Assembly (NCBI GenBank): GCA_046317855.1 | Contig: JBKCVM010000019.1 | Coordinates: 1 to 59,985 of the forward strand | Origin: Oligoflexia bacterium | Lineage (GTDB): Bacteria; Bdellovibrionota; UBA1018 | Reading direction: 5' to 3' | DNA: 59,985 bases | Shown: piece by piece, positions 1 to 59,985 of the stretch | How positions within the stretch are numbered: the stretch's first letter is position 1 | How the letters are laid out: each line of letters opens with the position of its first letter | The notes under the pieces: model-generated | What the model was told of the DNA's origin: nothing | Seen by the model: only the letters and a program-made list of their open reading frames with translations | Database searches by the model: none | Translations under genes and position numbers: made by a program

Positions 1-969
1 CAAGTCGATACGGCTGTGCTCATTCGAGGTGAAAGCGGAACCGGAAAAGAACTGGTGGCCCAAGCCCTCCACTTCAACAGCCCCAGAAAAGACAATCGCT
101 TTGTCACAGTCAACTGCTCGGCGATCCCTGAGACGCTCATCGAGAGTGAGTTCTTTGGTCATGAAAAAGGAGCATTCACTGGAGCCGATCAGCGAAAAAT
201 CGGAAAATTTCAATATGCGGACGGTGGAACTCTATTCTTAGACGAAATCGGAGACATCTCTGCCGCAATGCAAGTCAAGCTCCTGAGAGCCCTACAGACC
301 AAGTGCTTTACGCCGGTCGGATCCAATCGCGAGATTGAAGTGGATGTTCGCATTGTTGCAGCAACAAACCGTAATCTCGAGGAAATGATCCGCAACGGGC
401 AGTTTCGTGAAGACCTCTTTTATCGGCTCAACGTGCTCCCGATTCAACTGCCGCCACTGAGGGATCGACGGAATGACATCGAACACTTGGTTCGGCACTT
501 TATTGATAAATTCAACCATCAACACAAGAAGCACATTTCAGGTGCGACTGATGAAGCCATGGAATTGCTGCTTGCCCACTCTTGGCCAGGCAATATCCGT
601 GAACTTGAAAATGTGATTGAGCACGCCTTTGTTATCGAAACTGATGATGAGATTCATGCATCCAGCCTGCCCTCTCATTTCAACGCGCATGGACTACCTG
701 ATAGTGGCGCAGGCGAACCCTTACTCGATCCTTCAGATTTCTCAGCCCCCGACGGGGCTCCGCTTTCAATTGAGACGGGCTTTAGGCTCGACATCAACCG
801 CCTGGACTTTCAGGCCAACAAGGAAGAATTTGAACGTCAGTTTCTGATCTCTGCCCTCAAAACCTTCAAGGGCAGAATCAATCAAACAGCACTCCACGCA
901 AACATTCCAAAGAAAACGCTTCTACGAAAACTCGAGAAGTATGGGATCAAGGCCAGAGAATACTCTTAA
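1..969 (+). CDS. sigma54-dependent enhancer-binding transcriptional regulator (NtrC/Fis family), 5' partial
   Basis: Frame is open from base 1 (QVDTAVLIRGESGTGKE). Walker A GESGTGKE, GAFTGA loop, Walker B LFLDEIG, FREDLFYRLNV, WPGNIRELEN and a C-terminal Fis-type HTH. Confidence 0.93.
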   Translation, partial: QVDTAVLIRGESGTGKELVAQALHFNSPRKDNRFVTVNCSAIPETLIESEFFGHEKGAFTGADQRKIGKFQYADGGTLFLDEIGDISAAMQVKLLRALQTKCFTPVGSNREIEVDVRIVAATNRNLEEMIRNGQFREDLFYRLNVLPIQLPPLRDRRNDIEHLVRHFIDKFNHQHKKHISGATDEAMELLLAHSWPGNIRELENVIEHAFVIETDDEIHASSLPSHFNAHGLPDSGAGEPLLDPSDFSAPDGAPLSIETGFRLDINRLDFQANKEEFERQFLISALKTFKGRINQTALHANIPKKTLLRKLEKYGIKAREYS

Positions 970-979
970 TCGACTGCGA

Positions 980-1804
980 TTAGAGCTTTTCTAGCGCCTT
1001 TTCATCCACTTTGATCTCAGCCGCTCCTCGCAACTTGGCAACGTACTGGCCCAGCAGCTGTTGGCGAAGCAAAGCTCGCGCCTTCATTTCGACTTCGGCA
1101 AAGTTCTGTACTCGACCGGGCTTCTTATCCATCACACGGATGATGTGGTATCCGTAAAGCGTCTTGACCGGACCTACAATATCACCCGTAGAAGCTCCAA
1201 ATGCAGCCTTCGTGAATTCTTCTGACAACTGATCGCGGCTAAAGTAACCCAACTCGCCTCGGTTATTTTTTGCCGACAAGTCTCTTGAAAACTGCTCGGC
1301 TAGTTTCTGAAAGTCCGCACCTGGAGCTGAGGCCTTCTTGAGCATTTCGCGAGCCTCGGCATCCGTCTGGACTAGAATGTGCTGAGCTCGAACTTGCTCA
1401 GTACTAAAGAGTAGCTGGTTGCTCTTATAAAATTTTCGAGCCGCGTCTTCACTCACTTTCGAGCCAAGTTGCTGCTCCAGCAAAAGGGCGACCATCTGTT
1501 GGCGCCTAAACGCTTCAACAGCTGCTTTGACTTGCTCGTTTTCGTCCGCCTTCTGCCGTTCCGCCTCTTGGTAGAGAATCTCCTGCTCAATGAGATTGGA
1601 CAGAATCTGGCGCCGATTCGTGCGATCTTTGAGAATATTCCCTTTTTGGCCGTCATTATATTGACTCAACGCCACCTTGAGGTCTTGCTCTGTGAACTGA
1701 CGCTTACCCACCGTGGCCAACACCGCGGCAGCAGCAGCCGGCATGGCAAGGCCGAGCGCTAAAAGAGCTGAAAACTCAGGACGAATTCGTGGCAAAAATT
1801 TCAT
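980..1804 (-). CDS. exported parvulin (PpiC)-type peptidyl-prolyl isomerase, PrsA/SurA-like
   Basis: Signal peptide (SALLALGLAMPAAAAA); rotamase motifs VRAQHILV, GELGYF, GPVKTLYGYHII; GGGGA SD upstream. Confidence 0.9.
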   Translation of the reverse strand: MKFLPRIRPEFSALLALGLAMPAAAAAVLATVGKRQFTEQDLKVALSQYNDGQKGNILKDRTNRRQILSNLIEQEILYQEAERQKADENEQVKAAVEAFRRQQMVALLLEQQLGSKVSEDAARKFYKSNQLLFSTEQVRAQHILVQTDAEAREMLKKASAPGADFQKLAEQFSRDLSAKNNRGELGYFSRDQLSEEFTKAAFGASTGDIVGPVKTLYGYHIIRVMDKKPGRVQNFAEVEMKARALLRQQLLGQYVAKLRGAAEIKVDEKALEKL

Positions 1805-1816
1805 TTAGGTTCCCCT

Positions 1817-3109
1817 TCAGACAAACTTCTTGAACAAACGATCGTAATGCTCCTGCACCTTCGAGAGATTCACACTGCTCAAAAAGCTCGAAAAACTCAT
1901 CCAAACTGCAACCCCGTTGAGATCAGCAAACTGCGGAGGAAGAAACACGGGTGCATCCACGATCCCCTCCTGGTGCTTACGATACAGCAACGGAACATCT
2001 TCAACTGAAAGTTTGCCAACAAACAAAAAGGGAATCAACTGCGGCTTCCCGCCTCGAATCGCTGCCCGCATGAAATTGTAGTTTTCAACGAAGCCGCGAC
2101 AGTAAGCGAGATCCTTGGTGAAGGGGGCCCCCCCTTCGATAACCCCACCTCGAAAAACCCGGAGCGCATTGGCCAGGCACTCGTCCTCGGAGTAGCCCTC
2201 GGTCCGATAGAACTCAATCACCTCAAGCAGATTGGCACCCTCTTGGGCTTTCTCGATCCCAATGATTCTGTCATTGATCTGGCGGGCACGTCGCGGGTAG
2301 CTCCTAAAAGTGAAAATCTCCATCAAGACTGCCAGGCCCTCTTGGGTAGAGGAGCAACGAGGCGGGCCCTTAGAAAGCCACCGGGCCACATGCTGATGAT
2401 TGCCGTTTAAGGTGGTGCCGACGTGAACCCAGCCCTCATGGACTTCTAAGATGTCGATATCCCGTCGCGAAAATCGAGAACCATCCTTGATCTTGACCGT
2501 ATCACCTCCGGCCGCAGCATCGGCCAGAATCCCATCCGAGAGCTTGGCTTTCACCCGGTCTGCTCCGAAAACCAAATCAAATCGAGAATTCAATTCGTCC
2601 ACGACGGCGGGGGCCTCGAGTTCTTTAGGGTACTCAGCCCCCAGAGCCGCGTCGTCGATGCCTGAGAGAATCTCGTAGAGTGTACGCCCCAACTCCGAGA
2701 CGGTCCGACTTTCATCAAAGAAACAATCCTTCGGAGAACCGTAGAGTTTCCGGCTGTATTCACCAAATTTCTCAGTTCCGCGGCTTTGCAGGAGTCTCAC
2801 TACATCCCGGTACTGCTCACAGATGCTTACGAGGAGAGCCCCAAGATCATCTTCATTTCCCAGGCTGGATTGAATATCCCCGATGAGATCTTTGAATTCT
2901 TCGAGTTTTTGCTTGGGATCAAACCCAAGCGTGTTCTTTTCAAAAAGCTCGGGCCCTCCAACCGGAAGTGACTTGAACTTGCGTTTTCGTAGCTCGCTTT
3001 CAAAGGAGGGGTCCCACTTAATCGCATCCAGAACACGAATGGGACGCTGAGCCTCGACAATGCGCTGTGAAAGCCGCTTGACCTTCTCTTTGGTAGTGCT
3101 CCAGACCAT
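1817..3109 (-). CDS. QEGLA-motif protein (DUF1704/MATCAP-family HExxxH metallopeptidase)
   Basis: HEGWVH (HExxxH) followed by STQEGLA; FTKDLAYCRG C-terminal motif. Confidence 0.85.
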   Translation of the reverse strand: MVWSTTKEKVKRLSQRIVEAQRPIRVLDAIKWDPSFESELRKRKFKSLPVGGPELFEKNTLGFDPKQKLEEFKDLIGDIQSSLGNEDDLGALLVSICEQYRDVVRLLQSRGTEKFGEYSRKLYGSPKDCFFDESRTVSELGRTLYEILSGIDDAALGAEYPKELEAPAVVDELNSRFDLVFGADRVKAKLSDGILADAAAGGDTVKIKDGSRFSRRDIDILEVHEGWVHVGTTLNGNHQHVARWLSKGPPRCSSTQEGLAVLMEIFTFRSYPRRARQINDRIIGIEKAQEGANLLEVIEFYRTEGYSEDECLANALRVFRGGVIEGGAPFTKDLAYCRGFVENYNFMRAAIRGGKPQLIPFLFVGKLSVEDVPLLYRKHQEGIVDAPVFLPPQFADLNGVAVWMSFSSFLSSVNLSKVQEHYDRLFKKFV

Positions 3110-3130
3110 GATTGACCCAGTATCTCACGT

Positions 3131-3146
3131 GGGCCCCGGCCTTGCA
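3131..3146 (+). promoter_or_regulatory. candidate sigma54 -24/-12 promoter
   Basis: GGGCCC-N5-TTGCA versus consensus TGGCAC-N5-TTGCA, with exact GG-N10-GC spacing. Predicted +1 near 3157, upstream of a GGAGG SD and the ATG at 3172. Confidence 0.45.
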
Positions 3147-3171
3147 CTAAGCAGTGCTGGGAGGATTTTTC

Positions 3172-3744
3172 ATGCTGCTGCCTGATAATGCCGCAACAGA
3201 GCTTAAACGGGCCTATAATTCTGTTGTTGAGGCAGGCGTCACTCACCTCTGGAATCACACTCTAGACTCACCTATTCAAGCCCGACACGTTGTTGCGCTC
3301 TATCAAAGGGCCATGACTGATTACCGAACCAACACTCCCGAGAGCCGCTTGAGAGCAGAACGGTGGGCTCGAGCAGCCAAGCATTTGGCGGATGCACTGT
3401 GGCACGAGGCCAAGATCGCCTACCTGAGAGATCGCACTGCAGAACTGCCGTACCTTTCAGACGCTGAGGCAGAATACCACTTACACGATGAGACCGAGGA
3501 TACCGCTCAGGCCCTCTTTGCAGCATGCAGCCTGATCCCTGAGGTCAATGCGGGCCTAGAACTAGAGACTTGGTTAGGCCGGGGACGGCATCACCTCGCT
3601 CAACTCAAAGACCCACATCATCCGATTCACGAGCTGTTACGGGCTGAGCGGATCAAGGCCGCTAACCAGTACGGCCGAGCACTGGAGTGCGCCCTACTCG
3701 CCCTGGAGCCCAGCATGAAAAAACCCGAAAAAAAAGCGGCCTGA
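3172..3744 (+). CDS. hypothetical all-helical protein with internal duplication
   Basis: GGAGG SD before ATG 3172 (ORF track starts at GTG 3154). Two LRAER..AA....AL repeats; no signal peptide. Confidence 0.7.
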   Translation: MLLPDNAATELKRAYNSVVEAGVTHLWNHTLDSPIQARHVVALYQRAMTDYRTNTPESRLRAERWARAAKHLADALWHEAKIAYLRDRTAELPYLSDAEAEYHLHDETEDTAQALFAACSLIPEVNAGLELETWLGRGRHHLAQLKDPHHPIHELLRAERIKAANQYGRALECALLALEPSMKKPEKKAA

Positions 3745-3764
3745 CGATTTCTCGCCAGGCCGCT
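3728..3764 (-). terminator. Rho-independent terminator of rplM-rpsI
   Basis: Minus-strand RNA AGCGGCCUGGCGA-GAAA-UCGUCAGGCCGCU forms a 13-bp stem (one GU pair) with a GAAA loop, followed by a U run. It overlaps the stop codon of the convergent gene. Confidence 0.85.
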
Positions 3765-3791
3765 GGTTGAAACTGAACTTCCAGCCTCCGT

Positions 3792-4190
3792 TTAACGCTT
3801 GGAGTACTGGTAGCGGCGACGAGCGCCTGCCAGACCATATTTCTTACGCTCAACCACGCGGGAGTCGCGGGTAAGAAAGCCGGCCTTCTTGAGCACTCCG
3901 CGAAGCGACGGATCGACACGAATGAGGCCACGTGCAATGCCATGGCGAACTGCGCCGGCCTGACCAGTACTGCCTCCGCCCTTGACGTTCACCTTGATGT
4001 CAAAACGACCCACGGTCTGAGTCATTTCGAGAGCCTGCATGATCATCATGCGAGACGTGGGGCGCGGAAAGTAATTCTCAAATCCGCGTCCATTAATCAG
4101 GATGACACCGGTCTCTCCGGCTCGCTGGCGAATGTACACACGAGCTACTGCAACCTTGCGCTTACCAACAGTCTGGGTCTGCTTTTCCAT
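3792..4190 (-). CDS. rpsI: 30S ribosomal protein S9
   Basis: [51 protein letters not shown]. Confidence 0.98.
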
Positions 4191-4203
4191 GAATCAGTTT
4201 TCC

Positions 4204-4707
4204 TTACTTTGCCTTACGAGCAACATTGGTGCGACGAACCGCTCCAGCTGGGAGTGCCTGCGGGTTCTGTGCAGCATGAGGATGCTCGGTACCTGTAAAA
4301 ATCTTGAGCTTCTTCATCTGGTGACGAGCCAAGCTTGACTTGTTGGTCATGCCCCAGACTGCCTGACGAAGAATCTCTTCTGGATTTCGGGCAAGCATCT
4401 GAGCTGCCGTAGCAGTCTTGAGTCCGCCCACATACCCAGTGTGGCGGCGATAGAGCTTGCCGTCCCACTTATTGCCGGTAAACGCCACCTTGTCAGCGTT
4501 GAGAACCACCACAAAATCACCTGCATCCGCATGGCGGGTATAGGTTGGCTTGTGCTTGCCCGTAATGACACGAGCAATGAGTGTAGAAATTCGACCCACG
4601 ACCTGGTCCTTCGCATCCACCACAAACCACTTGGGAGCGTTGGGACCCTTGGTCTCAAAAAAATGGGGGCCCTGTTGTTTTGCCTGATACGTCTTTCTCT
4701 GCAACAT
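4204..4707 (-). CDS. rplM: 50S ribosomal protein L13
   Basis: KWFVVDA, GKHKPTYT, DAGDFVVVLNA, YRRHTGYVGGLK, KKLKIF; directly upstream of rpsI. Confidence 0.98.
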   Translation of the reverse strand: MLQRKTYQAKQQGPHFFETKGPNAPKWFVVDAKDQVVGRISTLIARVITGKHKPTYTRHADAGDFVVVLNADKVAFTGNKWDGKLYRRHTGYVGGLKTATAAQMLARNPEEILRQAVWGMTNKSSLARHQMKKLKIFTGTEHPHAAQNPQALPAGAVRRTNVARKAK

Positions 4708-4716
4708 AGGCGGTAG

Positions 4717-4745
4717 GATCTATAGTTTGACTAAGTTGAAGTCAA
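4717..4745 (-). promoter_or_regulatory. candidate sigma70 promoter for rplM
   Basis: TTGACT-N17-TAGATC, then 9 nt to the ATG; no SD. The -10 match is weak. Confidence 0.5.
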
Positions 4746-4764
4746 CGCCTTTTTCACCTATGAT
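4736..4764 (+). promoter_or_regulatory. candidate sigma70 promoter for speB
   Basis: TTGAAG-N17-TATGAT, then 9 nt to ATG 4774; no SD. Confidence 0.55.
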
Positions 4765-4773
4765 CTCGAGCAC

Positions 4774-5754
4774 ATGAGTCGCCCCTCACCCACTCCCCAA
4801 TACTCTCCAAAAAACCCTCTCGTCAGCCCTCGCTTTGGCGATGTGGCGACCTTCAATCGGCTGCCCTATGTCCCTGATTTAAAAGGAAAGGGTGTAGATG
4901 TAGCAATTCTAGGTGTGCCCTTCGATGGAGGCACCACTTATCGCCCTGGGGCCCGCTTTGCACCCCGGGCAGTTCGAGAGGCGTCGGCACTTTGCCGCAA
5001 TTTCAACCCTCAATTGGGCGTCCACGTTTATGAGAAATTAAATGTCGTCGACGGTGGGGACATCTCGGTCAATCCACTGAATATCCACACGACGTTCAAG
5101 AACATTGAAACTCACGTCAGAGCAGCGCACGACGCTGGAGCTCGAACTGTGCTGGTGGGTGGAGACCACTCCATCCTGTTGCCTGAACTCAGAGCCATCA
5201 ATGCCCGTTACGGAAAGCCAATCCTCGTGCAGTTTGACGCGCACACGGATACTGCCGATGCCGCGTGGGGAGAGCGCTATCACCACGGTACGCCGGTTCG
5301 CCGGGCAATCGATGAGGACCTCATCACTGGTGCAGACGTGTTTCAAATCGGAATTCGAGGTCCGCTCACTTCAGCAGATCAAGAGGCGTACTGTCGTCGA
5401 GAAAAAATCAATATTCTTGGAATCGACGATTTTAACGAGCCAAAAAAACGTGAAGCTTTTTTCAGCTCTCTCCGCAACCGTGCACTGTCTAAAAGCAGAG
5501 CAAAATCACGACCCGTGTTCATCACATTTGACGTCGACGGTGTTGACCCGGCATTTGCGCCGGGAACGGGCACTCCCGTAGTGGGCGGAATGACAAGCTT
5601 TGAAGCACTCCACTGTGTTCGTAAACTTAAGGGCCTCCACATCTGCGGAGCAGATGTGGTTGAGATCTCTCCGCCCCATGATCACGCAGACCTGACCTCG
5701 CTCTTAGGAGCGGCTCTCGTTTTTGAGTTCTTGAGCCTGATGGCCTCTCAGTAA
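4774..5754 (+). CDS. speB: agmatinase (ureohydrolase family)
   Basis: GVPFDGGTTYRPGARFAP, GGDHS, DAHTD, TFDVDGVDPAFAPGTGTPVVGG; Mn-ligand motifs intact. Confidence 0.92.
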   Translation: MSRPSPTPQYSPKNPLVSPRFGDVATFNRLPYVPDLKGKGVDVAILGVPFDGGTTYRPGARFAPRAVREASALCRNFNPQLGVHVYEKLNVVDGGDISVNPLNIHTTFKNIETHVRAAHDAGARTVLVGGDHSILLPELRAINARYGKPILVQFDAHTDTADAAWGERYHHGTPVRRAIDEDLITGADVFQIGIRGPLTSADQEAYCRREKINILGIDDFNEPKKREAFFSSLRNRALSKSRAKSRPVFITFDVDGVDPAFAPGTGTPVVGGMTSFEALHCVRKLKGLHICGADVVEISPPHDHADLTSLLGAALVFEFLSLMASQ

Positions 5755-7043
5755 AGAGAAGTCCGGAGCAGGTAGCCTGGAATTTCAGTCTTGTTGGTCA
5801 CCCCCAAGGGGGCCGTACCTGAAGAAAGCTCTAAAAACGCCTCGCTCGATGGAAAGACATCGAGCGCATGAATATCTTCCCAGTCAGCGCGGTCATTTTT
5901 TACTCCGCCCGACCCGGTCTCAGTACCCGAGGTGTCCTCGTTAGCCGATGCATCGCCATTTCGGTACTTATCAAGTTCGGCCACTTCATTCCACTCACGC
6001 ACGTAGACTCGGACGCGGGCGTTGACTTCCTCTGCCCGGTCCAGACACAAAAACTCATAATATGGAACGGGAGAGTAGCCCGCACGTGTTGAAAACCCCT
6101 TGGGATAACTTGCCGCACTAGCCAAATTGAGTGTCTTTACATGGTTGGCAGTAAAGGCAGTATTGACCAGAATGGACCCGGACGACCTCGATAGAGCAGT
6201 GTAACCGCGGCTGATACCGGTACCGTCTACGTTAAAATAATTTACGATCGGATACCCATCCTCTGATTTGCTTTGAGTGCGCATGGCTGGCCCCGCCAGG
6301 CAATTTGCACCACTTCCACCCCAACTCGGAAAGCTGGTGACCACCGTATTGGGCGTCACACTTAGATCCGTCACAGTCAGTTGATAAGTGCCGGAGCAGC
6401 AATTAGGTCCGCCACTATCCGAATAGTTGTAGAGACACCGAATGCCGCCGCCGTTTGAATTCACGGCGACTTGCGCGACTGCATCCGGCGTGAGTACACC
6501 GCCCACATACGTTTGAGTAGCCACCGAGGTAATCGTTCCGGCCGCGCTAATCGTGTAGCTCACCACGGAGGGACCAAATCGATCCGCGCCCGCAAGTGCC
6601 GGTTCATAATTCCAAAAATGAAATGGATTCTCAACGAAGTACTCACACATCGATGAAGGCACATTATAAGCAAGAGAAAGTCCATTGAATGCCAGCTCAA
6701 GTTCATCTGCCTCAACCAGACATTCAATCATGGCCGCAGCACTTCCATCAGCATTCGTGATTTTGCATTCGTTCAATCGGTCGGCCACTGGGTTAGTTCC
6801 CAGAGTTGCAGAGGAACGCTGATGAATCAGGTAGTTTCCCTCATCGCAGGTCCCAGAGCCGCTCGATCCCGTAAACGTTCGGCACGCCTTGACCCAAAAG
6901 CCAGCCGAATCGTCCGGATCTCCAATGGACACTCCGGTGCCCTGACTCACAGAGCTCTCAGAAGATCTGGCATTCAATTCGCGACAGGCGGTGCCACTCA
7001 AAATCAACGCGATCATGCATGCTAATAGAACAGGCTGCTTCAT
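5748..7043 (-). CDS. Cys-rich putative lipoprotein or exported protein of unknown function
   Basis: Start re-called to ATG 7043 (GAGG SD). Signal MKQPVLLACMIALILSGTA-C with a lipobox-like Cys, 10 further Cys, S/T/G-rich. Confidence 0.75.
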   Translation of the reverse strand: MKQPVLLACMIALILSGTACRELNARSSESSVSQGTGVSIGDPDDSAGFWVKACRTFTGSSGSGTCDEGNYLIHQRSSATLGTNPVADRLNECKITNADGSAAAMIECLVEADELELAFNGLSLAYNVPSSMCEYFVENPFHFWNYEPALAGADRFGPSVVSYTISAAGTITSVATQTYVGGVLTPDAVAQVAVNSNGGGIRCLYNYSDSGGPNCCSGTYQLTVTDLSVTPNTVVTSFPSWGGSGANCLAGPAMRTQSKSEDGYPIVNYFNVDGTGISRGYTALSRSSGSILVNTAFTANHVKTLNLASAASYPKGFSTRAGYSPVPYYEFLCLDRAEEVNARVRVYVREWNEVAELDKYRNGDASANEDTSGTETGSGGVKNDRADWEDIHALDVFPSSEAFLELSSGTAPLGVTNKTEIPGYLLRTSLY

Positions 7044-7062
7044 GCGGTCTTCCTCACCCACC

Positions 7063-7090
7063 ATTATAAGGAGAAAAATTGCTTACCCAA
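7063..7090 (-). promoter_or_regulatory. candidate sigma70 promoter for the lipoprotein gene
   Basis: Perfect TATAAT at 7068-7063 with TTGGGT 16 nt upstream; lies in the 110-bp gap after the Omp85 gene. Confidence 0.45.
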
Positions 7091-7153
7091 AACCGGCAAA
7101 ATCTGCAGCGCTCAGGGCACCGGCAAGAGTGTAGGGTCCCAAGATGTGCAGCT

Positions 7154-9772
7154 CTAGATCATTCCGATAGAAAAGTAGAACCGGTACGACTCTTCATTAG
7201 GACGCGGGGCTACTTTAAATCCGAGATCAAAATTGATGGGACCTACTGGGGTCAAGTAGTGAATCCCAAACCCGGTTCCAAATCTCAGTCCGTCTCTCAA
7301 AGAGTAACGGTCCACCAGCAGATTGGCGGCATCCAAGAACGGACCAAATCGCATTGGACCCGAGAGCGGTAAATCAAGCTGCGTCCGATAGTTGACATAC
7401 GAAGCCGTGCCGCGCACCGCAATGTCCTGAATGTTGAGCTCCTGCTCTCTAAATCCACGGAGACTTGCCGCTCCACCCAGAGCAAACTGTTTAATGAGCG
7501 GAATGGCGACACGTGTGTCGGATATGTCTTGAGTGTTGCGCTCAAGACCTGTCCTAAACGAAAAGTACCAGGTCAAGTCCCGCCAAAAATTCCAAGTATA
7601 ATCTGAACGAAAAAGGAGACGGGTATAGCCGACCGCAAACGGCTCGACCTGAGAGAGCAACAAAGGATCGGCAAGCTCAAAGGACAGAGAGCCGTAGAAT
7701 CCCCGGGTCGGGGCCAGCGGATTATCTCGAAGATCCAGACGAAGCGATGGATTGATAGCACCAATCGTCAAAGTCTGATTATCAATGCTGTCAGGGTCTT
7801 GAGCGGTCTGCTCGATGCGCTCCAGACTATAATTGAATGCTGCTATCAGATTAGAGTCTGAAAGGAGTTTCTTTTCCCACGTCGCAGCAAGAGCCAAAGT
7901 GGACGCATCAAAATTGACATACTGAATCCGCTGAAAGGTAACGTTAGGCCTAAAAACCAAATCACCCCAGCCAAACCACGGCCAGAGATAGCCTAACTGC
8001 AGCTGATACTCGAGCGGGATACGTCGCTCTTCCACCCTTCGATTGGCTGTCGCAGAAAACACCAATGCATGATTGCGACCAAAAAGATTACTATAAGAAG
8101 TCGTTCCGAAAACACGAACCCCGAGGTCATTTCGAAATCCCAAACCTCCAGCCACAAGCCCTGGGGTCCCCTCTTGAACGGTCACAATGACCCTTTTTTG
8201 ATCCGGCGCAGCCTCGTCGGGTTCAATACTGAGTTGCACACTTGAAAAAAGACCCAACCTTCTTAAATTTCCTTCTCCCTCAAAGACAGATTGCTCAGTC
8301 AAGACATCACCGGGACGAAAGGGCAGCTCCCGCCGCACGACCCATTCTCGAGTCTTGCCCAGTCCATCGACCTTAATTCGCGACACTTTAAAGCGCTGAC
8401 CGGGCTGAACCGTGATCTGGACATCCGCAAAATGGTTATTGTCTCGATAATGAACGATCGCATCGGATTGCGACGCACTCTCCGCAGCCTTGCCCTCATT
8501 GGGCACAACCACTTCGAGAAAACCCCGATTTCTAAACCATCGCTTGAGCTGCTGAACCCCGTCGTTGAAGGCGTAAATATTGAAGGGGTCCCCGGGACGT
8601 AGCGAGAGAATTTTGAGCGCCGTTTCTCGGTCAATGGCTGCGTCACCATCCCCACTCGTCACCTCGACCTGACCCACGCGGGTCATCTCCCCTTCGACCA
8701 AGTAGATCTGAAGCACTGCCAAGGTATGCTCCGGGTCCCAAAGCGCCTGGGTGCTCATGAGACGAGCCCCCAAGTATCCGCGAGCCCTGAGTTTCTGAAT
8801 CAAGAACTCAGAGGCTTTATCCACCTCTGGCTTGTAATAGACGCGGTTCGACAACATCCGCGGCACTGACTGAAAAAAAAGTTCGGAGAGCTCAGTGTCG
8901 CTAAAAACTACATTGCCCTCGAACTCGACCCGAGCAATCCGAGCGCGGGATCCCTCTTTGATGACCCAAGTGACATGCCGCCCAGGAGGAGTACGAGACT
9001 GCTGCGGGAGTGCACGAATTTCTGCCTGACTAAAGCCAGCGGACTCATAGGCTTCTTGTAAGCGAGCCTTGAGCGTCTCAACGTAGTCCTGCCCAAGACC
9101 GAGGGCGCGTTGCTCCAAAATCTGCTGAAGTAGCTCATTGCGTGAAAAATACTGATTGCCCCGAAATCCAAAAGTCACTCGCTCACCCAGATCGACTCGA
9201 ATCTGTAGCGCAACCCAAGAGGCGGTCTCACGATCCGATGCCCGGTCCAGCCGATCGACCCGCACTTCGTTGACCACAGAACCAATGAACTCTTCAGCTT
9301 GCATCGCGGACTGGAGCAGACGCGCAGTAGCGGCGGCCTTTTCTTGATCAAACACATCTCCTGTGCGGAGATTGAGAAGACCTCGCAGTCGAACTGAGAA
9401 CTCCTCCCACTGAGCAGGCTTTTCACGAGCAGGCAGCACCCTCACTTCTGAGATTCGAGTGGGCCGACCTTCCCGGATATTGAATTTGAGAGTCCGCGGA
9501 ATGGACTCTTCACTCCAAGAGTGTTGAATCTCCGCCTCCGGAAATCCACGGTAGCGATAAAGTTCCTTCAGATTTCGTAGAGATCTTCGGACAAGCTCAG
9601 GATCAAACTCCTCACCAGCACGAATCTCGAGTACAGCGTTGAGATCTGCGACGCCCAAGACTCTCATTCCGTCAGCCTCGATTTGGTCGACCTCGACTGC
9701 AAACGCTGGGTGAAGTACCGCAACGAAAATGGCGAGGGAAAGCAAACAAGAAAAGATCGGCCTCGCTCCCAT
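7154..9772 (-). CDS. Omp85-family outer-membrane insertase (BamA/TamA-like) with about six POTRA domains
   Basis: Signal peptide; six POTRA-like repeats ending in EG/LG/PG; barrel with LRGF loop-6 motif; C-terminus GPINFDLGF...FYFSIGMI; directly downstream of tamB. Confidence 0.92.
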   Translation of the reverse strand: MGARPIFSCLLSLAIFVAVLHPAFAVEVDQIEADGMRVLGVADLNAVLEIRAGEEFDPELVRRSLRNLKELYRYRGFPEAEIQHSWSEESIPRTLKFNIREGRPTRISEVRVLPAREKPAQWEEFSVRLRGLLNLRTGDVFDQEKAAATARLLQSAMQAEEFIGSVVNEVRVDRLDRASDRETASWVALQIRVDLGERVTFGFRGNQYFSRNELLQQILEQRALGLGQDYVETLKARLQEAYESAGFSQAEIRALPQQSRTPPGRHVTWVIKEGSRARIARVEFEGNVVFSDTELSELFFQSVPRMLSNRVYYKPEVDKASEFLIQKLRARGYLGARLMSTQALWDPEHTLAVLQIYLVEGEMTRVGQVEVTSGDGDAAIDRETALKILSLRPGDPFNIYAFNDGVQQLKRWFRNRGFLEVVVPNEGKAAESASQSDAIVHYRDNNHFADVQITVQPGQRFKVSRIKVDGLGKTREWVVRRELPFRPGDVLTEQSVFEGEGNLRRLGLFSSVQLSIEPDEAAPDQKRVIVTVQEGTPGLVAGGLGFRNDLGVRVFGTTSYSNLFGRNHALVFSATANRRVEERRIPLEYQLQLGYLWPWFGWGDLVFRPNVTFQRIQYVNFDASTLALAATWEKKLLSDSNLIAAFNYSLERIEQTAQDPDSIDNQTLTIGAINPSLRLDLRDNPLAPTRGFYGSLSFELADPLLLSQVEPFAVGYTRLLFRSDYTWNFWRDLTWYFSFRTGLERNTQDISDTRVAIPLIKQFALGGAASLRGFREQELNIQDIAVRGTASYVNYRTQLDLPLSGPMRFGPFLDAANLLVDRYSLRDGLRFGTGFGIHYLTPVGPINFDLGFKVAPRPNEESYRFYFSIGMI

Positions 9773-9774
9773 CG

Positions 9775-12700
9775 CTACTTGAACCTCTTCTGGAGCTTGA
9801 GGTCGAGCCCAAAACTAGTACGCCCCTGTTGGGACGCCCCGGCATCCTGGGTGCTGGTGCCCTCGAGGTAGTTCCAAACTCCTCGGACCGACACCGACGG
9901 TGAAAGGTATAAGTCAGCGTTCACTTCACGTTGTGTCGTTGCACCAGCACCAACAGTGGAACCCACGCTCAGATCCACTTGCTTGCCGATCTGTCGTTTG
10001 AGCACAATTTTTGGCGCAACCGTACTTTCAGCATCCGCCTGCGGTCTAAATGCGCTCGCGCCTTGCATGGTATCTAGAGCTTCACCCACACCGATCTGAA
10101 ATCCGGTCTTCTCTTTGACATCTCGATTAAAATCCATGGAGTGAAGGATCAAAGACGCGGCTTCACTTTGCTGAATTCCAGAGACGTTGGTACTTCTCAA
10201 GCGCCTGGAGTCCTCAGTGGTACGCCCGAGAGTTAAGAGAGACAGAATCTCGGACTCGGGCATCACAGGGTTCGAGGACAGGTCAATTTTATATCGGCCC
10301 GCAGTGCCCGAAGTAAAAAGTTGGATCTTGGTTCCCCCCACCTCCGTAACGGCGCCCAATTCAAAACGCGGATCAAGAGATTGAGGATTATCAAAGATGA
10401 CCTGGGCCGATTGAATCTGAAATACGTGCTCCTTAAAGTTGAGCTTACCTTGACCGGGCACCAATTCAGCGCGCCCGAGGACTCGGGGCGCTTCTAGAGT
10501 GTTGACGAGCGTGATGGCCGCCTTGAGCTCTACATCCAAAAACTCGTTCTGAAATCTCAAACCAGAGTCGGCCTTGACGTCGAGTTTTAAAATCACTAGC
10601 GGAAAATCCAACGAACTATCCGGTGATGCCGGGGGTGCGTAGAGCGTGGTCTTAAGCGCAATGCCCTGTCCAGCGTTAGAAAGCTTTTCTCGGGAGATCG
10701 CTTCATCCACCACGACACTTCCGGAAATCTCGTAGGGGAGCTGCTTTCCTGTCAGCGTGATTTTTCCCTCTCCCACCTTGAGGTATTGAAACGGATAGGC
10801 CTTGAGCCGGTTCTCGGCAAGACTTATGGCAAAGTCGAGTTCAGGCAACCTGTCGGTGTACAACAGAACCTGACCACCCCCGGATACTCGCCCCTGCGCC
10901 AAGTCGGCCTGAAACGATGTAAAGAGCCATTTATTCTTTCGAACCGAAATTCTTCCAGAAAGGTTTTCAATCGGAGAATCAAGGCTATTGATCCTAATTC
11001 GTCCCGAGTCAACCTCAGCTGCCCCCGACAACTCGGGCGACCAGAAGGCTCCAGAAAGATTGAAATCAAGATTCACTCGACCACCGGCTTGCAGTACAGG
11101 CGCAGCAACAAATTCAAGGAAGGACAGATCAAGATCTCCGGAGAGGTGCGTGCTCCAGTTCCCCCTTCTTGCCCCGAGCTGTGCCGCTACAATTTGGCCT
11201 GAAGCCGATGAGACCCGAATCGCTGGCAAATCAAAAGTACCTGAGTCCAGACGACTTGAAACAGGGTCCAAAAGTTTGAAAGAAGCGCCCTGCTTTTTCA
11301 ATCGAAGCTCGGAGAGAGAGACGGTGCCGCTTGCTAGATCGATCGCACTTCCACGGTATGAAAGATTGACCTCGCCCGACACACGAGCCCCCAGTTCATC
11401 CTCGTTTGCAAGCTTTGGATTCAGGAGAATCAATGCAGAAGATAAATCCAGATTATTGGCGACGAGTGAAAACCGATTACTGGAATGGGACGCAGGGTCG
11501 TGCTGTGCAACGATTTTTAATTGGCCACCCAGGCCGGCGCCCTCCGCGTTAAAGGCTCCTTGCTTGCTCTGAACGGAGAGAGAAGACTCCGCTAAACTCT
11601 TGCCACGAATGGCAGCTCCGACCAGTCGCAGTTGGGTCGTGGACTCTAGTTGCTGCCATTTCCCTGAGCCCTCAGACTGAATCGATAAGTCCCCACTGAC
11701 TGGGACATCGAGTCGGATGATCCAGTCAAAGTCTCGAAGGGAGAGATTCTGCGTCCGCAGTCGCCACGCAAGCTTACCCTCTGGACCAAAAGAAACTTTA
11801 CCCAGGATTGAGCCAGATCTCTTGATGGCGACCAGATCCTCTGCCCAATAACGTCCCGCTTGATAGCCGCCACGAAATTTCACTGCGCTCAGCTGTTCGC
11901 CTAAGTACGACCAGTTAGAGCCGTCGAGCTGGGCCTGAATGTCCATCCCCTGTACGGATAGGGCACCTCCCACGCTTCCACGAATGCGAGTCCGCCCGCG
12001 AAGTAAATGAGGAAACCAAGGGAGTTGACGAGTCAGCGGCGAGAGAATCCGAGAAAAATCTTCAATTCTGCCGTTAGGCATATCAAAGCCTAAGGCCATC
12101 TTTCCGTCCCCTCGAAAATCGATCGATCCATCCACCTGGTAAGAGGACGTTCCATTTCTTGCGTCGACGCGATGAAAACTCAGCAGCTTTAGGTCATCAG
12201 AAAGAGTGATCCTTCCCTTGATCTTGCCAAACTGAAGCTGAACGTACTCAGCCTCCTGAAGATCCGCATCAAACTCGAGAGCTAACGAGTTGCGACCTCC
12301 ATGAATTCGAGCCTGCAGCCCACCCTTGCCCCGAATCTGCGAGCGTCCCAAAGATTCGAGATCAGACAAGTCAGCACTCCCCCCCACCCCCAAGTCCCAC
12401 TGGATTTCAGGAGAGCCAGCCTGAGAAATAGATCCCCAGGTCACCCCGCCCCCAACTTTGAAGCGGGAGCTCCCAAAGCCTAACTCGAGCTCAAGCGGTG
12501 AAAACCGGCTGCGTTCAACCAAAAACGTTCCGTTGATCTGAACGGACTTGGTGCGGAGGATCAGATTTTGATCGCGACGGCTCGAGCCACCAAACAGACT
12601 CAGTGACGGCGCCGAAAGTCGCGCTTGGGTAAGGATCCTAAAATTCTTGGATTTTGGATTCAGCTCCACATCCAGCGCCCCACTCAGACGTGTTGCCAGT

Positions 12701-13914
12701 GATTCGAGCGTAGAGGCGTGAGGCCCCAGCAAAGGCGAAAGCTCAACACTCTCCAATCGAACTGGGATCTTCAGAGTCTCATCCGCATGCGGGTGCCAGA
12801 CGATTCGACCCAGCTCGAGATGACCTTGAGCAAGCTCGATGCGCCCCCGCTCAAGAACCGCTCGAGACTCCGACCCATTGGAAGAGAGCTCAAAAAGCCC
12901 ATCCAGGTCCGCTCGCTTAAAAGCCCATCCCTCGAGAGTCGTATCCCGAAGCTCAGTTTTTCCAGCTAAACGGAGAGATTTCCGTGGATTTAAGAGATCC
13001 GTTTGAAGTTGACCTTCAAAAGAGAGCCCACCCCGGAGCTTGGCTTTGCTGAGACCACTCCAAGCAGCGATTGAACTCAGTTGTCCTGAGGCGCTGATTT
13101 TTAGATCCGCCTGGAGGGATTCAAAATCAAGAACACTTCCTTTAATTTTTCCGCTGGCCTGGGAGACAAACTCAAAGCCCTCCTTGCCAAAATCCACCGA
13201 AAGACCAGACACGTCCACTCGGTCCGGATAGATGACGGCATGAGCCTCGAGGTCAGAGACTCTGCTGGGCCCTTTCTGAGAGGAGGGAGATTTGAATTCG
13301 ACCGAATCCAGAGCGCCATCCAAGGCAAGAGCAAAAGACCCAGGACTTCCCGTTCGAGCAAGCACGACCTCACGGGTGGCAAGAATGAGCTTTGCCCCTG
13401 AGTCCGACCACTCGAGCAACACCCGGGAGTCTTCGAGCGCAATGGCGCGGATTTGGATCTGGACGAGTTTTTCCCAATCTAGAAGGGTTGAACGCTCTTT
13501 TTTGCGAGAAGCCTTCAACGCCTTGGCCTGAGTAGGCGTGATCTTAAGCTCAAGATCTCCGCCTACGATCCTTGCCTCCGAGAGCTCCACGTGACCAGTC
13601 AACATCTGAAGAGGCTTGAAGCTGACTCCAATCTGTTTGGCCTTGATGACTGAGTCCGCGGGTAATGAAAACAAGTTTTCAGGTGCCAGCTTCAATTCGG
13701 GCTCACTGATGGTCACCGCTGGCGGAAAGAGCTGAATGCCGAATTCTCGAAAATTACCACTGATCCCGAGTTCTGGTGGGACGGACTTCTCGAGAAATCG
13801 CCTCACCATTCCAGCAAAAGTGCGACTCTGCAAAAAACCAAAGGCGGCGCCCAAAAGCACCGTCGTGAGCACTGCAAAAATGAGGAGCGGTCTTCTCAGA
13901 ATCCGAATCAGCAT
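9775..13914 (-). CDS. tamB: TamB/AsmA-like translocation and assembly module protein
   Basis: N-terminal TM anchor, long beta-taco repeat sequence, DUF490-like C-terminus (DNPQSLDPRFELGA, LSSNPVMPESEILSLLTLG). Confidence 0.88.
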   Translation of the reverse strand: MLIRILRRPLLIFAVLTTVLLGAAFGFLQSRTFAGMVRRFLEKSVPPELGISGNFREFGIQLFPPAVTISEPELKLAPENLFSLPADSVIKAKQIGVSFKPLQMLTGHVELSEARIVGGDLELKITPTQAKALKASRKKERSTLLDWEKLVQIQIRAIALEDSRVLLEWSDSGAKLILATREVVLARTGSPGSFALALDGALDSVEFKSPSSQKGPSRVSDLEAHAVIYPDRVDVSGLSVDFGKEGFEFVSQASGKIKGSVLDFESLQADLKISASGQLSSIAAWSGLSKAKLRGGLSFEGQLQTDLLNPRKSLRLAGKTELRDTTLEGWAFKRADLDGLFELSSNGSESRAVLERGRIELAQGHLELGRIVWHPHADETLKIPVRLESVELSPLLGPHASTLESLATRLSGALDVELNPKSKNFRILTQARLSAPSLSLFGGSSRRDQNLILRTKSVQINGTFLVERSRFSPLELELGFGSSRFKVGGGVTWGSISQAGSPEIQWDLGVGGSADLSDLESLGRSQIRGKGGLQARIHGGRNSLALEFDADLQEAEYVQLQFGKIKGRITLSDDLKLLSFHRVDARNGTSSYQVDGSIDFRGDGKMALGFDMPNGRIEDFSRILSPLTRQLPWFPHLLRGRTRIRGSVGGALSVQGMDIQAQLDGSNWSYLGEQLSAVKFRGGYQAGRYWAEDLVAIKRSGSILGKVSFGPEGKLAWRLRTQNLSLRDFDWIIRLDVPVSGDLSIQSEGSGKWQQLESTTQLRLVGAAIRGKSLAESSLSVQSKQGAFNAEGAGLGGQLKIVAQHDPASHSSNRFSLVANNLDLSSALILLNPKLANEDELGARVSGEVNLSYRGSAIDLASGTVSLSELRLKKQGASFKLLDPVSSRLDSGTFDLPAIRVSSASGQIVAAQLGARRGNWSTHLSGDLDLSFLEFVAAPVLQAGGRVNLDFNLSGAFWSPELSGAAEVDSGRIRINSLDSPIENLSGRISVRKNKWLFTSFQADLAQGRVSGGGQVLLYTDRLPELDFAISLAENRLKAYPFQYLKVGEGKITLTGKQLPYEISGSVVVDEAISREKLSNAGQGIALKTTLYAPPASPDSSLDFPLVILKLDVKADSGLRFQNEFLDVELKAAITLVNTLEAPRVLGRAELVPGQGKLNFKEHVFQIQSAQVIFDNPQSLDPRFELGAVTEVGGTKIQLFTSGTAGRYKIDLSSNPVMPESEILSLLTLGRTTEDSRRLRSTNVSGIQQSEAASLILHSMDFNRDVKEKTGFQIGVGEALDTMQGASAFRPQADAESTVAPKIVLKRQIGKQVDLSVGSTVGAGATTQREVNADLYLSPSVSVRGVWNYLEGTSTQDAGASQQGRTSFGLDLKLQKRFK

Positions 13915-13926
13915 TTTGAGTCCACC

Positions 13927-14763
13927 CTAGAGCTTGCCCGCTCTGAATTTCGAATCCCGATGAGTCGCAAGAACTTTGAAAATGGCCTGAGCCTCAGCCC
14001 TGCGGCCCAAGACCTCAAGAGCCCGCGCACGCAAGTAAGTAAACTCAGTCCTCAACGGAGCCGGAAGCGTAGGATCCCTCAACGCAAGCTCGGCAACGGT
14101 TCGAGCTCGCTCACCTTCGCCGGCAAGGAGGCAGGTCTCTGATAAGAGCGCCTGGAACTCAAAACTTTCTTTGTCTTGCCGGGCCTGCTCAAGCACATCT
14201 ACAGCGAGCCCTGGCTGATCCAGCACCACCAGCGCAACAGCCCAGTCCATTCTCTCCCTGGCCGATGCACCCCGAGGCAGGGCCTGAGCAATCCACTGCT
14301 CGCAGAGTCGGGTCTCGTCTGCTCCGGGCGCAAGCCCCAGTCCTAGCGCTTCATCCAGTTCCTTGAGAGTCAGGTCAGGCTCTCTCAGAGAGTCTTCAGA
14401 AACTTCACCCTTGAGATAAGTCAGAGTGGAACGCGCCGACGCATCTGCCCCGAGAAGCGCGCCTAACTCCTGAGACCGAATCTCCTCAAGAAGCATTCGA
14501 GCCACTGCATTGGCAGGTTCGTTTCGAAGGACACGAAAGAGCGCCTTACGGGCGTCAGCCAAAAGCCCCTCGTTCAAAAGAATCCTCGCAGAGTCGAGTT
14601 CATCAGCAGCAAGGCCAGATGTTTTTGCTGAAGGAGGCGGGGAAGCAGTGGACTCCGCCTCAGACGCAGAAGACTGCAAAAGGTCATCACCCAGGTCGAC
14701 TTGAGTCCCCTCAGGTGCCCCCTCGGGAGGGGCTTTGCCCCAGGAAGATGAAAACGAGCTCAT
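13927..14763 (-). CDS. TPR-like protein at the syntenic position of SgmX/Bd2492
   Basis: Start re-called to ATG 14763 (GGGGAG SD, just after the accC stop). Helical TPR-like repeats (ARILLNEGLLADARKAL; FTYLRARALEVLGRRAEA). Lies between accC and tamB. Confidence 0.7.
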   Translation of the reverse strand: MSSFSSSWGKAPPEGAPEGTQVDLGDDLLQSSASEAESTASPPPSAKTSGLAADELDSARILLNEGLLADARKALFRVLRNEPANAVARMLLEEIRSQELGALLGADASARSTLTYLKGEVSEDSLREPDLTLKELDEALGLGLAPGADETRLCEQWIAQALPRGASARERMDWAVALVVLDQPGLAVDVLEQARQDKESFEFQALLSETCLLAGEGERARTVAELALRDPTLPAPLRTEFTYLRARALEVLGRRAEAQAIFKVLATHRDSKFRAGKL

Positions 14764-14773
14764 CTCCCCAATT

Positions 14774-16129
14774 TTATTCGGTTTTAGCGAGAAACTCTTC
14801 CAAAAAGTGGGTGTCGTACCGGGAGCTTTTAAACTTCTCGCTCGCCATGATCTTCTTGTGAAAAGAAACGTTCGTCTTGATTCCTTCGACCACAAATTCG
14901 TCAAGCGCCTGTCGCATCTTGGCAATGGCCTCAGTGCGAGTAGGGGCATGGACGATCAATTTGGCGATCATTGAATCGTAGTAGGGAACTACTTTGTACT
15001 GATCGTAAACAAAAGATTCGATGCGCACCCCCAAACCACCTGGCACATGCAATGCGGTGATCTTTCCGGGAGAAGGGGTGAATTTTTCTGGGTCTTCAGC
15101 ATTGATGCGACACTCAATAGAATGCGACGCAATTTTGACGTCGGACTGCTTGATCTTGAGCTTCTGCCCCGCCGCAGAGGCGATCTGCTCTTTGAGTAGA
15201 TCAATTCCTGTCACCATCTCGGTGACAGGGTGCTCCACTTGAATGCGGGTATTCATTTCCATGAAATAAAAGTTGAGATTCTCGTCGACCAGAAACTCAA
15301 CCGTGCCCACATTTTCATAATTCACAGCCTTGCAGAGACTGAGGGCCGCCTCACCCATTTTCTGACGGAGCGCCTCATCCAGCACAGGGCTCGGAGCTTC
15401 TTCGAGGAGTTTTTGATGCCGACGCTGAATGGTACAGTCGCGCTCGCCCAGAAAAAGCCGATTTCCATACTTATCGCAGAGTACTTGGATCTCCACATGC
15501 CTGGGGCGTTCACAAAATTTTTCGACATACATCGCAGGATTGCCAAAAGCTGCCCCCGCCTCAGCGCTCACTCGATCAAACGAAGAACGAAGCTCGGCGG
15601 TCGACCGTACAACATAAATCCCGCGCCCCCCGCCGCCTGCAGCCGCTTTTAAAATCACAGGGTAGCCAATTTTCTCGGCCTCTTTTACGGCAGCCTCAAC
15701 TCCAGGAACCGCAGATAGGGTCCCTGGAAGCATCGGCACCCCGGCCTCCCGCGCAATGGCCCGCGCTCGCGTCTTTTCGCCCATCGCCTCAATGTTCTCA
15801 GGGGTAGGCCCAATGAAAGTAATACGGCACTCTCGGCAAAGACGCGCAAACTCTGCATTTTCAGACAAAAATCCGTATCCCGGATGGATCGCGTCGGCAC
15901 CAGTGATCTCAGCTGCAGAAAGGATACTGGCCATGTTGAGGTAGCTCAGTTTGCTCTGCGGCGGGCCGATACAGACGGCTTCGTCAGCAAGCTTAACGTG
16001 TAGAGACTCTTCGTCAGCCGTTGAATAGACCGCAACGGTGGCGATACCCAGCTCGCGGCACGCACGGATTACTCGAAGAGCAATCTCACCGCGATTAGCA
16101 ATCAAGACTTTCTTGAAAAGCGGAGCCAT
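14774..16129 (-). CDS. accC: acetyl-CoA carboxylase, biotin carboxylase subunit
   Basis: KKVLIANRGEIALR, AIHPGYGFLSEN, GGGGRG, FMEMNTRIQVEHPVTE, PYYDSMIAKL. Confidence 0.97.
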   Translation of the reverse strand: MAPLFKKVLIANRGEIALRVIRACRELGIATVAVYSTADEESLHVKLADEAVCIGPPQSKLSYLNMASILSAAEITGADAIHPGYGFLSENAEFARLCRECRITFIGPTPENIEAMGEKTRARAIAREAGVPMLPGTLSAVPGVEAAVKEAEKIGYPVILKAAAGGGGRGIYVVRSTAELRSSFDRVSAEAGAAFGNPAMYVEKFCERPRHVEIQVLCDKYGNRLFLGERDCTIQRRHQKLLEEAPSPVLDEALRQKMGEAALSLCKAVNYENVGTVEFLVDENLNFYFMEMNTRIQVEHPVTEMVTGIDLLKEQIASAAGQKLKIKQSDVKIASHSIECRINAEDPEKFTPSPGKITALHVPGGLGVRIESFVYDQYKVVPYYDSMIAKLIVHAPTRTEAIAKMRQALDEFVVEGIKTNVSFHKKIMASEKFKSSRYDTHFLEEFLAKTE

Positions 16130-16139
16130 CCCTCAGCCC

Positions 16140-16670
16140 TCAAGTTGCGATCACAAAGAGCGGTTCACCAAATTCGACGGGTTGGCCATTCTCCACGAGA
16201 ATTTGCACCACTTTACCCGGAAATTCGGCTTCAATCTCATTCATGAGCTTCATCGCTTCAATGATGCAAAGCGTATCTCCCGCCTTGATACTCTGGCCTT
16301 CGCTCACGTAGTTGGCCTTGTCGGGGCCGGGCTTGCGGTAAAAAGTCCCGACAAAAGGTGAGAGAATTTTTTTGTGGTTTGAGGGAGCAGCCCCACCCGA
16401 AGTCGACGCGACTTGGGCAGGCGCAGGCGCAGGCACAGGTGCTGAAGCCGAGACCTGAGTTGGCGAAGAAAAGACAACGGGAGCCGCTGCCACCGGAGCA
16501 GCCGCCAATGCAGCATGCTTGGAGCGGAGCTTGAGTCGGGTGCCGCCTTGCTCCCACTCTAGCTCTGCCACATCATTCTGGGTCATGAGACCCAAGATCG
16601 ACTCGAGCTCAGAGATTGGAAAAACCCCTGATTTTGAGGACTTTTTGTTACTTATTGGCTTTTTCGACAT
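16140..16670 (-). CDS. accB: acetyl-CoA carboxylase biotin carboxyl carrier protein
   Basis: [21 protein letters not shown] biotinylation motif, Ala/Pro linker. Start re-called to ATG 16670, which overlaps efp by 23 nt; start uncertain. Confidence 0.93.
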
Positions 16671-17208
16671 AGCTTGAATCTCGGGTGTCGATCTTAAGGA
16701 CATCGCCTTCTTTGATATGAAAAGGAACCTGCACCACCGCACCCGTCTCAAGGGTGGCAGGCTTGGTTCCGCCGACGGTGTCACCCTTAAAGGCGCTTGT
16801 GGTCTCGGTCACCTTGAGGGTCACGAACGTGGGAAGCTCAATTCCGATCGGGCGCTCATTAAAGTACATCACCTTGATGACGAGGTTTTCTTGCAAAAAA
16901 TCCTTGCTCGAACCGAGCTGGTCATCTGAGAGCGCCACCTGGTCGTAGTTGGCCTGGTTCATAAAATGGAAACCTTCGGCATCGTGATACAGGTACTGCA
17001 TTTCACGCTCTTCAGTGTTGGCGCGATCCAGCTTGTCACCCGAAGTAATGGTGCGCTCAATCACGTTCTGGTTGAGCATATTTTTGAGCTTGGTGCGAGT
17101 GAAGGCGCGGCCTTTGCCAGGGCTAACATGCTGAAAATCAACGATTTCGTAGGGAGTGCCCTCGATCTCGACCTTAAGGCCTTTGCGAAACTGGTTGGTT
17201 GCGTACAT
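16648..17208 (-). CDS. efp: elongation factor P
   Basis: [31 protein letters not shown]. Confidence 0.97.
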
Positions 17209-17216
17209 GAAGGAAG

Positions 17217-17245
17217 GGTCTAAACCGCCCCACCGTCCAAGTCAA
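17217..17245 (-). promoter_or_regulatory. candidate sigma70 promoter for efp-accBC
   Basis: TTGACT-N17-TAGACC, then 8 pyrimidines (CTTCCTTC) to the ATG; no SD. Confidence 0.55.
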
Positions 17246-17877
17246 CTTTGATGGCGGTAGCGCTCGACCTTCTGGAGAAGGCCCTGCAATAGCTCGACCT
17301 GTTTTTTCCAGCGCACTCGATTGCCAGAGCGATCCCCCGCAAAAGCGTCAGTAACTGCCCGAGCCTCAAACTCATGTGCCGCCTCGGGAGCCTTGCGGCC
17401 GGGCATGAGGTCTTTTCGAATCCGGGTGGCACCCTCTTCGTACATTCGGGTCTCAAGCTCATGGACAAGCTCGGCAACCTCGGTATCCAAAGGCGAAAAG
17501 TAGAGGAGCATCTTAAAAGAGGTCAGTGCCTCCTCAGGCAGACCCAGCATGAGGGCCGAATCCGCATAGAGACGCTGCGCAACCAAGTTGTCCGGAACAT
17601 CCCGGACTACCGCACGTAGCTCAGCCATCACATCATCGTACTCTTTGAGGTCAAAGAGAGCCCGCGCCAGAGCCACCCGCCCGCCGACAAACTGCGGATG
17701 AATGCGCAACCCCTCACGAGCAATCTCAACAGCTTCTCGAGCCATTCCTGCTTTGCGATAAGCTTCAGAAAGCGGGGCAAAAATGCGAGAGGTGGGATCC
17801 TCCTGGTACTTTCGGAGGTACTCATAGAGTGCCGGTGAGTAACTTCCCTTAGGGGCCTGCCCTTTTATTACGGACAT
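17242..17877 (-). CDS. TPR domain protein downstream of pilQ
   Basis: Start re-called to ATG 17877 (duplicated GAGAGG upstream). DPTSRIFAPLSEAYRKAG...HPQFVGGRVALARAL TPR pattern. Confidence 0.8.
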   Translation of the reverse strand: MSVIKGQAPKGSYSPALYEYLRKYQEDPTSRIFAPLSEAYRKAGMAREAVEIAREGLRIHPQFVGGRVALARALFDLKEYDDVMAELRAVVRDVPDNLVAQRLYADSALMLGLPEEALTSFKMLLYFSPLDTEVAELVHELETRMYEEGATRIRKDLMPGRKAPEAAHEFEARAVTDAFAGDRSGNRVRWKKQVELLQGLLQKVERYRHQS

Positions 17878-17884
17878 CTCATTT

Positions 17885-17906
17885 GCCTCTCTTGCGCCTC
17901 TCTTGC
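17885..17906. repeat. perfect 11-bp tandem duplication (GCCTCTCTTGC x2)
   Basis: Seen directly; it duplicates the GAGAGG SD-like element on the minus strand. Confidence 0.8.
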
Positions 17907-17920
17907 TTGCCCGCCACTCT

Positions 17921-19846
17921 TTATCCCTGCTCAAGCTCCAAGCTAGGCCCGGGGCTAGACTCTGAGGGTAAACTCTCGCCTGCAGGAGTGGGTCTCGAAA
18001 TCAATTCAGGCTCCTGTGCATTGAGGATTCTAGGAGTGACAAAAATAAACAGCTCGCTCCGGTTATTGGTGTTTTCGCTTCCACCAAAAAGCCACCCCAC
18101 TAGGGGCAAATCCTTAAGGAATGGAAATCCGTTCTTTTTCTTGGTTTCCTCACTTGAATAGATCCCGCCGATCACGAGCGTACTGCCGCTATCCACCAAG
18201 ACCTCAGTCTCGATGTTTCGCGGAGCCACAAGATTATTTAACACAGTATCCCGGCTGATTTTGAGGTTCATCAAGACGCTTCCGATGTTGGTAACCGTGG
18301 GCGTGGCCTCCAAGCTTAGGTTTGCCTGCACAATCCGCTGTGTCACCAGATTGCCTGTCGGGCTGGGTACGGTCTCCTGGATTGTCGTCGGCGTTCCCTT
18401 CACGATTTTGGCCGTCTTTTTATTGAGCACCACCGTCTTGGGAGAGGAGATCACTTTGACCTGCTCTTCTCTTTCGAGCATCGAAATCAGCAAATTCAGC
18501 CGGTCGATTGCAGGTGGCAGAAATGCAATCGAAGGCGAGTAACCAATGCTGCCACCCCGAGGCTGGGGGGTCTGTACGGCTGCCCCCGTAAGCCCGGTGT
18601 TAGCAGGAGCGCTATTGAAGCTTGCCGCATTGCCCCGCCCCTCACCATTGATTCTGCTAAACCCCAACTGCCCGCTGATGGTCTTATTAAAGTCGTCGCT
18701 GGCCTCGACTACTTTGGCTTCAATGAGCACCTGCGGGGTCTGAGTATCCATGAGCTCGATGAGCTTTCGGATCTTTTCAAGATTTTCAAAGGTATCCTGC
18801 ACGATCAGACTATTCGTCCGCTGGTCGACTTGAATGCTTGCTGAGGCAACTCCAACTCCACCAGCCCCCACCCCCGGGGCTGCCCCGGCAACGGCACCCG
18901 CCCCTAAAATCGAAGCGTTGCTTGCAGAAAATGCAGAAAGCACAGATTGCAGCTCTCTAATGTCCGCATAGTTGATCGGAAAAACTCGAGTCATTCGGGG
19001 AGCGCTCCGTTCACTGGCCAACTTGGCCCGCAGAAGCTCCTCCTTCTCGGCAGTGAGGTTGGCCAAAGTCGTGATCCTCAGAACATTATTTTTTCGCTCA
19101 GCTCCAAGTCGTTTTGTGGTCAGCACGACGTCCAGAGCCTGATCCCAGGGCACATCAACAAGTGAGAGAGTGACCTTTCCGCCAACCCCTTCACCTAAGA
19201 TGATATTAAAGCCACTGGCTTCACCGATCATGGTGAGCACATCGGCAAGCGGGGTCTCACGAACCTGGAGCGTGACCGGGCTCCCTGTAAAGCGCTTGCT
19301 GACTTGAGACTCCATGAACTTATCGAGGTTACTCCCTGCACTCGCCTGAGCATCGGACTTGGTCTCAACCGGAGGAGTGATTTGAGTCACTGGGGCGCCT
19401 GGGGCCTTTCGCAACACAACGCGCAAGGTGTTTCCTTCAGCTAAGACTTCGGGCTCCACAAATTGGCGCAACTGGATCACCACACGAGCGGCATTTGTCG
19501 CGCGAGAAGGATCATCCGTGCCACCCCCCTTAAAAGGACTTACGAGTATGACGGGTGCATCAAATGAGCTCGTATCCAAGCGACGCGCGGCCTTGGGTCC
19601 AAACTGGGTTGCGCCCAGACTGATCACGACCTGTTTGTCAGCGGGGTTGTTCTGCGTCTGATACTCCAGAGGGGAGTCTGAACGGAGCAGGACTTCACTC
19701 GTATCAGTGCCGTTTATAAACTCAATTGAGTCAACCGTTGCTGCAAACGTAAATGAAGAAGACAAAGGAACAAGCAGAACTGAAAAAAATACGCTTACTC
19801 CCCACTGCCTTGCTGCCGATCGAAGGTCCTTCTTCATCATGATCAT
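17921..19846 (-). CDS. pilQ: type IV pilus secretin PilQ with N-terminal AMIN-like domain
   Basis: Signal peptide; VTLSLVDVPWDQALD; QVLIEAKVVEA; ETEVLVDSGSTLVIGGI; PFLKDLPLVGWLFG; ELFIFVTPRI. Confidence 0.95.
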   Translation of the reverse strand: MIMMKKDLRSAARQWGVSVFFSVLLVPLSSSFTFAATVDSIEFINGTDTSEVLLRSDSPLEYQTQNNPADKQVVISLGATQFGPKAARRLDTSSFDAPVILVSPFKGGGTDDPSRATNAARVVIQLRQFVEPEVLAEGNTLRVVLRKAPGAPVTQITPPVETKSDAQASAGSNLDKFMESQVSKRFTGSPVTLQVRETPLADVLTMIGEASGFNIILGEGVGGKVTLSLVDVPWDQALDVVLTTKRLGAERKNNVLRITTLANLTAEKEELLRAKLASERSAPRMTRVFPINYADIRELQSVLSAFSASNASILGAGAVAGAAPGVGAGGVGVASASIQVDQRTNSLIVQDTFENLEKIRKLIELMDTQTPQVLIEAKVVEASDDFNKTISGQLGFSRINGEGRGNAASFNSAPANTGLTGAAVQTPQPRGGSIGYSPSIAFLPPAIDRLNLLISMLEREEQVKVISSPKTVVLNKKTAKIVKGTPTTIQETVPSPTGNLVTQRIVQANLSLEATPTVTNIGSVLMNLKISRDTVLNNLVAPRNIETEVLVDSGSTLVIGGIYSSEETKKKNGFPFLKDLPLVGWLFGGSENTNNRSELFIFVTPRILNAQEPELISRPTPAGESLPSESSPGPSLELEQG

Positions 19847-19862
19847 CCCTTCCTGAGAGATC

Positions 19863-20351
19863 TTAATCTGGCTTCACTTCTGCTATGAGCCTCAGTTCCG
19901 TATCCACTGCTTCTTCACGCCCGAGGGCGTTGACCACCTTTTCGCGGACTTTCACTATATTAGCTCGAATCTCACGAATGATCCCTTTGCGAGGGCCAAT
20001 TTTCATTTTTTCAGAGACCAAGTGGGTTTTTCCCTGAGGATCTTGAAGGATTGCCCTGACCCGACCCGTACCGGTGATTGCACCTACCATCTTAAACTGG
20101 TCTACCGCATAGGCCTCGAGCTCACTGAGCGGGGCGGCGACCGCAGCCTCTACAGGGATGGGCCGCTTGAACGGATCCCGAAGTTCGAGCACTTCAGTCT
20201 CGACTGCCTGAGCCGTAACGCTCTGTTGGTCCGAGGGTTGAGGCTCTTCAGACTCTTGCGCCAAGGAAACGACGCTTCCCCCTCCCCATAAAGCAAGAAG
20301 GATCCAAACCTGCACTCCGAGTCCCAGACGCAGCGGGGCCAGACGCATCAC
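19863..20351 (-). CDS. pilP: pilus assembly protein PilP
   Basis: RDPFKRP, PLSELEAYAVDQFKMVG, DPQGKTHLV...GKI; order within pilMNOPQ. Confidence 0.88.
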   Translation of the reverse strand: MMRLAPLRLGLGVQVWILLALWGGGSVVSLAQESEEPQPSDQQSVTAQAVETEVLELRDPFKRPIPVEAAVAAPLSELEAYAVDQFKMVGAITGTGRVRAILQDPQGKTHLVSEKMKIGPRKGIIREIRANIVKVREKVVNALGREEAVDTELRLIAEVKPD

Positions 20352-20968
20352 GAGCCCCCCGGTTTTTCTGCCACTTTGTCCGCCTGCGAGGCCAAATAGG
20401 CAAACGACTTGAGCTCGACCTCACCTTCAAGCTCCACAAAACGAGCGGCCGCGCTTGAAATCGGTGAAATCTTGAATTGATCCAGACGGACGAGCCTCTG
20501 CATGCTGGCAATACGTCCCATGAAAGTGACCACTTGAGGATAGAAGCCCCGAAATTTCAATGAAAACGGAAATTCTCGGTAAAACTCGGTATCAGCCTTT
20601 GGCTTAGGGCGTATCGCAAGCACCGTAAGTCCTGTGCGCTTAGCCTCGGTTACTACGTTTCTTGTAAACTCCGGAACATCTACTCGATCGGTGAGGGTGG
20701 TCCTGAGCTCGAGTAACTTTCCAGAGAGCCCAGCCACTTCGACCTTCTTGGTTTCGAGCGCTTTTACAAAATCTAGGATCTCTTTGTTTTTCTTTTCAAG
20801 AATTGCGATTTCTTTCTTGGCCAGTTCGAGCTGGCCCTTCTTTAGAGAGTAATCAGAGTCTGGTGCTGTCTCAAACTGATGCAACTGATAGTAACTCCAG
20901 CCGGAATACAAAACCACGGCTGGAAGCGCCAGAGATCGGAGTAGAGAAATGAGACTCATGCCTTCCAT
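20348..20968 (-). CDS. pilO: type IVa pilus assembly protein PilO
   Basis: TM plus coiled coil; EFYREFPFSLKFRGFYPQVVTFM...RLVRL; operon order. Confidence 0.88.
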   Translation of the reverse strand: MEGMSLISLLRSLALPAVVLYSGWSYYQLHQFETAPDSDYSLKKGQLELAKKEIAILEKKNKEILDFVKALETKKVEVAGLSGKLLELRTTLTDRVDVPEFTRNVVTEAKRTGLTVLAIRPKPKADTEFYREFPFSLKFRGFYPQVVTFMGRIASMQRLVRLDQFKISPISSAAARFVELEGEVELKSFAYLASQADKVAEKPGGS

Positions 20969-20975
20969 GGACTGT

Positions 20976-21620
20976 TTACTTTCTCCTCGCCTTCAGCTCA
21001 AAGAAGACAACGGGGCGGCCCGCCTCATCCTTCTGATTGGTAACGTCCTGCTGTTGTACATCCGCAATCAGTTCTGATTCTGAGAGCTTTTTGGTGAAGT
21101 CCGAAACTTGGTTGAAATCGAGAGCAGCGCCTTGAAAGTCGACATCTTGCCCCTGCATCGAGATTCCTCTCAGCCAAGCCTCAGGAGGAATGGCTCCAGA
21201 GATCATTTTAAGGAGCCTCACGTTTAAATCCCTACCCTCACTCAGCTTCACAATGGTCTCAAGTTTAAGCCGAATGACTTTCTCGTCCGAATCAAGGGAC
21301 TTCTTAATTTCATCGTACTCTTTGGTCTTGGTGAGTGAGGCCTGCAACTCAGCCTTGCGAGCTTGGAGTTTCTGATTCTCCTCAACCACTTTGGATAAAA
21401 GCGCAGATTTTTGTCCCTCGACTGTATAGTTCACCCCAAAAATCACAATCGCAGAGAGCAAAACCACCTTGAGCGGACCTGCAGCCATTTCAGAAAGCGC
21501 TGATCCAGACCCCGAGCCGACGCCAGTCAGCGCTGACAAAGCGGACATCGAAGTCGTCGACGTCCCAGACGCAGTCGTAATGTGCGAAGTCTTTTTAAGC
21601 GCCAAATTGATCTTAATCAT
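20976..21620 (-). CDS. pilN: type IVa pilus assembly protein PilN
   Basis: MIKINL N-terminal motif, TM, coiled coil, IPPEAWLRGI, QGAALDFNQVSDF. Confidence 0.9.
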   Translation of the reverse strand: MIKINLALKKTSHITTASGTSTTSMSALSALTGVGSGSGSALSEMAAGPLKVVLLSAIVIFGVNYTVEGQKSALLSKVVEENQKLQARKAELQASLTKTKEYDEIKKSLDSDEKVIRLKLETIVKLSEGRDLNVRLLKMISGAIPPEAWLRGISMQGQDVDFQGAALDFNQVSDFTKKLSESELIADVQQQDVTNQKDEAGRPVVFFELKARRK

Positions 21621-22696
21621 TTGGCTGCTCCTGCTCTAAATGCCAGGCCGATCGGCACCGCCGCCACTGGGCCGATAGAAGCAACATATTCTGCCGTGAA
21701 CATGGCCGGATCATACGAAATAGCATTAAAAGGATTCATGATCTGCGTTGGCAAACCGGCAATCTCCTCGACCACGCGCGAGAGATGAGGCACCTGGGCC
21801 GAACCCCCGCAGAGCACTAAGTAATTGACCGGCGGACCACTTGAGGATGCGGAGTAGAAATCCAAAGTGCGCTTGATCTCCCGAGCCACATTTTCAGCGT
21901 AGACCTGAGTGAGGTCATTTACCTCTTGCGGCACGACTCCACCGGATGCCCCGGTTTTGAGTGTCTCGGCGTCAGCAAACGGGAGATTGAGATGCCTCTG
22001 AATTTCGGCGGTGAGATTCATTCCGCCCAAAGCACTGTCCTTAGTGAAGACCGGAGCGCCATCATGCAAGATCGCTACTTTAGTGGAGGTGGCGCCGATA
22101 TCAATGATGGCTGCTGCCTCACCGGGCTGAAGCGGGTAATTGAACTCAAATGCGTTCTGAATAGCAAAGTAATCCACATCCATGATCGCAGGCTCAAGTC
22201 CCGCATCTGAAATACAAGCCATGTACGACTCAAGAATAGAACGCTTAATGGCCACCAAAAGAACGTCCGCTCGCTTTTCTTTTGAATAAGAAAGCAATTG
22301 ATAGTCCATGACGACTTCGGACGCATCAAATGGCAAATACTGTTCTGCCTCCCAGAAGACTTGATCCTGCAGCTCCTTAATATTGGGGGCCTCAATCTGC
22401 ATGCGCTTGATGATGCAAGAATTTCCTGAAATCGAGGCGCAAACCTTACGAGTCTTGAGCTGCATGGCTCCCACCAGTTGACGGAGGTGTTCGGTCACCG
22501 CAACGGGATTCACAATTTCTCGATTCACAATCGCATCTTGCGGAAGAGCCACCATTCCAAAATGCAAAAGCCTAGTATTGCTCTTTGAACCACCGAGCTC
22601 TACGAGCTTGATTGCGGACGAGCCGATGCTTAGCCCGATTGAGGACTTGGGAGCACCTGAAAAAAGTCCACTGAAGATTGACGCAATCCCTGCCAC
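21617..22696 (-). CDS. pilM: type IVa pilus assembly protein PilM (actin-like)
   Basis: Start re-called to GTG 22696. IGLSIGSSAIKLVEL, EAEQYLPF, IIDIGATST, LCGGSA, VPIGLA. Confidence 0.93.
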   Translation of the reverse strand: MAGIASIFSGLFSGAPKSSIGLSIGSSAIKLVELGGSKSNTRLLHFGMVALPQDAIVNREIVNPVAVTEHLRQLVGAMQLKTRKVCASISGNSCIIKRMQIEAPNIKELQDQVFWEAEQYLPFDASEVVMDYQLLSYSKEKRADVLLVAIKRSILESYMACISDAGLEPAIMDVDYFAIQNAFEFNYPLQPGEAAAIIDIGATSTKVAILHDGAPVFTKDSALGGMNLTAEIQRHLNLPFADAETLKTGASGGVVPQEVNDLTQVYAENVAREIKRTLDFYSASSSGPPVNYLVLCGGSAQVPHLSRVVEEIAGLPTQIMNPFNAISYDPAMFTAEYVASIGPVAAVPIGLAFRAGAAK

Positions 22697-22728
22697 GCCG
22701 CCTGCTTTCTCAAAATGAATACTGTTAA

Positions 22729-22756
22729 AGTTTACCGCGCTGGGCAAAACCTTCAA
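22729..22756 (-). promoter_or_regulatory. candidate sigma70 promoter for pilMNOPQ
   Basis: TTGAAG-N16-TAAACT in the gap upstream of pilM. Confidence 0.5.
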
Positions 22757-22766
22757 CTGATCGCAG

Positions 22767-23432
22767 CTATTCGAAGGAGATTTCTGCCGAGGGTCCCCGA
22801 AGCAGGAGAATGGCATGCCGCTCGATGTCGACCGTCAATGCTTTGTCGGTTTGTGGCAGGTCCTTTCCTATAGAGTCCGGTTCTAGAGATTCACCCAGTG
22901 CAGGAACAATCACAAATCCAGCAACACTCTCCATCTGGGGAGTTTGACTGCTCCCAGCATAAGGATCGTAGCAGAATTCTTGGAGGAGGCCGGTGATCCC
23001 AAGCTCCCGACCTCGCCCCGGATCCAACCAAACCAAGCGGTCGCGACGGGGGTCTTCGGCCAACAGGCGTACCATCCGGTCGAGTTCAAATTTTCCAGAT
23101 TTACAATCTTGTCCCCACTCCACCTTAAGGAGGAGCGGCTCGCTCGGATCAATAGTCACCCTCAGAGCCTGCTTTCTCTCTCCGGCTTGGCGCTTCATCC
23201 GGCCTACCTGCTCTGCCAGCTCTCGTGTCGCCTTAAGTGCCAACCACTGCGGGCTCCGGTCTATCACGATCGGAATCGCCGATAGTCCAATAAAAACGAG
23301 GAGCCCCCCCAGCAGGGCCCACCGTTTTTTGCGCCTCAATCTTGCCTCGCGCTTTTCCCAGAGCTCGTAGTGTTCCCACTCTGCCTTGGACCAGCGCTCT
23401 TCTGGAGAATCTGTCTCATGAATTGGGCACAT
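22767..23432 (-). CDS. membrane-anchored FimT/GspH-like protein lacking a prepilin cleavage site
   Basis: Charged N-terminus, one TM, then ATRELAEQVGRMKRQAGERKQALRV, resembling the FimT/GspH alpha1-C pattern; two Cys. Confidence 0.55.
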   Translation of the reverse strand: MCPIHETDSPEERWSKAEWEHYELWEKREARLRRKKRWALLGGLLVFIGLSAIPIVIDRSPQWLALKATRELAEQVGRMKRQAGERKQALRVTIDPSEPLLLKVEWGQDCKSGKFELDRMVRLLAEDPRRDRLVWLDPGRGRELGITGLLQEFCYDPYAGSSQTPQMESVAGFVIVPALGESLEPDSIGKDLPQTDKALTVDIERHAILLLRGPSAEISFE

Positions 23433-23437
23433 TTGTT

Positions 23438-24217
23438 TTAGAGCTGGAGCGGTAACCCCAGCACATCTCCTAGAAGGTAAACATACAAAGCTGCGACTAC
23501 TAAAAAGGGACCAAATGGAATCGCCACCTGCATGAGTGGGTCTTGTCCGCCCCGCGATCTTAAAAATACGGCGTAGCCCAGGCCCACGACACTTCCGGCA
23601 AGCGAGCTGACTAAAATAATATGAAACACAGCCAACGGTCCCATGAACGCACCCAACATAGCGAGCAGCTTTACATCACCCCCGCCAAGGCCTACCCGTC
23701 CCTTGGCCTTGAAGTAAGCCCAAGAGAGTAAACCAAAAGTTGCGTACCCCAAGCCAGCGCCCACGACTGACGAAACCATCCCCAGACCAGGAACCCAGTA
23801 AGAGGTTGCGAGGCCCAAAGCAAGCCCTCCCAGACTCAACTCATCTGGAATGATTCGGTGCTCCAAATCAATGAAAGTGATCGCCACCAACAAAGCTACA
23901 AATGGCCAGTCCCGTACGGGAACAAGCCAATGGGGGCCAAATTTGGTGATCACTGCGACAAAGAGCGTGGCAGTTAGAATCTCGATTACTGGATACCTCA
24001 CGGAGATTGCGGCGCTACACGCTCGACACTTGCCTCTCAGCAATAAGTAGCTGAGCACGGGGATGTTGTCGTACCACAGAATGCCAGCACCACAACTCGA
24101 GCAGCGACTGCGAGGGCTCACCACCGAATGCCCCTGAGGCAGTCTCGCCACAACAACGTTCAAAAAACTCCCAATGACCAGTCCAAAAGCTAAACCAAAA
24201 AATTTAAGAAAAATCAC
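23438..24217 (-). CDS. pilD: prepilin peptidase/N-methyltransferase
   Basis: Start re-called to GTG 24217 (GGAGG SD). GSFLNVVVARLP, two CxxC, DLEHRIIPD, GGGDVKL, IPFGPFL. Confidence 0.96.
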   Translation of the reverse strand: MIFLKFFGLAFGLVIGSFLNVVVARLPQGHSVVSPRSRCSSCGAGILWYDNIPVLSYLLLRGKCRACSAAISVRYPVIEILTATLFVAVITKFGPHWLVPVRDWPFVALLVAITFIDLEHRIIPDELSLGGLALGLATSYWVPGLGMVSSVVGAGLGYATFGLLSWAYFKAKGRVGLGGGDVKLLAMLGAFMGPLAVFHIILVSSLAGSVVGLGYAVFLRSRGGQDPLMQVAIPFGPFLVVAALYVYLLGDVLGLPLQL

Positions 24218-24218
24218 G

Positions 24219-25091
24219 TTAAGACTCCCTCCGCTCAAGGAGCAGCCCGGCAAGCACCAAGAGCAGCAGCGCCCAGGCGCCCGCATAGAGCACCCCATTC
24301 AAGAGGTAGCTGGGAGCAATCGGAAGTCCGTAAGTGACCTTCAGACCTAGATTGAAATGCTCAAAGTTGGGAACCGCCATCGAAACTGCATTGAGCATCC
24401 CTTTGACGAGTATCGACTGTTGCTTGACTGCGAGTATCCTCAGCTGCGAACAGTTAATTCCGACCAAGTAAGTGCCCAAAGTCATCATGACTGCGAGGGA
24501 AGTAGTCGAAAAGCTCGAAAAGAAAATCGCCACTGCAGCAAGCACCAGCGACTGAAGAGCCAGCAAAACCAGCGCCCAGCCGACCGTGGGCGTGACTGGA
24601 GACTGGCCCTCTGACAAAAGGTGCAGGACCAGCAAATAGCCTCCTGATAGCAGAGCTGAGTTCAAAAGAAGGACCCACTTGAGTCCAGTAAATTTTCCGA
24701 GCAAAAATTGCAGACGAGTGATGGGGCGGGTCAGCGCCACCAAGATCGTTCGACGTTCAAACTCCCTGGCCAGCATGGCGGAACCCACGAGCACCGACAA
24801 CAGGCCGTTGCTCAAGGCAATTGCAGTGAGGCCGAAGTCCAGGACCACCCGCTCGGGCCGGATGAAGGTCACGCGCGAAGCAAGCACGCCCACGCCGAAC
24901 AAAAGCAGGCTGATCACCACTGTGTTGTAGAGCACCTTGTCTCTTAGAATCTCACGAAAAGTCACACTCCCCACAGCAAGCACGACTCTCAAAAAAGATG
25001 CTGGGCGCGCAGTTTGGACTGAAGGCGATCTTAAAGATGAGGATGCCGGGTGCACACCACGGATTTTGTAGGATGATCGGACCTCGGGCAA
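24219..25091 (-). CDS. pilI: ABC transporter permease, PilI-like
   Basis: TFREILRDKVLY, REFERRTILVALTRPITR..FLLGK, PNFEHFNL; multiple TMs. Start uncertain (TTG 25091 or GTG 25055). Confidence 0.82.
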   Translation of the reverse strand: MPEVRSSYKIRGVHPASSSLRSPSVQTARPASFLRVVLAVGSVTFREILRDKVLYNTVVISLLLFGVGVLASRVTFIRPERVVLDFGLTAIALSNGLLSVLVGSAMLAREFERRTILVALTRPITRLQFLLGKFTGLKWVLLLNSALLSGGYLLVLHLLSEGQSPVTPTVGWALVLLALQSLVLAAVAIFFSSFSTTSLAVMMTLGTYLVGINCSQLRILAVKQQSILVKGMLNAVSMAVPNFEHFNLGLKVTYGLPIAPSYLLNGVLYAGAWALLLLVLAGLLLERRES

Positions 25092-25136
25092 TCCCCTTTT
25101 TTTACGAATAGTTTTTGGCTACTCTCGGAGCTCAAC

Positions 25137-26048
25137 ATGCTCGAGATCTCACACGTATCGCAAGCGTTTCGGAGCGGCTTCTGGCTCAAACTCGTGCCCG
25201 TTCTGCACGATGTTTCGCTCACGGTACCCAAGGGCTCGATCACTGGATTTTTGGGTCCAAATGGTGCCGGAAAAACCACGTTGATTCATCTCATCATGTC
25301 AATTCGTAGGCCTCGCGCCGGCCGACTCACCTTGGCTGGTATGGATGTGTCCAAACCCGAGGCCAGGCTCAAGATGGGATACCTGCCCGAGCGACCGTAT
25401 TTTTACGAACACCTGACAGGCGAGCAGCTCTTATACTTTTTTGGCAGGCTCTCAGGGCTCCCAGACGGCGAGATCGCTTCTCGCATTCCAGCGGTTCTTG
25501 ATCGGGTGGGCATGTCCCATGCCCGGAACAAAGAACTCAGAGCCTACTCCAAGGGCATGCTCCAACGCATCGGCATTGCACAGGCCATTTTGGGCGACCC
25601 CGAATTTTTGGTGCTCGATGAACCCATGAGCGGACTCGATCCTTTTGGGCGTAAAGAAATCCGGGAGCTCATCACCGACCTCGGTGCCGAGGGGCGCACT
25701 ATTTTTTTCAGCTCGCACATCATTCCGGACGTTGAGTCCATCTGTGACCGGGTTGCCCTCATCCAAAAGGGACGCCTCATCGGGAGTGGGCCCATCCGTA
25801 AACTTCTGGGCCGCGATGCGCAGTCGATCGAAGTCGCATTTTTTGGGTTGGACGAGGCCTCAGCAAAGGGTGTGGCCCCGCAAGGCTGGATCCGGCTCCA
25901 GAAAACGCCTGATGGCCTCTGGCGTGGTTACCTTGAAAAGGCGGACCAAGTGAACCCAACAGCCCAGAAGATTCTGTCGACTGGAGGAGCATTAGTTGAA
26001 ATCACGCCACAGCGTCCATCCCTTGAGGAATGGTTCACCCGCGCGTAG
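25137..26048 (+). CDS. pilH: ABC transporter ATP-binding protein, PilH-like
   Basis: Walker A GPNGAGKT, signature YSKGMLQR, LVLDEPMSGLDP, SSH. Located in the pil cluster but on the opposite strand. Confidence 0.88.
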   Translation: MLEISHVSQAFRSGFWLKLVPVLHDVSLTVPKGSITGFLGPNGAGKTTLIHLIMSIRRPRAGRLTLAGMDVSKPEARLKMGYLPERPYFYEHLTGEQLLYFFGRLSGLPDGEIASRIPAVLDRVGMSHARNKELRAYSKGMLQRIGIAQAILGDPEFLVLDEPMSGLDPFGRKEIRELITDLGAEGRTIFFSSHIIPDVESICDRVALIQKGRLIGSGPIRKLLGRDAQSIEVAFFGLDEASAKGVAPQGWIRLQKTPDGLWRGYLEKADQVNPTAQKILSTGGALVEITPQRPSLEEWFTRA

Positions 26049-26052
26049 CTTC

Positions 26053-26092
26053 AAAAATAAGGGGCCCCTCTAGCTTTCGCCAGAGAGGCCCC
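26053..26092 (-). terminator. Rho-independent terminator of pilA
   Basis: Minus-strand RNA GGGGCCUCUCUGGC-GAAA-GCUAGAGGGGCCCC forms a 14-bp stem (two GU pairs), followed by UUAUUUUU. Confidence 0.88.
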
Positions 26093-26114
26093 AAATCTTC
26101 ATACAAACTGCTTT

Positions 26115-26675
26115 TTAGCGACAGTCCGTACCAGTGACAGAACAGGTATTATTGACAACCTGAAGTTCATTAATCGTAAATTGGTCGAGATTAGCCGTTG
26201 CAGCCTTTGTTAAATTGGCGATGGCGCCCATGACAAAAGTGGATGCCCCCGTCGCAGCATTACCATGCGCTGTGGCAAGCGCTGTAGCGGTCATAGCTGT
26301 GTCAGTATCCGTCTGTGAAAAGAAGGTTTCATTAACCGTTGCAGCATTACAGGTAGATCCATTTGTTACTGCTGTGGCGTAGGCGTTTCCAACCATGTAA
26401 AGTCTCCTGCCAGCAGGAGCCGCAACACCGATGGCAGCCAGGCAGTCCGTATAACCGATTGCAGTCGGCTCGACCCTCCAAGCTTGCTCCGCCGTAAAAA
26501 TCGCACCCAGAGCCACCTTGGCTTCACTCTGCTTCGCTTTGTTCTGAAACTTTGAATACTGCGGCACCGCTACAGCTGCCAAGATCCCAATGATCGCCAC
26601 CACCACCATCAGCTCGATTAAGCTGAAACCCGAGTGGTTAGATTTTAATTTGAAATTTTGCGTAGAAATCTTCAT
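26115..26675 (-). CDS. pilA: type IVa major pilin
   Basis: Start re-called to ATG 26675 (GGAGAGGGG SD). Class III signal ...NHSG|FSLIELMVVVAIIGILAAVAVP with E5; KAKQSEAK; four Cys; about 170-aa mature pilin with its own terminator. Confidence 0.96.
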   Translation of the reverse strand: MKISTQNFKLKSNHSGFSLIELMVVVAIIGILAAVAVPQYSKFQNKAKQSEAKVALGAIFTAEQAWRVEPTAIGYTDCLAAIGVAAPAGRRLYMVGNAYATAVTNGSTCNAATVNETFFSQTDTDTAMTATALATAHGNAATGASTFVMGAIANLTKAATANLDQFTINELQVVNNTCSVTGTDCR

Positions 26676-26717
26676 ACGTTCCCCTCTCCAAGGACATTGC
26701 CCAAAGGTTATTTCAAT

Positions 26718-26745
26718 ATGGTACACCCGACCCCTTGAAAAACAA
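26718..26745 (-). promoter_or_regulatory. candidate sigma70-like promoter for pilA
   Basis: TTGTTT-N16-TACCAT. No GG-N10-GC sigma54 motif was found in the pilA-pilG gap. Confidence 0.35.
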
Positions 26746-26771
26746 GGCGTCTTTGCCTCAACCTAAGACCC

Positions 26772-27647
26772 GTGACCCAAGCCCCCCAGATCACTCGGAT
26801 TTCAACCGCCCCCCTGCTCAAACTTTTGACAGTAGCAGCCCTCGCTGCAGCCACCGCCCTACTGGGTTCGAAACTCCGAACCTCCGACACCGCCTGGATT
26901 GAGCCGCCCGCCCACATTGAGCAGGAGCTCGACCCCAAGCTTATAGAGATCGCAAGCCTGGGCCACCTGCCCTCGTGGGTCGATGCAGTGCTGATCAGAA
27001 GCTTTGCAGACCCGGCCTACGACCCCGTTTTGCCCGGCACGCATCCGCCCCTCTACTACGAGCTCAAGCTAGCTACTGCACTCGATCCCTATTTTTATGA
27101 ACTTTACTACTACGGTGCCTCGATCCTTTCGATCATTAGGAGAGATGGGGCCGGAGCTGCAGAGCTCCTCGAGCGTGCGCACAACCAAATCCAAAGCGGG
27201 GCTTTCCAAGAACAAGGCTGGCAGCTTGAACTGTTTCGAGGCTACAACGCACTCTTTGAGCTCCAAGACGGAGCCACCGCAGCCCAGGCATTTGAAACTG
27301 CAGCCAGGCTTCCTCACTCACCGCCCTATATCAAAACCCTCGCCCAATCGCTCACGACACCCGAAGGTCGCTATGTGGCTGCCCGCAGGTCTTTTGAGAC
27401 TTTGCTGAAGATAAAAAACGACCCAGAAACTCAGCGCATCTTAGAAGAACGAAACCAAGCCCTAGAAACCTCTGAGCGGCTTTACAAAATCAACCAGGCT
27501 TTTCTGGAATGGCTTGGAAAAAGAAAACCCGACGCACAGCTTTTTGACCGCTTTCGGGGATCAGGCTACGCGGAGTTGCGCTGGGACGAGGCGCAGGGCC
27601 GAGTCGAGACGATTGCCCCACGGCAAGAGCTCAAAGGCTTCTACTGA
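26772..27647 (+). CDS. pilG: PilG-like (deltaproteobacterial type) TPR protein
   Basis: N-terminal TM; LATALDPYFYELYYYGASILS and GYNALFEL...AAQAFETAARLP resemble Myxococcus/Bdellovibrio PilG; adjacent to pilA. Confidence 0.65.
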   Translation: MTQAPQITRISTAPLLKLLTVAALAAATALLGSKLRTSDTAWIEPPAHIEQELDPKLIEIASLGHLPSWVDAVLIRSFADPAYDPVLPGTHPPLYYELKLATALDPYFYELYYYGASILSIIRRDGAGAAELLERAHNQIQSGAFQEQGWQLELFRGYNALFELQDGATAAQAFETAARLPHSPPYIKTLAQSLTTPEGRYVAARRSFETLLKIKNDPETQRILEERNQALETSERLYKINQAFLEWLGKRKPDAQLFDRFRGSGYAELRWDEAQGRVETIAPRQELKGFY

Positions 27648-28591
27648 TTTTTAGAAATCCTGGCACGCGGCACCTGCAGCAACCGCGCGGCCTGATCCTG
27701 ACTGCCCTTTGAGAGAGCAAGCGCGCGTAGAACCATCTCACGCTCGACACGGGCCAAAAAAGTTTCAAGAGACACTGGTCCCCTCGAGAGATCCGGAAAC
27801 TCCACTCCCGCACTCGGAGCCCCCTTTCCAGAGGGTTCATCCATCCTGAGCGCGCCCTCGAGCGAGGCTTGAGTGATTTCTGTTCCGGACTCAAAGGCCA
27901 CAGCACGTTCGATGGTGTTCTCAAGCTCTCTAATGTTTCCAGGCCAGCGGTGCGATTCTAGCAACTTCAGCGCAGCGGCATCAATCGTCATCGTCTCTTT
28001 TGAAAATTTCTCGGCAAACTTTTTCACAAAGTGCCGAGCAAGCAACGCGACATCTCCCTTTCGGTCTCGGAGTGCAGGAGTTTCAAGCATGATTACATTG
28101 AGCCGGTAATACAGGTCTTCTCTAAAGGTCCCCTTTTTGATCGCAGCCTCCAGATTTCGGTTGGTAGCCGCAACGATGCGCACATCGAGCTTGATATCTT
28201 CGTTACCTCCGACCCTCCGGATTACCCTTTCTTGAAGCGCTCGTAGCAACTTGACCTGCATCGGGAGAGGAAGCTCACCGATCTCATCAAGAAAAAGAGT
28301 TCCCCCATTTGCGACCTCAAAGAGTCCCGGCTTGTCTGCCACGGCTCCGGTAAAGCTGCCTTTCTTATGTCCAAAGAGCTCACTCTCAATGAGATTTTCA
28401 GGAATAGCGCCGCAATTCACGGCCACAAAGGGTTTAGCTTTGAGAGGACTCTGGTCGTGTAGCTCGCGGGCTACCAGCTCCTTGCCCGTACCGCTCTCAC
28501 CAATAATGAGAACACTTGAGCGAGTCGGAGCCACCCTTTCAATCAAACCTCTCAAGGTTTCGACTGCTTTTGACCTTCCAAGAATCCGCAC
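27641..28591 (-). CDS. pilR: PilR-like sigma54 activator lacking a receiver domain, HTH shortened
   Basis: GTG 28591 with a GGAG SD lies 1 nt after the pilC stop. GESGTGKE, GSFTGA, LFLDEIGE, FREDLYYRLNV and WPGNIRELEN are present; the protein begins at the linker that normally follows REC. Confidence 0.85.
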   Translation of the reverse strand: MRILGRSKAVETLRGLIERVAPTRSSVLIIGESGTGKELVARELHDQSPLKAKPFVAVNCGAIPENLIESELFGHKKGSFTGAVADKPGLFEVANGGTLFLDEIGELPLPMQVKLLRALQERVIRRVGGNEDIKLDVRIVAATNRNLEAAIKKGTFREDLYYRLNVIMLETPALRDRKGDVALLARHFVKKFAEKFSKETMTIDAAALKLLESHRWPGNIRELENTIERAVAFESGTEITQASLEGALRMDEPSGKGAPSAGVEFPDLSRGPVSLETFLARVEREMVLRALALSKGSQDQAARLLQVPRARISKNQ

Positions 28592-28592
28592 T

Positions 28593-29831
28593 TTAGACTC
28601 CGCCTGCCATCTTAAACATGGGCAGATACATCGCAATGAGCATGCCGGCTACCGTCCCCCCCAAAACCACGAGAATGATCGGTTCAATGAGCTTACCCAT
28701 CGCATTCACTACGGACTCTACTTCAGCCTCGTAAAAGTCAGCCACCTTCTCGAGCATTTTGTCGAGATTACCCGTAGCCTCTCCGACCCCGATCATCTGT
28801 ACCGCCATACGCGGAAACACACTCATTCCAGAAACAACCGCACCCAGGGTCTTGCCGACTTCAACCTCACCCCGAATTCTGGCAACCGATTGTGCGACCA
28901 CACTGCTATCGATCGTGTTTTTGCAGATCTCAACGGCGTCAACGAGATTGACGCCGGCAGCAAGCAGCGTCTGCATGGTTCTCGAAAATGCTGCAATACT
29001 ACTCTTCTGAATCAAGTCGCCAAAAAGCGGCAGACTAAACAAAAATCGGTCAAAAACCATTTTGCCCTCAGGGGTCTTGATAAACCTGTAAAAACTGAAC
29101 CCTAGGACCAACAGGCCACCCAACAGCGGCACAAAATGAGCTCCCAAAAAATGGGACGCATTGATCACGATTTGAGTAGGCAGGGGCAAACTCTCACCTT
29201 GGGCAGCGATCATGGCCTCAAACTTAGGGATAATAAAGACGAGCATCCCTACCACGATCACCAATCCCACCACGCTTACGACGGCAGGATACATGAGTGC
29301 GCCCACGACCATCTTACGCAAACGGTCGGTATCCTCAAGATACCTAGAAAGCCTCTTCAGCACGGTCTCGAGTGAACCTGAGGACTCTCCGGCTCTCACG
29401 AGAGAAACATAAATTTTTGAAAACCCCTTAGGATAGATCGAAAGGGCTTCCCAAAAAAAAGAGCCCTGATTCACCCGATCCCGAACATCCGTAAGGATTT
29501 GTTTCAAACCAGTATCGATCGTCTGCTCCGCTAAAATATCAAGCGCTTGAACCAGTGGAATACCCGCGCTGATCATCACTTGGAGTTGACGGGTAAAAAG
29601 AATCTTCTGCTTGAGGTTGAGTCCAGGCTGAGCAACCTGGGTCGAAAGGGTCAGAGTGAGGCCCCGCTTAATCCCAGAGCGGGTCTCCCCTCCCCGTTTT
29701 TTAGCAATACGTGTGGGTCGCACGCCTTGTTGGCGCAGACTCACCCGCACATCTCCCTCAGCTGGGGCGGTGATCGTGCCTGTGACTCTTTTTCCGGAGC
29801 GATCGACACCCTGATATTCAAAATCTGCCAT
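28593..29831 (-). CDS. pilC: type IV pilus inner-membrane platform protein
   Basis: FTRQLQVMISAGIPL, RAGESSGSLE, ALMYP, MIGVGEATGNLDKML, IAMYLPMF. Confidence 0.96.
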   Translation of the reverse strand: MADFEYQGVDRSGKRVTGTITAPAEGDVRVSLRQQGVRPTRIAKKRGGETRSGIKRGLTLTLSTQVAQPGLNLKQKILFTRQLQVMISAGIPLVQALDILAEQTIDTGLKQILTDVRDRVNQGSFFWEALSIYPKGFSKIYVSLVRAGESSGSLETVLKRLSRYLEDTDRLRKMVVGALMYPAVVSVVGLVIVVGMLVFIIPKFEAMIAAQGESLPLPTQIVINASHFLGAHFVPLLGGLLVLGFSFYRFIKTPEGKMVFDRFLFSLPLFGDLIQKSSIAAFSRTMQTLLAAGVNLVDAVEICKNTIDSSVVAQSVARIRGEVEVGKTLGAVVSGMSVFPRMAVQMIGVGEATGNLDKMLEKVADFYEAEVESVVNAMGKLIEPIILVVLGGTVAGMLIAMYLPMFKMAGGV

Positions 29832-29836
29832 TCATC

Positions 29837-30916
29837 TCACCCGGGCAGTGTCAGAAGCGTTTTTGAAAGCTCATCCGGCATGTACGAATGCTCGAGAGCC
29901 GCAGTCTTGCTCAGGGCCCCGCTCCGAACGAGCTGAACTAGACTCTGGTTCATGGTCAGCATCCCGCTCTCTTCTTGCCCAGACTGCATGGCGCTGTAGA
30001 TCTGGTGCAACTTGTCCTCACGAATCAGATTTCGAATGGCCATGTTGGGGACCATGACCTCAACTGCAGCCACTCGTCCCCCACCCTGCGTTCGAGGAAT
30101 CAGTTGCTGCGACACAATGCCCTGCAAGGTAAACGAAAGAAGCTGCCTGATCTGCGGCTGCTGGTGGGCCGGAAACACATTGATGATTCGGTTCACAGTC
30201 TGCACGGTGCTATTGGTATGAAGGGTCGCAAAAACCAAGTGCCCGGTCTCAGCCATCGTGAGAGCCATCTCAATCGTTTCAACGTCTCGAAGCTCCCCAA
30301 CCAGAACGAAATCAGGATCCTGTCTTAAGGCACGCTTGAGCGCTGCAGAAAAGCTTCGGGTATCTACTCCCACCTCGCGCTGATTGACCACGCATGACTT
30401 ATGCTGATGAATGAACTCGATCGGATCTTCAATGGTCAAGATATGCCCGTACTCTTCTCGATTCAAAATATCGAGCATCGCCGCGAGGGTGGTCGACTTA
30501 CCAGAACCTGTTGGTCCAGTCACCAGAACCAATCCGTTAGGGCGACGAATCACCTTTTTAAGCACTTGCGGCAAATTCAAAGAGTCAAAATCTGGGATTT
30601 GAAACGGAATCCGACGAAACACGCCAGCAATACCGCCCCGCTGATAGAAATAGTTTGCCCTAAAGCGCGCAATCTCTTTGATCCCAAAAGAAAAGTCGAT
30701 CTCCAGATTCTTTTCGAACTCTGCCTTCTGGGCGTCGGTCAGAACCGAGTAACACATCTCTTTTGTGTCCTGCGGGGTCAGGGCATCAGTCCTGACTTTG
30801 ACCATTCGACCCATGATTCTAAACTCGGGCGGAACCCCCACGGTGATATGCAAGTCAGAAGCATCTTGCTCGACCATGGCTCGCAAGTAGGACGAAATTC
30901 CAATCTTCTGGGTCAT
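29837..30916 (-). CDS. pilT: type IV pilus retraction ATPase
   Basis: ASDLH, GPTGSGKST, TIEDPIE, ALRQDPD, AETGHLVFATLHT, AIRNLIRE motif. Confidence 0.97.
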   Translation of the reverse strand: MTQKIGISSYLRAMVEQDASDLHITVGVPPEFRIMGRMVKVRTDALTPQDTKEMCYSVLTDAQKAEFEKNLEIDFSFGIKEIARFRANYFYQRGGIAGVFRRIPFQIPDFDSLNLPQVLKKVIRRPNGLVLVTGPTGSGKSTTLAAMLDILNREEYGHILTIEDPIEFIHQHKSCVVNQREVGVDTRSFSAALKRALRQDPDFVLVGELRDVETIEMALTMAETGHLVFATLHTNSTVQTVNRIINVFPAHQQPQIRQLLSFTLQGIVSQQLIPRTQGGGRVAAVEVMVPNMAIRNLIREDKLHQIYSAMQSGQEESGMLTMNQSLVQLVRSGALSKTAALEHSYMPDELSKTLLTLPG

Positions 30917-30950
30917 ACTTTCTCCTTTCTTGGCCTTGGCCTGGGTAGCA

Positions 30951-32654
30951 TCAAGACTCCATTGTGAGAGCCAACGCTTCCTCGAGCGTGGTACGTCCCT
31001 CAGCCACGCGTCCCAGGGCAGAGGCTCGCAAGGAACGCATTCCCTCAGTCAGTGCTTGCTTTCTCAGCTCAATCACCGACGCTCCCCGAAGCACCATTTC
31101 TTTTAACGTGGTCGAGAAATCGAGAACCTCATAAACCGCAATTCGGCCTTTGTAGCCCGAGTTATTACATTTTGAGCAGCCTCGACCCTTCATCGCCGTT
31201 GCACGACTAGCCTCATCCCGACTCATGCCAAGCTCCAGCAACTTTTCTACTGGGATCGTCACAGGGGCCTTACAGCTTGAACAGACCGTGCGCAGCAGCC
31301 GCTGCGCAACTACAGTGTTGAGTGCAGAAACTACGAGAAAGGGCTCAACACCCATGTTCATTAACCGAGTGATGGTACTGGGAGCATCATTGGTGTGTAA
31401 GGTCGAAAGCACCAGATGTCCCGTCAGTGCGGCTTGAATCGCTACTTCTGCCGTCTCGTAGTCACGAATCTCACCGACGAGTACGGTGTCCGGATCCTGG
31501 CGCAGCAGAGTTCTCAGAACCGCTGCGAAAGTAAGTCCGATATCTTTATTGGTCTGAACTTGGTTGATGCCCTCGAGATTGTATTCGACCGGATCCTCGA
31601 CAGTAGAGATGTTGTCCTGAACCGTATTGAGCTCTGAAAGTGCAGAATACAGCGTTGTTGTCTTACCGCTCCCCGTCGGGCCGGTCACTAAGACCATCCC
31701 ATTTGCCGAGTAAATGCCCTTCTTAAAGACCTCGAGCTGCTTGGATTCAAAACCTAGCTTCTTTAAATCCAACTGAAGGCTGCTCTTATTGAGCATACGC
31801 AGCACCACTTTTTCACCAAACAGAGTGGGCATCGAACTCACACGAAAGTCTACTTCTGTTCCGCCCACTTTGAGTTTGATGCGACCGTCCTGAGGGATGC
31901 GCGACTCCGCAATATCCATTCTGGACATGACCTTGAGCCGCGCCACTACCGCACGCTTCATTTCTAAAGGGACTTGAGAAACCTCAACCAGTGCGCCGTC
32001 GACGCGCATGCGTACCCTAAATCGTTTTTCATAGGGCTCGACATGAATATCACTGGCCATTCGACGAATCCCCTCGGCCAAGATGCTATTCACAAAGGCG
32101 ATCACGGGGCCATCGATGTCGCGATTTTCATCGATGTCATGGACTTGCACCTGCTCAATCACCAGTCCTTCGGTCTCGGCAGAGGTCTTGAGATCTTTTT
32201 TGAAGTTTTCAATAGCCGCACCCGCCAGAGATGCAGCTCCGTAGTACCGACTCATCGCTGAATCAAAGGCTGAAACAGAAGTCAGTACGAGCTCGACAGT
32301 GAGCTTGGTCGCAAACTTTACCTCTTCGATCTTTGATGCCTGAGTGGGATCCCAGGTAGCCATCACCAGGATGCCCTGGTTGGACTGAATCGGAATGGCA
32401 CCCACTTTGCGAGCCAGATCGGGAGGAACGAGCCTAAGCACTTCGGACGCCACTTCAAACTTGGCAAGATTGATGCTGGGAAGGCCGAACTTCTGGCTGA
32501 GATAGTGAAGCAATCGCACTTCGTCGACGACTTTAGCGTCGATCAAATGCTTGATGTGATCTTTGCCACCTTTACTGGCCTCGACCGCATCATTGAGCTG
32601 CGCTGCAGTAATGATCCGATCATTAGCCAAAAGCTGCGCAAGTGCGCGCGACAT
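30951..32654 (-). CDS. pilB: type IV pilus extension ATPase
   Basis: ASDIHVEP, PQDGR, GPTGSGKTT, VEDPVE, LRQDPD, tetracysteine CSSC...CSKC, GYKGR. Confidence 0.97.
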   Translation of the reverse strand: MSRALAQLLANDRIITAAQLNDAVEASKGGKDHIKHLIDAKVVDEVRLLHYLSQKFGLPSINLAKFEVASEVLRLVPPDLARKVGAIPIQSNQGILVMATWDPTQASKIEEVKFATKLTVELVLTSVSAFDSAMSRYYGAASLAGAAIENFKKDLKTSAETEGLVIEQVQVHDIDENRDIDGPVIAFVNSILAEGIRRMASDIHVEPYEKRFRVRMRVDGALVEVSQVPLEMKRAVVARLKVMSRMDIAESRIPQDGRIKLKVGGTEVDFRVSSMPTLFGEKVVLRMLNKSSLQLDLKKLGFESKQLEVFKKGIYSANGMVLVTGPTGSGKTTTLYSALSELNTVQDNISTVEDPVEYNLEGINQVQTNKDIGLTFAAVLRTLLRQDPDTVLVGEIRDYETAEVAIQAALTGHLVLSTLHTNDAPSTITRLMNMGVEPFLVVSALNTVVAQRLLRTVCSSCKAPVTIPVEKLLELGMSRDEASRATAMKGRGCSKCNNSGYKGRIAVYEVLDFSTTLKEMVLRGASVIELRKQALTEGMRSLRASALGRVAEGRTTLEEALALTMES

Positions 32655-32674
32655 AATAGAGATTCCTCTATCCG

Positions 32675-32703
32675 AGTCTGAGTGGGACAGAAGCCGAAGT
32701 CAA
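32675..32703 (-). promoter_or_regulatory. candidate sigma70 promoter for pilBTC
   Basis: TTGACT-N17-CAGACT upstream of the GAGG SD of pilB. Confidence 0.45.
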
Positions 32704-32707
32704 CGAG

Positions 32708-33625
32708 TCAGCAGAATGGATTGAGTACACCGCCAAGAATCTGTCGAGCGCGCCCAATATCCTCAGCGATTTGAGAAGTGAGCTCTTCGGGGCTCGCAAA
32801 TTTTCTTTCTTCTCGGATCCGCTCAAAAAATTCGACGCGGAGGTTCTTGCCGTACAGCGCGTCCGGAGCCCAGCTCCCTTGAAGCAAATGAGTCTCCGCC
32901 AAAATTCCAGCGGAGGCCGATTTAAAGGTGGGACGAACCCCCACATTTGTGATGCTCGCAAACCGAGCACCCTCCACTTCAGAGACAGTGGCATAGACAC
33001 CAGGCGGCAGCACCAGTTTTGATCCGAGCTCTAGGTTTGCCGTCGGAAACCCCAGACTCCTGCCCCGTTGATCTCCCCGCAGCACCGGACCTGCATAAAA
33101 AAAGGGCGCACCCATCCACTTTGCAGCATCTGCAACCAGGCCCTGCCTGAGCGCAGAGCGAATCGAAGAGCTACTCACCACTTCTTGATCGAGACGTCTC
33201 GGCGCCACCACGGTCAATCTAACCCCTGCCTCATCGCAAAGCGACTGAAGCACTTGAAGATGACCTGAGCGCTCTTTGCCGAAAGTGAAGTCATAGCCCA
33301 CCACAATGGCTCGTGCCGCAAGGTGGCCAAGCAACTGATTCTGAAAAAACTGCTCTGGTGTAGTGCTGGAAAAGATCAGGTCAAATTTCTGTTCTACCAC
33401 TCGCGAGAGCCCCAGAGTGACCAACTTTTGGAGCTTTTCTTCATATGTCAAAAGAAGCTCTGGTGCCCGATCAGGACGCAGCACACTTTGCGGGTGCGGT
33501 CGAAACGTGAAAGCTACGGCCTCAAGCCCATCCGCTCGAGCCTGGTCAATCGTGATGCGTACAATCTCCTGGTGCCCTAAGTGGACGCCATCAAAGTTAC
33601 CGACAGTCACGACCGTTCCTGGCAC
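32708..33625 (-). CDS. ribF: bifunctional riboflavin kinase/FAD synthetase
   Basis: GNFDGVHLGH, VVGYDFTFG, VSSSSIR, GFPTAN, NVGVRPTF, ETHL. Confidence 0.96.
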   Translation of the reverse strand: MPGTVVTVGNFDGVHLGHQEIVRITIDQARADGLEAVAFTFRPHPQSVLRPDRAPELLLTYEEKLQKLVTLGLSRVVEQKFDLIFSSTTPEQFFQNQLLGHLAARAIVVGYDFTFGKERSGHLQVLQSLCDEAGVRLTVVAPRRLDQEVVSSSSIRSALRQGLVADAAKWMGAPFFYAGPVLRGDQRGRSLGFPTANLELGSKLVLPPGVYATVSEVEGARFASITNVGVRPTFKSASAGILAETHLLQGSWAPDALYGKNLRVEFFERIREERKFASPEELTSQIAEDIGRARQILGGVLNPFC

Positions 33626-33637
33626 CTGGACGATCCC

Positions 33638-35869
33638 TCAAGAAATAAAAAGCATCTCGCGATACTTTGGCAGCGGCCAAAACTCATCCGCCACGCATCC
33701 TTCGAGCTCGTCGCAAGCACGCCTGAGCTCTGCCATTGCGATTGATACTGGACCAGCCAATGCCTTCGCTTTTTCTTCTTCGGAGCTGCGAATTTCTGCG
33801 TCATGAAAAGACTTTTCAAGCGCCTTTTTTTTCTGCCCGAGCGACTGAACCAAAGCCCCTACCTGTTGGAGAGCCTCCACCTGAGGCGCTTCAACGCCCG
33901 CCGCTTTGGCCTGCGCCACCTGCTCGGCAAGCCTTCCATGATAGGCGTATCCTGCCGGCAGGATCTGCGTATCGACCATCTGTCTCAGCGTATCCACTTC
34001 GATCTGAAGATTCTTCACAAATCGCTCTAACCTGACGTGGAGCCTGGACTGAAGCTCAGGTTCACTCAAAACGCCCAAACTTGAAAAGAGCTTGCGCGAT
34101 TCAGGGGTACCCAGCTGAGCTAGCGCTTCAGGCGTCTTCTTGAGATTCAATAGCCCACGACTCTGAGCTTGGCGCACCCACTCCTCACTGTAGCCATTTC
34201 CCTCAAAGCGGACTGCTTTGGTTTCAGTGACTACCTCACGGATCAACTCGACAAGCGCCGCCTCGCGCCCCTTACCTGAAGCCAACTTGGCTTTCAGCCT
34301 CTCGCTCATTTGCGCCATCCCATAAGCGGCAACACTGTTGAGAACAGTGACCGGGAACGCCGGCGACGCAGACGAACCTACGGCCCGAAACTCAAACTTA
34401 TTTCCGGTGAAAGCAAAAGGCGAAGTTCGATTGCGGTCCGTATTGTCGCGCATCACGGCCGGGAGCTTGCTCACTCCCAACTGAATCAGCGCAGCCTCAG
34501 TGCCTCGTTCGCTGACTGCGCCTTTTTCAATCTCATCGAGAATTTTAGAGAGGAGATCCCCTAGAAAAATAGAAATGATTGCCGGGGGAGCCTCGTTAGC
34601 TCCCAAGCGATGATCATTTCCGGACGAGGCAATGGCTGCTCTCAGTAAACCAGCATGGTCGTGCACACCCTTCAGTACGGAGGCGAGCACAGTCAAAAAT
34701 CGCAGATTCTCGTGAGGGGTCTTGCCTGGATCCAGAAGATTCTCACCATCAAGCTCAGTGGAGCTTACCGCAACACTGATCGACCAGTTGCAGTGCTTGC
34801 CGCTGCCATTTACTCCGGCAAACGGCTTTTCGTGCAAGAGAACTTGATAGTGATGCCGGATCGCCACTTTACGTAAAACTTCCATCGTCAGCTGGTTATG
34901 ATCTACCGCCACATTGGCTTCTTCGAAGATGGGCGCTGTTTCGTACTGACTGGGGGCCACTTCGTTGTGCCGGGTCTTGGCCGGAACTCCGAGCCGATGC
35001 AGCTCAAGCTCCACTTCGCTCATGAACGCCTGCACCCGAGAAGGAATGCTACCAAAGTAATGGTCCTCAAGCTGCTGACCCTTGGGAGGCTGCCCTCCCA
35101 AAAGCGTTCTACCCGTCATGATCAAATCAGGCCTCAGCGAGGCAAAGGCCCGATCGATCAAAAAGTACTCTTGTTCCACCCCCAGAGTGGGGATGACTCG
35201 TTTCACCCCTTTTTCACCGATGAGATCCAGGAGTTGGCAGGCCTCTCGCGAAAGGGCCTCCATGCTGCGAAGGAGCGCGGTTTTTTCATCGAGCGAGTCG
35301 CCATGATAGCTCAAAAAAACGGACGGAATACAGAGGGTCTTTCCGTTCGTCGACTCCATGATGAAGACCGGGCTGGAGGGGTCCCATGCAGTGTAGCCGC
35401 GCGCTTCGAAGGTGGTGCGCATTCCGCCCGACGGAAAACTCGAAGCATCCGGCTCACTCTGAATCAACTGGGACCCACTAAATTTTTCGATCACCCGATG
35501 CGAATCATCAAAGCTCACAAAAGCATCATGCTTTTCAGCCGTCAGTCCGGTCTGAGGCTGAAACCAGTGACAAAAATGGGTCGCTCCATGTTCCATCGCC
35601 CAATCTTTGATCGCCGCCGCAACCGGGCCCGCAATCTCGGCATCGAGCTTCTTTCCATTCGGGCCTGCCTGGATCGTTGCCACCAGCTTCTGAAAGACGT
35701 CCTTAGGAAGCTTCTGTTTCATCAGGTCCAAATGAAACGTGTTCTGGCCAAAATATTCAGACACCTTGAGCAACCGGCCGGCATCGTCAGCCGGCAAACT
35801 AATCTTACGCGGGCTACGATTCTGAACCGTCTGCAGGGCCTGGCTTCGAGAGTGGAAGGCGTTTTCCAT
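33638..35869 (-). CDS. glnA: glutamine synthetase type III
   Basis: 743 aa. GATHFCHWFQP, EPDASSFPSGG, RGYTAWD, HNEVAPSQYE, EKPFAGVNGSGKHCNWS, RNRTSPFAFTGNKFEFRAVG, WPLPKYREMLF. Confidence 0.96.
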   Translation of the reverse strand: MENAFHSRSQALQTVQNRSPRKISLPADDAGRLLKVSEYFGQNTFHLDLMKQKLPKDVFQKLVATIQAGPNGKKLDAEIAGPVAAAIKDWAMEHGATHFCHWFQPQTGLTAEKHDAFVSFDDSHRVIEKFSGSQLIQSEPDASSFPSGGMRTTFEARGYTAWDPSSPVFIMESTNGKTLCIPSVFLSYHGDSLDEKTALLRSMEALSREACQLLDLIGEKGVKRVIPTLGVEQEYFLIDRAFASLRPDLIMTGRTLLGGQPPKGQQLEDHYFGSIPSRVQAFMSEVELELHRLGVPAKTRHNEVAPSQYETAPIFEEANVAVDHNQLTMEVLRKVAIRHHYQVLLHEKPFAGVNGSGKHCNWSISVAVSSTELDGENLLDPGKTPHENLRFLTVLASVLKGVHDHAGLLRAAIASSGNDHRLGANEAPPAIISIFLGDLLSKILDEIEKGAVSERGTEAALIQLGVSKLPAVMRDNTDRNRTSPFAFTGNKFEFRAVGSSASPAFPVTVLNSVAAYGMAQMSERLKAKLASGKGREAALVELIREVVTETKAVRFEGNGYSEEWVRQAQSRGLLNLKKTPEALAQLGTPESRKLFSSLGVLSEPELQSRLHVRLERFVKNLQIEVDTLRQMVDTQILPAGYAYHGRLAEQVAQAKAAGVEAPQVEALQQVGALVQSLGQKKKALEKSFHDAEIRSSEEEKAKALAGPVSIAMAELRRACDELEGCVADEFWPLPKYREMLFIS

Positions 35870-35876
35870 GCGCCCT

Positions 35877-35905
35877 ACTGTATCGAAGGCTTTTCAAAAA
35901 GGTAA
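35877..35905 (-). promoter_or_regulatory. candidate promoter for glnA (leaderless geometry)
   Basis: TTACCT-N17-TACAGT, then 7 nt to the ATG. Confidence 0.4.
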
Positions 35906-35981
35906 GAGTGGCCGCGATCCGTGAAGAAATGAACAACGAGCTCGCTGCCCGGGAACAATCAAGAAGCGACGCGTCCAAGAC

Positions 35982-37886
35982 TCACTGAGTTGCCCCAATC
36001 CGATCGATTTCGTCCAATAAACCAAGGAGCTTTGCCCGAGCCTCAGACTCGGTCAGCACGCCTGCATTCGTACCAAAGCGCACCCATTCACAATACTCTA
36101 GAATCTCGCAAATTCGCCGCCACTCGGATGGCTCGAGCCCAAGATCTTCTACTGCCTTTTTATAAATTTCCTCTCGAGAGAGCGCTCGCGCAGAAATCAT
36201 GAACTTTGAGAGGTGCTTGTCATCAATCCGTTGGCAGAGGCACTGAGCCAGTTGGTCATAAGCCCGCAGGACCTGTTCCCATGGCGCCGAAGCAACCTCA
36301 GACTTGGCAAAGCGCCTGAGTTCGTCGGAACTCCGAGCAGCATTCTTCTTCCAAATAGAAAGCCTCAAGCTGCGCAGTTTCTGCCACTTTCTTACGATCC
36401 GTCGGCCCAAAGAGGCTACCAGTAAGATTCCGCTCACCCCAAGAAGTGCTGCAAGGATCCAGCGAGCGATTTTTCGGGCGCTGACGGTCTCAGCGGCAGC
36501 ACCCTTCCACTCTTCTGGCAACAAATAGACCGGCACCAGCGGGCTGGGCGCCACACTGGGCTGAACTCCAGAGCTGGAAACACCAGCACCAGAAACGGCT
36601 ACGCCATTAAAAGAGGACGGCTCGAGGACATCAATGGAATGGCCTGCCGCAGTCAACGTGCGATAAGCGCGATTTTTTACAGAGAAAAAAGAAAACTCAG
36701 CCTGCGGAAGCGTGAGTTTACCGGGCTTACGCGGAATGATGAGCACCTCGAAAACTTTGGTGGACACGCCCCCCCGCGACGAAAGGACTTTTGATTTTGT
36801 CTCAAAAATCTCCACGTCCGCGGGCCATGCCACCTTGGGCTCGGTGATCGCCGCCACATTACCCATGCCTTCAACTTTCAGAGTCAGAGTCAGAGCCTCA
36901 TTTGCCCTGACCTGCGTGCGATCGACAGCTGAATCCAGTGAAAAGTCGCCTACACCACCTGTAAAGCTAGTGGGGCGGCCCTCGGTCGGCAGCGGGAGAA
37001 CCTCAAGTTCCAAGCGGTCGTTCCGATGACTCCATTCTCGCGGCTGGATCTGCTGAAAGAAGCTCTGAATCGGGTCATTCAGATCGATTCCTGCATCCGT
37101 TCCTGGATAGTAGTTTGCTTTGATCGCCATCGAATCCACAGGAAGCCGCCCTTCTTTGAGCGGATAAGCAGCATATCTTGCGAGCAAGGAGCGCTCGTAG
37201 GGAACCCCATCTACCACGACTGATTCGTCCTGAACTCTCTGGCCTAAAACCGGCAGTTCCAGATCCTCCCGCAGAAACCCATCCAAAATAGGGTACTTCT
37301 CAACCTGAATATTGAAGACTCGGCTGCGGCGATAAAGATAATAGCTCACGATCACTTGCTGACCTTTGTAAACTCGGCTTCGATCGAGCTCAGCACGAAC
37401 TGTAAAGGGCGGTCCCGAGACATTTTTCTTCATTCCTCGCAAACCCATGCCACCCCCACCATAGCGAGCTGGGGGCGGAGTACCCTGACCAGAGGCAGTC
37501 ACTTCCACTGAGAGAGGCGGATGCTGAAGCTGCTTGCCATTCACATCGACACGAATCTGAGAGATCTGCAGGCGACCCGTCTTTTTAGGCCTTAAAACTT
37601 TGGTCACTTTCTTGTTGTTACGCACCCCAAATTGGCCATTCTGATAGTACGATTCAACAAAGACGCTCGAATACTGATTCACCTCATCAAAATCAGGGGC
37701 ATCAAAGTGGGGTTCGCCAATCTGAAAATTGCCATCGGATTGGATAGAAAACTGTAACGAAACCGACTCATCCATCCCCACAAAGCCACGATCGACCGTC
37801 ACTTCCCAAGTTGAGTCATCAGCAAACGCCAGACTCAGTGCCAGAAGCGAAGCTACCGCAACTCCAATAATCCGTCGCTGATCCAT
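35982..37886 (-). CDS. batD: BatD-family protein
   Basis: Start re-called to ATG 37886. Signal peptide, Ig-like BatD repeats (YVGQ-like YKGQQV, GGVGDFSL, LTLKVEGMGN), C-terminal TM; operon context. Confidence 0.85.
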   Translation of the reverse strand: MDQRRIIGVAVASLLALSLAFADDSTWEVTVDRGFVGMDESVSLQFSIQSDGNFQIGEPHFDAPDFDEVNQYSSVFVESYYQNGQFGVRNNKKVTKVLRPKKTGRLQISQIRVDVNGKQLQHPPLSVEVTASGQGTPPPARYGGGGMGLRGMKKNVSGPPFTVRAELDRSRVYKGQQVIVSYYLYRRSRVFNIQVEKYPILDGFLREDLELPVLGQRVQDESVVVDGVPYERSLLARYAAYPLKEGRLPVDSMAIKANYYPGTDAGIDLNDPIQSFFQQIQPREWSHRNDRLELEVLPLPTEGRPTSFTGGVGDFSLDSAVDRTQVRANEALTLTLKVEGMGNVAAITEPKVAWPADVEIFETKSKVLSSRGGVSTKVFEVLIIPRKPGKLTLPQAEFSFFSVKNRAYRTLTAAGHSIDVLEPSSFNGVAVSGAGVSSSGVQPSVAPSPLVPVYLLPEEWKGAAAETVSARKIARWILAALLGVSGILLVASLGRRIVRKWQKLRSLRLSIWKKNAARSSDELRRFAKSEVASAPWEQVLRAYDQLAQCLCQRIDDKHLSKFMISARALSREEIYKKAVEDLGLEPSEWRRICEILEYCEWVRFGTNAGVLTESEARAKLLGLLDEIDRIGATQ

Positions 37887-37905
37887 TTTGCTTGGTCCTA
37901 CCCCT

Positions 37906-39639
37906 CTACCAGTCTCGACCACTCTGAGAGTTCGCATTTCCGCGCTGCTTTTTCAAACGAGCCTGAAGCTGTTTTTCTCGAGCTGAAATTTCAGCCATCA
38001 CACGCTCCGAGTCCTCAGGAGAGAGCTTTTCTGATCTGAAAGCTCTTCTGCGACTGACGGATGGATCCTCATAAGACTGGCCCTGAGACTTGGGCTCTGG
38101 CTGAGACTGGCTGCCCTGTTGTTGCTGCTTTTGCTTTTGCTTTTGCTGCTGCTGCTGCTGATCTTGCTCCTGTTTTTGCTGCTGCAGGGCCTCGATCCGC
38201 TTTCGTGCCTGGACCTCAAGCTCGGGATCACCGGCAAGTCTAGCCATACGAATGGACTCAGCAAAAGCACGGATTGCCTGACCATGCTGCCGGGCTTTTT
38301 CATGCGCAGCACCCAGATTATACAAAGAAACTCCGGAGAGCTGCGGATTGCCCTGTTGTTTGGCCCTCTGGGTAGCCTCGTCAAAGCTCTTTACAGCCTT
38401 TTCGGTTGCTCCACTTTGGAGCTCGGCTACACCCTGATTGAAAGTGGGCTCCACTTTTTCAGGATCGCTTGCCTGAGCCTCTGAGAAATTCTTGCGCGCC
38501 AGTTCAAGGTCTTTTTCATCGAAAGCGGCCACACCCTGTCGATTCTTGAGGTAACTTTTGAGTGTCGAGGCTTGAGCGTTCACTCCTCCGAACAAAAACA
38601 GAATAACGACCCACAGACGCACCAACGGAATCCACCACTCCACCAGCAACAGAATTAATCCGATTCCAACGAAGAGCTGAAATCGCTCGGTTGGAATCAC
38701 CACCTTTCGCTCAGCAAGCTGGGTGCGATCCAAAGCTCCCAACGCACCGAGTAACTCCTCTCGCTCCGACTCTGAATCACTGACTGTCCAGTAGCGTCCG
38801 CCAGAGGCCTGGGCCACCGCTTCTAATGTTTTTGGTTCAAGTCGGCTCTGCACTACTTCTCTACCCTGCCGTTTGTAGCCCATGAGCTGCCCCTGCTCGT
38901 CGCGCAACGGAATCGGCCCTCCCCGCTGCGACCCCACTCCAAGCACAAACAGTTGGATGCCTTTTTCTTTGAGCTTTGAGGCGATCCGGGCAGCCTCACC
39001 CTCGTGGTCCTCCCCATCGGTCACCAAAAGAATGGCTCGCGTGGGTGCCCCCTTTACAGAAGCCGAGGGATCCGTGTTCTGAGCGCCACGCTCAAGAGAA
39101 GCGAGCGCTGTTTCTAGACCCAGTCCAATGTCCGTCCCCTGATTGCCAAGCGAGCCGGGATTCAAAACTTCTAAGACTTCTTGAACGTAATTCAGGTCAT
39201 TGGTGAGCGGGCATGCCACGTAAGTGCTTGCAGCAAATGCAACCACCCCCACCCGGTCACCCGCCAGCGGCTCAAGAAGCCGACTGATAAAGTGGCGAGC
39301 TTTCTTAATTCGAGAGGGCACCACATCTTCCACATCCATGCTCCGAGAGAGATCCAGTACAACCATGAGGTCGAGCCCCGTTGCACCGATGACCTCTTCG
39401 CGAGCGCCCCACTGAGGCCGGGCCAGTGCCGCCACAAGAAGCAGCATGCCCCCCAGCCAAAAGAAAAGCTTATGCTTACGAGCCGATAAATTAAGTTGTG
39501 GGATTAGCCGTTCAAAAAGAGCGGGAGAAAAGGCTTGAAACAAGGTCGCAAATCCACGGCGATACTGAAAAAGCGCAAAGAGACTCAATGCCACAGGAAT
39601 GAGCAGGAGCAGCAGAGCTGAAGGACTAGCCCATTTCAA
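37906..39639 (-). CDS. batB: BatB (VWA) - BatC (TPR) fusion
   Basis: Start re-called to TTG 39639 (GGAGG SD; overlaps the batA stop). LARPQWG, MIDAS DLSRSM, LVTDGEDHEG, then TPRs and a poly-Q linker. Confidence 0.85.
   Translation of the reverse strand: MKWASPSALLLLLIPVALSLFALFQYRRGFATLFQAFSPALFERLIPQLNLSARKHKLFFWLGGMLLLVAALARPQWGAREEVIGATGLDLMVVLDLSRSMDVEDVVPSRIKKARHFISRLLEPLAGDRVGVVAFAASTYVACPLTNDLNYVQEVLEVLNPGSLGNQGTDIGLGLETALASLERGAQNTDPSASVKGAPTRAILLVTDGEDHEGEAARIASKLKEKGIQLFVLGVGSQRGGPIPLRDEQGQLMGYKRQGREVVQSRLEPKTLEAVAQASGGRYWTVSDSESEREELLGALGALDRTQLAERKVVIPTERFQLFVGIGLILLLVEWWIPLVRLWVVILFLFGGVNAQASTLKSYLKNRQGVAAFDEKDLELARKNFSEAQASDPEKVEPTFNQGVAELQSGATEKAVKSFDEATQRAKQQGNPQLSGVSLYNLGAAHEKARQHGQAIRAFAESIRMARLAGDPELEVQARKRIEALQQQKQEQDQQQQQQKQKQKQQQQGSQSQPEPKSQGQSYEDPSVSRRRAFRSEKLSPEDSERVMAEISAREKQLQARLKKQRGNANSQSGRDW
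38117..38185 (-). repeat. CAG/CAA-rich low-complexity tract encoding poly-Q/QK linker
   Basis: QQQKQEQDQQQQQQKQKQKQQQQ; coordinates approximate. Confidence 0.8.
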
Positions 39640-40619
39640 AACGCAAACCTCCAAAGAGTGACAGAAAGCGCAAACTCCAAAAAAAGCAGCGCAATTCCAA
39701 GAGTCAGCGGCTTTGCAAATCGCTCCTCGTATCTCACGCGCTCGTTGGTCTTTACCTCGGTCTTTTCCATTTGGTCGATCTCTTTAAAGACCGAACCCAA
39801 CGTCCCCTCATCAGTGACTCGAAAAAACTTTCCACCGGTTACAGATGCAATTTTTTGAAGGAGCTCAGGATTCAGAGCATTGTCAAAATATTGATAGCTC
39901 GTCACAACGTTGCCCAGAATCCCTTGTGAACGGATCGGCAGTCGGACGCGCCCCTCCCTTCCAATCGCAATCGTGTAGACCCTAATCCCGTACCCCGAGG
40001 CAATGTCCCCCGCAGTCGCAGGATCGACCTGTCCCACATTGTTATCTCCATCGGTGAGCAAGATAATCACTCGGGTCTTTGCGGTGCTATTTCTCAATCG
40101 ATTGACGGCTAGAGAAAGACCGTCGCCAATTCCGGTGCCGTCTTTGAGCACGCCAATTTTGGCGTCACGCAGTGCTCTGAGGACCAAGCCATAATCCAAA
40201 GTGGGAGGCGCAAGGGTCAGGGGCTCGCCAGAAAAAATCACAAAACCAATCCGGTCATCCTGTCGCCCCTGGATGAATGACTCCATGGTGCTCTTAGCCA
40301 CCTCAAAGCGGGAGCGTTCTGAAAGATCCTCGATGTTCATACTGGCCGAGACGTCCATGACCATCATGATGTCAATTCCACTCACCGTTCTCTCGGACTG
40401 ATGAAAGCTGGCCTGAGGTCGAGCCATCGCCACAAAGACCAGGGCTAGGCCGGCAAGCCTGATTGCAGCGAGATAGAGCTGTGGGTTTTTTGCAGAAGCT
40501 TTTGTGTCAATCGGTAAAGAAAACGGAAGTGGAGGCGGGGTATTGCGCCTAACCCAGAACCGGTAAAGGAGCAAAAGTGGAACCCAACCCAAGAGCCACT
40601 GCCACGTCTCAAGTCGCAC
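39636..40619 (-). CDS. batA: BatA VWA domain protein
   Basis: Start re-called to GTG 40619 (GGAGG SD). MARPQ, GIDIMMVMDVSASM, GTGIGDGL, ILLTDGDNNVG, YTIAIG. Confidence 0.9.
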   Translation of the reverse strand: MRLETWQWLLGWVPLLLLYRFWVRRNTPPPLPFSLPIDTKASAKNPQLYLAAIRLAGLALVFVAMARPQASFHQSERTVSGIDIMMVMDVSASMNIEDLSERSRFEVAKSTMESFIQGRQDDRIGFVIFSGEPLTLAPPTLDYGLVLRALRDAKIGVLKDGTGIGDGLSLAVNRLRNSTAKTRVIILLTDGDNNVGQVDPATAGDIASGYGIRVYTIAIGREGRVRLPIRSQGILGNVVTSYQYFDNALNPELLQKIASVTGGKFFRVTDEGTLGSVFKEIDQMEKTEVKTNERVRYEERFAKPLTLGIALLFLEFALSVTLWRFAF

Positions 40620-41559
40620 TCGTGACCTCCGAGCGACGGGTACGCTGGATCCAAACTCTTGCGTCGCCAAGGACACGCAAGGGCTCATCATCCTCGGGGG
40701 CGGGTACAAAGTCTGTGAACTTCACTCGGTCCAAGGCCTCAAAGAGAGATGAAACCCTTTGAATCAGCTCTGGTGACAGCCCAGAAGAATCCAAAGCGCG
40801 CAACATTTCTCGAGTAGTGAAATCAGTCGCTGCAATACCATAACGTTTTTCAATGTAGACTTTGAGTGTCTCAGAGACTCCAAAGTAGTGCTTTTTATGC
40901 TGATTTTTTTTGTAAAATGCCTGCTTTTCAATTTTCTGAAGCGCAGCCAATGCCTCTTCGTGTTCTAAGATTTTTTTGGTCACGGCCCCAAGAGCACCGG
41001 TGAGAGGCCTTCTTTTGAGCTGGCGTGCTCTTCTCCAAAGCCAGTACCCGCCTGCAACGCTCCCTAACCCAAGCAGGGCAATCCCGCCCCAAAGCCAATG
41101 CCGTGGAAATCGCATCCTCAATGGCGGAACAAACTCTACAGGAGGCTTTTCATCCCCACCCGCTCCCGCCACTTCAAATTGAAGAGCTCGAGTGCGCCCA
41201 ATCACTTTGCCGTCGGGATCCTCGACCTGCAACTCGGGCAAAGTCAAACTACCCGACTTGATGGGAATCATTGAAAATGCACTCATGATGTCGTCTTTGG
41301 GATGAGAAAAGACCTCCCAACCCTGCTCACTCAAAGGCTTGGCCCCCTTGAGAGGGGCAATGATCGCAGCGCGAGTGTCAGGCTTTTTTTCGCCAATCCA
41401 TTGAAAACGAATGACATCCCCCACCAAGATGGGCGGATCTATCTTCTGCGACTGCGGGGCAGAATAGTATCGCTGGACTTCATACACGGGCTGGTCGGTC
41501 GGCTCGAGTGCCCAAACCTGGATAGCGATCAAGAGTCCCAGCGCATAACCTTTTGTCAT
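40609..41559 (-). CDS. Bat-operon membrane protein (BatD-like Ig domain, TM, DUF4381-like tail)
   Basis: Signal, beta-rich domain, TM, LKVYIEKRYGIAATDFTTREML, LDRVKFTDF; typical position between DUF58 and batA. Confidence 0.75.
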   Translation of the reverse strand: MTKGYALGLLIAIQVWALEPTDQPVYEVQRYYSAPQSQKIDPPILVGDVIRFQWIGEKKPDTRAAIIAPLKGAKPLSEQGWEVFSHPKDDIMSAFSMIPIKSGSLTLPELQVEDPDGKVIGRTRALQFEVAGAGGDEKPPVEFVPPLRMRFPRHWLWGGIALLGLGSVAGGYWLWRRARQLKRRPLTGALGAVTKKILEHEEALAALQKIEKQAFYKKNQHKKHYFGVSETLKVYIEKRYGIAATDFTTREMLRALDSSGLSPELIQRVSSLFEALDRVKFTDFVPAPEDDEPLRVLGDARVWIQRTRRSEVTSAT

Positions 41560-42449
41560 CTGCTTCTCCTGGCAGCGCGAGCTCTAAAAAACCTCACTAA
41601 TGCATCAGACATATCTTGGGCAGCATCAACTAAAAGATGCTCTACACGCCCAGACTTTAGAGCAGAATCTCGCGCCCCGGCGTGACCTGCCATGAACTCG
41701 GCAAGCCAGCGCTTAAAAAGGTAGGACCCCGTCTCTACTACTCGCTGGGCTCCCGTCTCCGGATCGATCACATGCAGAAAACCAACCGCTGGCATTTGTT
41801 TCTCGACTTGATCCTGTACCTGAACTGCAACCACGTCATGGCGCCTCGCCAATCGGCGCAGTGAAGCGTCATATCCCTCAGCAAGAAAATCACTCACTAC
41901 AACAACAATCCCTTGATGACTCATCACTCGACCCGCAGCATCGAGGCCAACCGCTAAGCGGGTTCCGGACTGCCGTGGGCGATGCTCCATGAGTTCTTTG
42001 AGCAGCCGCGAGACGTGAGCCTTACCTTTTCTGGGGGGTATTACTTTTTCGACTTCTGACGAGAAAATCACGAGCCCAACTTTGTCGCCCCCAAGCGCCG
42101 CAGCAAATGCCAACATACCGGCTATCTCGATTGATGCATCAGACTTCAGTCGAGTCTGACTCCCAAAAAACTGGGAGGCGGATGCATCGACCAAAAGAAG
42201 AACAGTGAGCTCACGCTCTTCTTCGAATTTTTTGACTAGAATATCGCGCGAACGCGCACTCACCTTCCAGTCAATGTGACGGACATCATCGCCAGCAAAG
42301 TAGATTCGATGCTCAGAGAATTGAACCCCTTGGCCTCTAAAAGCGCTCCGGTACCCTCCCGTCATCATGTCATCCATCAACCGACGCGTGATGAATTCGA
42401 GCTGCCTGATTTTCTTGATCGAATCGGATGAAAACTTGGGCGAATGCAC
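41556..42449 (-). CDS. DUF58 domain protein (MoxR partner)
   Basis: Start re-called to GTG 42449. GQGVQFSEHRIYFAGDDVRHIDWKVSAR, KKFEEERE, DASAS, VVSDF. Confidence 0.92.
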   Translation of the reverse strand: MHSPKFSSDSIKKIRQLEFITRRLMDDMMTGGYRSAFRGQGVQFSEHRIYFAGDDVRHIDWKVSARSRDILVKKFEEERELTVLLLVDASASQFFGSQTRLKSDASIEIAGMLAFAAALGGDKVGLVIFSSEVEKVIPPRKGKAHVSRLLKELMEHRPRQSGTRLAVGLDAAGRVMSHQGIVVVVSDFLAEGYDASLRRLARRHDVVAVQVQDQVEKQMPAVGFLHVIDPETGAQRVVETGSYLFKRWLAEFMAGHAGARDSALKSGRVEHLLVDAAQDMSDALVRFFRARAARRSR

Positions 42450-42450
42450 C

Positions 42451-43458
42451 TTACGGAACCTCGACCCGCTCCAGGATCTTCTGGATGACGCGCTCGCTGT
42501 CCACGCCCTCGGCTTCAGCCTCAAACGTCACAAGAATGCGGTGTCTGAGGACATCATAAGCCACCGCCTTGACGTCCTCAGGAGTCACAAATCCTCGGTG
42601 CTCGACAAATGCATGAGCTCGTGCAGACTTAGCAAGCGAAAGGGTGGCTCGGGGTGAGGCTCCCACTTGAATCCAAGGTTTGAGTTGAGGGAGACCGGCC
42701 TTTTCTGGATACCGACTCGCAAACACAATTCCCAGAATGTAATCTTTGATTTTCTCGTCCATGTAACTGCGCGAGACCAACTCGCGCGCCTCAAGAATCT
42801 GCTGGGGCTGACAGACCTTTTGCGCCGTGGGGGCTTTGACTCCGCCCATTCGATTCAAAATACCTTTTTCCTCCTGAAGGGTCGGATAGGTTACTTTGAT
42901 CTTAAACAAGAAACGGTCAAGCTGTGCCTCGGGAAGGGGATAGGTCCCCTCCTGTTCGATCGGATTTTGAGTTGCGAGCACGATAAACGGATCATCGAGC
43001 CGGTAGGTGGTCTCTCCAATGGTGACCTGGCGCTCACCCATGGCCTCAAGAAGCGCGCTCTGCACCTTGGCGGGAGCTCGGTTAATTTCGTCAGCCAAAA
43101 CTAGATTCGTAAAAATAGGTCCTTTTTTAGGAGAAAAGTCACCGGTTTTTGGATTGAAAATCATCGTTCCGATGAGATCCGCCGGAAGTAAATCCGGAGT
43201 GAACTGAATTCGCTGAAAATTTGCGTGAATCACATCTGCGAGAGTCTTGATCGTGAGGGTCTTAGCAAGACCCGGCAACCCCTCGAGCAGAACGTGCCCA
43301 TCGCACAAAAGCGCCATTAAGAGACGCTCAAGAAGAGTCTGCTGACCCACGACTACTTTCGAAGTTTCTGAAAGCAGCTGATCTACAAAGCGACTCTGTA
43401 ATTTGATTTCCTCAGTGAGGGCGCGGACGTCAGTGGTGGCGATGGACATGACGTCCAT
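42451..43458 (-). CDS. moxR: MoxR-family AAA+ ATPase (MoxR proper subfamily)
   Basis: GHVLLEGLPGLAKT, RIQFTPDLLPAD, LADEINRAPAKVQSALLEAM, ATQNPIEQEGTYPLPEAQLDRF, GASPRA. Confidence 0.96.
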   Translation of the reverse strand: MDVMSIATTDVRALTEEIKLQSRFVDQLLSETSKVVVGQQTLLERLLMALLCDGHVLLEGLPGLAKTLTIKTLADVIHANFQRIQFTPDLLPADLIGTMIFNPKTGDFSPKKGPIFTNLVLADEINRAPAKVQSALLEAMGERQVTIGETTYRLDDPFIVLATQNPIEQEGTYPLPEAQLDRFLFKIKVTYPTLQEEKGILNRMGGVKAPTAQKVCQPQQILEARELVSRSYMDEKIKDYILGIVFASRYPEKAGLPQLKPWIQVGASPRATLSLAKSARAHAFVEHRGFVTPEDVKAVAYDVLRHRILVTFEAEAEGVDSERVIQKILERVEVP

Positions 43459-46400
43459 TTTCGGACCCAGGGCCGTCAGAGGTCAAGGGAAGCGCGCGTC
43501 GGAATGACTTAATCAGCTCCTGAATCTCACCGCGACGTGACGCATTTCCGATAGCTTCGAATAACCGAGCAAATCCTTGCGGATCTAAGGCCAAGGCATC
43601 TAAAAACTCACTTGGACCTTGATGGTCACATTGATCGGCAAGAAATTGACGGAGTTCCTTCGAAGTTAAAAGCTCAACGGCGCTCGAAGGTAACACCGCC
43701 GAGTCGGGATTTGCGCCCCAAAGGATCCCCGACCTCTGGTCTCTTACGGCAAGAAGCCATTGTGTCCGGCGGGCCACCTCCTGCCAAGCAGCTTTGACTT
43801 CAGGTTTTTGGCTCGCTCTAAAAAGATCGATCGCCTCTGCCGTAGGCAAAGCTCCGAACAAACGGGACAGCTCAACTCCGGCACCCCGCTTTTGGAGAGC
43901 CCCCAACCCGCCTCGGACTGAATCCAAGGAGAGAAGATCGAGCCAAACGCTCATCGTCTGAAACACTTCGGGCCGGGCGTATCCAAAGAGCAAGCCCCCA
44001 AACGAGATCACCTCATCAGCGAGCTCAGGGGTCTTCATGATGGCTGTCAAGTAGAGCAGAGATTCTCGGAGCAGGGGACCCTTTTCAGGATGAATCACAG
44101 CTCTGTAGAGAACTTGGATGACGTCATCTTTTTCTTTTTCTCCCCCCATCAGTGCCGTGCGGATCAACTCGGCAGACCCTGGCTCCCGAACCATGGCCAC
44201 TAGACCCTCAACGACCGAATCAAAAATACGCCTCCCTTCTGCAGCACCCTGATTTTCAGGAAGGAGCGCAAGTCTCGAACCGCGCGAAATCTGCCTGAAC
44301 ACGCCCATATGGGCCAAACGGACTGCAACAAAAAAAGCATGCTGAGAACCCGCCGCCGCATGGCGATGATCAACTCTTGTACCTGGAGTCGAGAGGTACA
44401 TGTCGAAAAGAAGATTTCTGAGCAGTCTCATTCCCCCCGCCCTGCCAGAAAGAGAAAGCCCATTCTTCGGGAGCCCTTCTTCAATGACTGCAACCAACTG
44501 GCGCATATTAAAGACCCGCGCCTCTAACCAGGCAGGAAAAAACCCCGAGCGATCTCGTTCTCCCGAGCATTCAGGCATTTTGGGGTAGCCGATCACCTTC
44601 TCAGAAAACTCAAGCGTGCCAAGAATCTCAGAATAAGCTTCAGCCAAAGTAGGCGGGCGCCTACCGTTTCCATACTTGGCCCGAATATAGGCTGGCCACC
44701 GCTCCCGAGGTTCATCGCCCCAAGCCAGCGCAATAGCGGTCAGAAATTTGAAGGCGTAATTCTGCGAAGATCCAAAATTAAAATCAGCATTAATGAGCAG
44801 AAGTTCGAGCAGATCTAAAGAATTAACGATCTTTGCACGAGGAGCTTTTTCTCCAGGATAAAAGTAAGGAATCACTCGCCAATCGTTGGCTCGAAGCGCA
44901 ATCCAATCCGAGAGTTCTGCGCTGTTGGAGAATCTTCTCATGAACTGCGAGAGCCCTTCAGGAAGATGCCCTCTCGCAGGGTCTGCAAAGTGTGGAAAAA
45001 TCTGCTTCAAGTCGCTCTTGAGTTGCTCAAGGTCCCAGCGCTGCGGCGGCCGACCCGTAACTGGATCCAACCGCCAACCCATCACTGAGTCGCGATAATC
45101 TGCGGCCAATTCATCAATTCTGGCTCGCTGTGAAGCTGAATCCTCAAGACACTCATACCGCCTGAGAACATCTTGAAAGGGTCTCAAATCGAACTCTTCA
45201 GAGTCCGAAAATGGAATACGTGGCCCTCGGTTCTCCCAGGCTTCCCACACTGAAGAAATCGCACCCGGCAACAAATCGCCACGCAGAACCTCGGCTAGCT
45301 TGGGCTCCATCTTACGAAATGCAGACCGAGCCCCACCCCAAGTTTTTGAAAGTGCCTCCACCACTGCGGCAATCCACGTCCCACGCCCGGTATCAGCGGA
45401 CAACCACGGAACAGATGCATCCAAAAGAGCCGAAGCTCGAGCCACCCCAGCCCCATCGAAAAGAATCCTAAAGGCACGATCCAAATAGGCAGGCTCTGCT
45501 TTGAAGTCGCGAATGGAGTCAATGAACTGATGGAGAAGCAACTGTCCGCTCCCCAATTTCAAAACCGAAAGACTCTGAAGTGAATCTCCGGAAGCTCCCA
45601 AACAATCTAAATACGCTTGCACCAGACTCTCAAAACCGGGGGCGTCATATAGATCCAACCTGACCCAAGGAGTGAGCTGATCACATCCCAGCATCGGCTC
45701 CAGTGGGCGCGGCCAACGCAGGCTAAGGTCGCTGCTCGCCAACGAGTGGGCTCGCCACTCCACCAGCGCAGACCTTTCTAGCGGGGCGCCAGGTCTCGCC
45801 GCTCTTATTTGCGTGCGTCCTTTATCTGCCGTTTTAGAAAGCATTCGCAGCACCGCAGCCGTGAGATCCGCAAGCCTGCCATCCTTGCTTTTGGACATTT
45901 CTCTGAGCTCTGTCAAAGCATTGATCCATTCTTGAGGATGCCGAGCTGCCAGCGCTCGGAGCGACCCTAAGAACTGAGCGGCAAGCCCCGGGTCGTCCAG
46001 AAACGCACGAACACTGCCAATCAGTGGATGATCGCCTGTTAGAAAAAGAGCGTGCCTCAGAGCGAGTAGCCCAACGGGCTCAACCAGGCTGCCCAGAGCA
46101 TGAAGAAGTACATCGAAACTCTCAGGAGTGGCCCGCATCAGAGCGTCTACGAAAATGTCATGAAATGAAGAGCCCTCGAGCTCAGGGCGCGGCAAGATCC
46201 AAGCAGTAGCAGCTCTCTGGAGAAGCGGTCTGTCCTGCGGCCGCACCAGCGCAAGCACGAGAAGCAAATCCGGAAGGGCATCGATTTTCTGGAGCTCCAT
46301 GAGCACAGGTGCAAGCTCCGCGAGCGGAGTCACAGGCAGTCGAGCTGCCTTACCCGCCACAAAATCTGCAAGCCAAACCGCAGCTCCCCGATGGGTGAAG

Positions 46401-47518
46401 GAATTGGCAAATGCTGCCATCGTGAAGATTGAATCCGTCAAAAGGATTTTTTTGTAGGCGCCGTAGTGACTGGAAAGCGCATTGGGGTAGTCACAGAAGG
46501 CATTCATGAGCGCGGCATCCAGCACAGTATCGCGCCTCAAAAACCGCTCGGCATCCAAATGAGATCTTTCAGCGAGCTCGTGGAGGGCAAAAAGAACTGG
46601 ATCGGGCATCGACTGAGTCTGTCGAATGCAGCGAATGGGCTCACGAAGTCCGTGAAAAAACATTAAAAGCCCAGGCAAATCCTGTGAGACTTGTCCAAAA
46701 AAAGAGGACAAATGCTCCACCGCCTCACGGAGGTCGCCCCCCTCGCCGTAGGTTTCTGAAAAATCATCCATGATCTCAAAGATTCTTCCGCTCGAGATCT
46801 CCTGGAGCACCATGCGATCCAATTCCACTCGTCCCGGCTGTCTCAGCAACTGAAGAAAACGCAACCCCCCTAAGATCACTGAGGCTCGAGATTGAGGAGA
46901 CCCAGAAAACTTTCGGCTAAGCGAAACAAAAGAGGGAGAATCGGCCACGGCAGCCAAGATTCCAAGCCAATGCGCAAGATCGGATGGCTCAAATTCAGCA
47001 AAAAGCACTCGGGCCGCTGATAAAATCTTTGAATCGGCCGGAACCCCTCCGTGGATCGGACCCCTTTTAGCTTTTTGATTGCCAAGCCCCGGCAACGGAG
47101 CGAGCGCTCCGGACAACAGAGCCCCGAGGGCCTCCAGATCTTTGCTCAACCTTCCTGAATTCACCCACTGACGGTAAGTTTCTTGAAACTGAAAAAGGAC
47201 CTCGGGCTTCTCTAAGAACTGCCGATTCAAAACATTGACCAACGGTTGAAGCTCAGAATCTTTTGCCGCATCCGAAAGCTTTTGAAACCCATCCAAAGCC
47301 CCATACGAGTTCAAACAGGCTAGGATGGCTCTCATCTGGGGAACCGAAATCGCACTTTTAAGATTTATTTCTGCGCAGGCCGAATTGATCTGCCGATAAT
47401 GGGGTTGCTTGAGAACAGCCGGGTCCCTGCCATCCGAAAACAGACCCAGCGAGCAGCCCGTAAACCCCAAAATAAAAATGGGGAGGGCAAAGAATGAGAA
47501 GACTCCGTTGAGGCGCAT
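43430..47518 (-). CDS. giant (1362 aa) helical putative lipoprotein of unknown function
   Basis: Start re-called to ATG 47518 (GAAGGTG SD). Lipobox FILGFTG-C; long uninterrupted Leu/Ala-rich ORF; overlaps moxR by 29 nt. Confidence 0.8.
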   Translation of the reverse strand: MRLNGVFSFFALPIFILGFTGCSLGLFSDGRDPAVLKQPHYRQINSACAEINLKSAISVPQMRAILACLNSYGALDGFQKLSDAAKDSELQPLVNVLNRQFLEKPEVLFQFQETYRQWVNSGRLSKDLEALGALLSGALAPLPGLGNQKAKRGPIHGGVPADSKILSAARVLFAEFEPSDLAHWLGILAAVADSPSFVSLSRKFSGSPQSRASVILGGLRFLQLLRQPGRVELDRMVLQEISSGRIFEIMDDFSETYGEGGDLREAVEHLSSFFGQVSQDLPGLLMFFHGLREPIRCIRQTQSMPDPVLFALHELAERSHLDAERFLRRDTVLDAALMNAFCDYPNALSSHYGAYKKILLTDSIFTMAAFANSFTHRGAAVWLADFVAGKAARLPVTPLAELAPVLMELQKIDALPDLLLVLALVRPQDRPLLQRAATAWILPRPELEGSSFHDIFVDALMRATPESFDVLLHALGSLVEPVGLLALRHALFLTGDHPLIGSVRAFLDDPGLAAQFLGSLRALAARHPQEWINALTELREMSKSKDGRLADLTAAVLRMLSKTADKGRTQIRAARPGAPLERSALVEWRAHSLASSDLSLRWPRPLEPMLGCDQLTPWVRLDLYDAPGFESLVQAYLDCLGASGDSLQSLSVLKLGSGQLLLHQFIDSIRDFKAEPAYLDRAFRILFDGAGVARASALLDASVPWLSADTGRGTWIAAVVEALSKTWGGARSAFRKMEPKLAEVLRGDLLPGAISSVWEAWENRGPRIPFSDSEEFDLRPFQDVLRRYECLEDSASQRARIDELAADYRDSVMGWRLDPVTGRPPQRWDLEQLKSDLKQIFPHFADPARGHLPEGLSQFMRRFSNSAELSDWIALRANDWRVIPYFYPGEKAPRAKIVNSLDLLELLLINADFNFGSSQNYAFKFLTAIALAWGDEPRERWPAYIRAKYGNGRRPPTLAEAYSEILGTLEFSEKVIGYPKMPECSGERDRSGFFPAWLEARVFNMRQLVAVIEEGLPKNGLSLSGRAGGMRLLRNLLFDMYLSTPGTRVDHRHAAAGSQHAFFVAVRLAHMGVFRQISRGSRLALLPENQGAAEGRRIFDSVVEGLVAMVREPGSAELIRTALMGGEKEKDDVIQVLYRAVIHPEKGPLLRESLLYLTAIMKTPELADEVISFGGLLFGYARPEVFQTMSVWLDLLSLDSVRGGLGALQKRGAGVELSRLFGALPTAEAIDLFRASQKPEVKAAWQEVARRTQWLLAVRDQRSGILWGANPDSAVLPSSAVELLTSKELRQFLADQCDHQGPSEFLDALALDPQGFARLFEAIGNASRRGEIQELIKSFRRALPLTSDGPGSENGRHVHRHH

Positions 47519-47570
47519 GGACGCGTCACCTTCTAAAACCTGACGCATGTTGTCAAGCTACTGAAACCCC

Positions 47571-49043
47571 TTAGAAACTTGGAGCTCCCCGCTCTGGAGA
47601 ACGCGCGGGGTAGGCCTGAGCTCCCTGGGGCTCATCACCCAAGTTGACGAAGAGTGTGAACTCCCCGATCCAGCCCAGCTTGACGGTATCAGTCTCGCCC
47701 GCACGGTTCTTAGCCAGAATGATCTCGGCCACACCCTTGGTTTCTGGGTTGGGCGGATTTTCTTTATCGCGATTATAATAATCTTCTCGATGAATGAAGA
47801 CGACCATGTCGGCGTCCTGCTCGATGGCACCCGATTCGCGGAGGTCCGAAAGCATCGGCCTTTTATCCTGCCTACTTTCGACTCCACGGTTAAGCTGTGA
47901 GAGCACAATAATGGGTACTTTCAACTCCTTGGCCAGCTCTTTCAACCCGCGGCTGATTTCAGAGATCTCACGCTCGCGTGACCCATCCCCCTTTTGAGAG
48001 GCCTTTGACCCCTTCATGAGCTGAAGATAATCCACAACAACGAGATCGAGCTTCTTTTCTCGAGCAAGAAGCCGCCGACATCGAGCGCGAATATCCAGAA
48101 CCGTCAAAGTGCCGGAGTCATCGATATGGATCGAACTCTTGTTCATTTCATCAGCGGCCTGGGCCAGCCTCTGCCAGTCACGGTCCATCAGACGCCCCAA
48201 CTTGAGTGAACGTGAACTGATTCGAGCATGCCCGGAAAGCAGCTTAAACATGATTTCTTGCGCCGACATTTCGAGAGAAAAGAGCGCAACCGTCTTTTTG
48301 TTCTTAATCGCGGCATGCTGAAGAGCCGAAAGAAACCAGCTCGTCTTACCCATCCCAGGTCGAGCAGCCACGATGATGATTTGCCCGGGGTGAAGCCCCG
48401 TCGTAATCCGATCGAAATCTTTGAAGCCCGTCTCAACGCCAGTGACATCGGCCTTCCGTTGAGCCAGCTCCTCGATACGCTTCATGGCATCCACCAGAAG
48501 CTCATTCATGTTGGCAAAGGTCTTGTTGGCCTGAGTGTCACTGACCTCAAAAACCCTGCGTTCGACGTCATCTAGAAAGCTTTCGAGATCCTCTACCGGA
48601 GCATAAGCTTCTTCAACAATATCAGTACAAGTGCCAATCATTCGCCTAAGCTGAGCCTTCGTGCGAACGATCTGGGCGTAATATCCTACATTTGAAACCG
48701 CAAAAGTGTCGTCTAGCAGCGCAGTAAGCGCAGCGGTTCCCCCGATTTCATCGAACCACTGGCGATCTCGCAGGCCGTTAGTCAAGGTGAGGAGATCCAG
48801 CGGCTCACCTTTACGGGCCAAAGCCGTCAGCACTTCAAAAATCTTTTGATGAGCTGAGAGATAAAAGTCGCGAGCCTCAAGGCCCTGCTCTTGAACCTCA
48901 AAGATAGCGTCATTTTTAAGAAGAATGACCCCTAGAACAGAGCGCTCTGCTTCTAACGAATGAGGGGGAACCTTCGAAGACCCCACGCCACCGCTTCCGC
49001 GGGTAAACGCGGGATCGCCGGAAAAAAAGGGCGATCCTGGCAT
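47571..49043 (-). CDS. dnaB: replicative DNA helicase
   Basis: PPHSLEAERSVLG, AARPGMGKT, FSLEMS, VDYLQLM, LSQLNR, SDLRESGAIEQDAD, AKNRAG; no intein. Confidence 0.98.
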   Translation of the reverse strand: MPGSPFFSGDPAFTRGSGGVGSSKVPPHSLEAERSVLGVILLKNDAIFEVQEQGLEARDFYLSAHQKIFEVLTALARKGEPLDLLTLTNGLRDRQWFDEIGGTAALTALLDDTFAVSNVGYYAQIVRTKAQLRRMIGTCTDIVEEAYAPVEDLESFLDDVERRVFEVSDTQANKTFANMNELLVDAMKRIEELAQRKADVTGVETGFKDFDRITTGLHPGQIIIVAARPGMGKTSWFLSALQHAAIKNKKTVALFSLEMSAQEIMFKLLSGHARISSRSLKLGRLMDRDWQRLAQAADEMNKSSIHIDDSGTLTVLDIRARCRRLLAREKKLDLVVVDYLQLMKGSKASQKGDGSREREISEISRGLKELAKELKVPIIVLSQLNRGVESRQDKRPMLSDLRESGAIEQDADMVVFIHREDYYNRDKENPPNPETKGVAEIILAKNRAGETDTVKLGWIGEFTLFVNLGDEPQGAQAYPARSPERGAPSF

Positions 49044-49063
49044 TTTTCCCCCACCTCAACAAA

Positions 49064-49510
49064 TCAGGATTCTTTAGTAACTAGGACCTTCACCGTTGCC
49101 GAAACTTCTGGAAGAAGGCGTACGGTAACCGTGTGCGCCCCCAGAGTCTTAATCGCTTCAGTCATTTGAATGGAGCGACGCTCAATCTCAAAACCAGCCT
49201 TTGCCAAGGCTTCAACCATGTCTCCAGAGCTCACCGAGCCAAACAACTTGTCGTGCTCGCCTACTTTGCGGGCGATGGTCAGCGTCAAACCCGCCATTTT
49301 TTCAACCAATGCCTGAGCAGAGGCCTTCATGGACTGACGCTTTTTTTCGAGGGCGCGCTTATGATGTTCAATCACGCGCACATTGGATTCATCTGCGATG
49401 AACACCAGGTTACGCGGGAGAAGAAAATTGCGAGCATAACCGTCCGAGACTTTCACAATGTCCCCGATGCGACCCAGATTCGCCACGTTTTCACGAAGAA
49501 TGACCTGCAT
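49064..49510 (-). CDS. rplI: 50S ribosomal protein L9
   Basis: MQVILRENVANLG, DGYARNFLLP, KLFGSV, IKTLG. Confidence 0.97.
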   Translation of the reverse strand: MQVILRENVANLGRIGDIVKVSDGYARNFLLPRNLVFIADESNVRVIEHHKRALEKKRQSMKASAQALVEKMAGLTLTIARKVGEHDKLFGSVSSGDMVEALAKAGFEIERRSIQMTEAIKTLGAHTVTVRLLPEVSATVKVLVTKES

Positions 49511-49528
49511 AAAACTCCTCAGAGGCGC

Positions 49529-50509
49529 CTACGATTGCCTGAGTTTAGATCTAAAGTCAAACCACAGGTCGAAAAAACCCATGGCCAAAAGCAACGGGGT
49601 CATCACTCCCAAGACCAGAAAGAAAACTAGAACTCGCCCAAAGCCCCGAATTCCCCAAACATCGCAAACGACACTCACAATCGCAACGCCCTGCAAAGCG
49701 TAGAGCGCCAAACAAAACTTGAGTCCATTCCAGGCCAGGTCCGAAAGCCACCCTCGCGTCATCACCCAGGCAAAACCAAAAGCTAAAGTTGGCCAGATCC
49801 AGAATTCTGGGGTCTTCCACCCCCGAAGGTATCCCAAAGGCACACCCAGTTTTTCACGAAACTTTGCCGGATTCAGTCGAATCATCAGCGTCAGCACAAT
49901 CCACGATTGCAAGAGCGCTGCAATAGCCAATGAAGAGGGCAGGTTTTTAATCCACTGCTCTTTTTGGGCTTCCCACTCGGCGGCATCCCACTTTCCAGCG
50001 GGGGCCTGCGCGCTCATTTGCTCCCCGAGCCACTCTACGGTCTTTCTGACTTCCTCGGCAGGTGTCACCTGCTTGGCCACGGACCACGCCAGAAGAGCCC
50101 CAACTCCACCAACCGCGACGGCCATAACGCCAGCAAAAAGGATAGAGAACAGCCTAGCCTGAGCGCTCCGACGGCGTCCGACCCAATAACGTCCTGCCTC
50201 GGCAATAGCCCAAGCCGGGCAAACGACCAAAATCACAAACCCCAAGAGCCCACTCCAGCTAGCAAGCGCCCAGATCAGGAGAGAGTTAGTGAGTGTTGCT
50301 AGAAAAGCCAGCCTCCTGCCCGCAGCGTGGTTGAGCCAGGCCAACGGAACGGGAGCTAAAATTGCCAAGAAAAGGCTAACGTAAAGCGAAGCCCCCAAGA
50401 AAAAAGGAGAAAGCCTCAGCCAAAGCGGCAAACGAGAAGGGCCCGCCCCAGCTTCTCTCTGAGGAGCTGAGACAGGCCCTAAACTAGGATCGTTCTCTGG
50501 AGAGATCAC
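49529..50509 (-). CDS. DUF2232 (YybS-like) membrane protein
   Basis: Multi-TM protein; YALQGVAIV and LAMGFFDLWFDFR C-terminus; position between rpsR and rplI. Confidence 0.85.
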   Translation of the reverse strand: MISPENDPSLGPVSAPQREAGAGPSRLPLWLRLSPFFLGASLYVSLFLAILAPVPLAWLNHAAGRRLAFLATLTNSLLIWALASWSGLLGFVILVVCPAWAIAEAGRYWVGRRRSAQARLFSILFAGVMAVAVGGVGALLAWSVAKQVTPAEEVRKTVEWLGEQMSAQAPAGKWDAAEWEAQKEQWIKNLPSSLAIAALLQSWIVLTLMIRLNPAKFREKLGVPLGYLRGWKTPEFWIWPTLAFGFAWVMTRGWLSDLAWNGLKFCLALYALQGVAIVSVVCDVWGIRGFGRVLVFFLVLGVMTPLLLAMGFFDLWFDFRSKLRQS

Positions 50510-50532
50510 CGCAATCGATCACTGCAATCGAT
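50507..50532. repeat. 13-bp tandem duplication filling the rpsR-DUF2232 gap
   Basis: Minus strand ATCGATTGCAGTG / ATCGATTGCGGTG (one mismatch); the second copy supplies the GTG start. Confidence 0.75.
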
Positions 50533-50870
50533 TAGTGACCCGAAGTAACATAACCTACGAGCGCCAAATTTCTTGCGCGCTTCACTGCCGAGGTCAACTT
50601 GCGCTGATGCATTGCGCAGTTACCCGAGATCCGACGAGGAGTGATCTTGCCGTGCTCACTCACGAAGGACTGCATCATGCGAACATCTTTGTAATCCATA
50701 ATGAAGTCCTGATCCGAACAGAAGCGGCATGTTTTCTTGCGGCTAAACCCACTGCGCCGAGAGCCGCGATCATCTGCTCCCTCATCACGACCGTCACGCG
50801 CTCCATCCATTCTATCGTCACGGCGATCGTCCCGGCGATCGTCCCGCCTATCTTCACGATTAAAAGCCAT
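50532..50870 (-). CDS. rpsR: 30S ribosomal protein S18 (Zn-binding form) with R/D-repeat N-extension
   Basis: [38 protein letters not shown]. Confidence 0.97.
50813..50860 (-). repeat. 12-bp degenerate tandem repeat x4 encoding (D/E)DRR units in S18
   Basis: Plus strand TATCGTCACGGC GATCGTCCCGGC GATCGTCCCGCC TATCTTCACGAT. Confidence 0.8.
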
Positions 50871-50899
50871 AGTTATTTCTCCGTTTAAAACTTAAAATT

Positions 50900-51388
50900 T
50901 TACTCTTGGTATCCAGCAGACTCGGACTGATCGCCACTTTGGCGCGGAGAATATCCCCGACGCTCTCCGCCCATTGCGCTCATCCGCTCTTCACGACGAG
51001 CCTCACGCTCTTCTTCGCGGCGCTTAGCGGCAGCTTGCTGTTCGACACGAGCCTTCTTGAAAGCTTCTCCGTTGAACTCTTTTTCGAGATTTACAGAGAG
51101 AAAACGCAAGACTTGGTCATTTAGGCGCAAGTTACGCTCGATCTCGTGCACCACGTCGCCTTTGCCAGTGTACACGAAATACGTGTAGTGCCCGCGGGAC
51201 TCCTTAGCGATCGGGTAAGCGAGTTTGCGTTTGCCCCAGTCTTCTTGATGGATCAGCTCGCCGCCAAACTGAGCGACGACACCATTCAGTCGTTCTTGAA
51301 TGGCTTTCAGTCCCTCGTCGGAGAGCTCTGATCGAGTGATGAATGTAGTTTCAAAACCGGGAAGTAGTCCCGGAGTCGTGTTGGCCAT
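50900..51388 (-). CDS. rpsF: 30S ribosomal protein S6 with charged C-terminal extension
   Basis: FETTFI, EDWGKRKLAYPI, GHYTY, EIERNLRLNDQVLRFL; AAGGAGG SD. Confidence 0.97.
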   Translation of the reverse strand: MANTTPGLLPGFETTFITRSELSDEGLKAIQERLNGVVAQFGGELIHQEDWGKRKLAYPIAKESRGHYTYFVYTGKGDVVHEIERNLRLNDQVLRFLSVNLEKEFNGEAFKKARVEQQAAAKRREEEREARREERMSAMGGERRGYSPRQSGDQSESAGYQE

Positions 51389-51470
51389 GATTCCTCCTTG
51401 TGGATAATGAGCCGGTTAGTTCTTGGCCCAAAAGCCCGTAGAAAACCTCCACGAGCAAGGGTTTGCTCGG
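51389..51470 (-). promoter_or_regulatory. candidate rpsF leader (S6:S18 autogenous control RNA)
   Basis: CCUUG can pair with CAAGG of the SD region. Inner stems GGUU/AACC, UUCU/AGAA, GGC/GCC; 3' strand GGCUCAUUAUCCACAAGGAGG carries CCR just before the SD-containing stem. Confidence 0.5.
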
Positions 51471-51526
51471 ACTAGCACAGGCAACCGGCCAGAGCAACTC
51501 CGTCTTTCTGACTTTGACGCTCACCT

Positions 51527-52309
51527 TTAAGCCCAAGGGTGCTTTTCTGAGACCGTTTTTTGGCCCTTTTGCATCCACGAAACGATCAAGATAGCCGCCT
51601 CGTAAAGGAGAATGAGAGGAGCCATCAAGATCAACATGGACATGGCATCAGGAGGAGCAAAAAGCGCCGAAGCCACAGTAATGCCCAGGATGGCCGTCCG
51701 CCGATTTTGTCTCAGCCCCTGAGCACTCACCAGACCAAAAAAACCCAAAAAAACCACGAGGACAGGCAACTCAAAGGCCAGCCCAAATAGAAGCATGAGC
51801 TTGAGGCAAGTGTCGTAGTATGCCGAAATCGTGAGCATCGGCACATCGGCCGGACCGCCGTATTGGACAAAATACTTAAAGCCCACTGGAAACAGCACGT
51901 AGTAGGCAAAGGCCGCCCCACCCAAAAAGCAAACCGCTCCCGAGACCACAAAAGGGACTACCCACTTCCGCTCATTGGGCCTCAGACCGGGAGAGACGAA
52001 CTTCCAAATCTCAAGAAAGTAAAAAGGCGCGAAGAGAGCCAGTGACCCGTATCCAGCCACTTTGATGTGCATCAAAAAATTTTCGAATAACGAGGTGAAA
52101 TGTAGTTTTTGCTGCTCGGGCGGGAGAGCTGCAAAGAGCGGCCGACGCAAAAACTCCAGCATGGGCTCGGCTACCAAGTAGCAGATCACGAAACCCGCCA
52201 CGAACAGATACAAGCAGCGCATCAGATGGGAACGCAGCTCTTCGATGTGATCAAAGAGCCCCATCACGGGTCCGTCTTCAGAATGCCTTCGATTTGGGAC
52301 TTGAGCCAT
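51527..52309 (-). CDS. tatC: twin-arginine translocase subunit C
   Basis: Start re-called to ATG 52309. MGLFDHIEELR, EIWKFVSPGL, FGLAFELPV, APPDAMSM, LLYEAAI. Confidence 0.96.
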   Translation of the reverse strand: MAQVPNRRHSEDGPVMGLFDHIEELRSHLMRCLYLFVAGFVICYLVAEPMLEFLRRPLFAALPPEQQKLHFTSLFENFLMHIKVAGYGSLALFAPFYFLEIWKFVSPGLRPNERKWVVPFVVSGAVCFLGGAAFAYYVLFPVGFKYFVQYGGPADVPMLTISAYYDTCLKLMLLFGLAFELPVLVVFLGFFGLVSAQGLRQNRRTAILGITVASALFAPPDAMSMLILMAPLILLYEAAILIVSWMQKGQKTVSEKHPWA

Positions 52310-52321
52310 GCCTTTGGCTCG

Positions 52322-52351
52322 GTCATAGTGCTCGGCGCAAAGAGGTGTCAA
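52322..52351 (-). promoter_or_regulatory. candidate sigma70 promoter for tatC
   Basis: Perfect TTGACA-N18-TATGAC, then 12 nt to ATG 52309. Confidence 0.55.
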
Positions 52352-52354
52352 TTC

Positions 52355-53023
52355 ATGAATGCTCGTCGCGTACCCGCAGTGCTCCTTGCTCTGATCACTG
52401 CTGGCCTCATCTATGGGGCTATTGCTTACAAAAAGTCGTCTTCTGAACCTTTGTCCGAAGGAACTCCCTCGGCAGACACTGTACAAGGAAACCCTCAAAA
52501 CTCAGATCAATCTAAAGAAGGAAACACTCCCGCCATGACTCCAGCAGCAGCTCCAGGATCTACCGCTATCGACCTCAACACCGACGAAAACGGACTCTCA
52601 AAGTCCTCCGCGGTTTTGACCACGAGCCAAGGCGTCATCAAATACAAGTTTTACTCCAAGGATGCGCCCAAGACCGTGGCCCGCATGTCTGAACTGATTC
52701 AGCAGGGTTTTTACAACGGGCTGAATTTTCACCGTGTCGTTCCGGGCTTTGTGATTCAGGGCGGCGATCCTCTGGGCAATGGGACGGGCGGAAGCGGGCA
52801 GAAACTGCCAGCCGAATTTAACTCTCGCCGCCACACCGAAGGGACGGTCGCCATGGCACGCGCCCAAGACCCCAACTCGGCGGACTCACAATTCTACATC
52901 TCGCTGGGCCGCCACCCTCACCTGGACAACCAGTACACTGTCTTTGGTCAAGTGACCGAGGGCATGGATGTCGCCAAGAAGATCAAGGTTGGAGACAGCA
53001 TTGTTTCGGCAAAAATCGAATAA
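52355..53023 (+). CDS. cyclophilin-type peptidyl-prolyl isomerase with N-terminal signal/anchor
   Basis: Start re-called to ATG 52355 (AGAGG SD). APKT, FYNGLNFHRVVPGFVIQGGDP, AMARAQDPNSADSQFYI, YTVFGQV. Confidence 0.93.
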   Translation: MNARRVPAVLLALITAGLIYGAIAYKKSSSEPLSEGTPSADTVQGNPQNSDQSKEGNTPAMTPAAAPGSTAIDLNTDENGLSKSSAVLTTSQGVIKYKFYSKDAPKTVARMSELIQQGFYNGLNFHRVVPGFVIQGGDPLGNGTGGSGQKLPAEFNSRRHTEGTVAMARAQDPNSADSQFYISLGRHPHLDNQYTVFGQVTEGMDVAKKIKVGDSIVSAKIE

Positions 53024-54146
53024 ACTTTGGCCCCTTGCAGCCCTTTTTCTAGGAACCGCAGTAGGGGCAGGCTGGCTTAGCCGGCAAGAGTGGCGTCTCT
53101 GGAGAAGACCAGGATCCAACTGCATCACCACCCGCGCGGCGCTGGACCTGGGCTCTTCGAGCTTCAAGCTCAAGGTGGCCCGAGTGGATACCTGCCTACA
53201 AAAGATCGAAGCAATACTCCTGGATCGCTCTGAAAAAACGGGCTTTAAAGACGCCACTCAAGCGACAGCAGCAGGCGCAGCCAAAAATAAAGCTGGCAGC
53301 CAAATCCCGGTCGAAACTCCGCTCGAGATTCCAAAAGAAACCCTCGCACTCGGAAAACGCGTCGTTGAGTCATTGATCTCCGAGGCCCGTCAAAAAGGGG
53401 CTACCGAATTTTATGCCGTAGGGACGCAGATCTTTAGAGAAGCAAAAAATTCAGCGCAGTTCTTTGCCTCTCTTCCGAAAGTTCTGCAGGCTCGGATCGT
53501 CTCAAATCTCGAGGAGGCAATTCTGGGATATGCGGCAGCCACCCTCACCCTGGGTGAGTCCGGCAGAGAAGTCGTAGTCTGGGATATCGGCGGCGGGAGC
53601 ATGCAGATGATTCGACGAAAAGGCCCCAGCGACTATGATGTCTACCTGGGAACTTTTGCTTCAATCGCTGGACGCGAGATGACTCTACAAATGCAGAGAG
53701 ACGCTAAAGGGACCCAGGCTAGCAAAGGCTCAAGCCCCAATCCCGTGGGCCTGCCTATTGCCCGCAAAGTGCTTGATCAGGTGAGCCAGCGCGCTCAACA
53801 AGAGCTTTCGTCCTTTAGTCAAGCCCTTCTGCCCGACTCCCTCAGCCGACTCAGGGTCCTTGGACTGGGAGGAGTTCACTATTCGAGCGTCTTAACGCAA
53901 GTTCGACAGGTTCTTGGAACTGAGCAGAATTCGTACACTCCAGAAGACTTGGATGCCACCTTTCAAGTTCAAGCTCAAAAAAGTGATGAGCAATTGAATA
54001 GCAAATACGCCAATTCACAAGTCTCCAACCTGCTTCTAGTCCGAGGATTTATGAAGGCCTCAGGCATTTCACGCGTTGAGGTTGTTGACGCCAATCTTGC
54101 CGACGCGCTGTTGATATCGGGATTGGCGTTGCTGAACGAAAGATAA
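52968..54146 (+). CDS. Ppx/GppA-family (ASKHA) phosphatase-like protein with N-terminal hydrophobic segment
   Basis: AALDLGSSSFKL, FREAKN, EEAILGY, VWDIGGGSMQ; no HD domain. Start uncertain (ATG 52968 overlapping the cyclophilin gene, or TTG 53034). Confidence 0.8.
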   Translation: MSPRRSRLETALFRQKSNKLWPLAALFLGTAVGAGWLSRQEWRLWRRPGSNCITTRAALDLGSSSFKLKVARVDTCLQKIEAILLDRSEKTGFKDATQATAAGAAKNKAGSQIPVETPLEIPKETLALGKRVVESLISEARQKGATEFYAVGTQIFREAKNSAQFFASLPKVLQARIVSNLEEAILGYAAATLTLGESGREVVVWDIGGGSMQMIRRKGPSDYDVYLGTFASIAGREMTLQMQRDAKGTQASKGSSPNPVGLPIARKVLDQVSQRAQQELSSFSQALLPDSLSRLRVLGLGGVHYSSVLTQVRQVLGTEQNSYTPEDLDATFQVQAQKSDEQLNSKYANSQVSNLLLVRGFMKASGISRVEVVDANLADALLISGLALLNER

Positions 54147-54773
54147 CTACTGGATCGTCTTTCGACTGTGGCGACTCTGAGTAGTGGGCATGATTCCGGC
54201 TTCTTGAAGAGCTCTGGCTGCTTTTTCACTGCCCGTACGAATCCACCGCTCATAGGTTCTCAAAAGGTCGGTCTCTCGTTTTGGAGTCGTCTTTTCACTC
54301 ACGTCCGCAAGAACTTCCACGCATTGGCCAAACTTCTGAGAGAGCTCATCATAGAGTTTTTGCCTTGAAGAAACCGTCTCTCGCGAAGCAACGGCACCGT
54401 ATGCAGCGCCACCCATGCCAATAAAATAATCCAAATCCACCGAGCGCCGACTAAAGCTCTCTTGAAAATAGCCGGCCACATAAAGAGAAAAGTCTCCCAC
54501 GTGCTGAAAAAGAGATTTTTGCGCCTCTCGGTGAGGTTGGTCCATCGCGTCTTTGAGCATGAGCGCCAGAGGCTCTTCACGCACTTGCCCCTCTCCATCT
54601 CTAAAAAAGAGAGTCTCCGTACTGATGAATCGATTCATGAGATTCACCAGATAGAACTCGATCTCTGGGGCAAGCTTCAGTTTTTGGCGCGACAGCGAGT
54701 CGCGAATGAGCTCAAAGAAAAACTCCTCCGGTCTTGCAATCAGCTTTAAGGCGGACTTTGGGTTTCCGGCCAT
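54147..54773 (-). CDS. conserved hypothetical cytoplasmic protein
   Basis: Natural-looking helical protein with motif GDFSLYVAGYF..SFSRRSVDLDYFIGMGGAAY; has its own promoter-like element. Confidence 0.8.
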   Translation of the reverse strand: MAGNPKSALKLIARPEEFFFELIRDSLSRQKLKLAPEIEFYLVNLMNRFISTETLFFRDGEGQVREEPLALMLKDAMDQPHREAQKSLFQHVGDFSLYVAGYFQESFSRRSVDLDYFIGMGGAAYGAVASRETVSSRQKLYDELSQKFGQCVEVLADVSEKTTPKRETDLLRTYERWIRTGSEKAARALQEAGIMPTTQSRHSRKTIQ

Positions 54774-54785
54774 ACCTATCTTTAA

Positions 54786-54813
54786 ATGCTACGCTCCCTG
54801 TGGCCGCAGTCAA
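54786..54813 (-). promoter_or_regulatory. candidate sigma70 promoter for the 54773 gene
   Basis: TTGACT-N16-TAGCAT, then 12 nt to the ATG. Confidence 0.55.
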
Positions 54814-54883
54814 ACTACACAGGTAAAACCTGACACAGGGGCTACAAGAATGTGTTAGGCTCAATGCAAAGGCACTTAACGTC

Positions 54884-55516
54884 ATGAATCTGTCGCTTGC
54901 CCCAATTCTTCTTACGCTTCTGCTGGGTGCGGCCGCTCCGGCACAAGCAGGTTCAATTCAGGTCATGCTCTTTGGGCAACCTTGCCAGCTCCAGGGGCCG
55001 GCTTCGGTCTCAGACTCTCAGCTCAAGGCGATCCATCAAATCAGCCCCGAGCAGACGCCTCTGTCGGATTCTCTCCCAGTGCTTCAAAATTCGATCGAGA
55101 AACTCAAACTTTCTCCCGATCTTCCGCAGGGGTTAGCCCGGTATTTCGAGCAACGCTCGAAGGCCGCCCGCGTTCGCGTAGTATTCGAAGAGGGAGTGCA
55201 AGCAGCACGCAAAACTAGAAGCGGCGAGCAATTTGCAAAAACCATTCAACCGCTGATTTCACCCAAAAAATTGAAGCCCCTTGTGAAGGCCTTTGAGAGA
55301 GCTCTTAAAGCCGGAAACGCTCCCAGTGAATGGGAGCAGCTCAGATTCGATTTTGCAGAAGCATCGGAACCCGACGGTGAAGAAGAGTTTCACAGGGCGT
55401 TAAGAAAACTTAAAGTGAGCTACCACTGCTCGTTTGAATCCTTTGATCACGAAGCTGAGTCAGAGCCCTCAAGCGCGGACGGCAAAGGTCTCAATCAACC
55501 CACCGCGGATCATTGA
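54884..55516 (+). CDS. hypothetical secreted protein
   Basis: Cleavable signal (LLLGAAAPAQA|GS), two Cys, helical body. Confidence 0.7.
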   Translation: MNLSLAPILLTLLLGAAAPAQAGSIQVMLFGQPCQLQGPASVSDSQLKAIHQISPEQTPLSDSLPVLQNSIEKLKLSPDLPQGLARYFEQRSKAARVRVVFEEGVQAARKTRSGEQFAKTIQPLISPKKLKPLVKAFERALKAGNAPSEWEQLRFDFAEASEPDGEEEFHRALRKLKVSYHCSFESFDHEAESEPSSADGKGLNQPTADH

Positions 55517-56077
55517 AACGGCAATCGCGGCAAGCAGTAGCGCTGCAAGCTTGGAGAGCACTCCAGCACCGTCCTTTCCAAAAAGCTTGAATACTTTCTC
55601 AGAATTTCTGAGCAAGACCCATGCAATGACATAATTGGCGATCAGCGCAGCGATCGTCACCCGATAGCCAAACTCTCCTACCTGAAGAATGAGCGTCGTG
55701 AGTACTGCAGGTCCAGTGATCATGGGTACGGCAAGCGGCACAATTCCGGTGGAACCCGTCACACGGCTCTCGTGCTCCGGTTTTCCGACAAGATCAGCAA
55801 GAGAGATCAGCAGCAATACAAGTCCGCCCGCAATTTTAAAGTCCACCAACTGGATTCCGATCAACCGAAAAATCGATTGCCCAAGAAATAGGAAACCGAG
55901 CGCAGTGACCAAGGCAACTGCCATCGAAACGTCCACTACCCTTCGGCGCCCATCGGCCGGAATCGACCTCGAGATCCCAAAGTAGACCGGAAGTGCCCCC
56001 AAAATGTCGAGGGCAACAAAAAGCGCAGTAAATACAGTCAAAAAGGCTTTGAAACCCTCAGAATCAACCCACTGCAC
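55469..56077 (-). CDS. MarC (UPF0056) family membrane protein
   Basis: LFVALDILGALP, DFKIAGGLVLL, GIVPLAVPMITGPAVLT, KLAALLLAAIAVSMI. Confidence 0.92.
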   Translation of the reverse strand: MQWVDSEGFKAFLTVFTALFVALDILGALPVYFGISRSIPADGRRRVVDVSMAVALVTALGFLFLGQSIFRLIGIQLVDFKIAGGLVLLLISLADLVGKPEHESRVTGSTGIVPLAVPMITGPAVLTTLILQVGEFGYRVTIAALIANYVIAWVLLRNSEKVFKLFGKDGAGVLSKLAALLLAAIAVSMIRGGLIETFAVRA

Positions 56078-58754
56078 AGGTCACCTGGTGGGGCTCTACA
56101 AAATATTTACGGCAGACCTCTTGAATGTCGGATGGCCTTACTTTGGCCAGGCGCTCCATGACCTGCGCTTCGGTGGGTGGAACCAGTCCGTACAGAAGCT
56201 CAAGCCCGTAGTAGCTTGCCAGCGACGAGTCGCTCTGCATGTCCATTGCACGGCGGCCCAGAAAGTACTCGCGCGCTCGCTCCATCTCGGCCCGGGCGGG
56301 GCCCTTTTTAGCCAGCGTGCGCAGCACTGCATCGATGCCCTCGAGCGCCTTCTTTTCCTTGTCTGGAGAGCACGCAATGTAAACCCCCTGATACCCGGGT
56401 TCGACGCCTTCAAACCCCATCGGAGAAACCGTATAGGCAAGACTCTGCTTTTCACGGAGCTCAATGAAGAGCCTGCCACTTTGTCCACCCAGGATCGTGT
56501 GCAAGAGTCGGAGAGCATGCCGATCCTTGGAGTCGAGCGTGGCACCCAGCCCCCCTCGAATGATGTGGACCTGCTCACGTCCGAGCCGTTTTTCAGCCCA
56601 GCGCGGGCCAGGAAGTGGGGGTTCGGGCGCAATCGCCCCAATGATCTCACGGGCGGGGACCTTCTGGCGCACGGCCCTCCAGTGCTGCTCGAGTGTCGCC
56701 AGCCAGCTCTCAACCGCCGCACGAGAAATATTTCCGACGATCGAGACCACGCTCCGCTCAGGCCGGACCCATTGCCCAAGATAACGCTGGAGCTTTTGTG
56801 AACCAAAAGTAGAAACGCTCTTAAAAGAACCGGTACTGAGGGCTCCGTAAGGGTGCTGCAAAAACAGGCTCTCGAGAAAGTACTTGGAACAGAGCTGCCC
56901 CGAGTGGTCCTCGATCGTCCTGAGCGTGTCTTCCATCACCCGGCGCGAGTGCTGGACTTCTTCTTCAGGAAAAGTGGCGTTGACAAGAACGTCTTCAAAA
57001 AGCGTCGAAAGTTGGACGAAATCACGAGCCAAGCAAGTCAGGTGCAATCCCACCGTGTTACGGCCAGAAAATCCGTCAAGGCTAGCGGCTTTGCCTTCAA
57101 CTAGCTCAGCCACCTGCCGGGCAGTGCGAGTGGGTGTGCCTTTGGTCCAAGTCATCGCCATGCACTGGCTGACACCCCAGTCTTCGTCCCTTGAAAAAAG
57201 TGGATCGGCAAGCTCGAGCCTCAGGCCACCCAGCGATGCCACCTGAACGCTCACGACATGTGACTGCGGTCGGTAACGATGAATCACCTTGAGTCCTGAA
57301 GGCATCACCCATTCCTCATAAGGCGCCTTTTCAGGGACCTTGAGTGCGCGCGCTTTGGATTTCTCGGGATTGGCCTGGTTGAGATGCCTTCGTGCAAGGC
57401 GCTCGAGCATCGAGATGTCGATCTCACCTTCCATCTTTTTTGGAACCAAGAACGCGCCCGAGAGTCGCGCAGGCTCGAGTGTACGGGCAGCGACCTCACG
57501 GATGCGCTCGGGGGTCACTGAGCGGAGCTCAGACAAGTAGCGCTCGTCGTGGCCCAAATTCTCCATAACGAACCTCAGAAAACCTAGGCGTGAAGCAATA
57601 CCGTCGGCCGTTTGGAGAGCATAGAGCTTCTCACTTTCGGCATGCGCTAGCACTCGCTCGAGCTCCTGACGGGTGGGCTCGCGCTCGGTCGACTCCCGAA
57701 TCAGCCTGAACGCCTCGTCAAGCGCAGGCTCCATCTTAGCCGGCGAATCCACATCTAAATTGAAGTAGAACATGCCGGGATCCTTCGGCACGTACACTCC
57801 TCCGCTCACTTCGGTGACGAGCGCTTTTTCACTGAAAAGCGACTGATACAAACGCGAACTCTCGCCCAGCGTCAGTGCGCCCGAAAGGAGGTCGAGCGGT
57901 GCGATATCGGGATGGGTGAGCTCAGGCACGCGGAACGAGAAATTGACCGAGGGGAGCTGCACTTCAAAAAGCCGGCGCGCGACATGGATTTTTCCGCTCG
58001 AGAGCGGGTCAAATTTGCGCTTCACCCTGGCTACCGGCGCACGGCCTCGCTTAAAAACCTGGGAACCAAAATACTTTTCCATGAGGGCAAGCAGCTTCTT
58101 GACGCGCGCGCCCGAACCATCGGCGATGGGCCCAACCAAAATGAGGCCCATGCGCGAGGCTACGTAGTTGCGCCGATAAAAAGCTTCAAGCTTTGACACA
58201 GTTGCCGCACGCAAAGTCTTTTCAAAACCGATCACTGGGCGGCCGTAGGGATGCGTCTTAAAAGTCGAAGAAAAAAGCGCCTGAAAATGCTGCCGTTCAG
58301 GAGAGTCCTCGTTCTTCTTAAGCTCTTCGATAATCACTTCTCGCTCGCGCTCAAAGTCCGACTTCAAGAAGCGCTGGGGTCTGGCCATGACCGAGAACTC
58401 GCGGATCACCTGCTCCCAATGATGTTCCGCACAGGTGACGTGGTAGACTGTTTGGTCAAACGAAGTGTAGGCGTTAATGTCCCCGCCCAACGACTCGATG
58501 GCTCGAGCAGTCTTGCCGGTCGAGGCCATTCCGGTATCCTTGGCGTTGGCGTCTTTAAACAGCATGTGTTCCAAAAAGTGCGCAAATCCCTCCTCGCCCT
58601 TCTGCTCGTCGATGCTTCCTACCTGGTTCCACCAATAGAAAGAAGCCACCGCTCCATCAAAGTGCTGGAGAACAACAGGGATGCCGTTGCTCAGTGTTTC
58701 TTCAAAAGGACGATCGATAGGACAATTCATGTGCCGATTCATGTCAGTGTTCAT
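56064..58754 (-). CDS. M16-family (pitrilysin-like) zinc peptidase, single-chain two-half type
   Basis: Inverted zincin HFLEH, NAYTSFDQTVYH, EREVIIEE, HPYG, LREKQSLAY; no signal. Start at ATG 58754, 58742 or 58730. Confidence 0.93.
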   Translation of the reverse strand: MNTDMNRHMNCPIDRPFEETLSNGIPVVLQHFDGAVASFYWWNQVGSIDEQKGEEGFAHFLEHMLFKDANAKDTGMASTGKTARAIESLGGDINAYTSFDQTVYHVTCAEHHWEQVIREFSVMARPQRFLKSDFEREREVIIEELKKNEDSPERQHFQALFSSTFKTHPYGRPVIGFEKTLRAATVSKLEAFYRRNYVASRMGLILVGPIADGSGARVKKLLALMEKYFGSQVFKRGRAPVARVKRKFDPLSSGKIHVARRLFEVQLPSVNFSFRVPELTHPDIAPLDLLSGALTLGESSRLYQSLFSEKALVTEVSGGVYVPKDPGMFYFNLDVDSPAKMEPALDEAFRLIRESTEREPTRQELERVLAHAESEKLYALQTADGIASRLGFLRFVMENLGHDERYLSELRSVTPERIREVAARTLEPARLSGAFLVPKKMEGEIDISMLERLARRHLNQANPEKSKARALKVPEKAPYEEWVMPSGLKVIHRYRPQSHVVSVQVASLGGLRLELADPLFSRDEDWGVSQCMAMTWTKGTPTRTARQVAELVEGKAASLDGFSGRNTVGLHLTCLARDFVQLSTLFEDVLVNATFPEEEVQHSRRVMEDTLRTIEDHSGQLCSKYFLESLFLQHPYGALSTGSFKSVSTFGSQKLQRYLGQWVRPERSVVSIVGNISRAAVESWLATLEQHWRAVRQKVPAREIIGAIAPEPPLPGPRWAEKRLGREQVHIIRGGLGATLDSKDRHALRLLHTILGGQSGRLFIELREKQSLAYTVSPMGFEGVEPGYQGVYIACSPDKEKKALEGIDAVLRTLAKKGPARAEMERAREYFLGRRAMDMQSDSSLASYYGLELLYGLVPPTEAQVMERLAKVRPSDIQEVCRKYFVEPHQVTCAVG

Positions 58755-58821
58755 GCTGCCCGCTAGTTTCGCCGATTTTCGAAGTGACCGCCACACAAGA
58801 CCCAGGCTATTCAGGGGCGGC

Positions 58822-59946
58822 ATGAAGTTGGCGTCCCTCTACCTGCATTTTCCGTTCTGTGAAACGAAGTGCCACTACTGTGACTTCTACTCTATCGGGA
58901 GGGAACGAACAGCCGAGGGAGATGCTCCACTTTTCGAGAGGGCACTCCGCTCAGAAATTGAACTACAGGGCCACCGCCTTGCCCCCCATCTCGATACGAT
59001 CTTTATGGGCGGCGGCACGCCCAGCATGACCCCACCTGACTCAATGGCCCGCACCCTCGAGCCGCTCTGGACGTTCACGTCAGTCACTCCAGAAACGGAA
59101 TGGACGATGGAGGCCAATCCCTCTTCGGTCGATGAAGAACGCTTGCGCCAATACCGCGCTCTCGGGGTGAACCGCATCAGTATGGGTGTTCAGGCCCTGC
59201 GCGATGACTTACTGCTCCGGCTCGGAAGAGTTCACTCTCGAGACAAGGCACTCCAGGCGCTAGAATCGATCTTTGCCGCTGGCATGACCAACGTCTCAGT
59301 CGATCTTTTGTGCGGCGTTCCGGGCCAAAGCGTTGAGGACGTGGAACGCGCCATAGAAGAACTCACCCGTTTTCCGATCACGCATCTGAGCTGCTACCTT
59401 TTAACACTCCCAAAATCGCACCGCATGCACCGGGAGCTCCCGGACGAAGATGGACAGCTCGAGCACCTGCTTGCGATTGACCGCCTCATGCAGGCTAAGG
59501 GCTTTGATCACTACGAAATTTCTAACTTTGCTCGTCGCTCTGCAGACCAGGACTACCGAGCCCGTCACAACCTGAACTACTGGAAACGCCAGGGCTACCT
59601 GGGACTAGGCCCTTCGGCGCATTCTTTTGACCCCTCACAGGGATCGCACGGAGCCCGCTGGAAGAACATTTCAGCTCTGCACCGCTACGCCGAGGTCCGG
59701 CCGCCTGTCGAATGGACTGAAGAACTCACAGAAAAAGAGGCCCGGCTTGAGGACTGGATGCTCGCACTGCGCCTGAGCGATGGTTTTCCAGGAGGCTGGC
59801 TCGAAAAACCGGAACAGAGGCAAAAGGCCCGCTTGCTCGAGAAAGAAGGACTTCTTGAGCCCCACCCCCAACTCTCCGGGCGCCTGAGGCTCACTGCGCG
59901 GGGGTTTGCAGTGTCTGATCAAGTGATTGCAGCGCTGGCCAGTTGA
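58822..59946 (+). CDS. hemW: radical SAM heme chaperone HemW
   Basis: Start re-called to ATG 58822. LYLHFPFCETKCHYCDF, GGGTPS, EANP, YEISNF, HNLNYW, LGLGPSAHS. Confidence 0.92.
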   Translation: MKLASLYLHFPFCETKCHYCDFYSIGRERTAEGDAPLFERALRSEIELQGHRLAPHLDTIFMGGGTPSMTPPDSMARTLEPLWTFTSVTPETEWTMEANPSSVDEERLRQYRALGVNRISMGVQALRDDLLLRLGRVHSRDKALQALESIFAAGMTNVSVDLLCGVPGQSVEDVERAIEELTRFPITHLSCYLLTLPKSHRMHRELPDEDGQLEHLLAIDRLMQAKGFDHYEISNFARRSADQDYRARHNLNYWKRQGYLGLGPSAHSFDPSQGSHGARWKNISALHRYAEVRPPVEWTEELTEKEARLEDWMLALRLSDGFPGGWLEKPEQRQKARLLEKEGLLEPHPQLSGRLRLTARGFAVSDQVIAALAS

Positions 59947-59985
59947 CGATTGCGATCCAGTGCCCATAAAAGACCAGGACCGCGC

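Follow-up and report, generated by a model that had tools for sequence, protein, structure and literature searches.

Described systems close to the regulator that we identified include PilR of the pil clusters, the sigma-54 activators (bEBPs) that lack a regulatory domain, and engineered receiver deletions of DctD and NtrC1. In B. bacteriovorus HD100 the gene order is pilB-pilT1-pilC-pilS-pilR (PMC4237445), and Peredibacter and Bacteriovorax marinus have been published as lacking pilS-pilR. PspF and HrpR/HrpS, which are bEBPs without a regulatory domain, begin directly at the AAA+ domain and continue with a lid and a C-terminal helix-turn-helix (HTH), while FleT of Cereibacter (Rhodobacter) sphaeroides is described as unique among known bEBPs in lacking both R and D domains (PMC7175178). 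We found no description in the literature of a receiver-less PilR, or of the clade of such proteins considered here.

The window, meaning the whole stretch of DNA that was analysed (59,985 nt, the 60-kb window below), carries an activator gene in the slot that PilR occupies in Myxococcus, Geobacter, Pseudomonas, and HD100, downstream of pilB-pilT-pilC. The block begins with pilB, and its genes and the parts of the activator are as follows.

30951..32654, minus strand: pilB, extension ATPase, 567 aa (Pfam T2SSE and MshEN; synteny)
29837..30916, minus strand: pilT, retraction ATPase, 359 aa (Pfam T2SSE; synteny)
28593..29831, minus strand: pilC, T4P platform protein, 412 aa (T2SSF, 4.1e-61; best NCBIfam match is the Myxococcus-type PilC)
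28592..28601, minus strand: pilC-activator junction, GGAG, TAA, a 1-nt spacer at 28592, then GTG (read from sequence)
27641..28591, minus strand: receiver-less PilR-derived sigma-54 activator (predicted bEBP), 316 aa, GTG start (ORF, Pfam)
28085..28585, minus strand: AAA+ sigma-54 interaction domain, aa 3-169 (Sigma54_activat, PF00158, 1.1e-73), with GSFTGA at 28343-28360
27824..28069, minus strand: AAA+ lid, aa 175-256 (AAA_lid_14, PF25601, 1.2e-25), with sensor II NIRELEN
27647..27769, minus strand: C-terminal three-helix Fis-type domain, aa 275-315 (HTH_8 at aa 279-309; AF2 model; clade tail comparison)

The product of 27641..28591 is, by its predicted function, a sigma-54 activator. Its AAA+ domain and lid carry Walker A GESGTGKE at residue 31, the sigma-54-contacting GAFTGA loop in the form GSFTGA at 78-83, Walker B LFLDEI at 99, sensor I AATN at 141, the arginine-finger motif FREDLYYRL at 156, and sensor II NIRELEN at 219, the elements by which bEBPs are recognised. 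An alignment of 40 relatives shows no variation in the catalytic and GSFTGA motifs, and GSFTGA is invariant in all 118 receiver-less sequences; it also occurs in 9 of the 23 bEBPs with a receiver (mostly pil-linked) that were taken from related loci. Structural matches to an AF2 model of the activator (pLDDT 83) include the AAA+ domains of NtrC1, FleQ, and ZraR, at a TM-score (target) of 0.87-0.94.

pilC closes with GGC GGA GTC TAA (stop codon 28595-28593), and the activator runs from GTG at 28591-28589 to TAG at 27643-27641, its start codon preceded by GGAG (28601-28598) at a distance of 6 nt. The longest in-frame ORF begins at TTG 28636 and adds just 15 aa, all inside pilC, so a receiver cannot be encoded in frame. 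Orthologues begin at the same residue and have similar junctions (TGATG, TAAATG, TGAnATG); a Shine-Dalgarno sequence resembling GGAGG lies within the pilC 3' end, and in examined relatives the two genes are either 0-1 nt apart or overlap by 1 nt.

Pfam detects no Response_reg domain in the activator, which begins 2 residues before its AAA+ domain and has no N-terminal receiver with a phospho-acceptor aspartate; nor does pilS adjoin it, a single nucleotide separating pilC from the start codon. HisKA, HATPase_c, and Response_reg are without a Pfam match in the 45 window ORFs that were scanned, and tblastn of the 60-kb window with Bdellovibrionales queries for PilS and the PilR receiver gave a best E of 0.28. 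Seven further large ORFs in the window (pilMNOPQ, ribF, GSIII) are named from synteny only. A preliminary description of this DNA had proposed a PilR without receiver or adjacent pilS, set 1 nt from the pilC stop behind a Shine-Dalgarno-led GTG, tightly coupled to pilC, and intact in Walker A/B, GSFTGA, arginine finger, and sensor II. Pfam, tblastn, the alignment, and direct reading of the sequence agree with this, and the observation stands, with the gene now placed on the minus strand at 27641-28591.

The absence of the receiver extends well beyond this genome. Among the top 120 relatives, 116 of the 117 full-length clusters are without a receiver, at 54-81% identity and with N-terminal extensions of 0-14 aa; among 50%-identity representatives (88,776 bEBP clusters), the clade collapses into few of them. 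The order GSIII-ribF-pilB-pilT-pilC-activator recurs in L001, L003, L004, L005, L087, and the P0002 contig. A relative of 460 aa that does have a receiver (P0016, 69% identical) was considered as a surviving ancestral form and rejected as an assembly chimera: its identity jumps from about 45% to about 97% at the ESELFGH motif, and its 2.5-kb scaffold has an NtrB-type C-terminus upstream.

A single bipartition unites the receiver-less proteins in 197 of 200 NJ bootstraps, and they nest among pil-linked PilRs, with a weakly supported sister position to Bdellovibrionaceae PilR (57/200); the receiver-containing comparison set came from a genome-contig scan saturated by the generic NCGAIPEN motif, with matches of at most 54% identity. 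The AAA+ core of the activator is 47-55% identical to those of pil-linked PilRs, and both synteny and phylogeny support common descent with the PilR of pil clusters. The end of pilC and the start of the PilR AAA+ domain lie about 2 kb apart at 16 loci (from Bdellovibrionaceae, Bdellovibrionales, Bradymonadales, Myxococcota, and Desulfuromonadales-like genomes), and the DNA between them is made up of pilS and of 142 aa of receiver and linker. The Bdellovibrionaceae, Myxococcota, and Desulfuromonadales retain pilC-pilS-pilR at the equivalent position. A single receiver-less clade, with pilC-pilS-pilR in its outgroups, points to one ancient deletion that would have removed pilS, receiver, and linker. 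The "rewired regulator" of the preliminary description is therefore no peculiarity of this genome, since the trait is old and common to a whole uncultured Bdellovibrionota clade, and to call it an undescribed system overstates the case for an architecture that belongs to the known class of regulatory-domain-less bEBPs (PspF, HrpR/S).

Compared with PilR, the activator is without receiver, linker, adjacent pilS, and a sigma-54 promoter at pilA, and in its subclade the recognition helix is shortened. In the AF2 model its C-terminus forms helices at 275-293, 298-305, and 309-315, the last of which, the recognition helix, has 7 residues and is without the FRSxRYR motif of canonical PilR. This altered, shortened helix was not part of the preliminary description. 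A comparison of tails across the clade finds the canonical PilR HTH, GGVKKKAAxLLGITFRSIRYRL, retained in a basal subgroup, the recognition helix shortened in the subclade of the window, and the helix absent from a sister subclade (e.g. P0037/L003, about 28 clusters). Proteins of the sister subclade stop directly after HTH helix 2 and are therefore without both receiver and recognition helix, as in FleT, so that the absence of both R and D domains is found there and not in the window protein. The latter is apparently part-way along a path to the FleT-like minimal form. It differs from FleT in keeping three C-terminal helices and an HTH_8 match (26.5 bits, cut-off 22), as well as in lineage and genomic context, and there is no sign of a FleQ-like partner. 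Because the C-terminal domain passes the HTH_8 threshold and folds in the model as three helices, it may still bind DNA.

The likeness to PspF and HrpR/HrpS is one of architecture: there is no N-terminal domain, the protein begins directly at AAA+ and continues with a lid, and a C-terminal HTH is kept that is atypical and above threshold. The activator is no orthologue of PspF (TIGR02974, 269 bits against a cut-off of 443.55; PRK11608, 233 against 529), and FleQ, ZraR, and NtrC1 are better structural matches to it than PspF is. Moreover, it differs from PspF and HrpR/S in sitting in a pilus motor operon with no pspA- or hrpV-like gene nearby.

We hypothesize that the gene encodes a PspF-like activator derived from PilR, independent of phosphorylation and with its level tied to pilBTC, a reading to which we give somewhat better than even confidence. 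A single deletion, in the ancestor of a large freshwater branch of uncultured Bdellovibrionota, would have run from the pilC stop to the opening residues of AAA+ in PilR, and the remaining protein of AAA+, lid, and HTH would have become the last, translationally coupled cistron of pilB-pilT-pilC. With the receiver gone, gating by phosphorylation would be impossible. Receiver-containing relatives have the linker signature LxxENxxL(K/R), a coiled-coil linker typical of DctD/NtrC1-type activators, in which the receiver represses ring assembly. Engineered receiver deletions of DctD or NtrC1 leave constitutively active AAA+ domains, whereas receiver removal inactivates NtrC-type activators. The deletion in the activator likewise ends just before the hhGxS start of AAA+, with the difference that it is natural, ancient, and fixed. 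Since the lost linker carries the DctD/NtrC1-type signature, the truncated activator is probably active by default, by analogy with these deletions and with natural PspF. If it is active by default, its dose would be set by pilBTC transcription and translation, and possibly also by a protein in trans.

Control in trans might instead be the principal mode of regulation, through an anti-activator of the PspA, HrpV, or FleN type or through mixed rings of the HrpR/S or FleQ/FleT type, with a pilus component that signals the state of assembly as a conceivable partner. All characterised regulatory-domain-less bEBPs are controlled in this way (PMC7175178), the window has at least one other bEBP gene, and the pil cluster has conserved neighbours, namely a 221-aa ORF between pilD and pilM and the following ORF at the PilG position.

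26772..27647, plus strand: PilG-position ORF, 291 aa, convergent with the activator (no Pfam match above threshold)

This ORF encodes a hydrophobic N-terminal segment, with TPR hints that are no more than faint, and its stop overlaps the activator stop by 7 nt. Homologues adjoin the activator convergently in L001, L002, L006, and L087, but the homologue in L005 leads an operon with ABC_tran, ABC2, and pilD, and place and orientation differ between subclades. The preliminary description had likewise suggested a neighbour, PilG or the pilin, as a possible controller. No PspA-, HrpV-, or FleN-like gene occurs in the cluster, and we regard control in trans as unlikely. The second bEBP, which the preliminary description had not recorded, lies at the left edge of the window and carries GAFTGA.

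The activator could also have remained a pilin regulator that drives pilA or other pil genes without phosphorylation control, given that it lies one gene from pilA within the pil cluster. The pilin gene and its promoter are these.

26115..26675, minus strand: major pilin gene, pilA-like, 186 aa from ATG 26675 (N_methyl; NCBIfam)
26718..26747, minus strand: predicted sigma-70-like pilA promoter, TTGTTT at 26745-26740, a 16-nt spacer, and TACCAT at 26723-26718

The preliminary description had taken the pilin for FimT-like, but it scores best as a PilA-type major pilin, its best NCBIfam match being the Myxococcus-type PilA model, below cut-off. The promoter block is conserved in L001, L002, and L087, and its -35 element falls inside the palindrome CCTTGTTTTTCAAGG (26747-26733), which is specific to the subclade. 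This palindrome and the canonical PilR HTH of the basal subgroup would both suit a pilin regulator. As a candidate for a repeated regulatory motif, the palindrome was rejected, with one copy in the window, not above chance.

The promoter evidence tells against continued control of pilA. Within 250 nt upstream of pilA there is no convincing sigma-54 promoter (GG-N10-GC) in six of six receiver-less loci, where the best score is at most 15 or there is no match, whereas scores of 18-20.5 are found in all six receiver-containing loci outside Bdellovibrionota that have an adjacent major pilin. A sigma-54-driven major pilin gene, as belongs to PilR, is thus lacking at the sequence level, the -35/-10 elements at pilA being sigma-70-like and conserved; the recognition helix, moreover, is altered here and missing in the sister subclade. 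Within the window no -24/-12 element precedes any pil gene, and a weighted scan of the 300 nt upstream of every ORF gave no convincing sigma-54 promoter. Matches to the sigma-54 consensus with at most two mismatches number 28 in the window against 32 expected, and the sole near-perfect site in the whole-window scan, 32396(+), is antisense within pilB. We consider it quite unlikely that the activator is still a pilin regulator. The neighbouring pilA is probably not its target, because the pilA promoter is of sigma-70 type, a -24/-12 element is lacking, and the activator has a shorter, altered recognition helix, a pattern that fits the earlier suggestion of targets other than pilA. The receiver-containing Bdellovibrionota loci L008 and L011 are likewise without a sigma-54 promoter at pilA, so the uncoupling from pilA may be older than the receiver loss and not specific to it.

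Sigma-54 itself is apparently in use within the clade, because L003 and L004 have perfect TGGCAC-N5-TTGCT sites upstream of secreted-protein genes that adjoin the cluster (about 0.03 expected by chance) and the second bEBP of the window has GAFTGA. For the PspF-like activator that we favour, the target sigma-54 promoter or promoters would lie outside the 60-kb window. A more speculative proposal, to which we attach little credence, is that a PilR-derived lineage is evolving toward enhancer-independent, AAA+-only activators whose activity is set by the pilus machine and read out at distant sigma-54 promoters. If this were true, the sister subclade without a recognition helix would be a second natural case besides FleT, and activity would be set by strict co-translation with PilC or by direct sequestration by a pilus component. 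The abundance or state of the motor would then be read out at promoters of, for instance, secreted or envelope proteins, like the L003 and L004 sites.

That the gene is a decaying, 5'-truncated remnant of pilR without function is very improbable. The receiver and pilS are indeed gone, and the C-terminal part evolves faster (53-58% identity), but the AAA+ domain is 84-92% identical to those of L001 and L087 and its motifs are all invariant in 40 sequences. For the activator, and alike for pilC and pilT, dN is 0.19-0.22 and omega is below about 0.1, an upper bound that stands in for an exact dN/dS because all pairs available have saturated dS. Even where pilC identity has fallen to 45%, lineages share the start position, the Shine-Dalgarno sequence, and the coupling. 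Because the activator is under such strong purifying selection, decay is effectively refuted already, in keeping with the preliminary description, which had argued against simple decay and had looked to receiver-less orthologues after pilC in relatives, which do exist.

The junction is crossed colinearly by a 7.4-kb freshwater-metagenome contig, by a contig from a separate lake-water study, and by a further Logan contig whose encoded activator is identical. An assembly artefact, whether a collapsed, deleted, or mis-joined pilS-receiver segment, is conceivable in a metagenome assembly and did occur in the chimeric P0016, but has next to no probability with the same junction in independent runs, studies, and assemblies and in at least six divergent relatives.

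The locus offers a clean natural case of a two-component system that would have been dismantled in one step, with kinase, receiver, and linker gone, while the output ATPase has been retained for very long, hard-wired to an operon once under its partial control. Subsequently, the DNA-binding helix appears to have been eroded repeatedly within the clade. This provides a natural test of which bEBPs tolerate receiver loss, those with repressive as against those with activating receivers, and it enlarges the very small set of regulatory-domain-less bEBPs, to which the sister subclade adds candidates without a DNA-binding domain. The automatic annotation "two-component response regulator PilR" needs correcting for the receiver-less proteins. 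More generally, pilin expression in Bdellovibrionota is probably not under PilR/sigma-54 control.

The activator lies directly downstream of pilC on the same strand.

27641-28591, minus strand: activator ORF, with a GTG start at 28591 and 316 codons
28593-29831, minus strand: pilC, with the 3' end GGC GGA GTC TAA

As read from the sequence, a 1-base spacer separates the pilC stop from the GTG, and GGAG lies 6 nt 5' of the start. The activator frame extends upstream by only 15 further codons, within pilC, so no receiver could be encoded in this frame. Pfam assigns Sigma54_activat to aa 3-169 (1.1e-73), AAA_lid_14 to aa 175-256 and HTH_8, marginal yet over threshold, to aa 279-309, and detects no Response_reg in the protein; all NCBIfam equivalog models score below their cut-offs (269 bits vs 443 for PspF). 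None of the motifs Walker A, GSFTGA, Walker B, sensor I, R-finger region and sensor II is missing. The protein's AlphaFold model (pLDDT 83) can be overlaid on the AAA+ domains of NtrC1, FleQ and ZraR, and has three C-terminal helices, the last comprising 7 residues only. The gap, the motif positions, the model and the domain scan for a receiver that the preliminary description had proposed all confirm its pilC-adjacent, receiver-less activator with intact motifs.

Collapse or loss of a pilS-receiver segment during assembly, which had been raised as an alternative, does not explain this arrangement, as independent contigs span the same junction. Many metagenomes from freshwater and lake water contain near-identical sequence. 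A 7.4-kb contig of one study and a contig of a second study are both colinear across the pilC-activator junction, and an identical activator protein lies behind pilC in another independent contig. Searches of the 60-kb window with Bdellovibrionales PilS and PilR receiver queries (tblastn) found no remnant of either, and Pfam scans found no kinase or receiver domains among the 45 window ORFs, seven further large ORFs (pilMNOPQ, ribF and GSIII) being identified by synteny only. The receiver loss is neither an artefact nor a local accident. Separately, in L088 (221-1459), an independent Logan contig encoding the identical activator, pilC was called as two ORFs of 148 and 256 aa; either this assembly or a population variant may have a frameshift or stop.

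Relatives were taken as the best 120 matches (54-81% identity) from a search of 5.8 billion proteins. All but one of the full-length proteins among these are 304-371 aa long and lack a receiver, with N-terminal extensions of 0-14 residues ahead of the AAA+ domain. Receiver-less orthologs after pilC, which the preliminary description had suggested looking for, were found in all six readable contexts (loci L001, L003, L004, L005 and L087 and the contig of protein cluster P0002), each with the order GSIII-ribF-pilB-pilT-pilC-activator. Their junctions read TGATG, TAAATG or TGAnATG, and a Shine-Dalgarno sequence resembling GGAGG lies within the pilC 3' end. The window's activator closes pilB-pilT-pilC as a tightly coupled last cistron. 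The relatives are labelled as coming from Bdellovibrionales, Oligoflexia or Bdellovibrionota MAGs, and they are automatically annotated as 'two-component response regulator PilR'. One apparently receiver-containing 'ancestral' form, P0016 (L006, a 2.5-kb metagenome scaffold), was rejected as a chimeric assembly, since its identity rises from ~45% ahead of the ultra-conserved ESELFGH motif to ~97% past it. It has an NtrB-like C-terminus upstream, and represents a proteobacterial ntrB-3'/ntrC-5' segment joined at ESELFGH to a receiver-less activator.

Sixteen loci from Bdellovibrionaceae, Bdellovibrionales, Pseudobdellovibrio, one Oligoflexia MAG, Myxococcota, Bradymonadales (Lujinxingia) and Desulfuromonadales-like sources have pilB-pilT-pilC and then ~2 kb ahead of the PilR AAA+ domain. 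This interval is filled by pilS (534 aa in L008, beginning 3 nt past pilC) and a ~142-aa receiver plus linker; the published order in B. bacteriovorus HD100 is pilB-pilT1-pilC-pilS-pilR (PMC4237445). In a neighbor-joining tree of the AAA+/lid core (260 columns), 197/200 bootstraps place the receiver-less proteins in a single bipartition, with no well-supported sister group (Bdellovibrionaceae PilR, 57/200). The simplest history would be a single ancient deletion that began at the pilS start and took out everything through the last residue of the linker.

Against L087 and L001, the activator has a dN of 0.19-0.22 with saturated dS (>2.3 or undefined), and hence an omega below ~0.1, indistinguishable from that of pilC and pilT for the same pairs. 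Identity to these two loci is 84-92% in the AAA+ domain, 57-62% in the lid and 53-58% in the C-terminal 60 residues, and 76 columns, including all catalytic motifs, are invariant in a 40-sequence alignment. These comparisons, among them the proposed check for dN/dS below 1, exclude decay of the activator, bearing out the earlier argument against it.

The DNA-binding helix was eroded secondarily: the C-terminal tails of the 117 full-length receiver-less clusters are of four classes. The canonical PilR tail, GGVKKKAAxLLGITFRSIRYRLKKLG, in the same style as receiver-containing PilR, occurs in ~65 clusters, while 14-16, including that of the window, carry a QAARLLQxxRxRIxxxxK-stop tail with a shorter helix and no FRSxRYR motif. 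A further ~28 end directly past HTH helix 2 (…EEAKKLLT-stop; e.g. P0037, P0047, P0097, P0116 and P0120), and the tails of a few more are degenerate in other ways. In the L003 activator (8001-8942) the early stop is real: a terminator follows it and no frameshifted HTH remnant was found beyond it. These ~28 clusters form a sister subclade with neither a regulatory domain nor a recognition helix. According to a 2020 review, FleT is the only known bacterial enhancer-binding protein (bEBP) without both regulatory and DNA-binding domains (PMC7175178); this subclade would be a further case, and the window's activator is intermediate between the canonical tail and helix loss.

Possible targets were considered from the following features.

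26675, minus strand: pilA ATG, from sequence
26733-26747, minus strand: 15-bp palindrome CCTTGTTTTTCAAGG, overlapping the -35 of the pilA sigma-70-like promoter
1-969, plus strand: second sigma-54 activator, running off the left window end, with Sigma54_activat from profile position 25

The sigma-70-like promoter 5' of pilA consists of TTGTTT (the -35, inside the palindrome), a 16-nt spacer and TACCAT. This block and the palindrome are kept in the window's subclade (L001, L002 and L087) despite diverged flanks; the palindrome is single-copy in the window, is absent upstream of pilA in other subclades, and may be an operator of some regulator. When major pilin genes of pil clusters were scanned over their upstream 250 nt with TGGCAC-N5-TTGCW (maximum score 20.5), none of six receiver-less loci had a match above 15, while all six receiver-containing loci outside Bdellovibrionota (L014, L015, L017, L018, L019 and L057; Myxococcota, Bradymonadales and Desulfuromonadales-like) scored 18-20.5 at -64 to -129. 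The activator's targets are thus probably not pilA, in line with the preliminary description. L008 and L011, the two receiver-containing Bdellovibrionota loci that keep pilS-pilR with an adjacent major pilin, also have no recognisable -24/-12 at that gene, so that uncoupling of pilA from sigma-54 may predate receiver loss. No convincing sigma-54 promoter was found anywhere in the window. Perfect TGGCAC-N5-TTGCT sites (chance expectation ~0.03) occur at L003 1168-1183 (minus strand) and L004 2758-2773 (minus strand), 14-45 nt upstream of two unrelated genes for secreted/lipoproteins of no known function beside the pil cluster. The L004 promoter has GACAC repeats upstream and lies so near the annotated ATG that either the start is mis-called or the transcript would lack a leader. 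The second bEBP has GAFTGA and a full-length HTH_8, and shares 49% identity with the pil-linked activator; its N-terminal part, including any receiver region, lies beyond the window edge. Together with the L003 and L004 sites, it points to sigma-54 being in use in the clade.

The surrounding genes show further rearrangement.

26772-27647, plus strand: PilG-position ORF, within the 24219-27647 segment
25137-26048, plus strand: PilH-like ABC ATPase, within the same segment
21617-22816, minus strand: pilM ORF, 399 aa vs 338-360 aa in relatives
22767-23432, minus strand: 221-aa ORF between pilD and pilM, with no Pfam match

In the window, pilA, a PilI-like ABC-2 permease, pilD and other pil genes are on the minus strand. 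In L003 and L005, a single operon carries the PilG-like, ABC and pilD genes in the same direction, so small inversions took place within the subclade of the window. L001 and L087 have an extra 705-725-aa gene after pilA that the window lacks. The length of the pilM ORF and its 50-nt overlap with the preceding 221-aa ORF suggest that the true pilM start is probably internal; at the place of the 221-aa ORF, L001, L003 and L087 have a 187-203-aa ORF without a Pfam match, paired with it by position. Elsewhere in the window, a 430-aa protein (1817-3109, minus strand) has a strong match to Pfam MATCAP (microtubule-associated tyrosine carboxypeptidase, 8.6e-116), a family name unexpected in a bacterium, and a 1372-aa ORF (43430-47548, minus strand) without a Pfam match at 1e-4 immediately precedes a Bat-type operon, MoxR-DUF58-VWA-BatD (35982-43458).

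The sequences show a receiver-less, kinase-less, PilR-derived AAA+ activator under purifying selection, whose activity would be independent of phosphorylation and whose dose would be set by pilBTC expression. Receiver-containing relatives have a conserved LxxENxxL(K/R)xxL linker, which resembles the coiled-coil linker of DctD and NtrC1. In those proteins ring assembly is held back by the receiver, and versions deleted for it are constitutively active; by this analogy, the naturally truncated activator probably needs no signal to be active. Alternatively, a partner may control the activator in trans, as in PspF/PspA or HrpS/HrpV, or through mixed rings with another bEBP. The activator matches PilR by descent but falls outside the definition of PilR, since receiver, PilS and sigma-54 pilin promoter are all absent; it shares with PspF and HrpR/S the architecture of bEBPs lacking a regulatory domain, but is not their orthologue. 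Our literature search found no paper describing a receiver-less PilR-derived activator; published accounts go no further than noting pilS-pilR in HD100 and their absence from Peredibacter and Bacteriovorax marinus. The activator is not a new type of system; its interest lies in its evolution and in the natural minimal activators that such proteins could supply.
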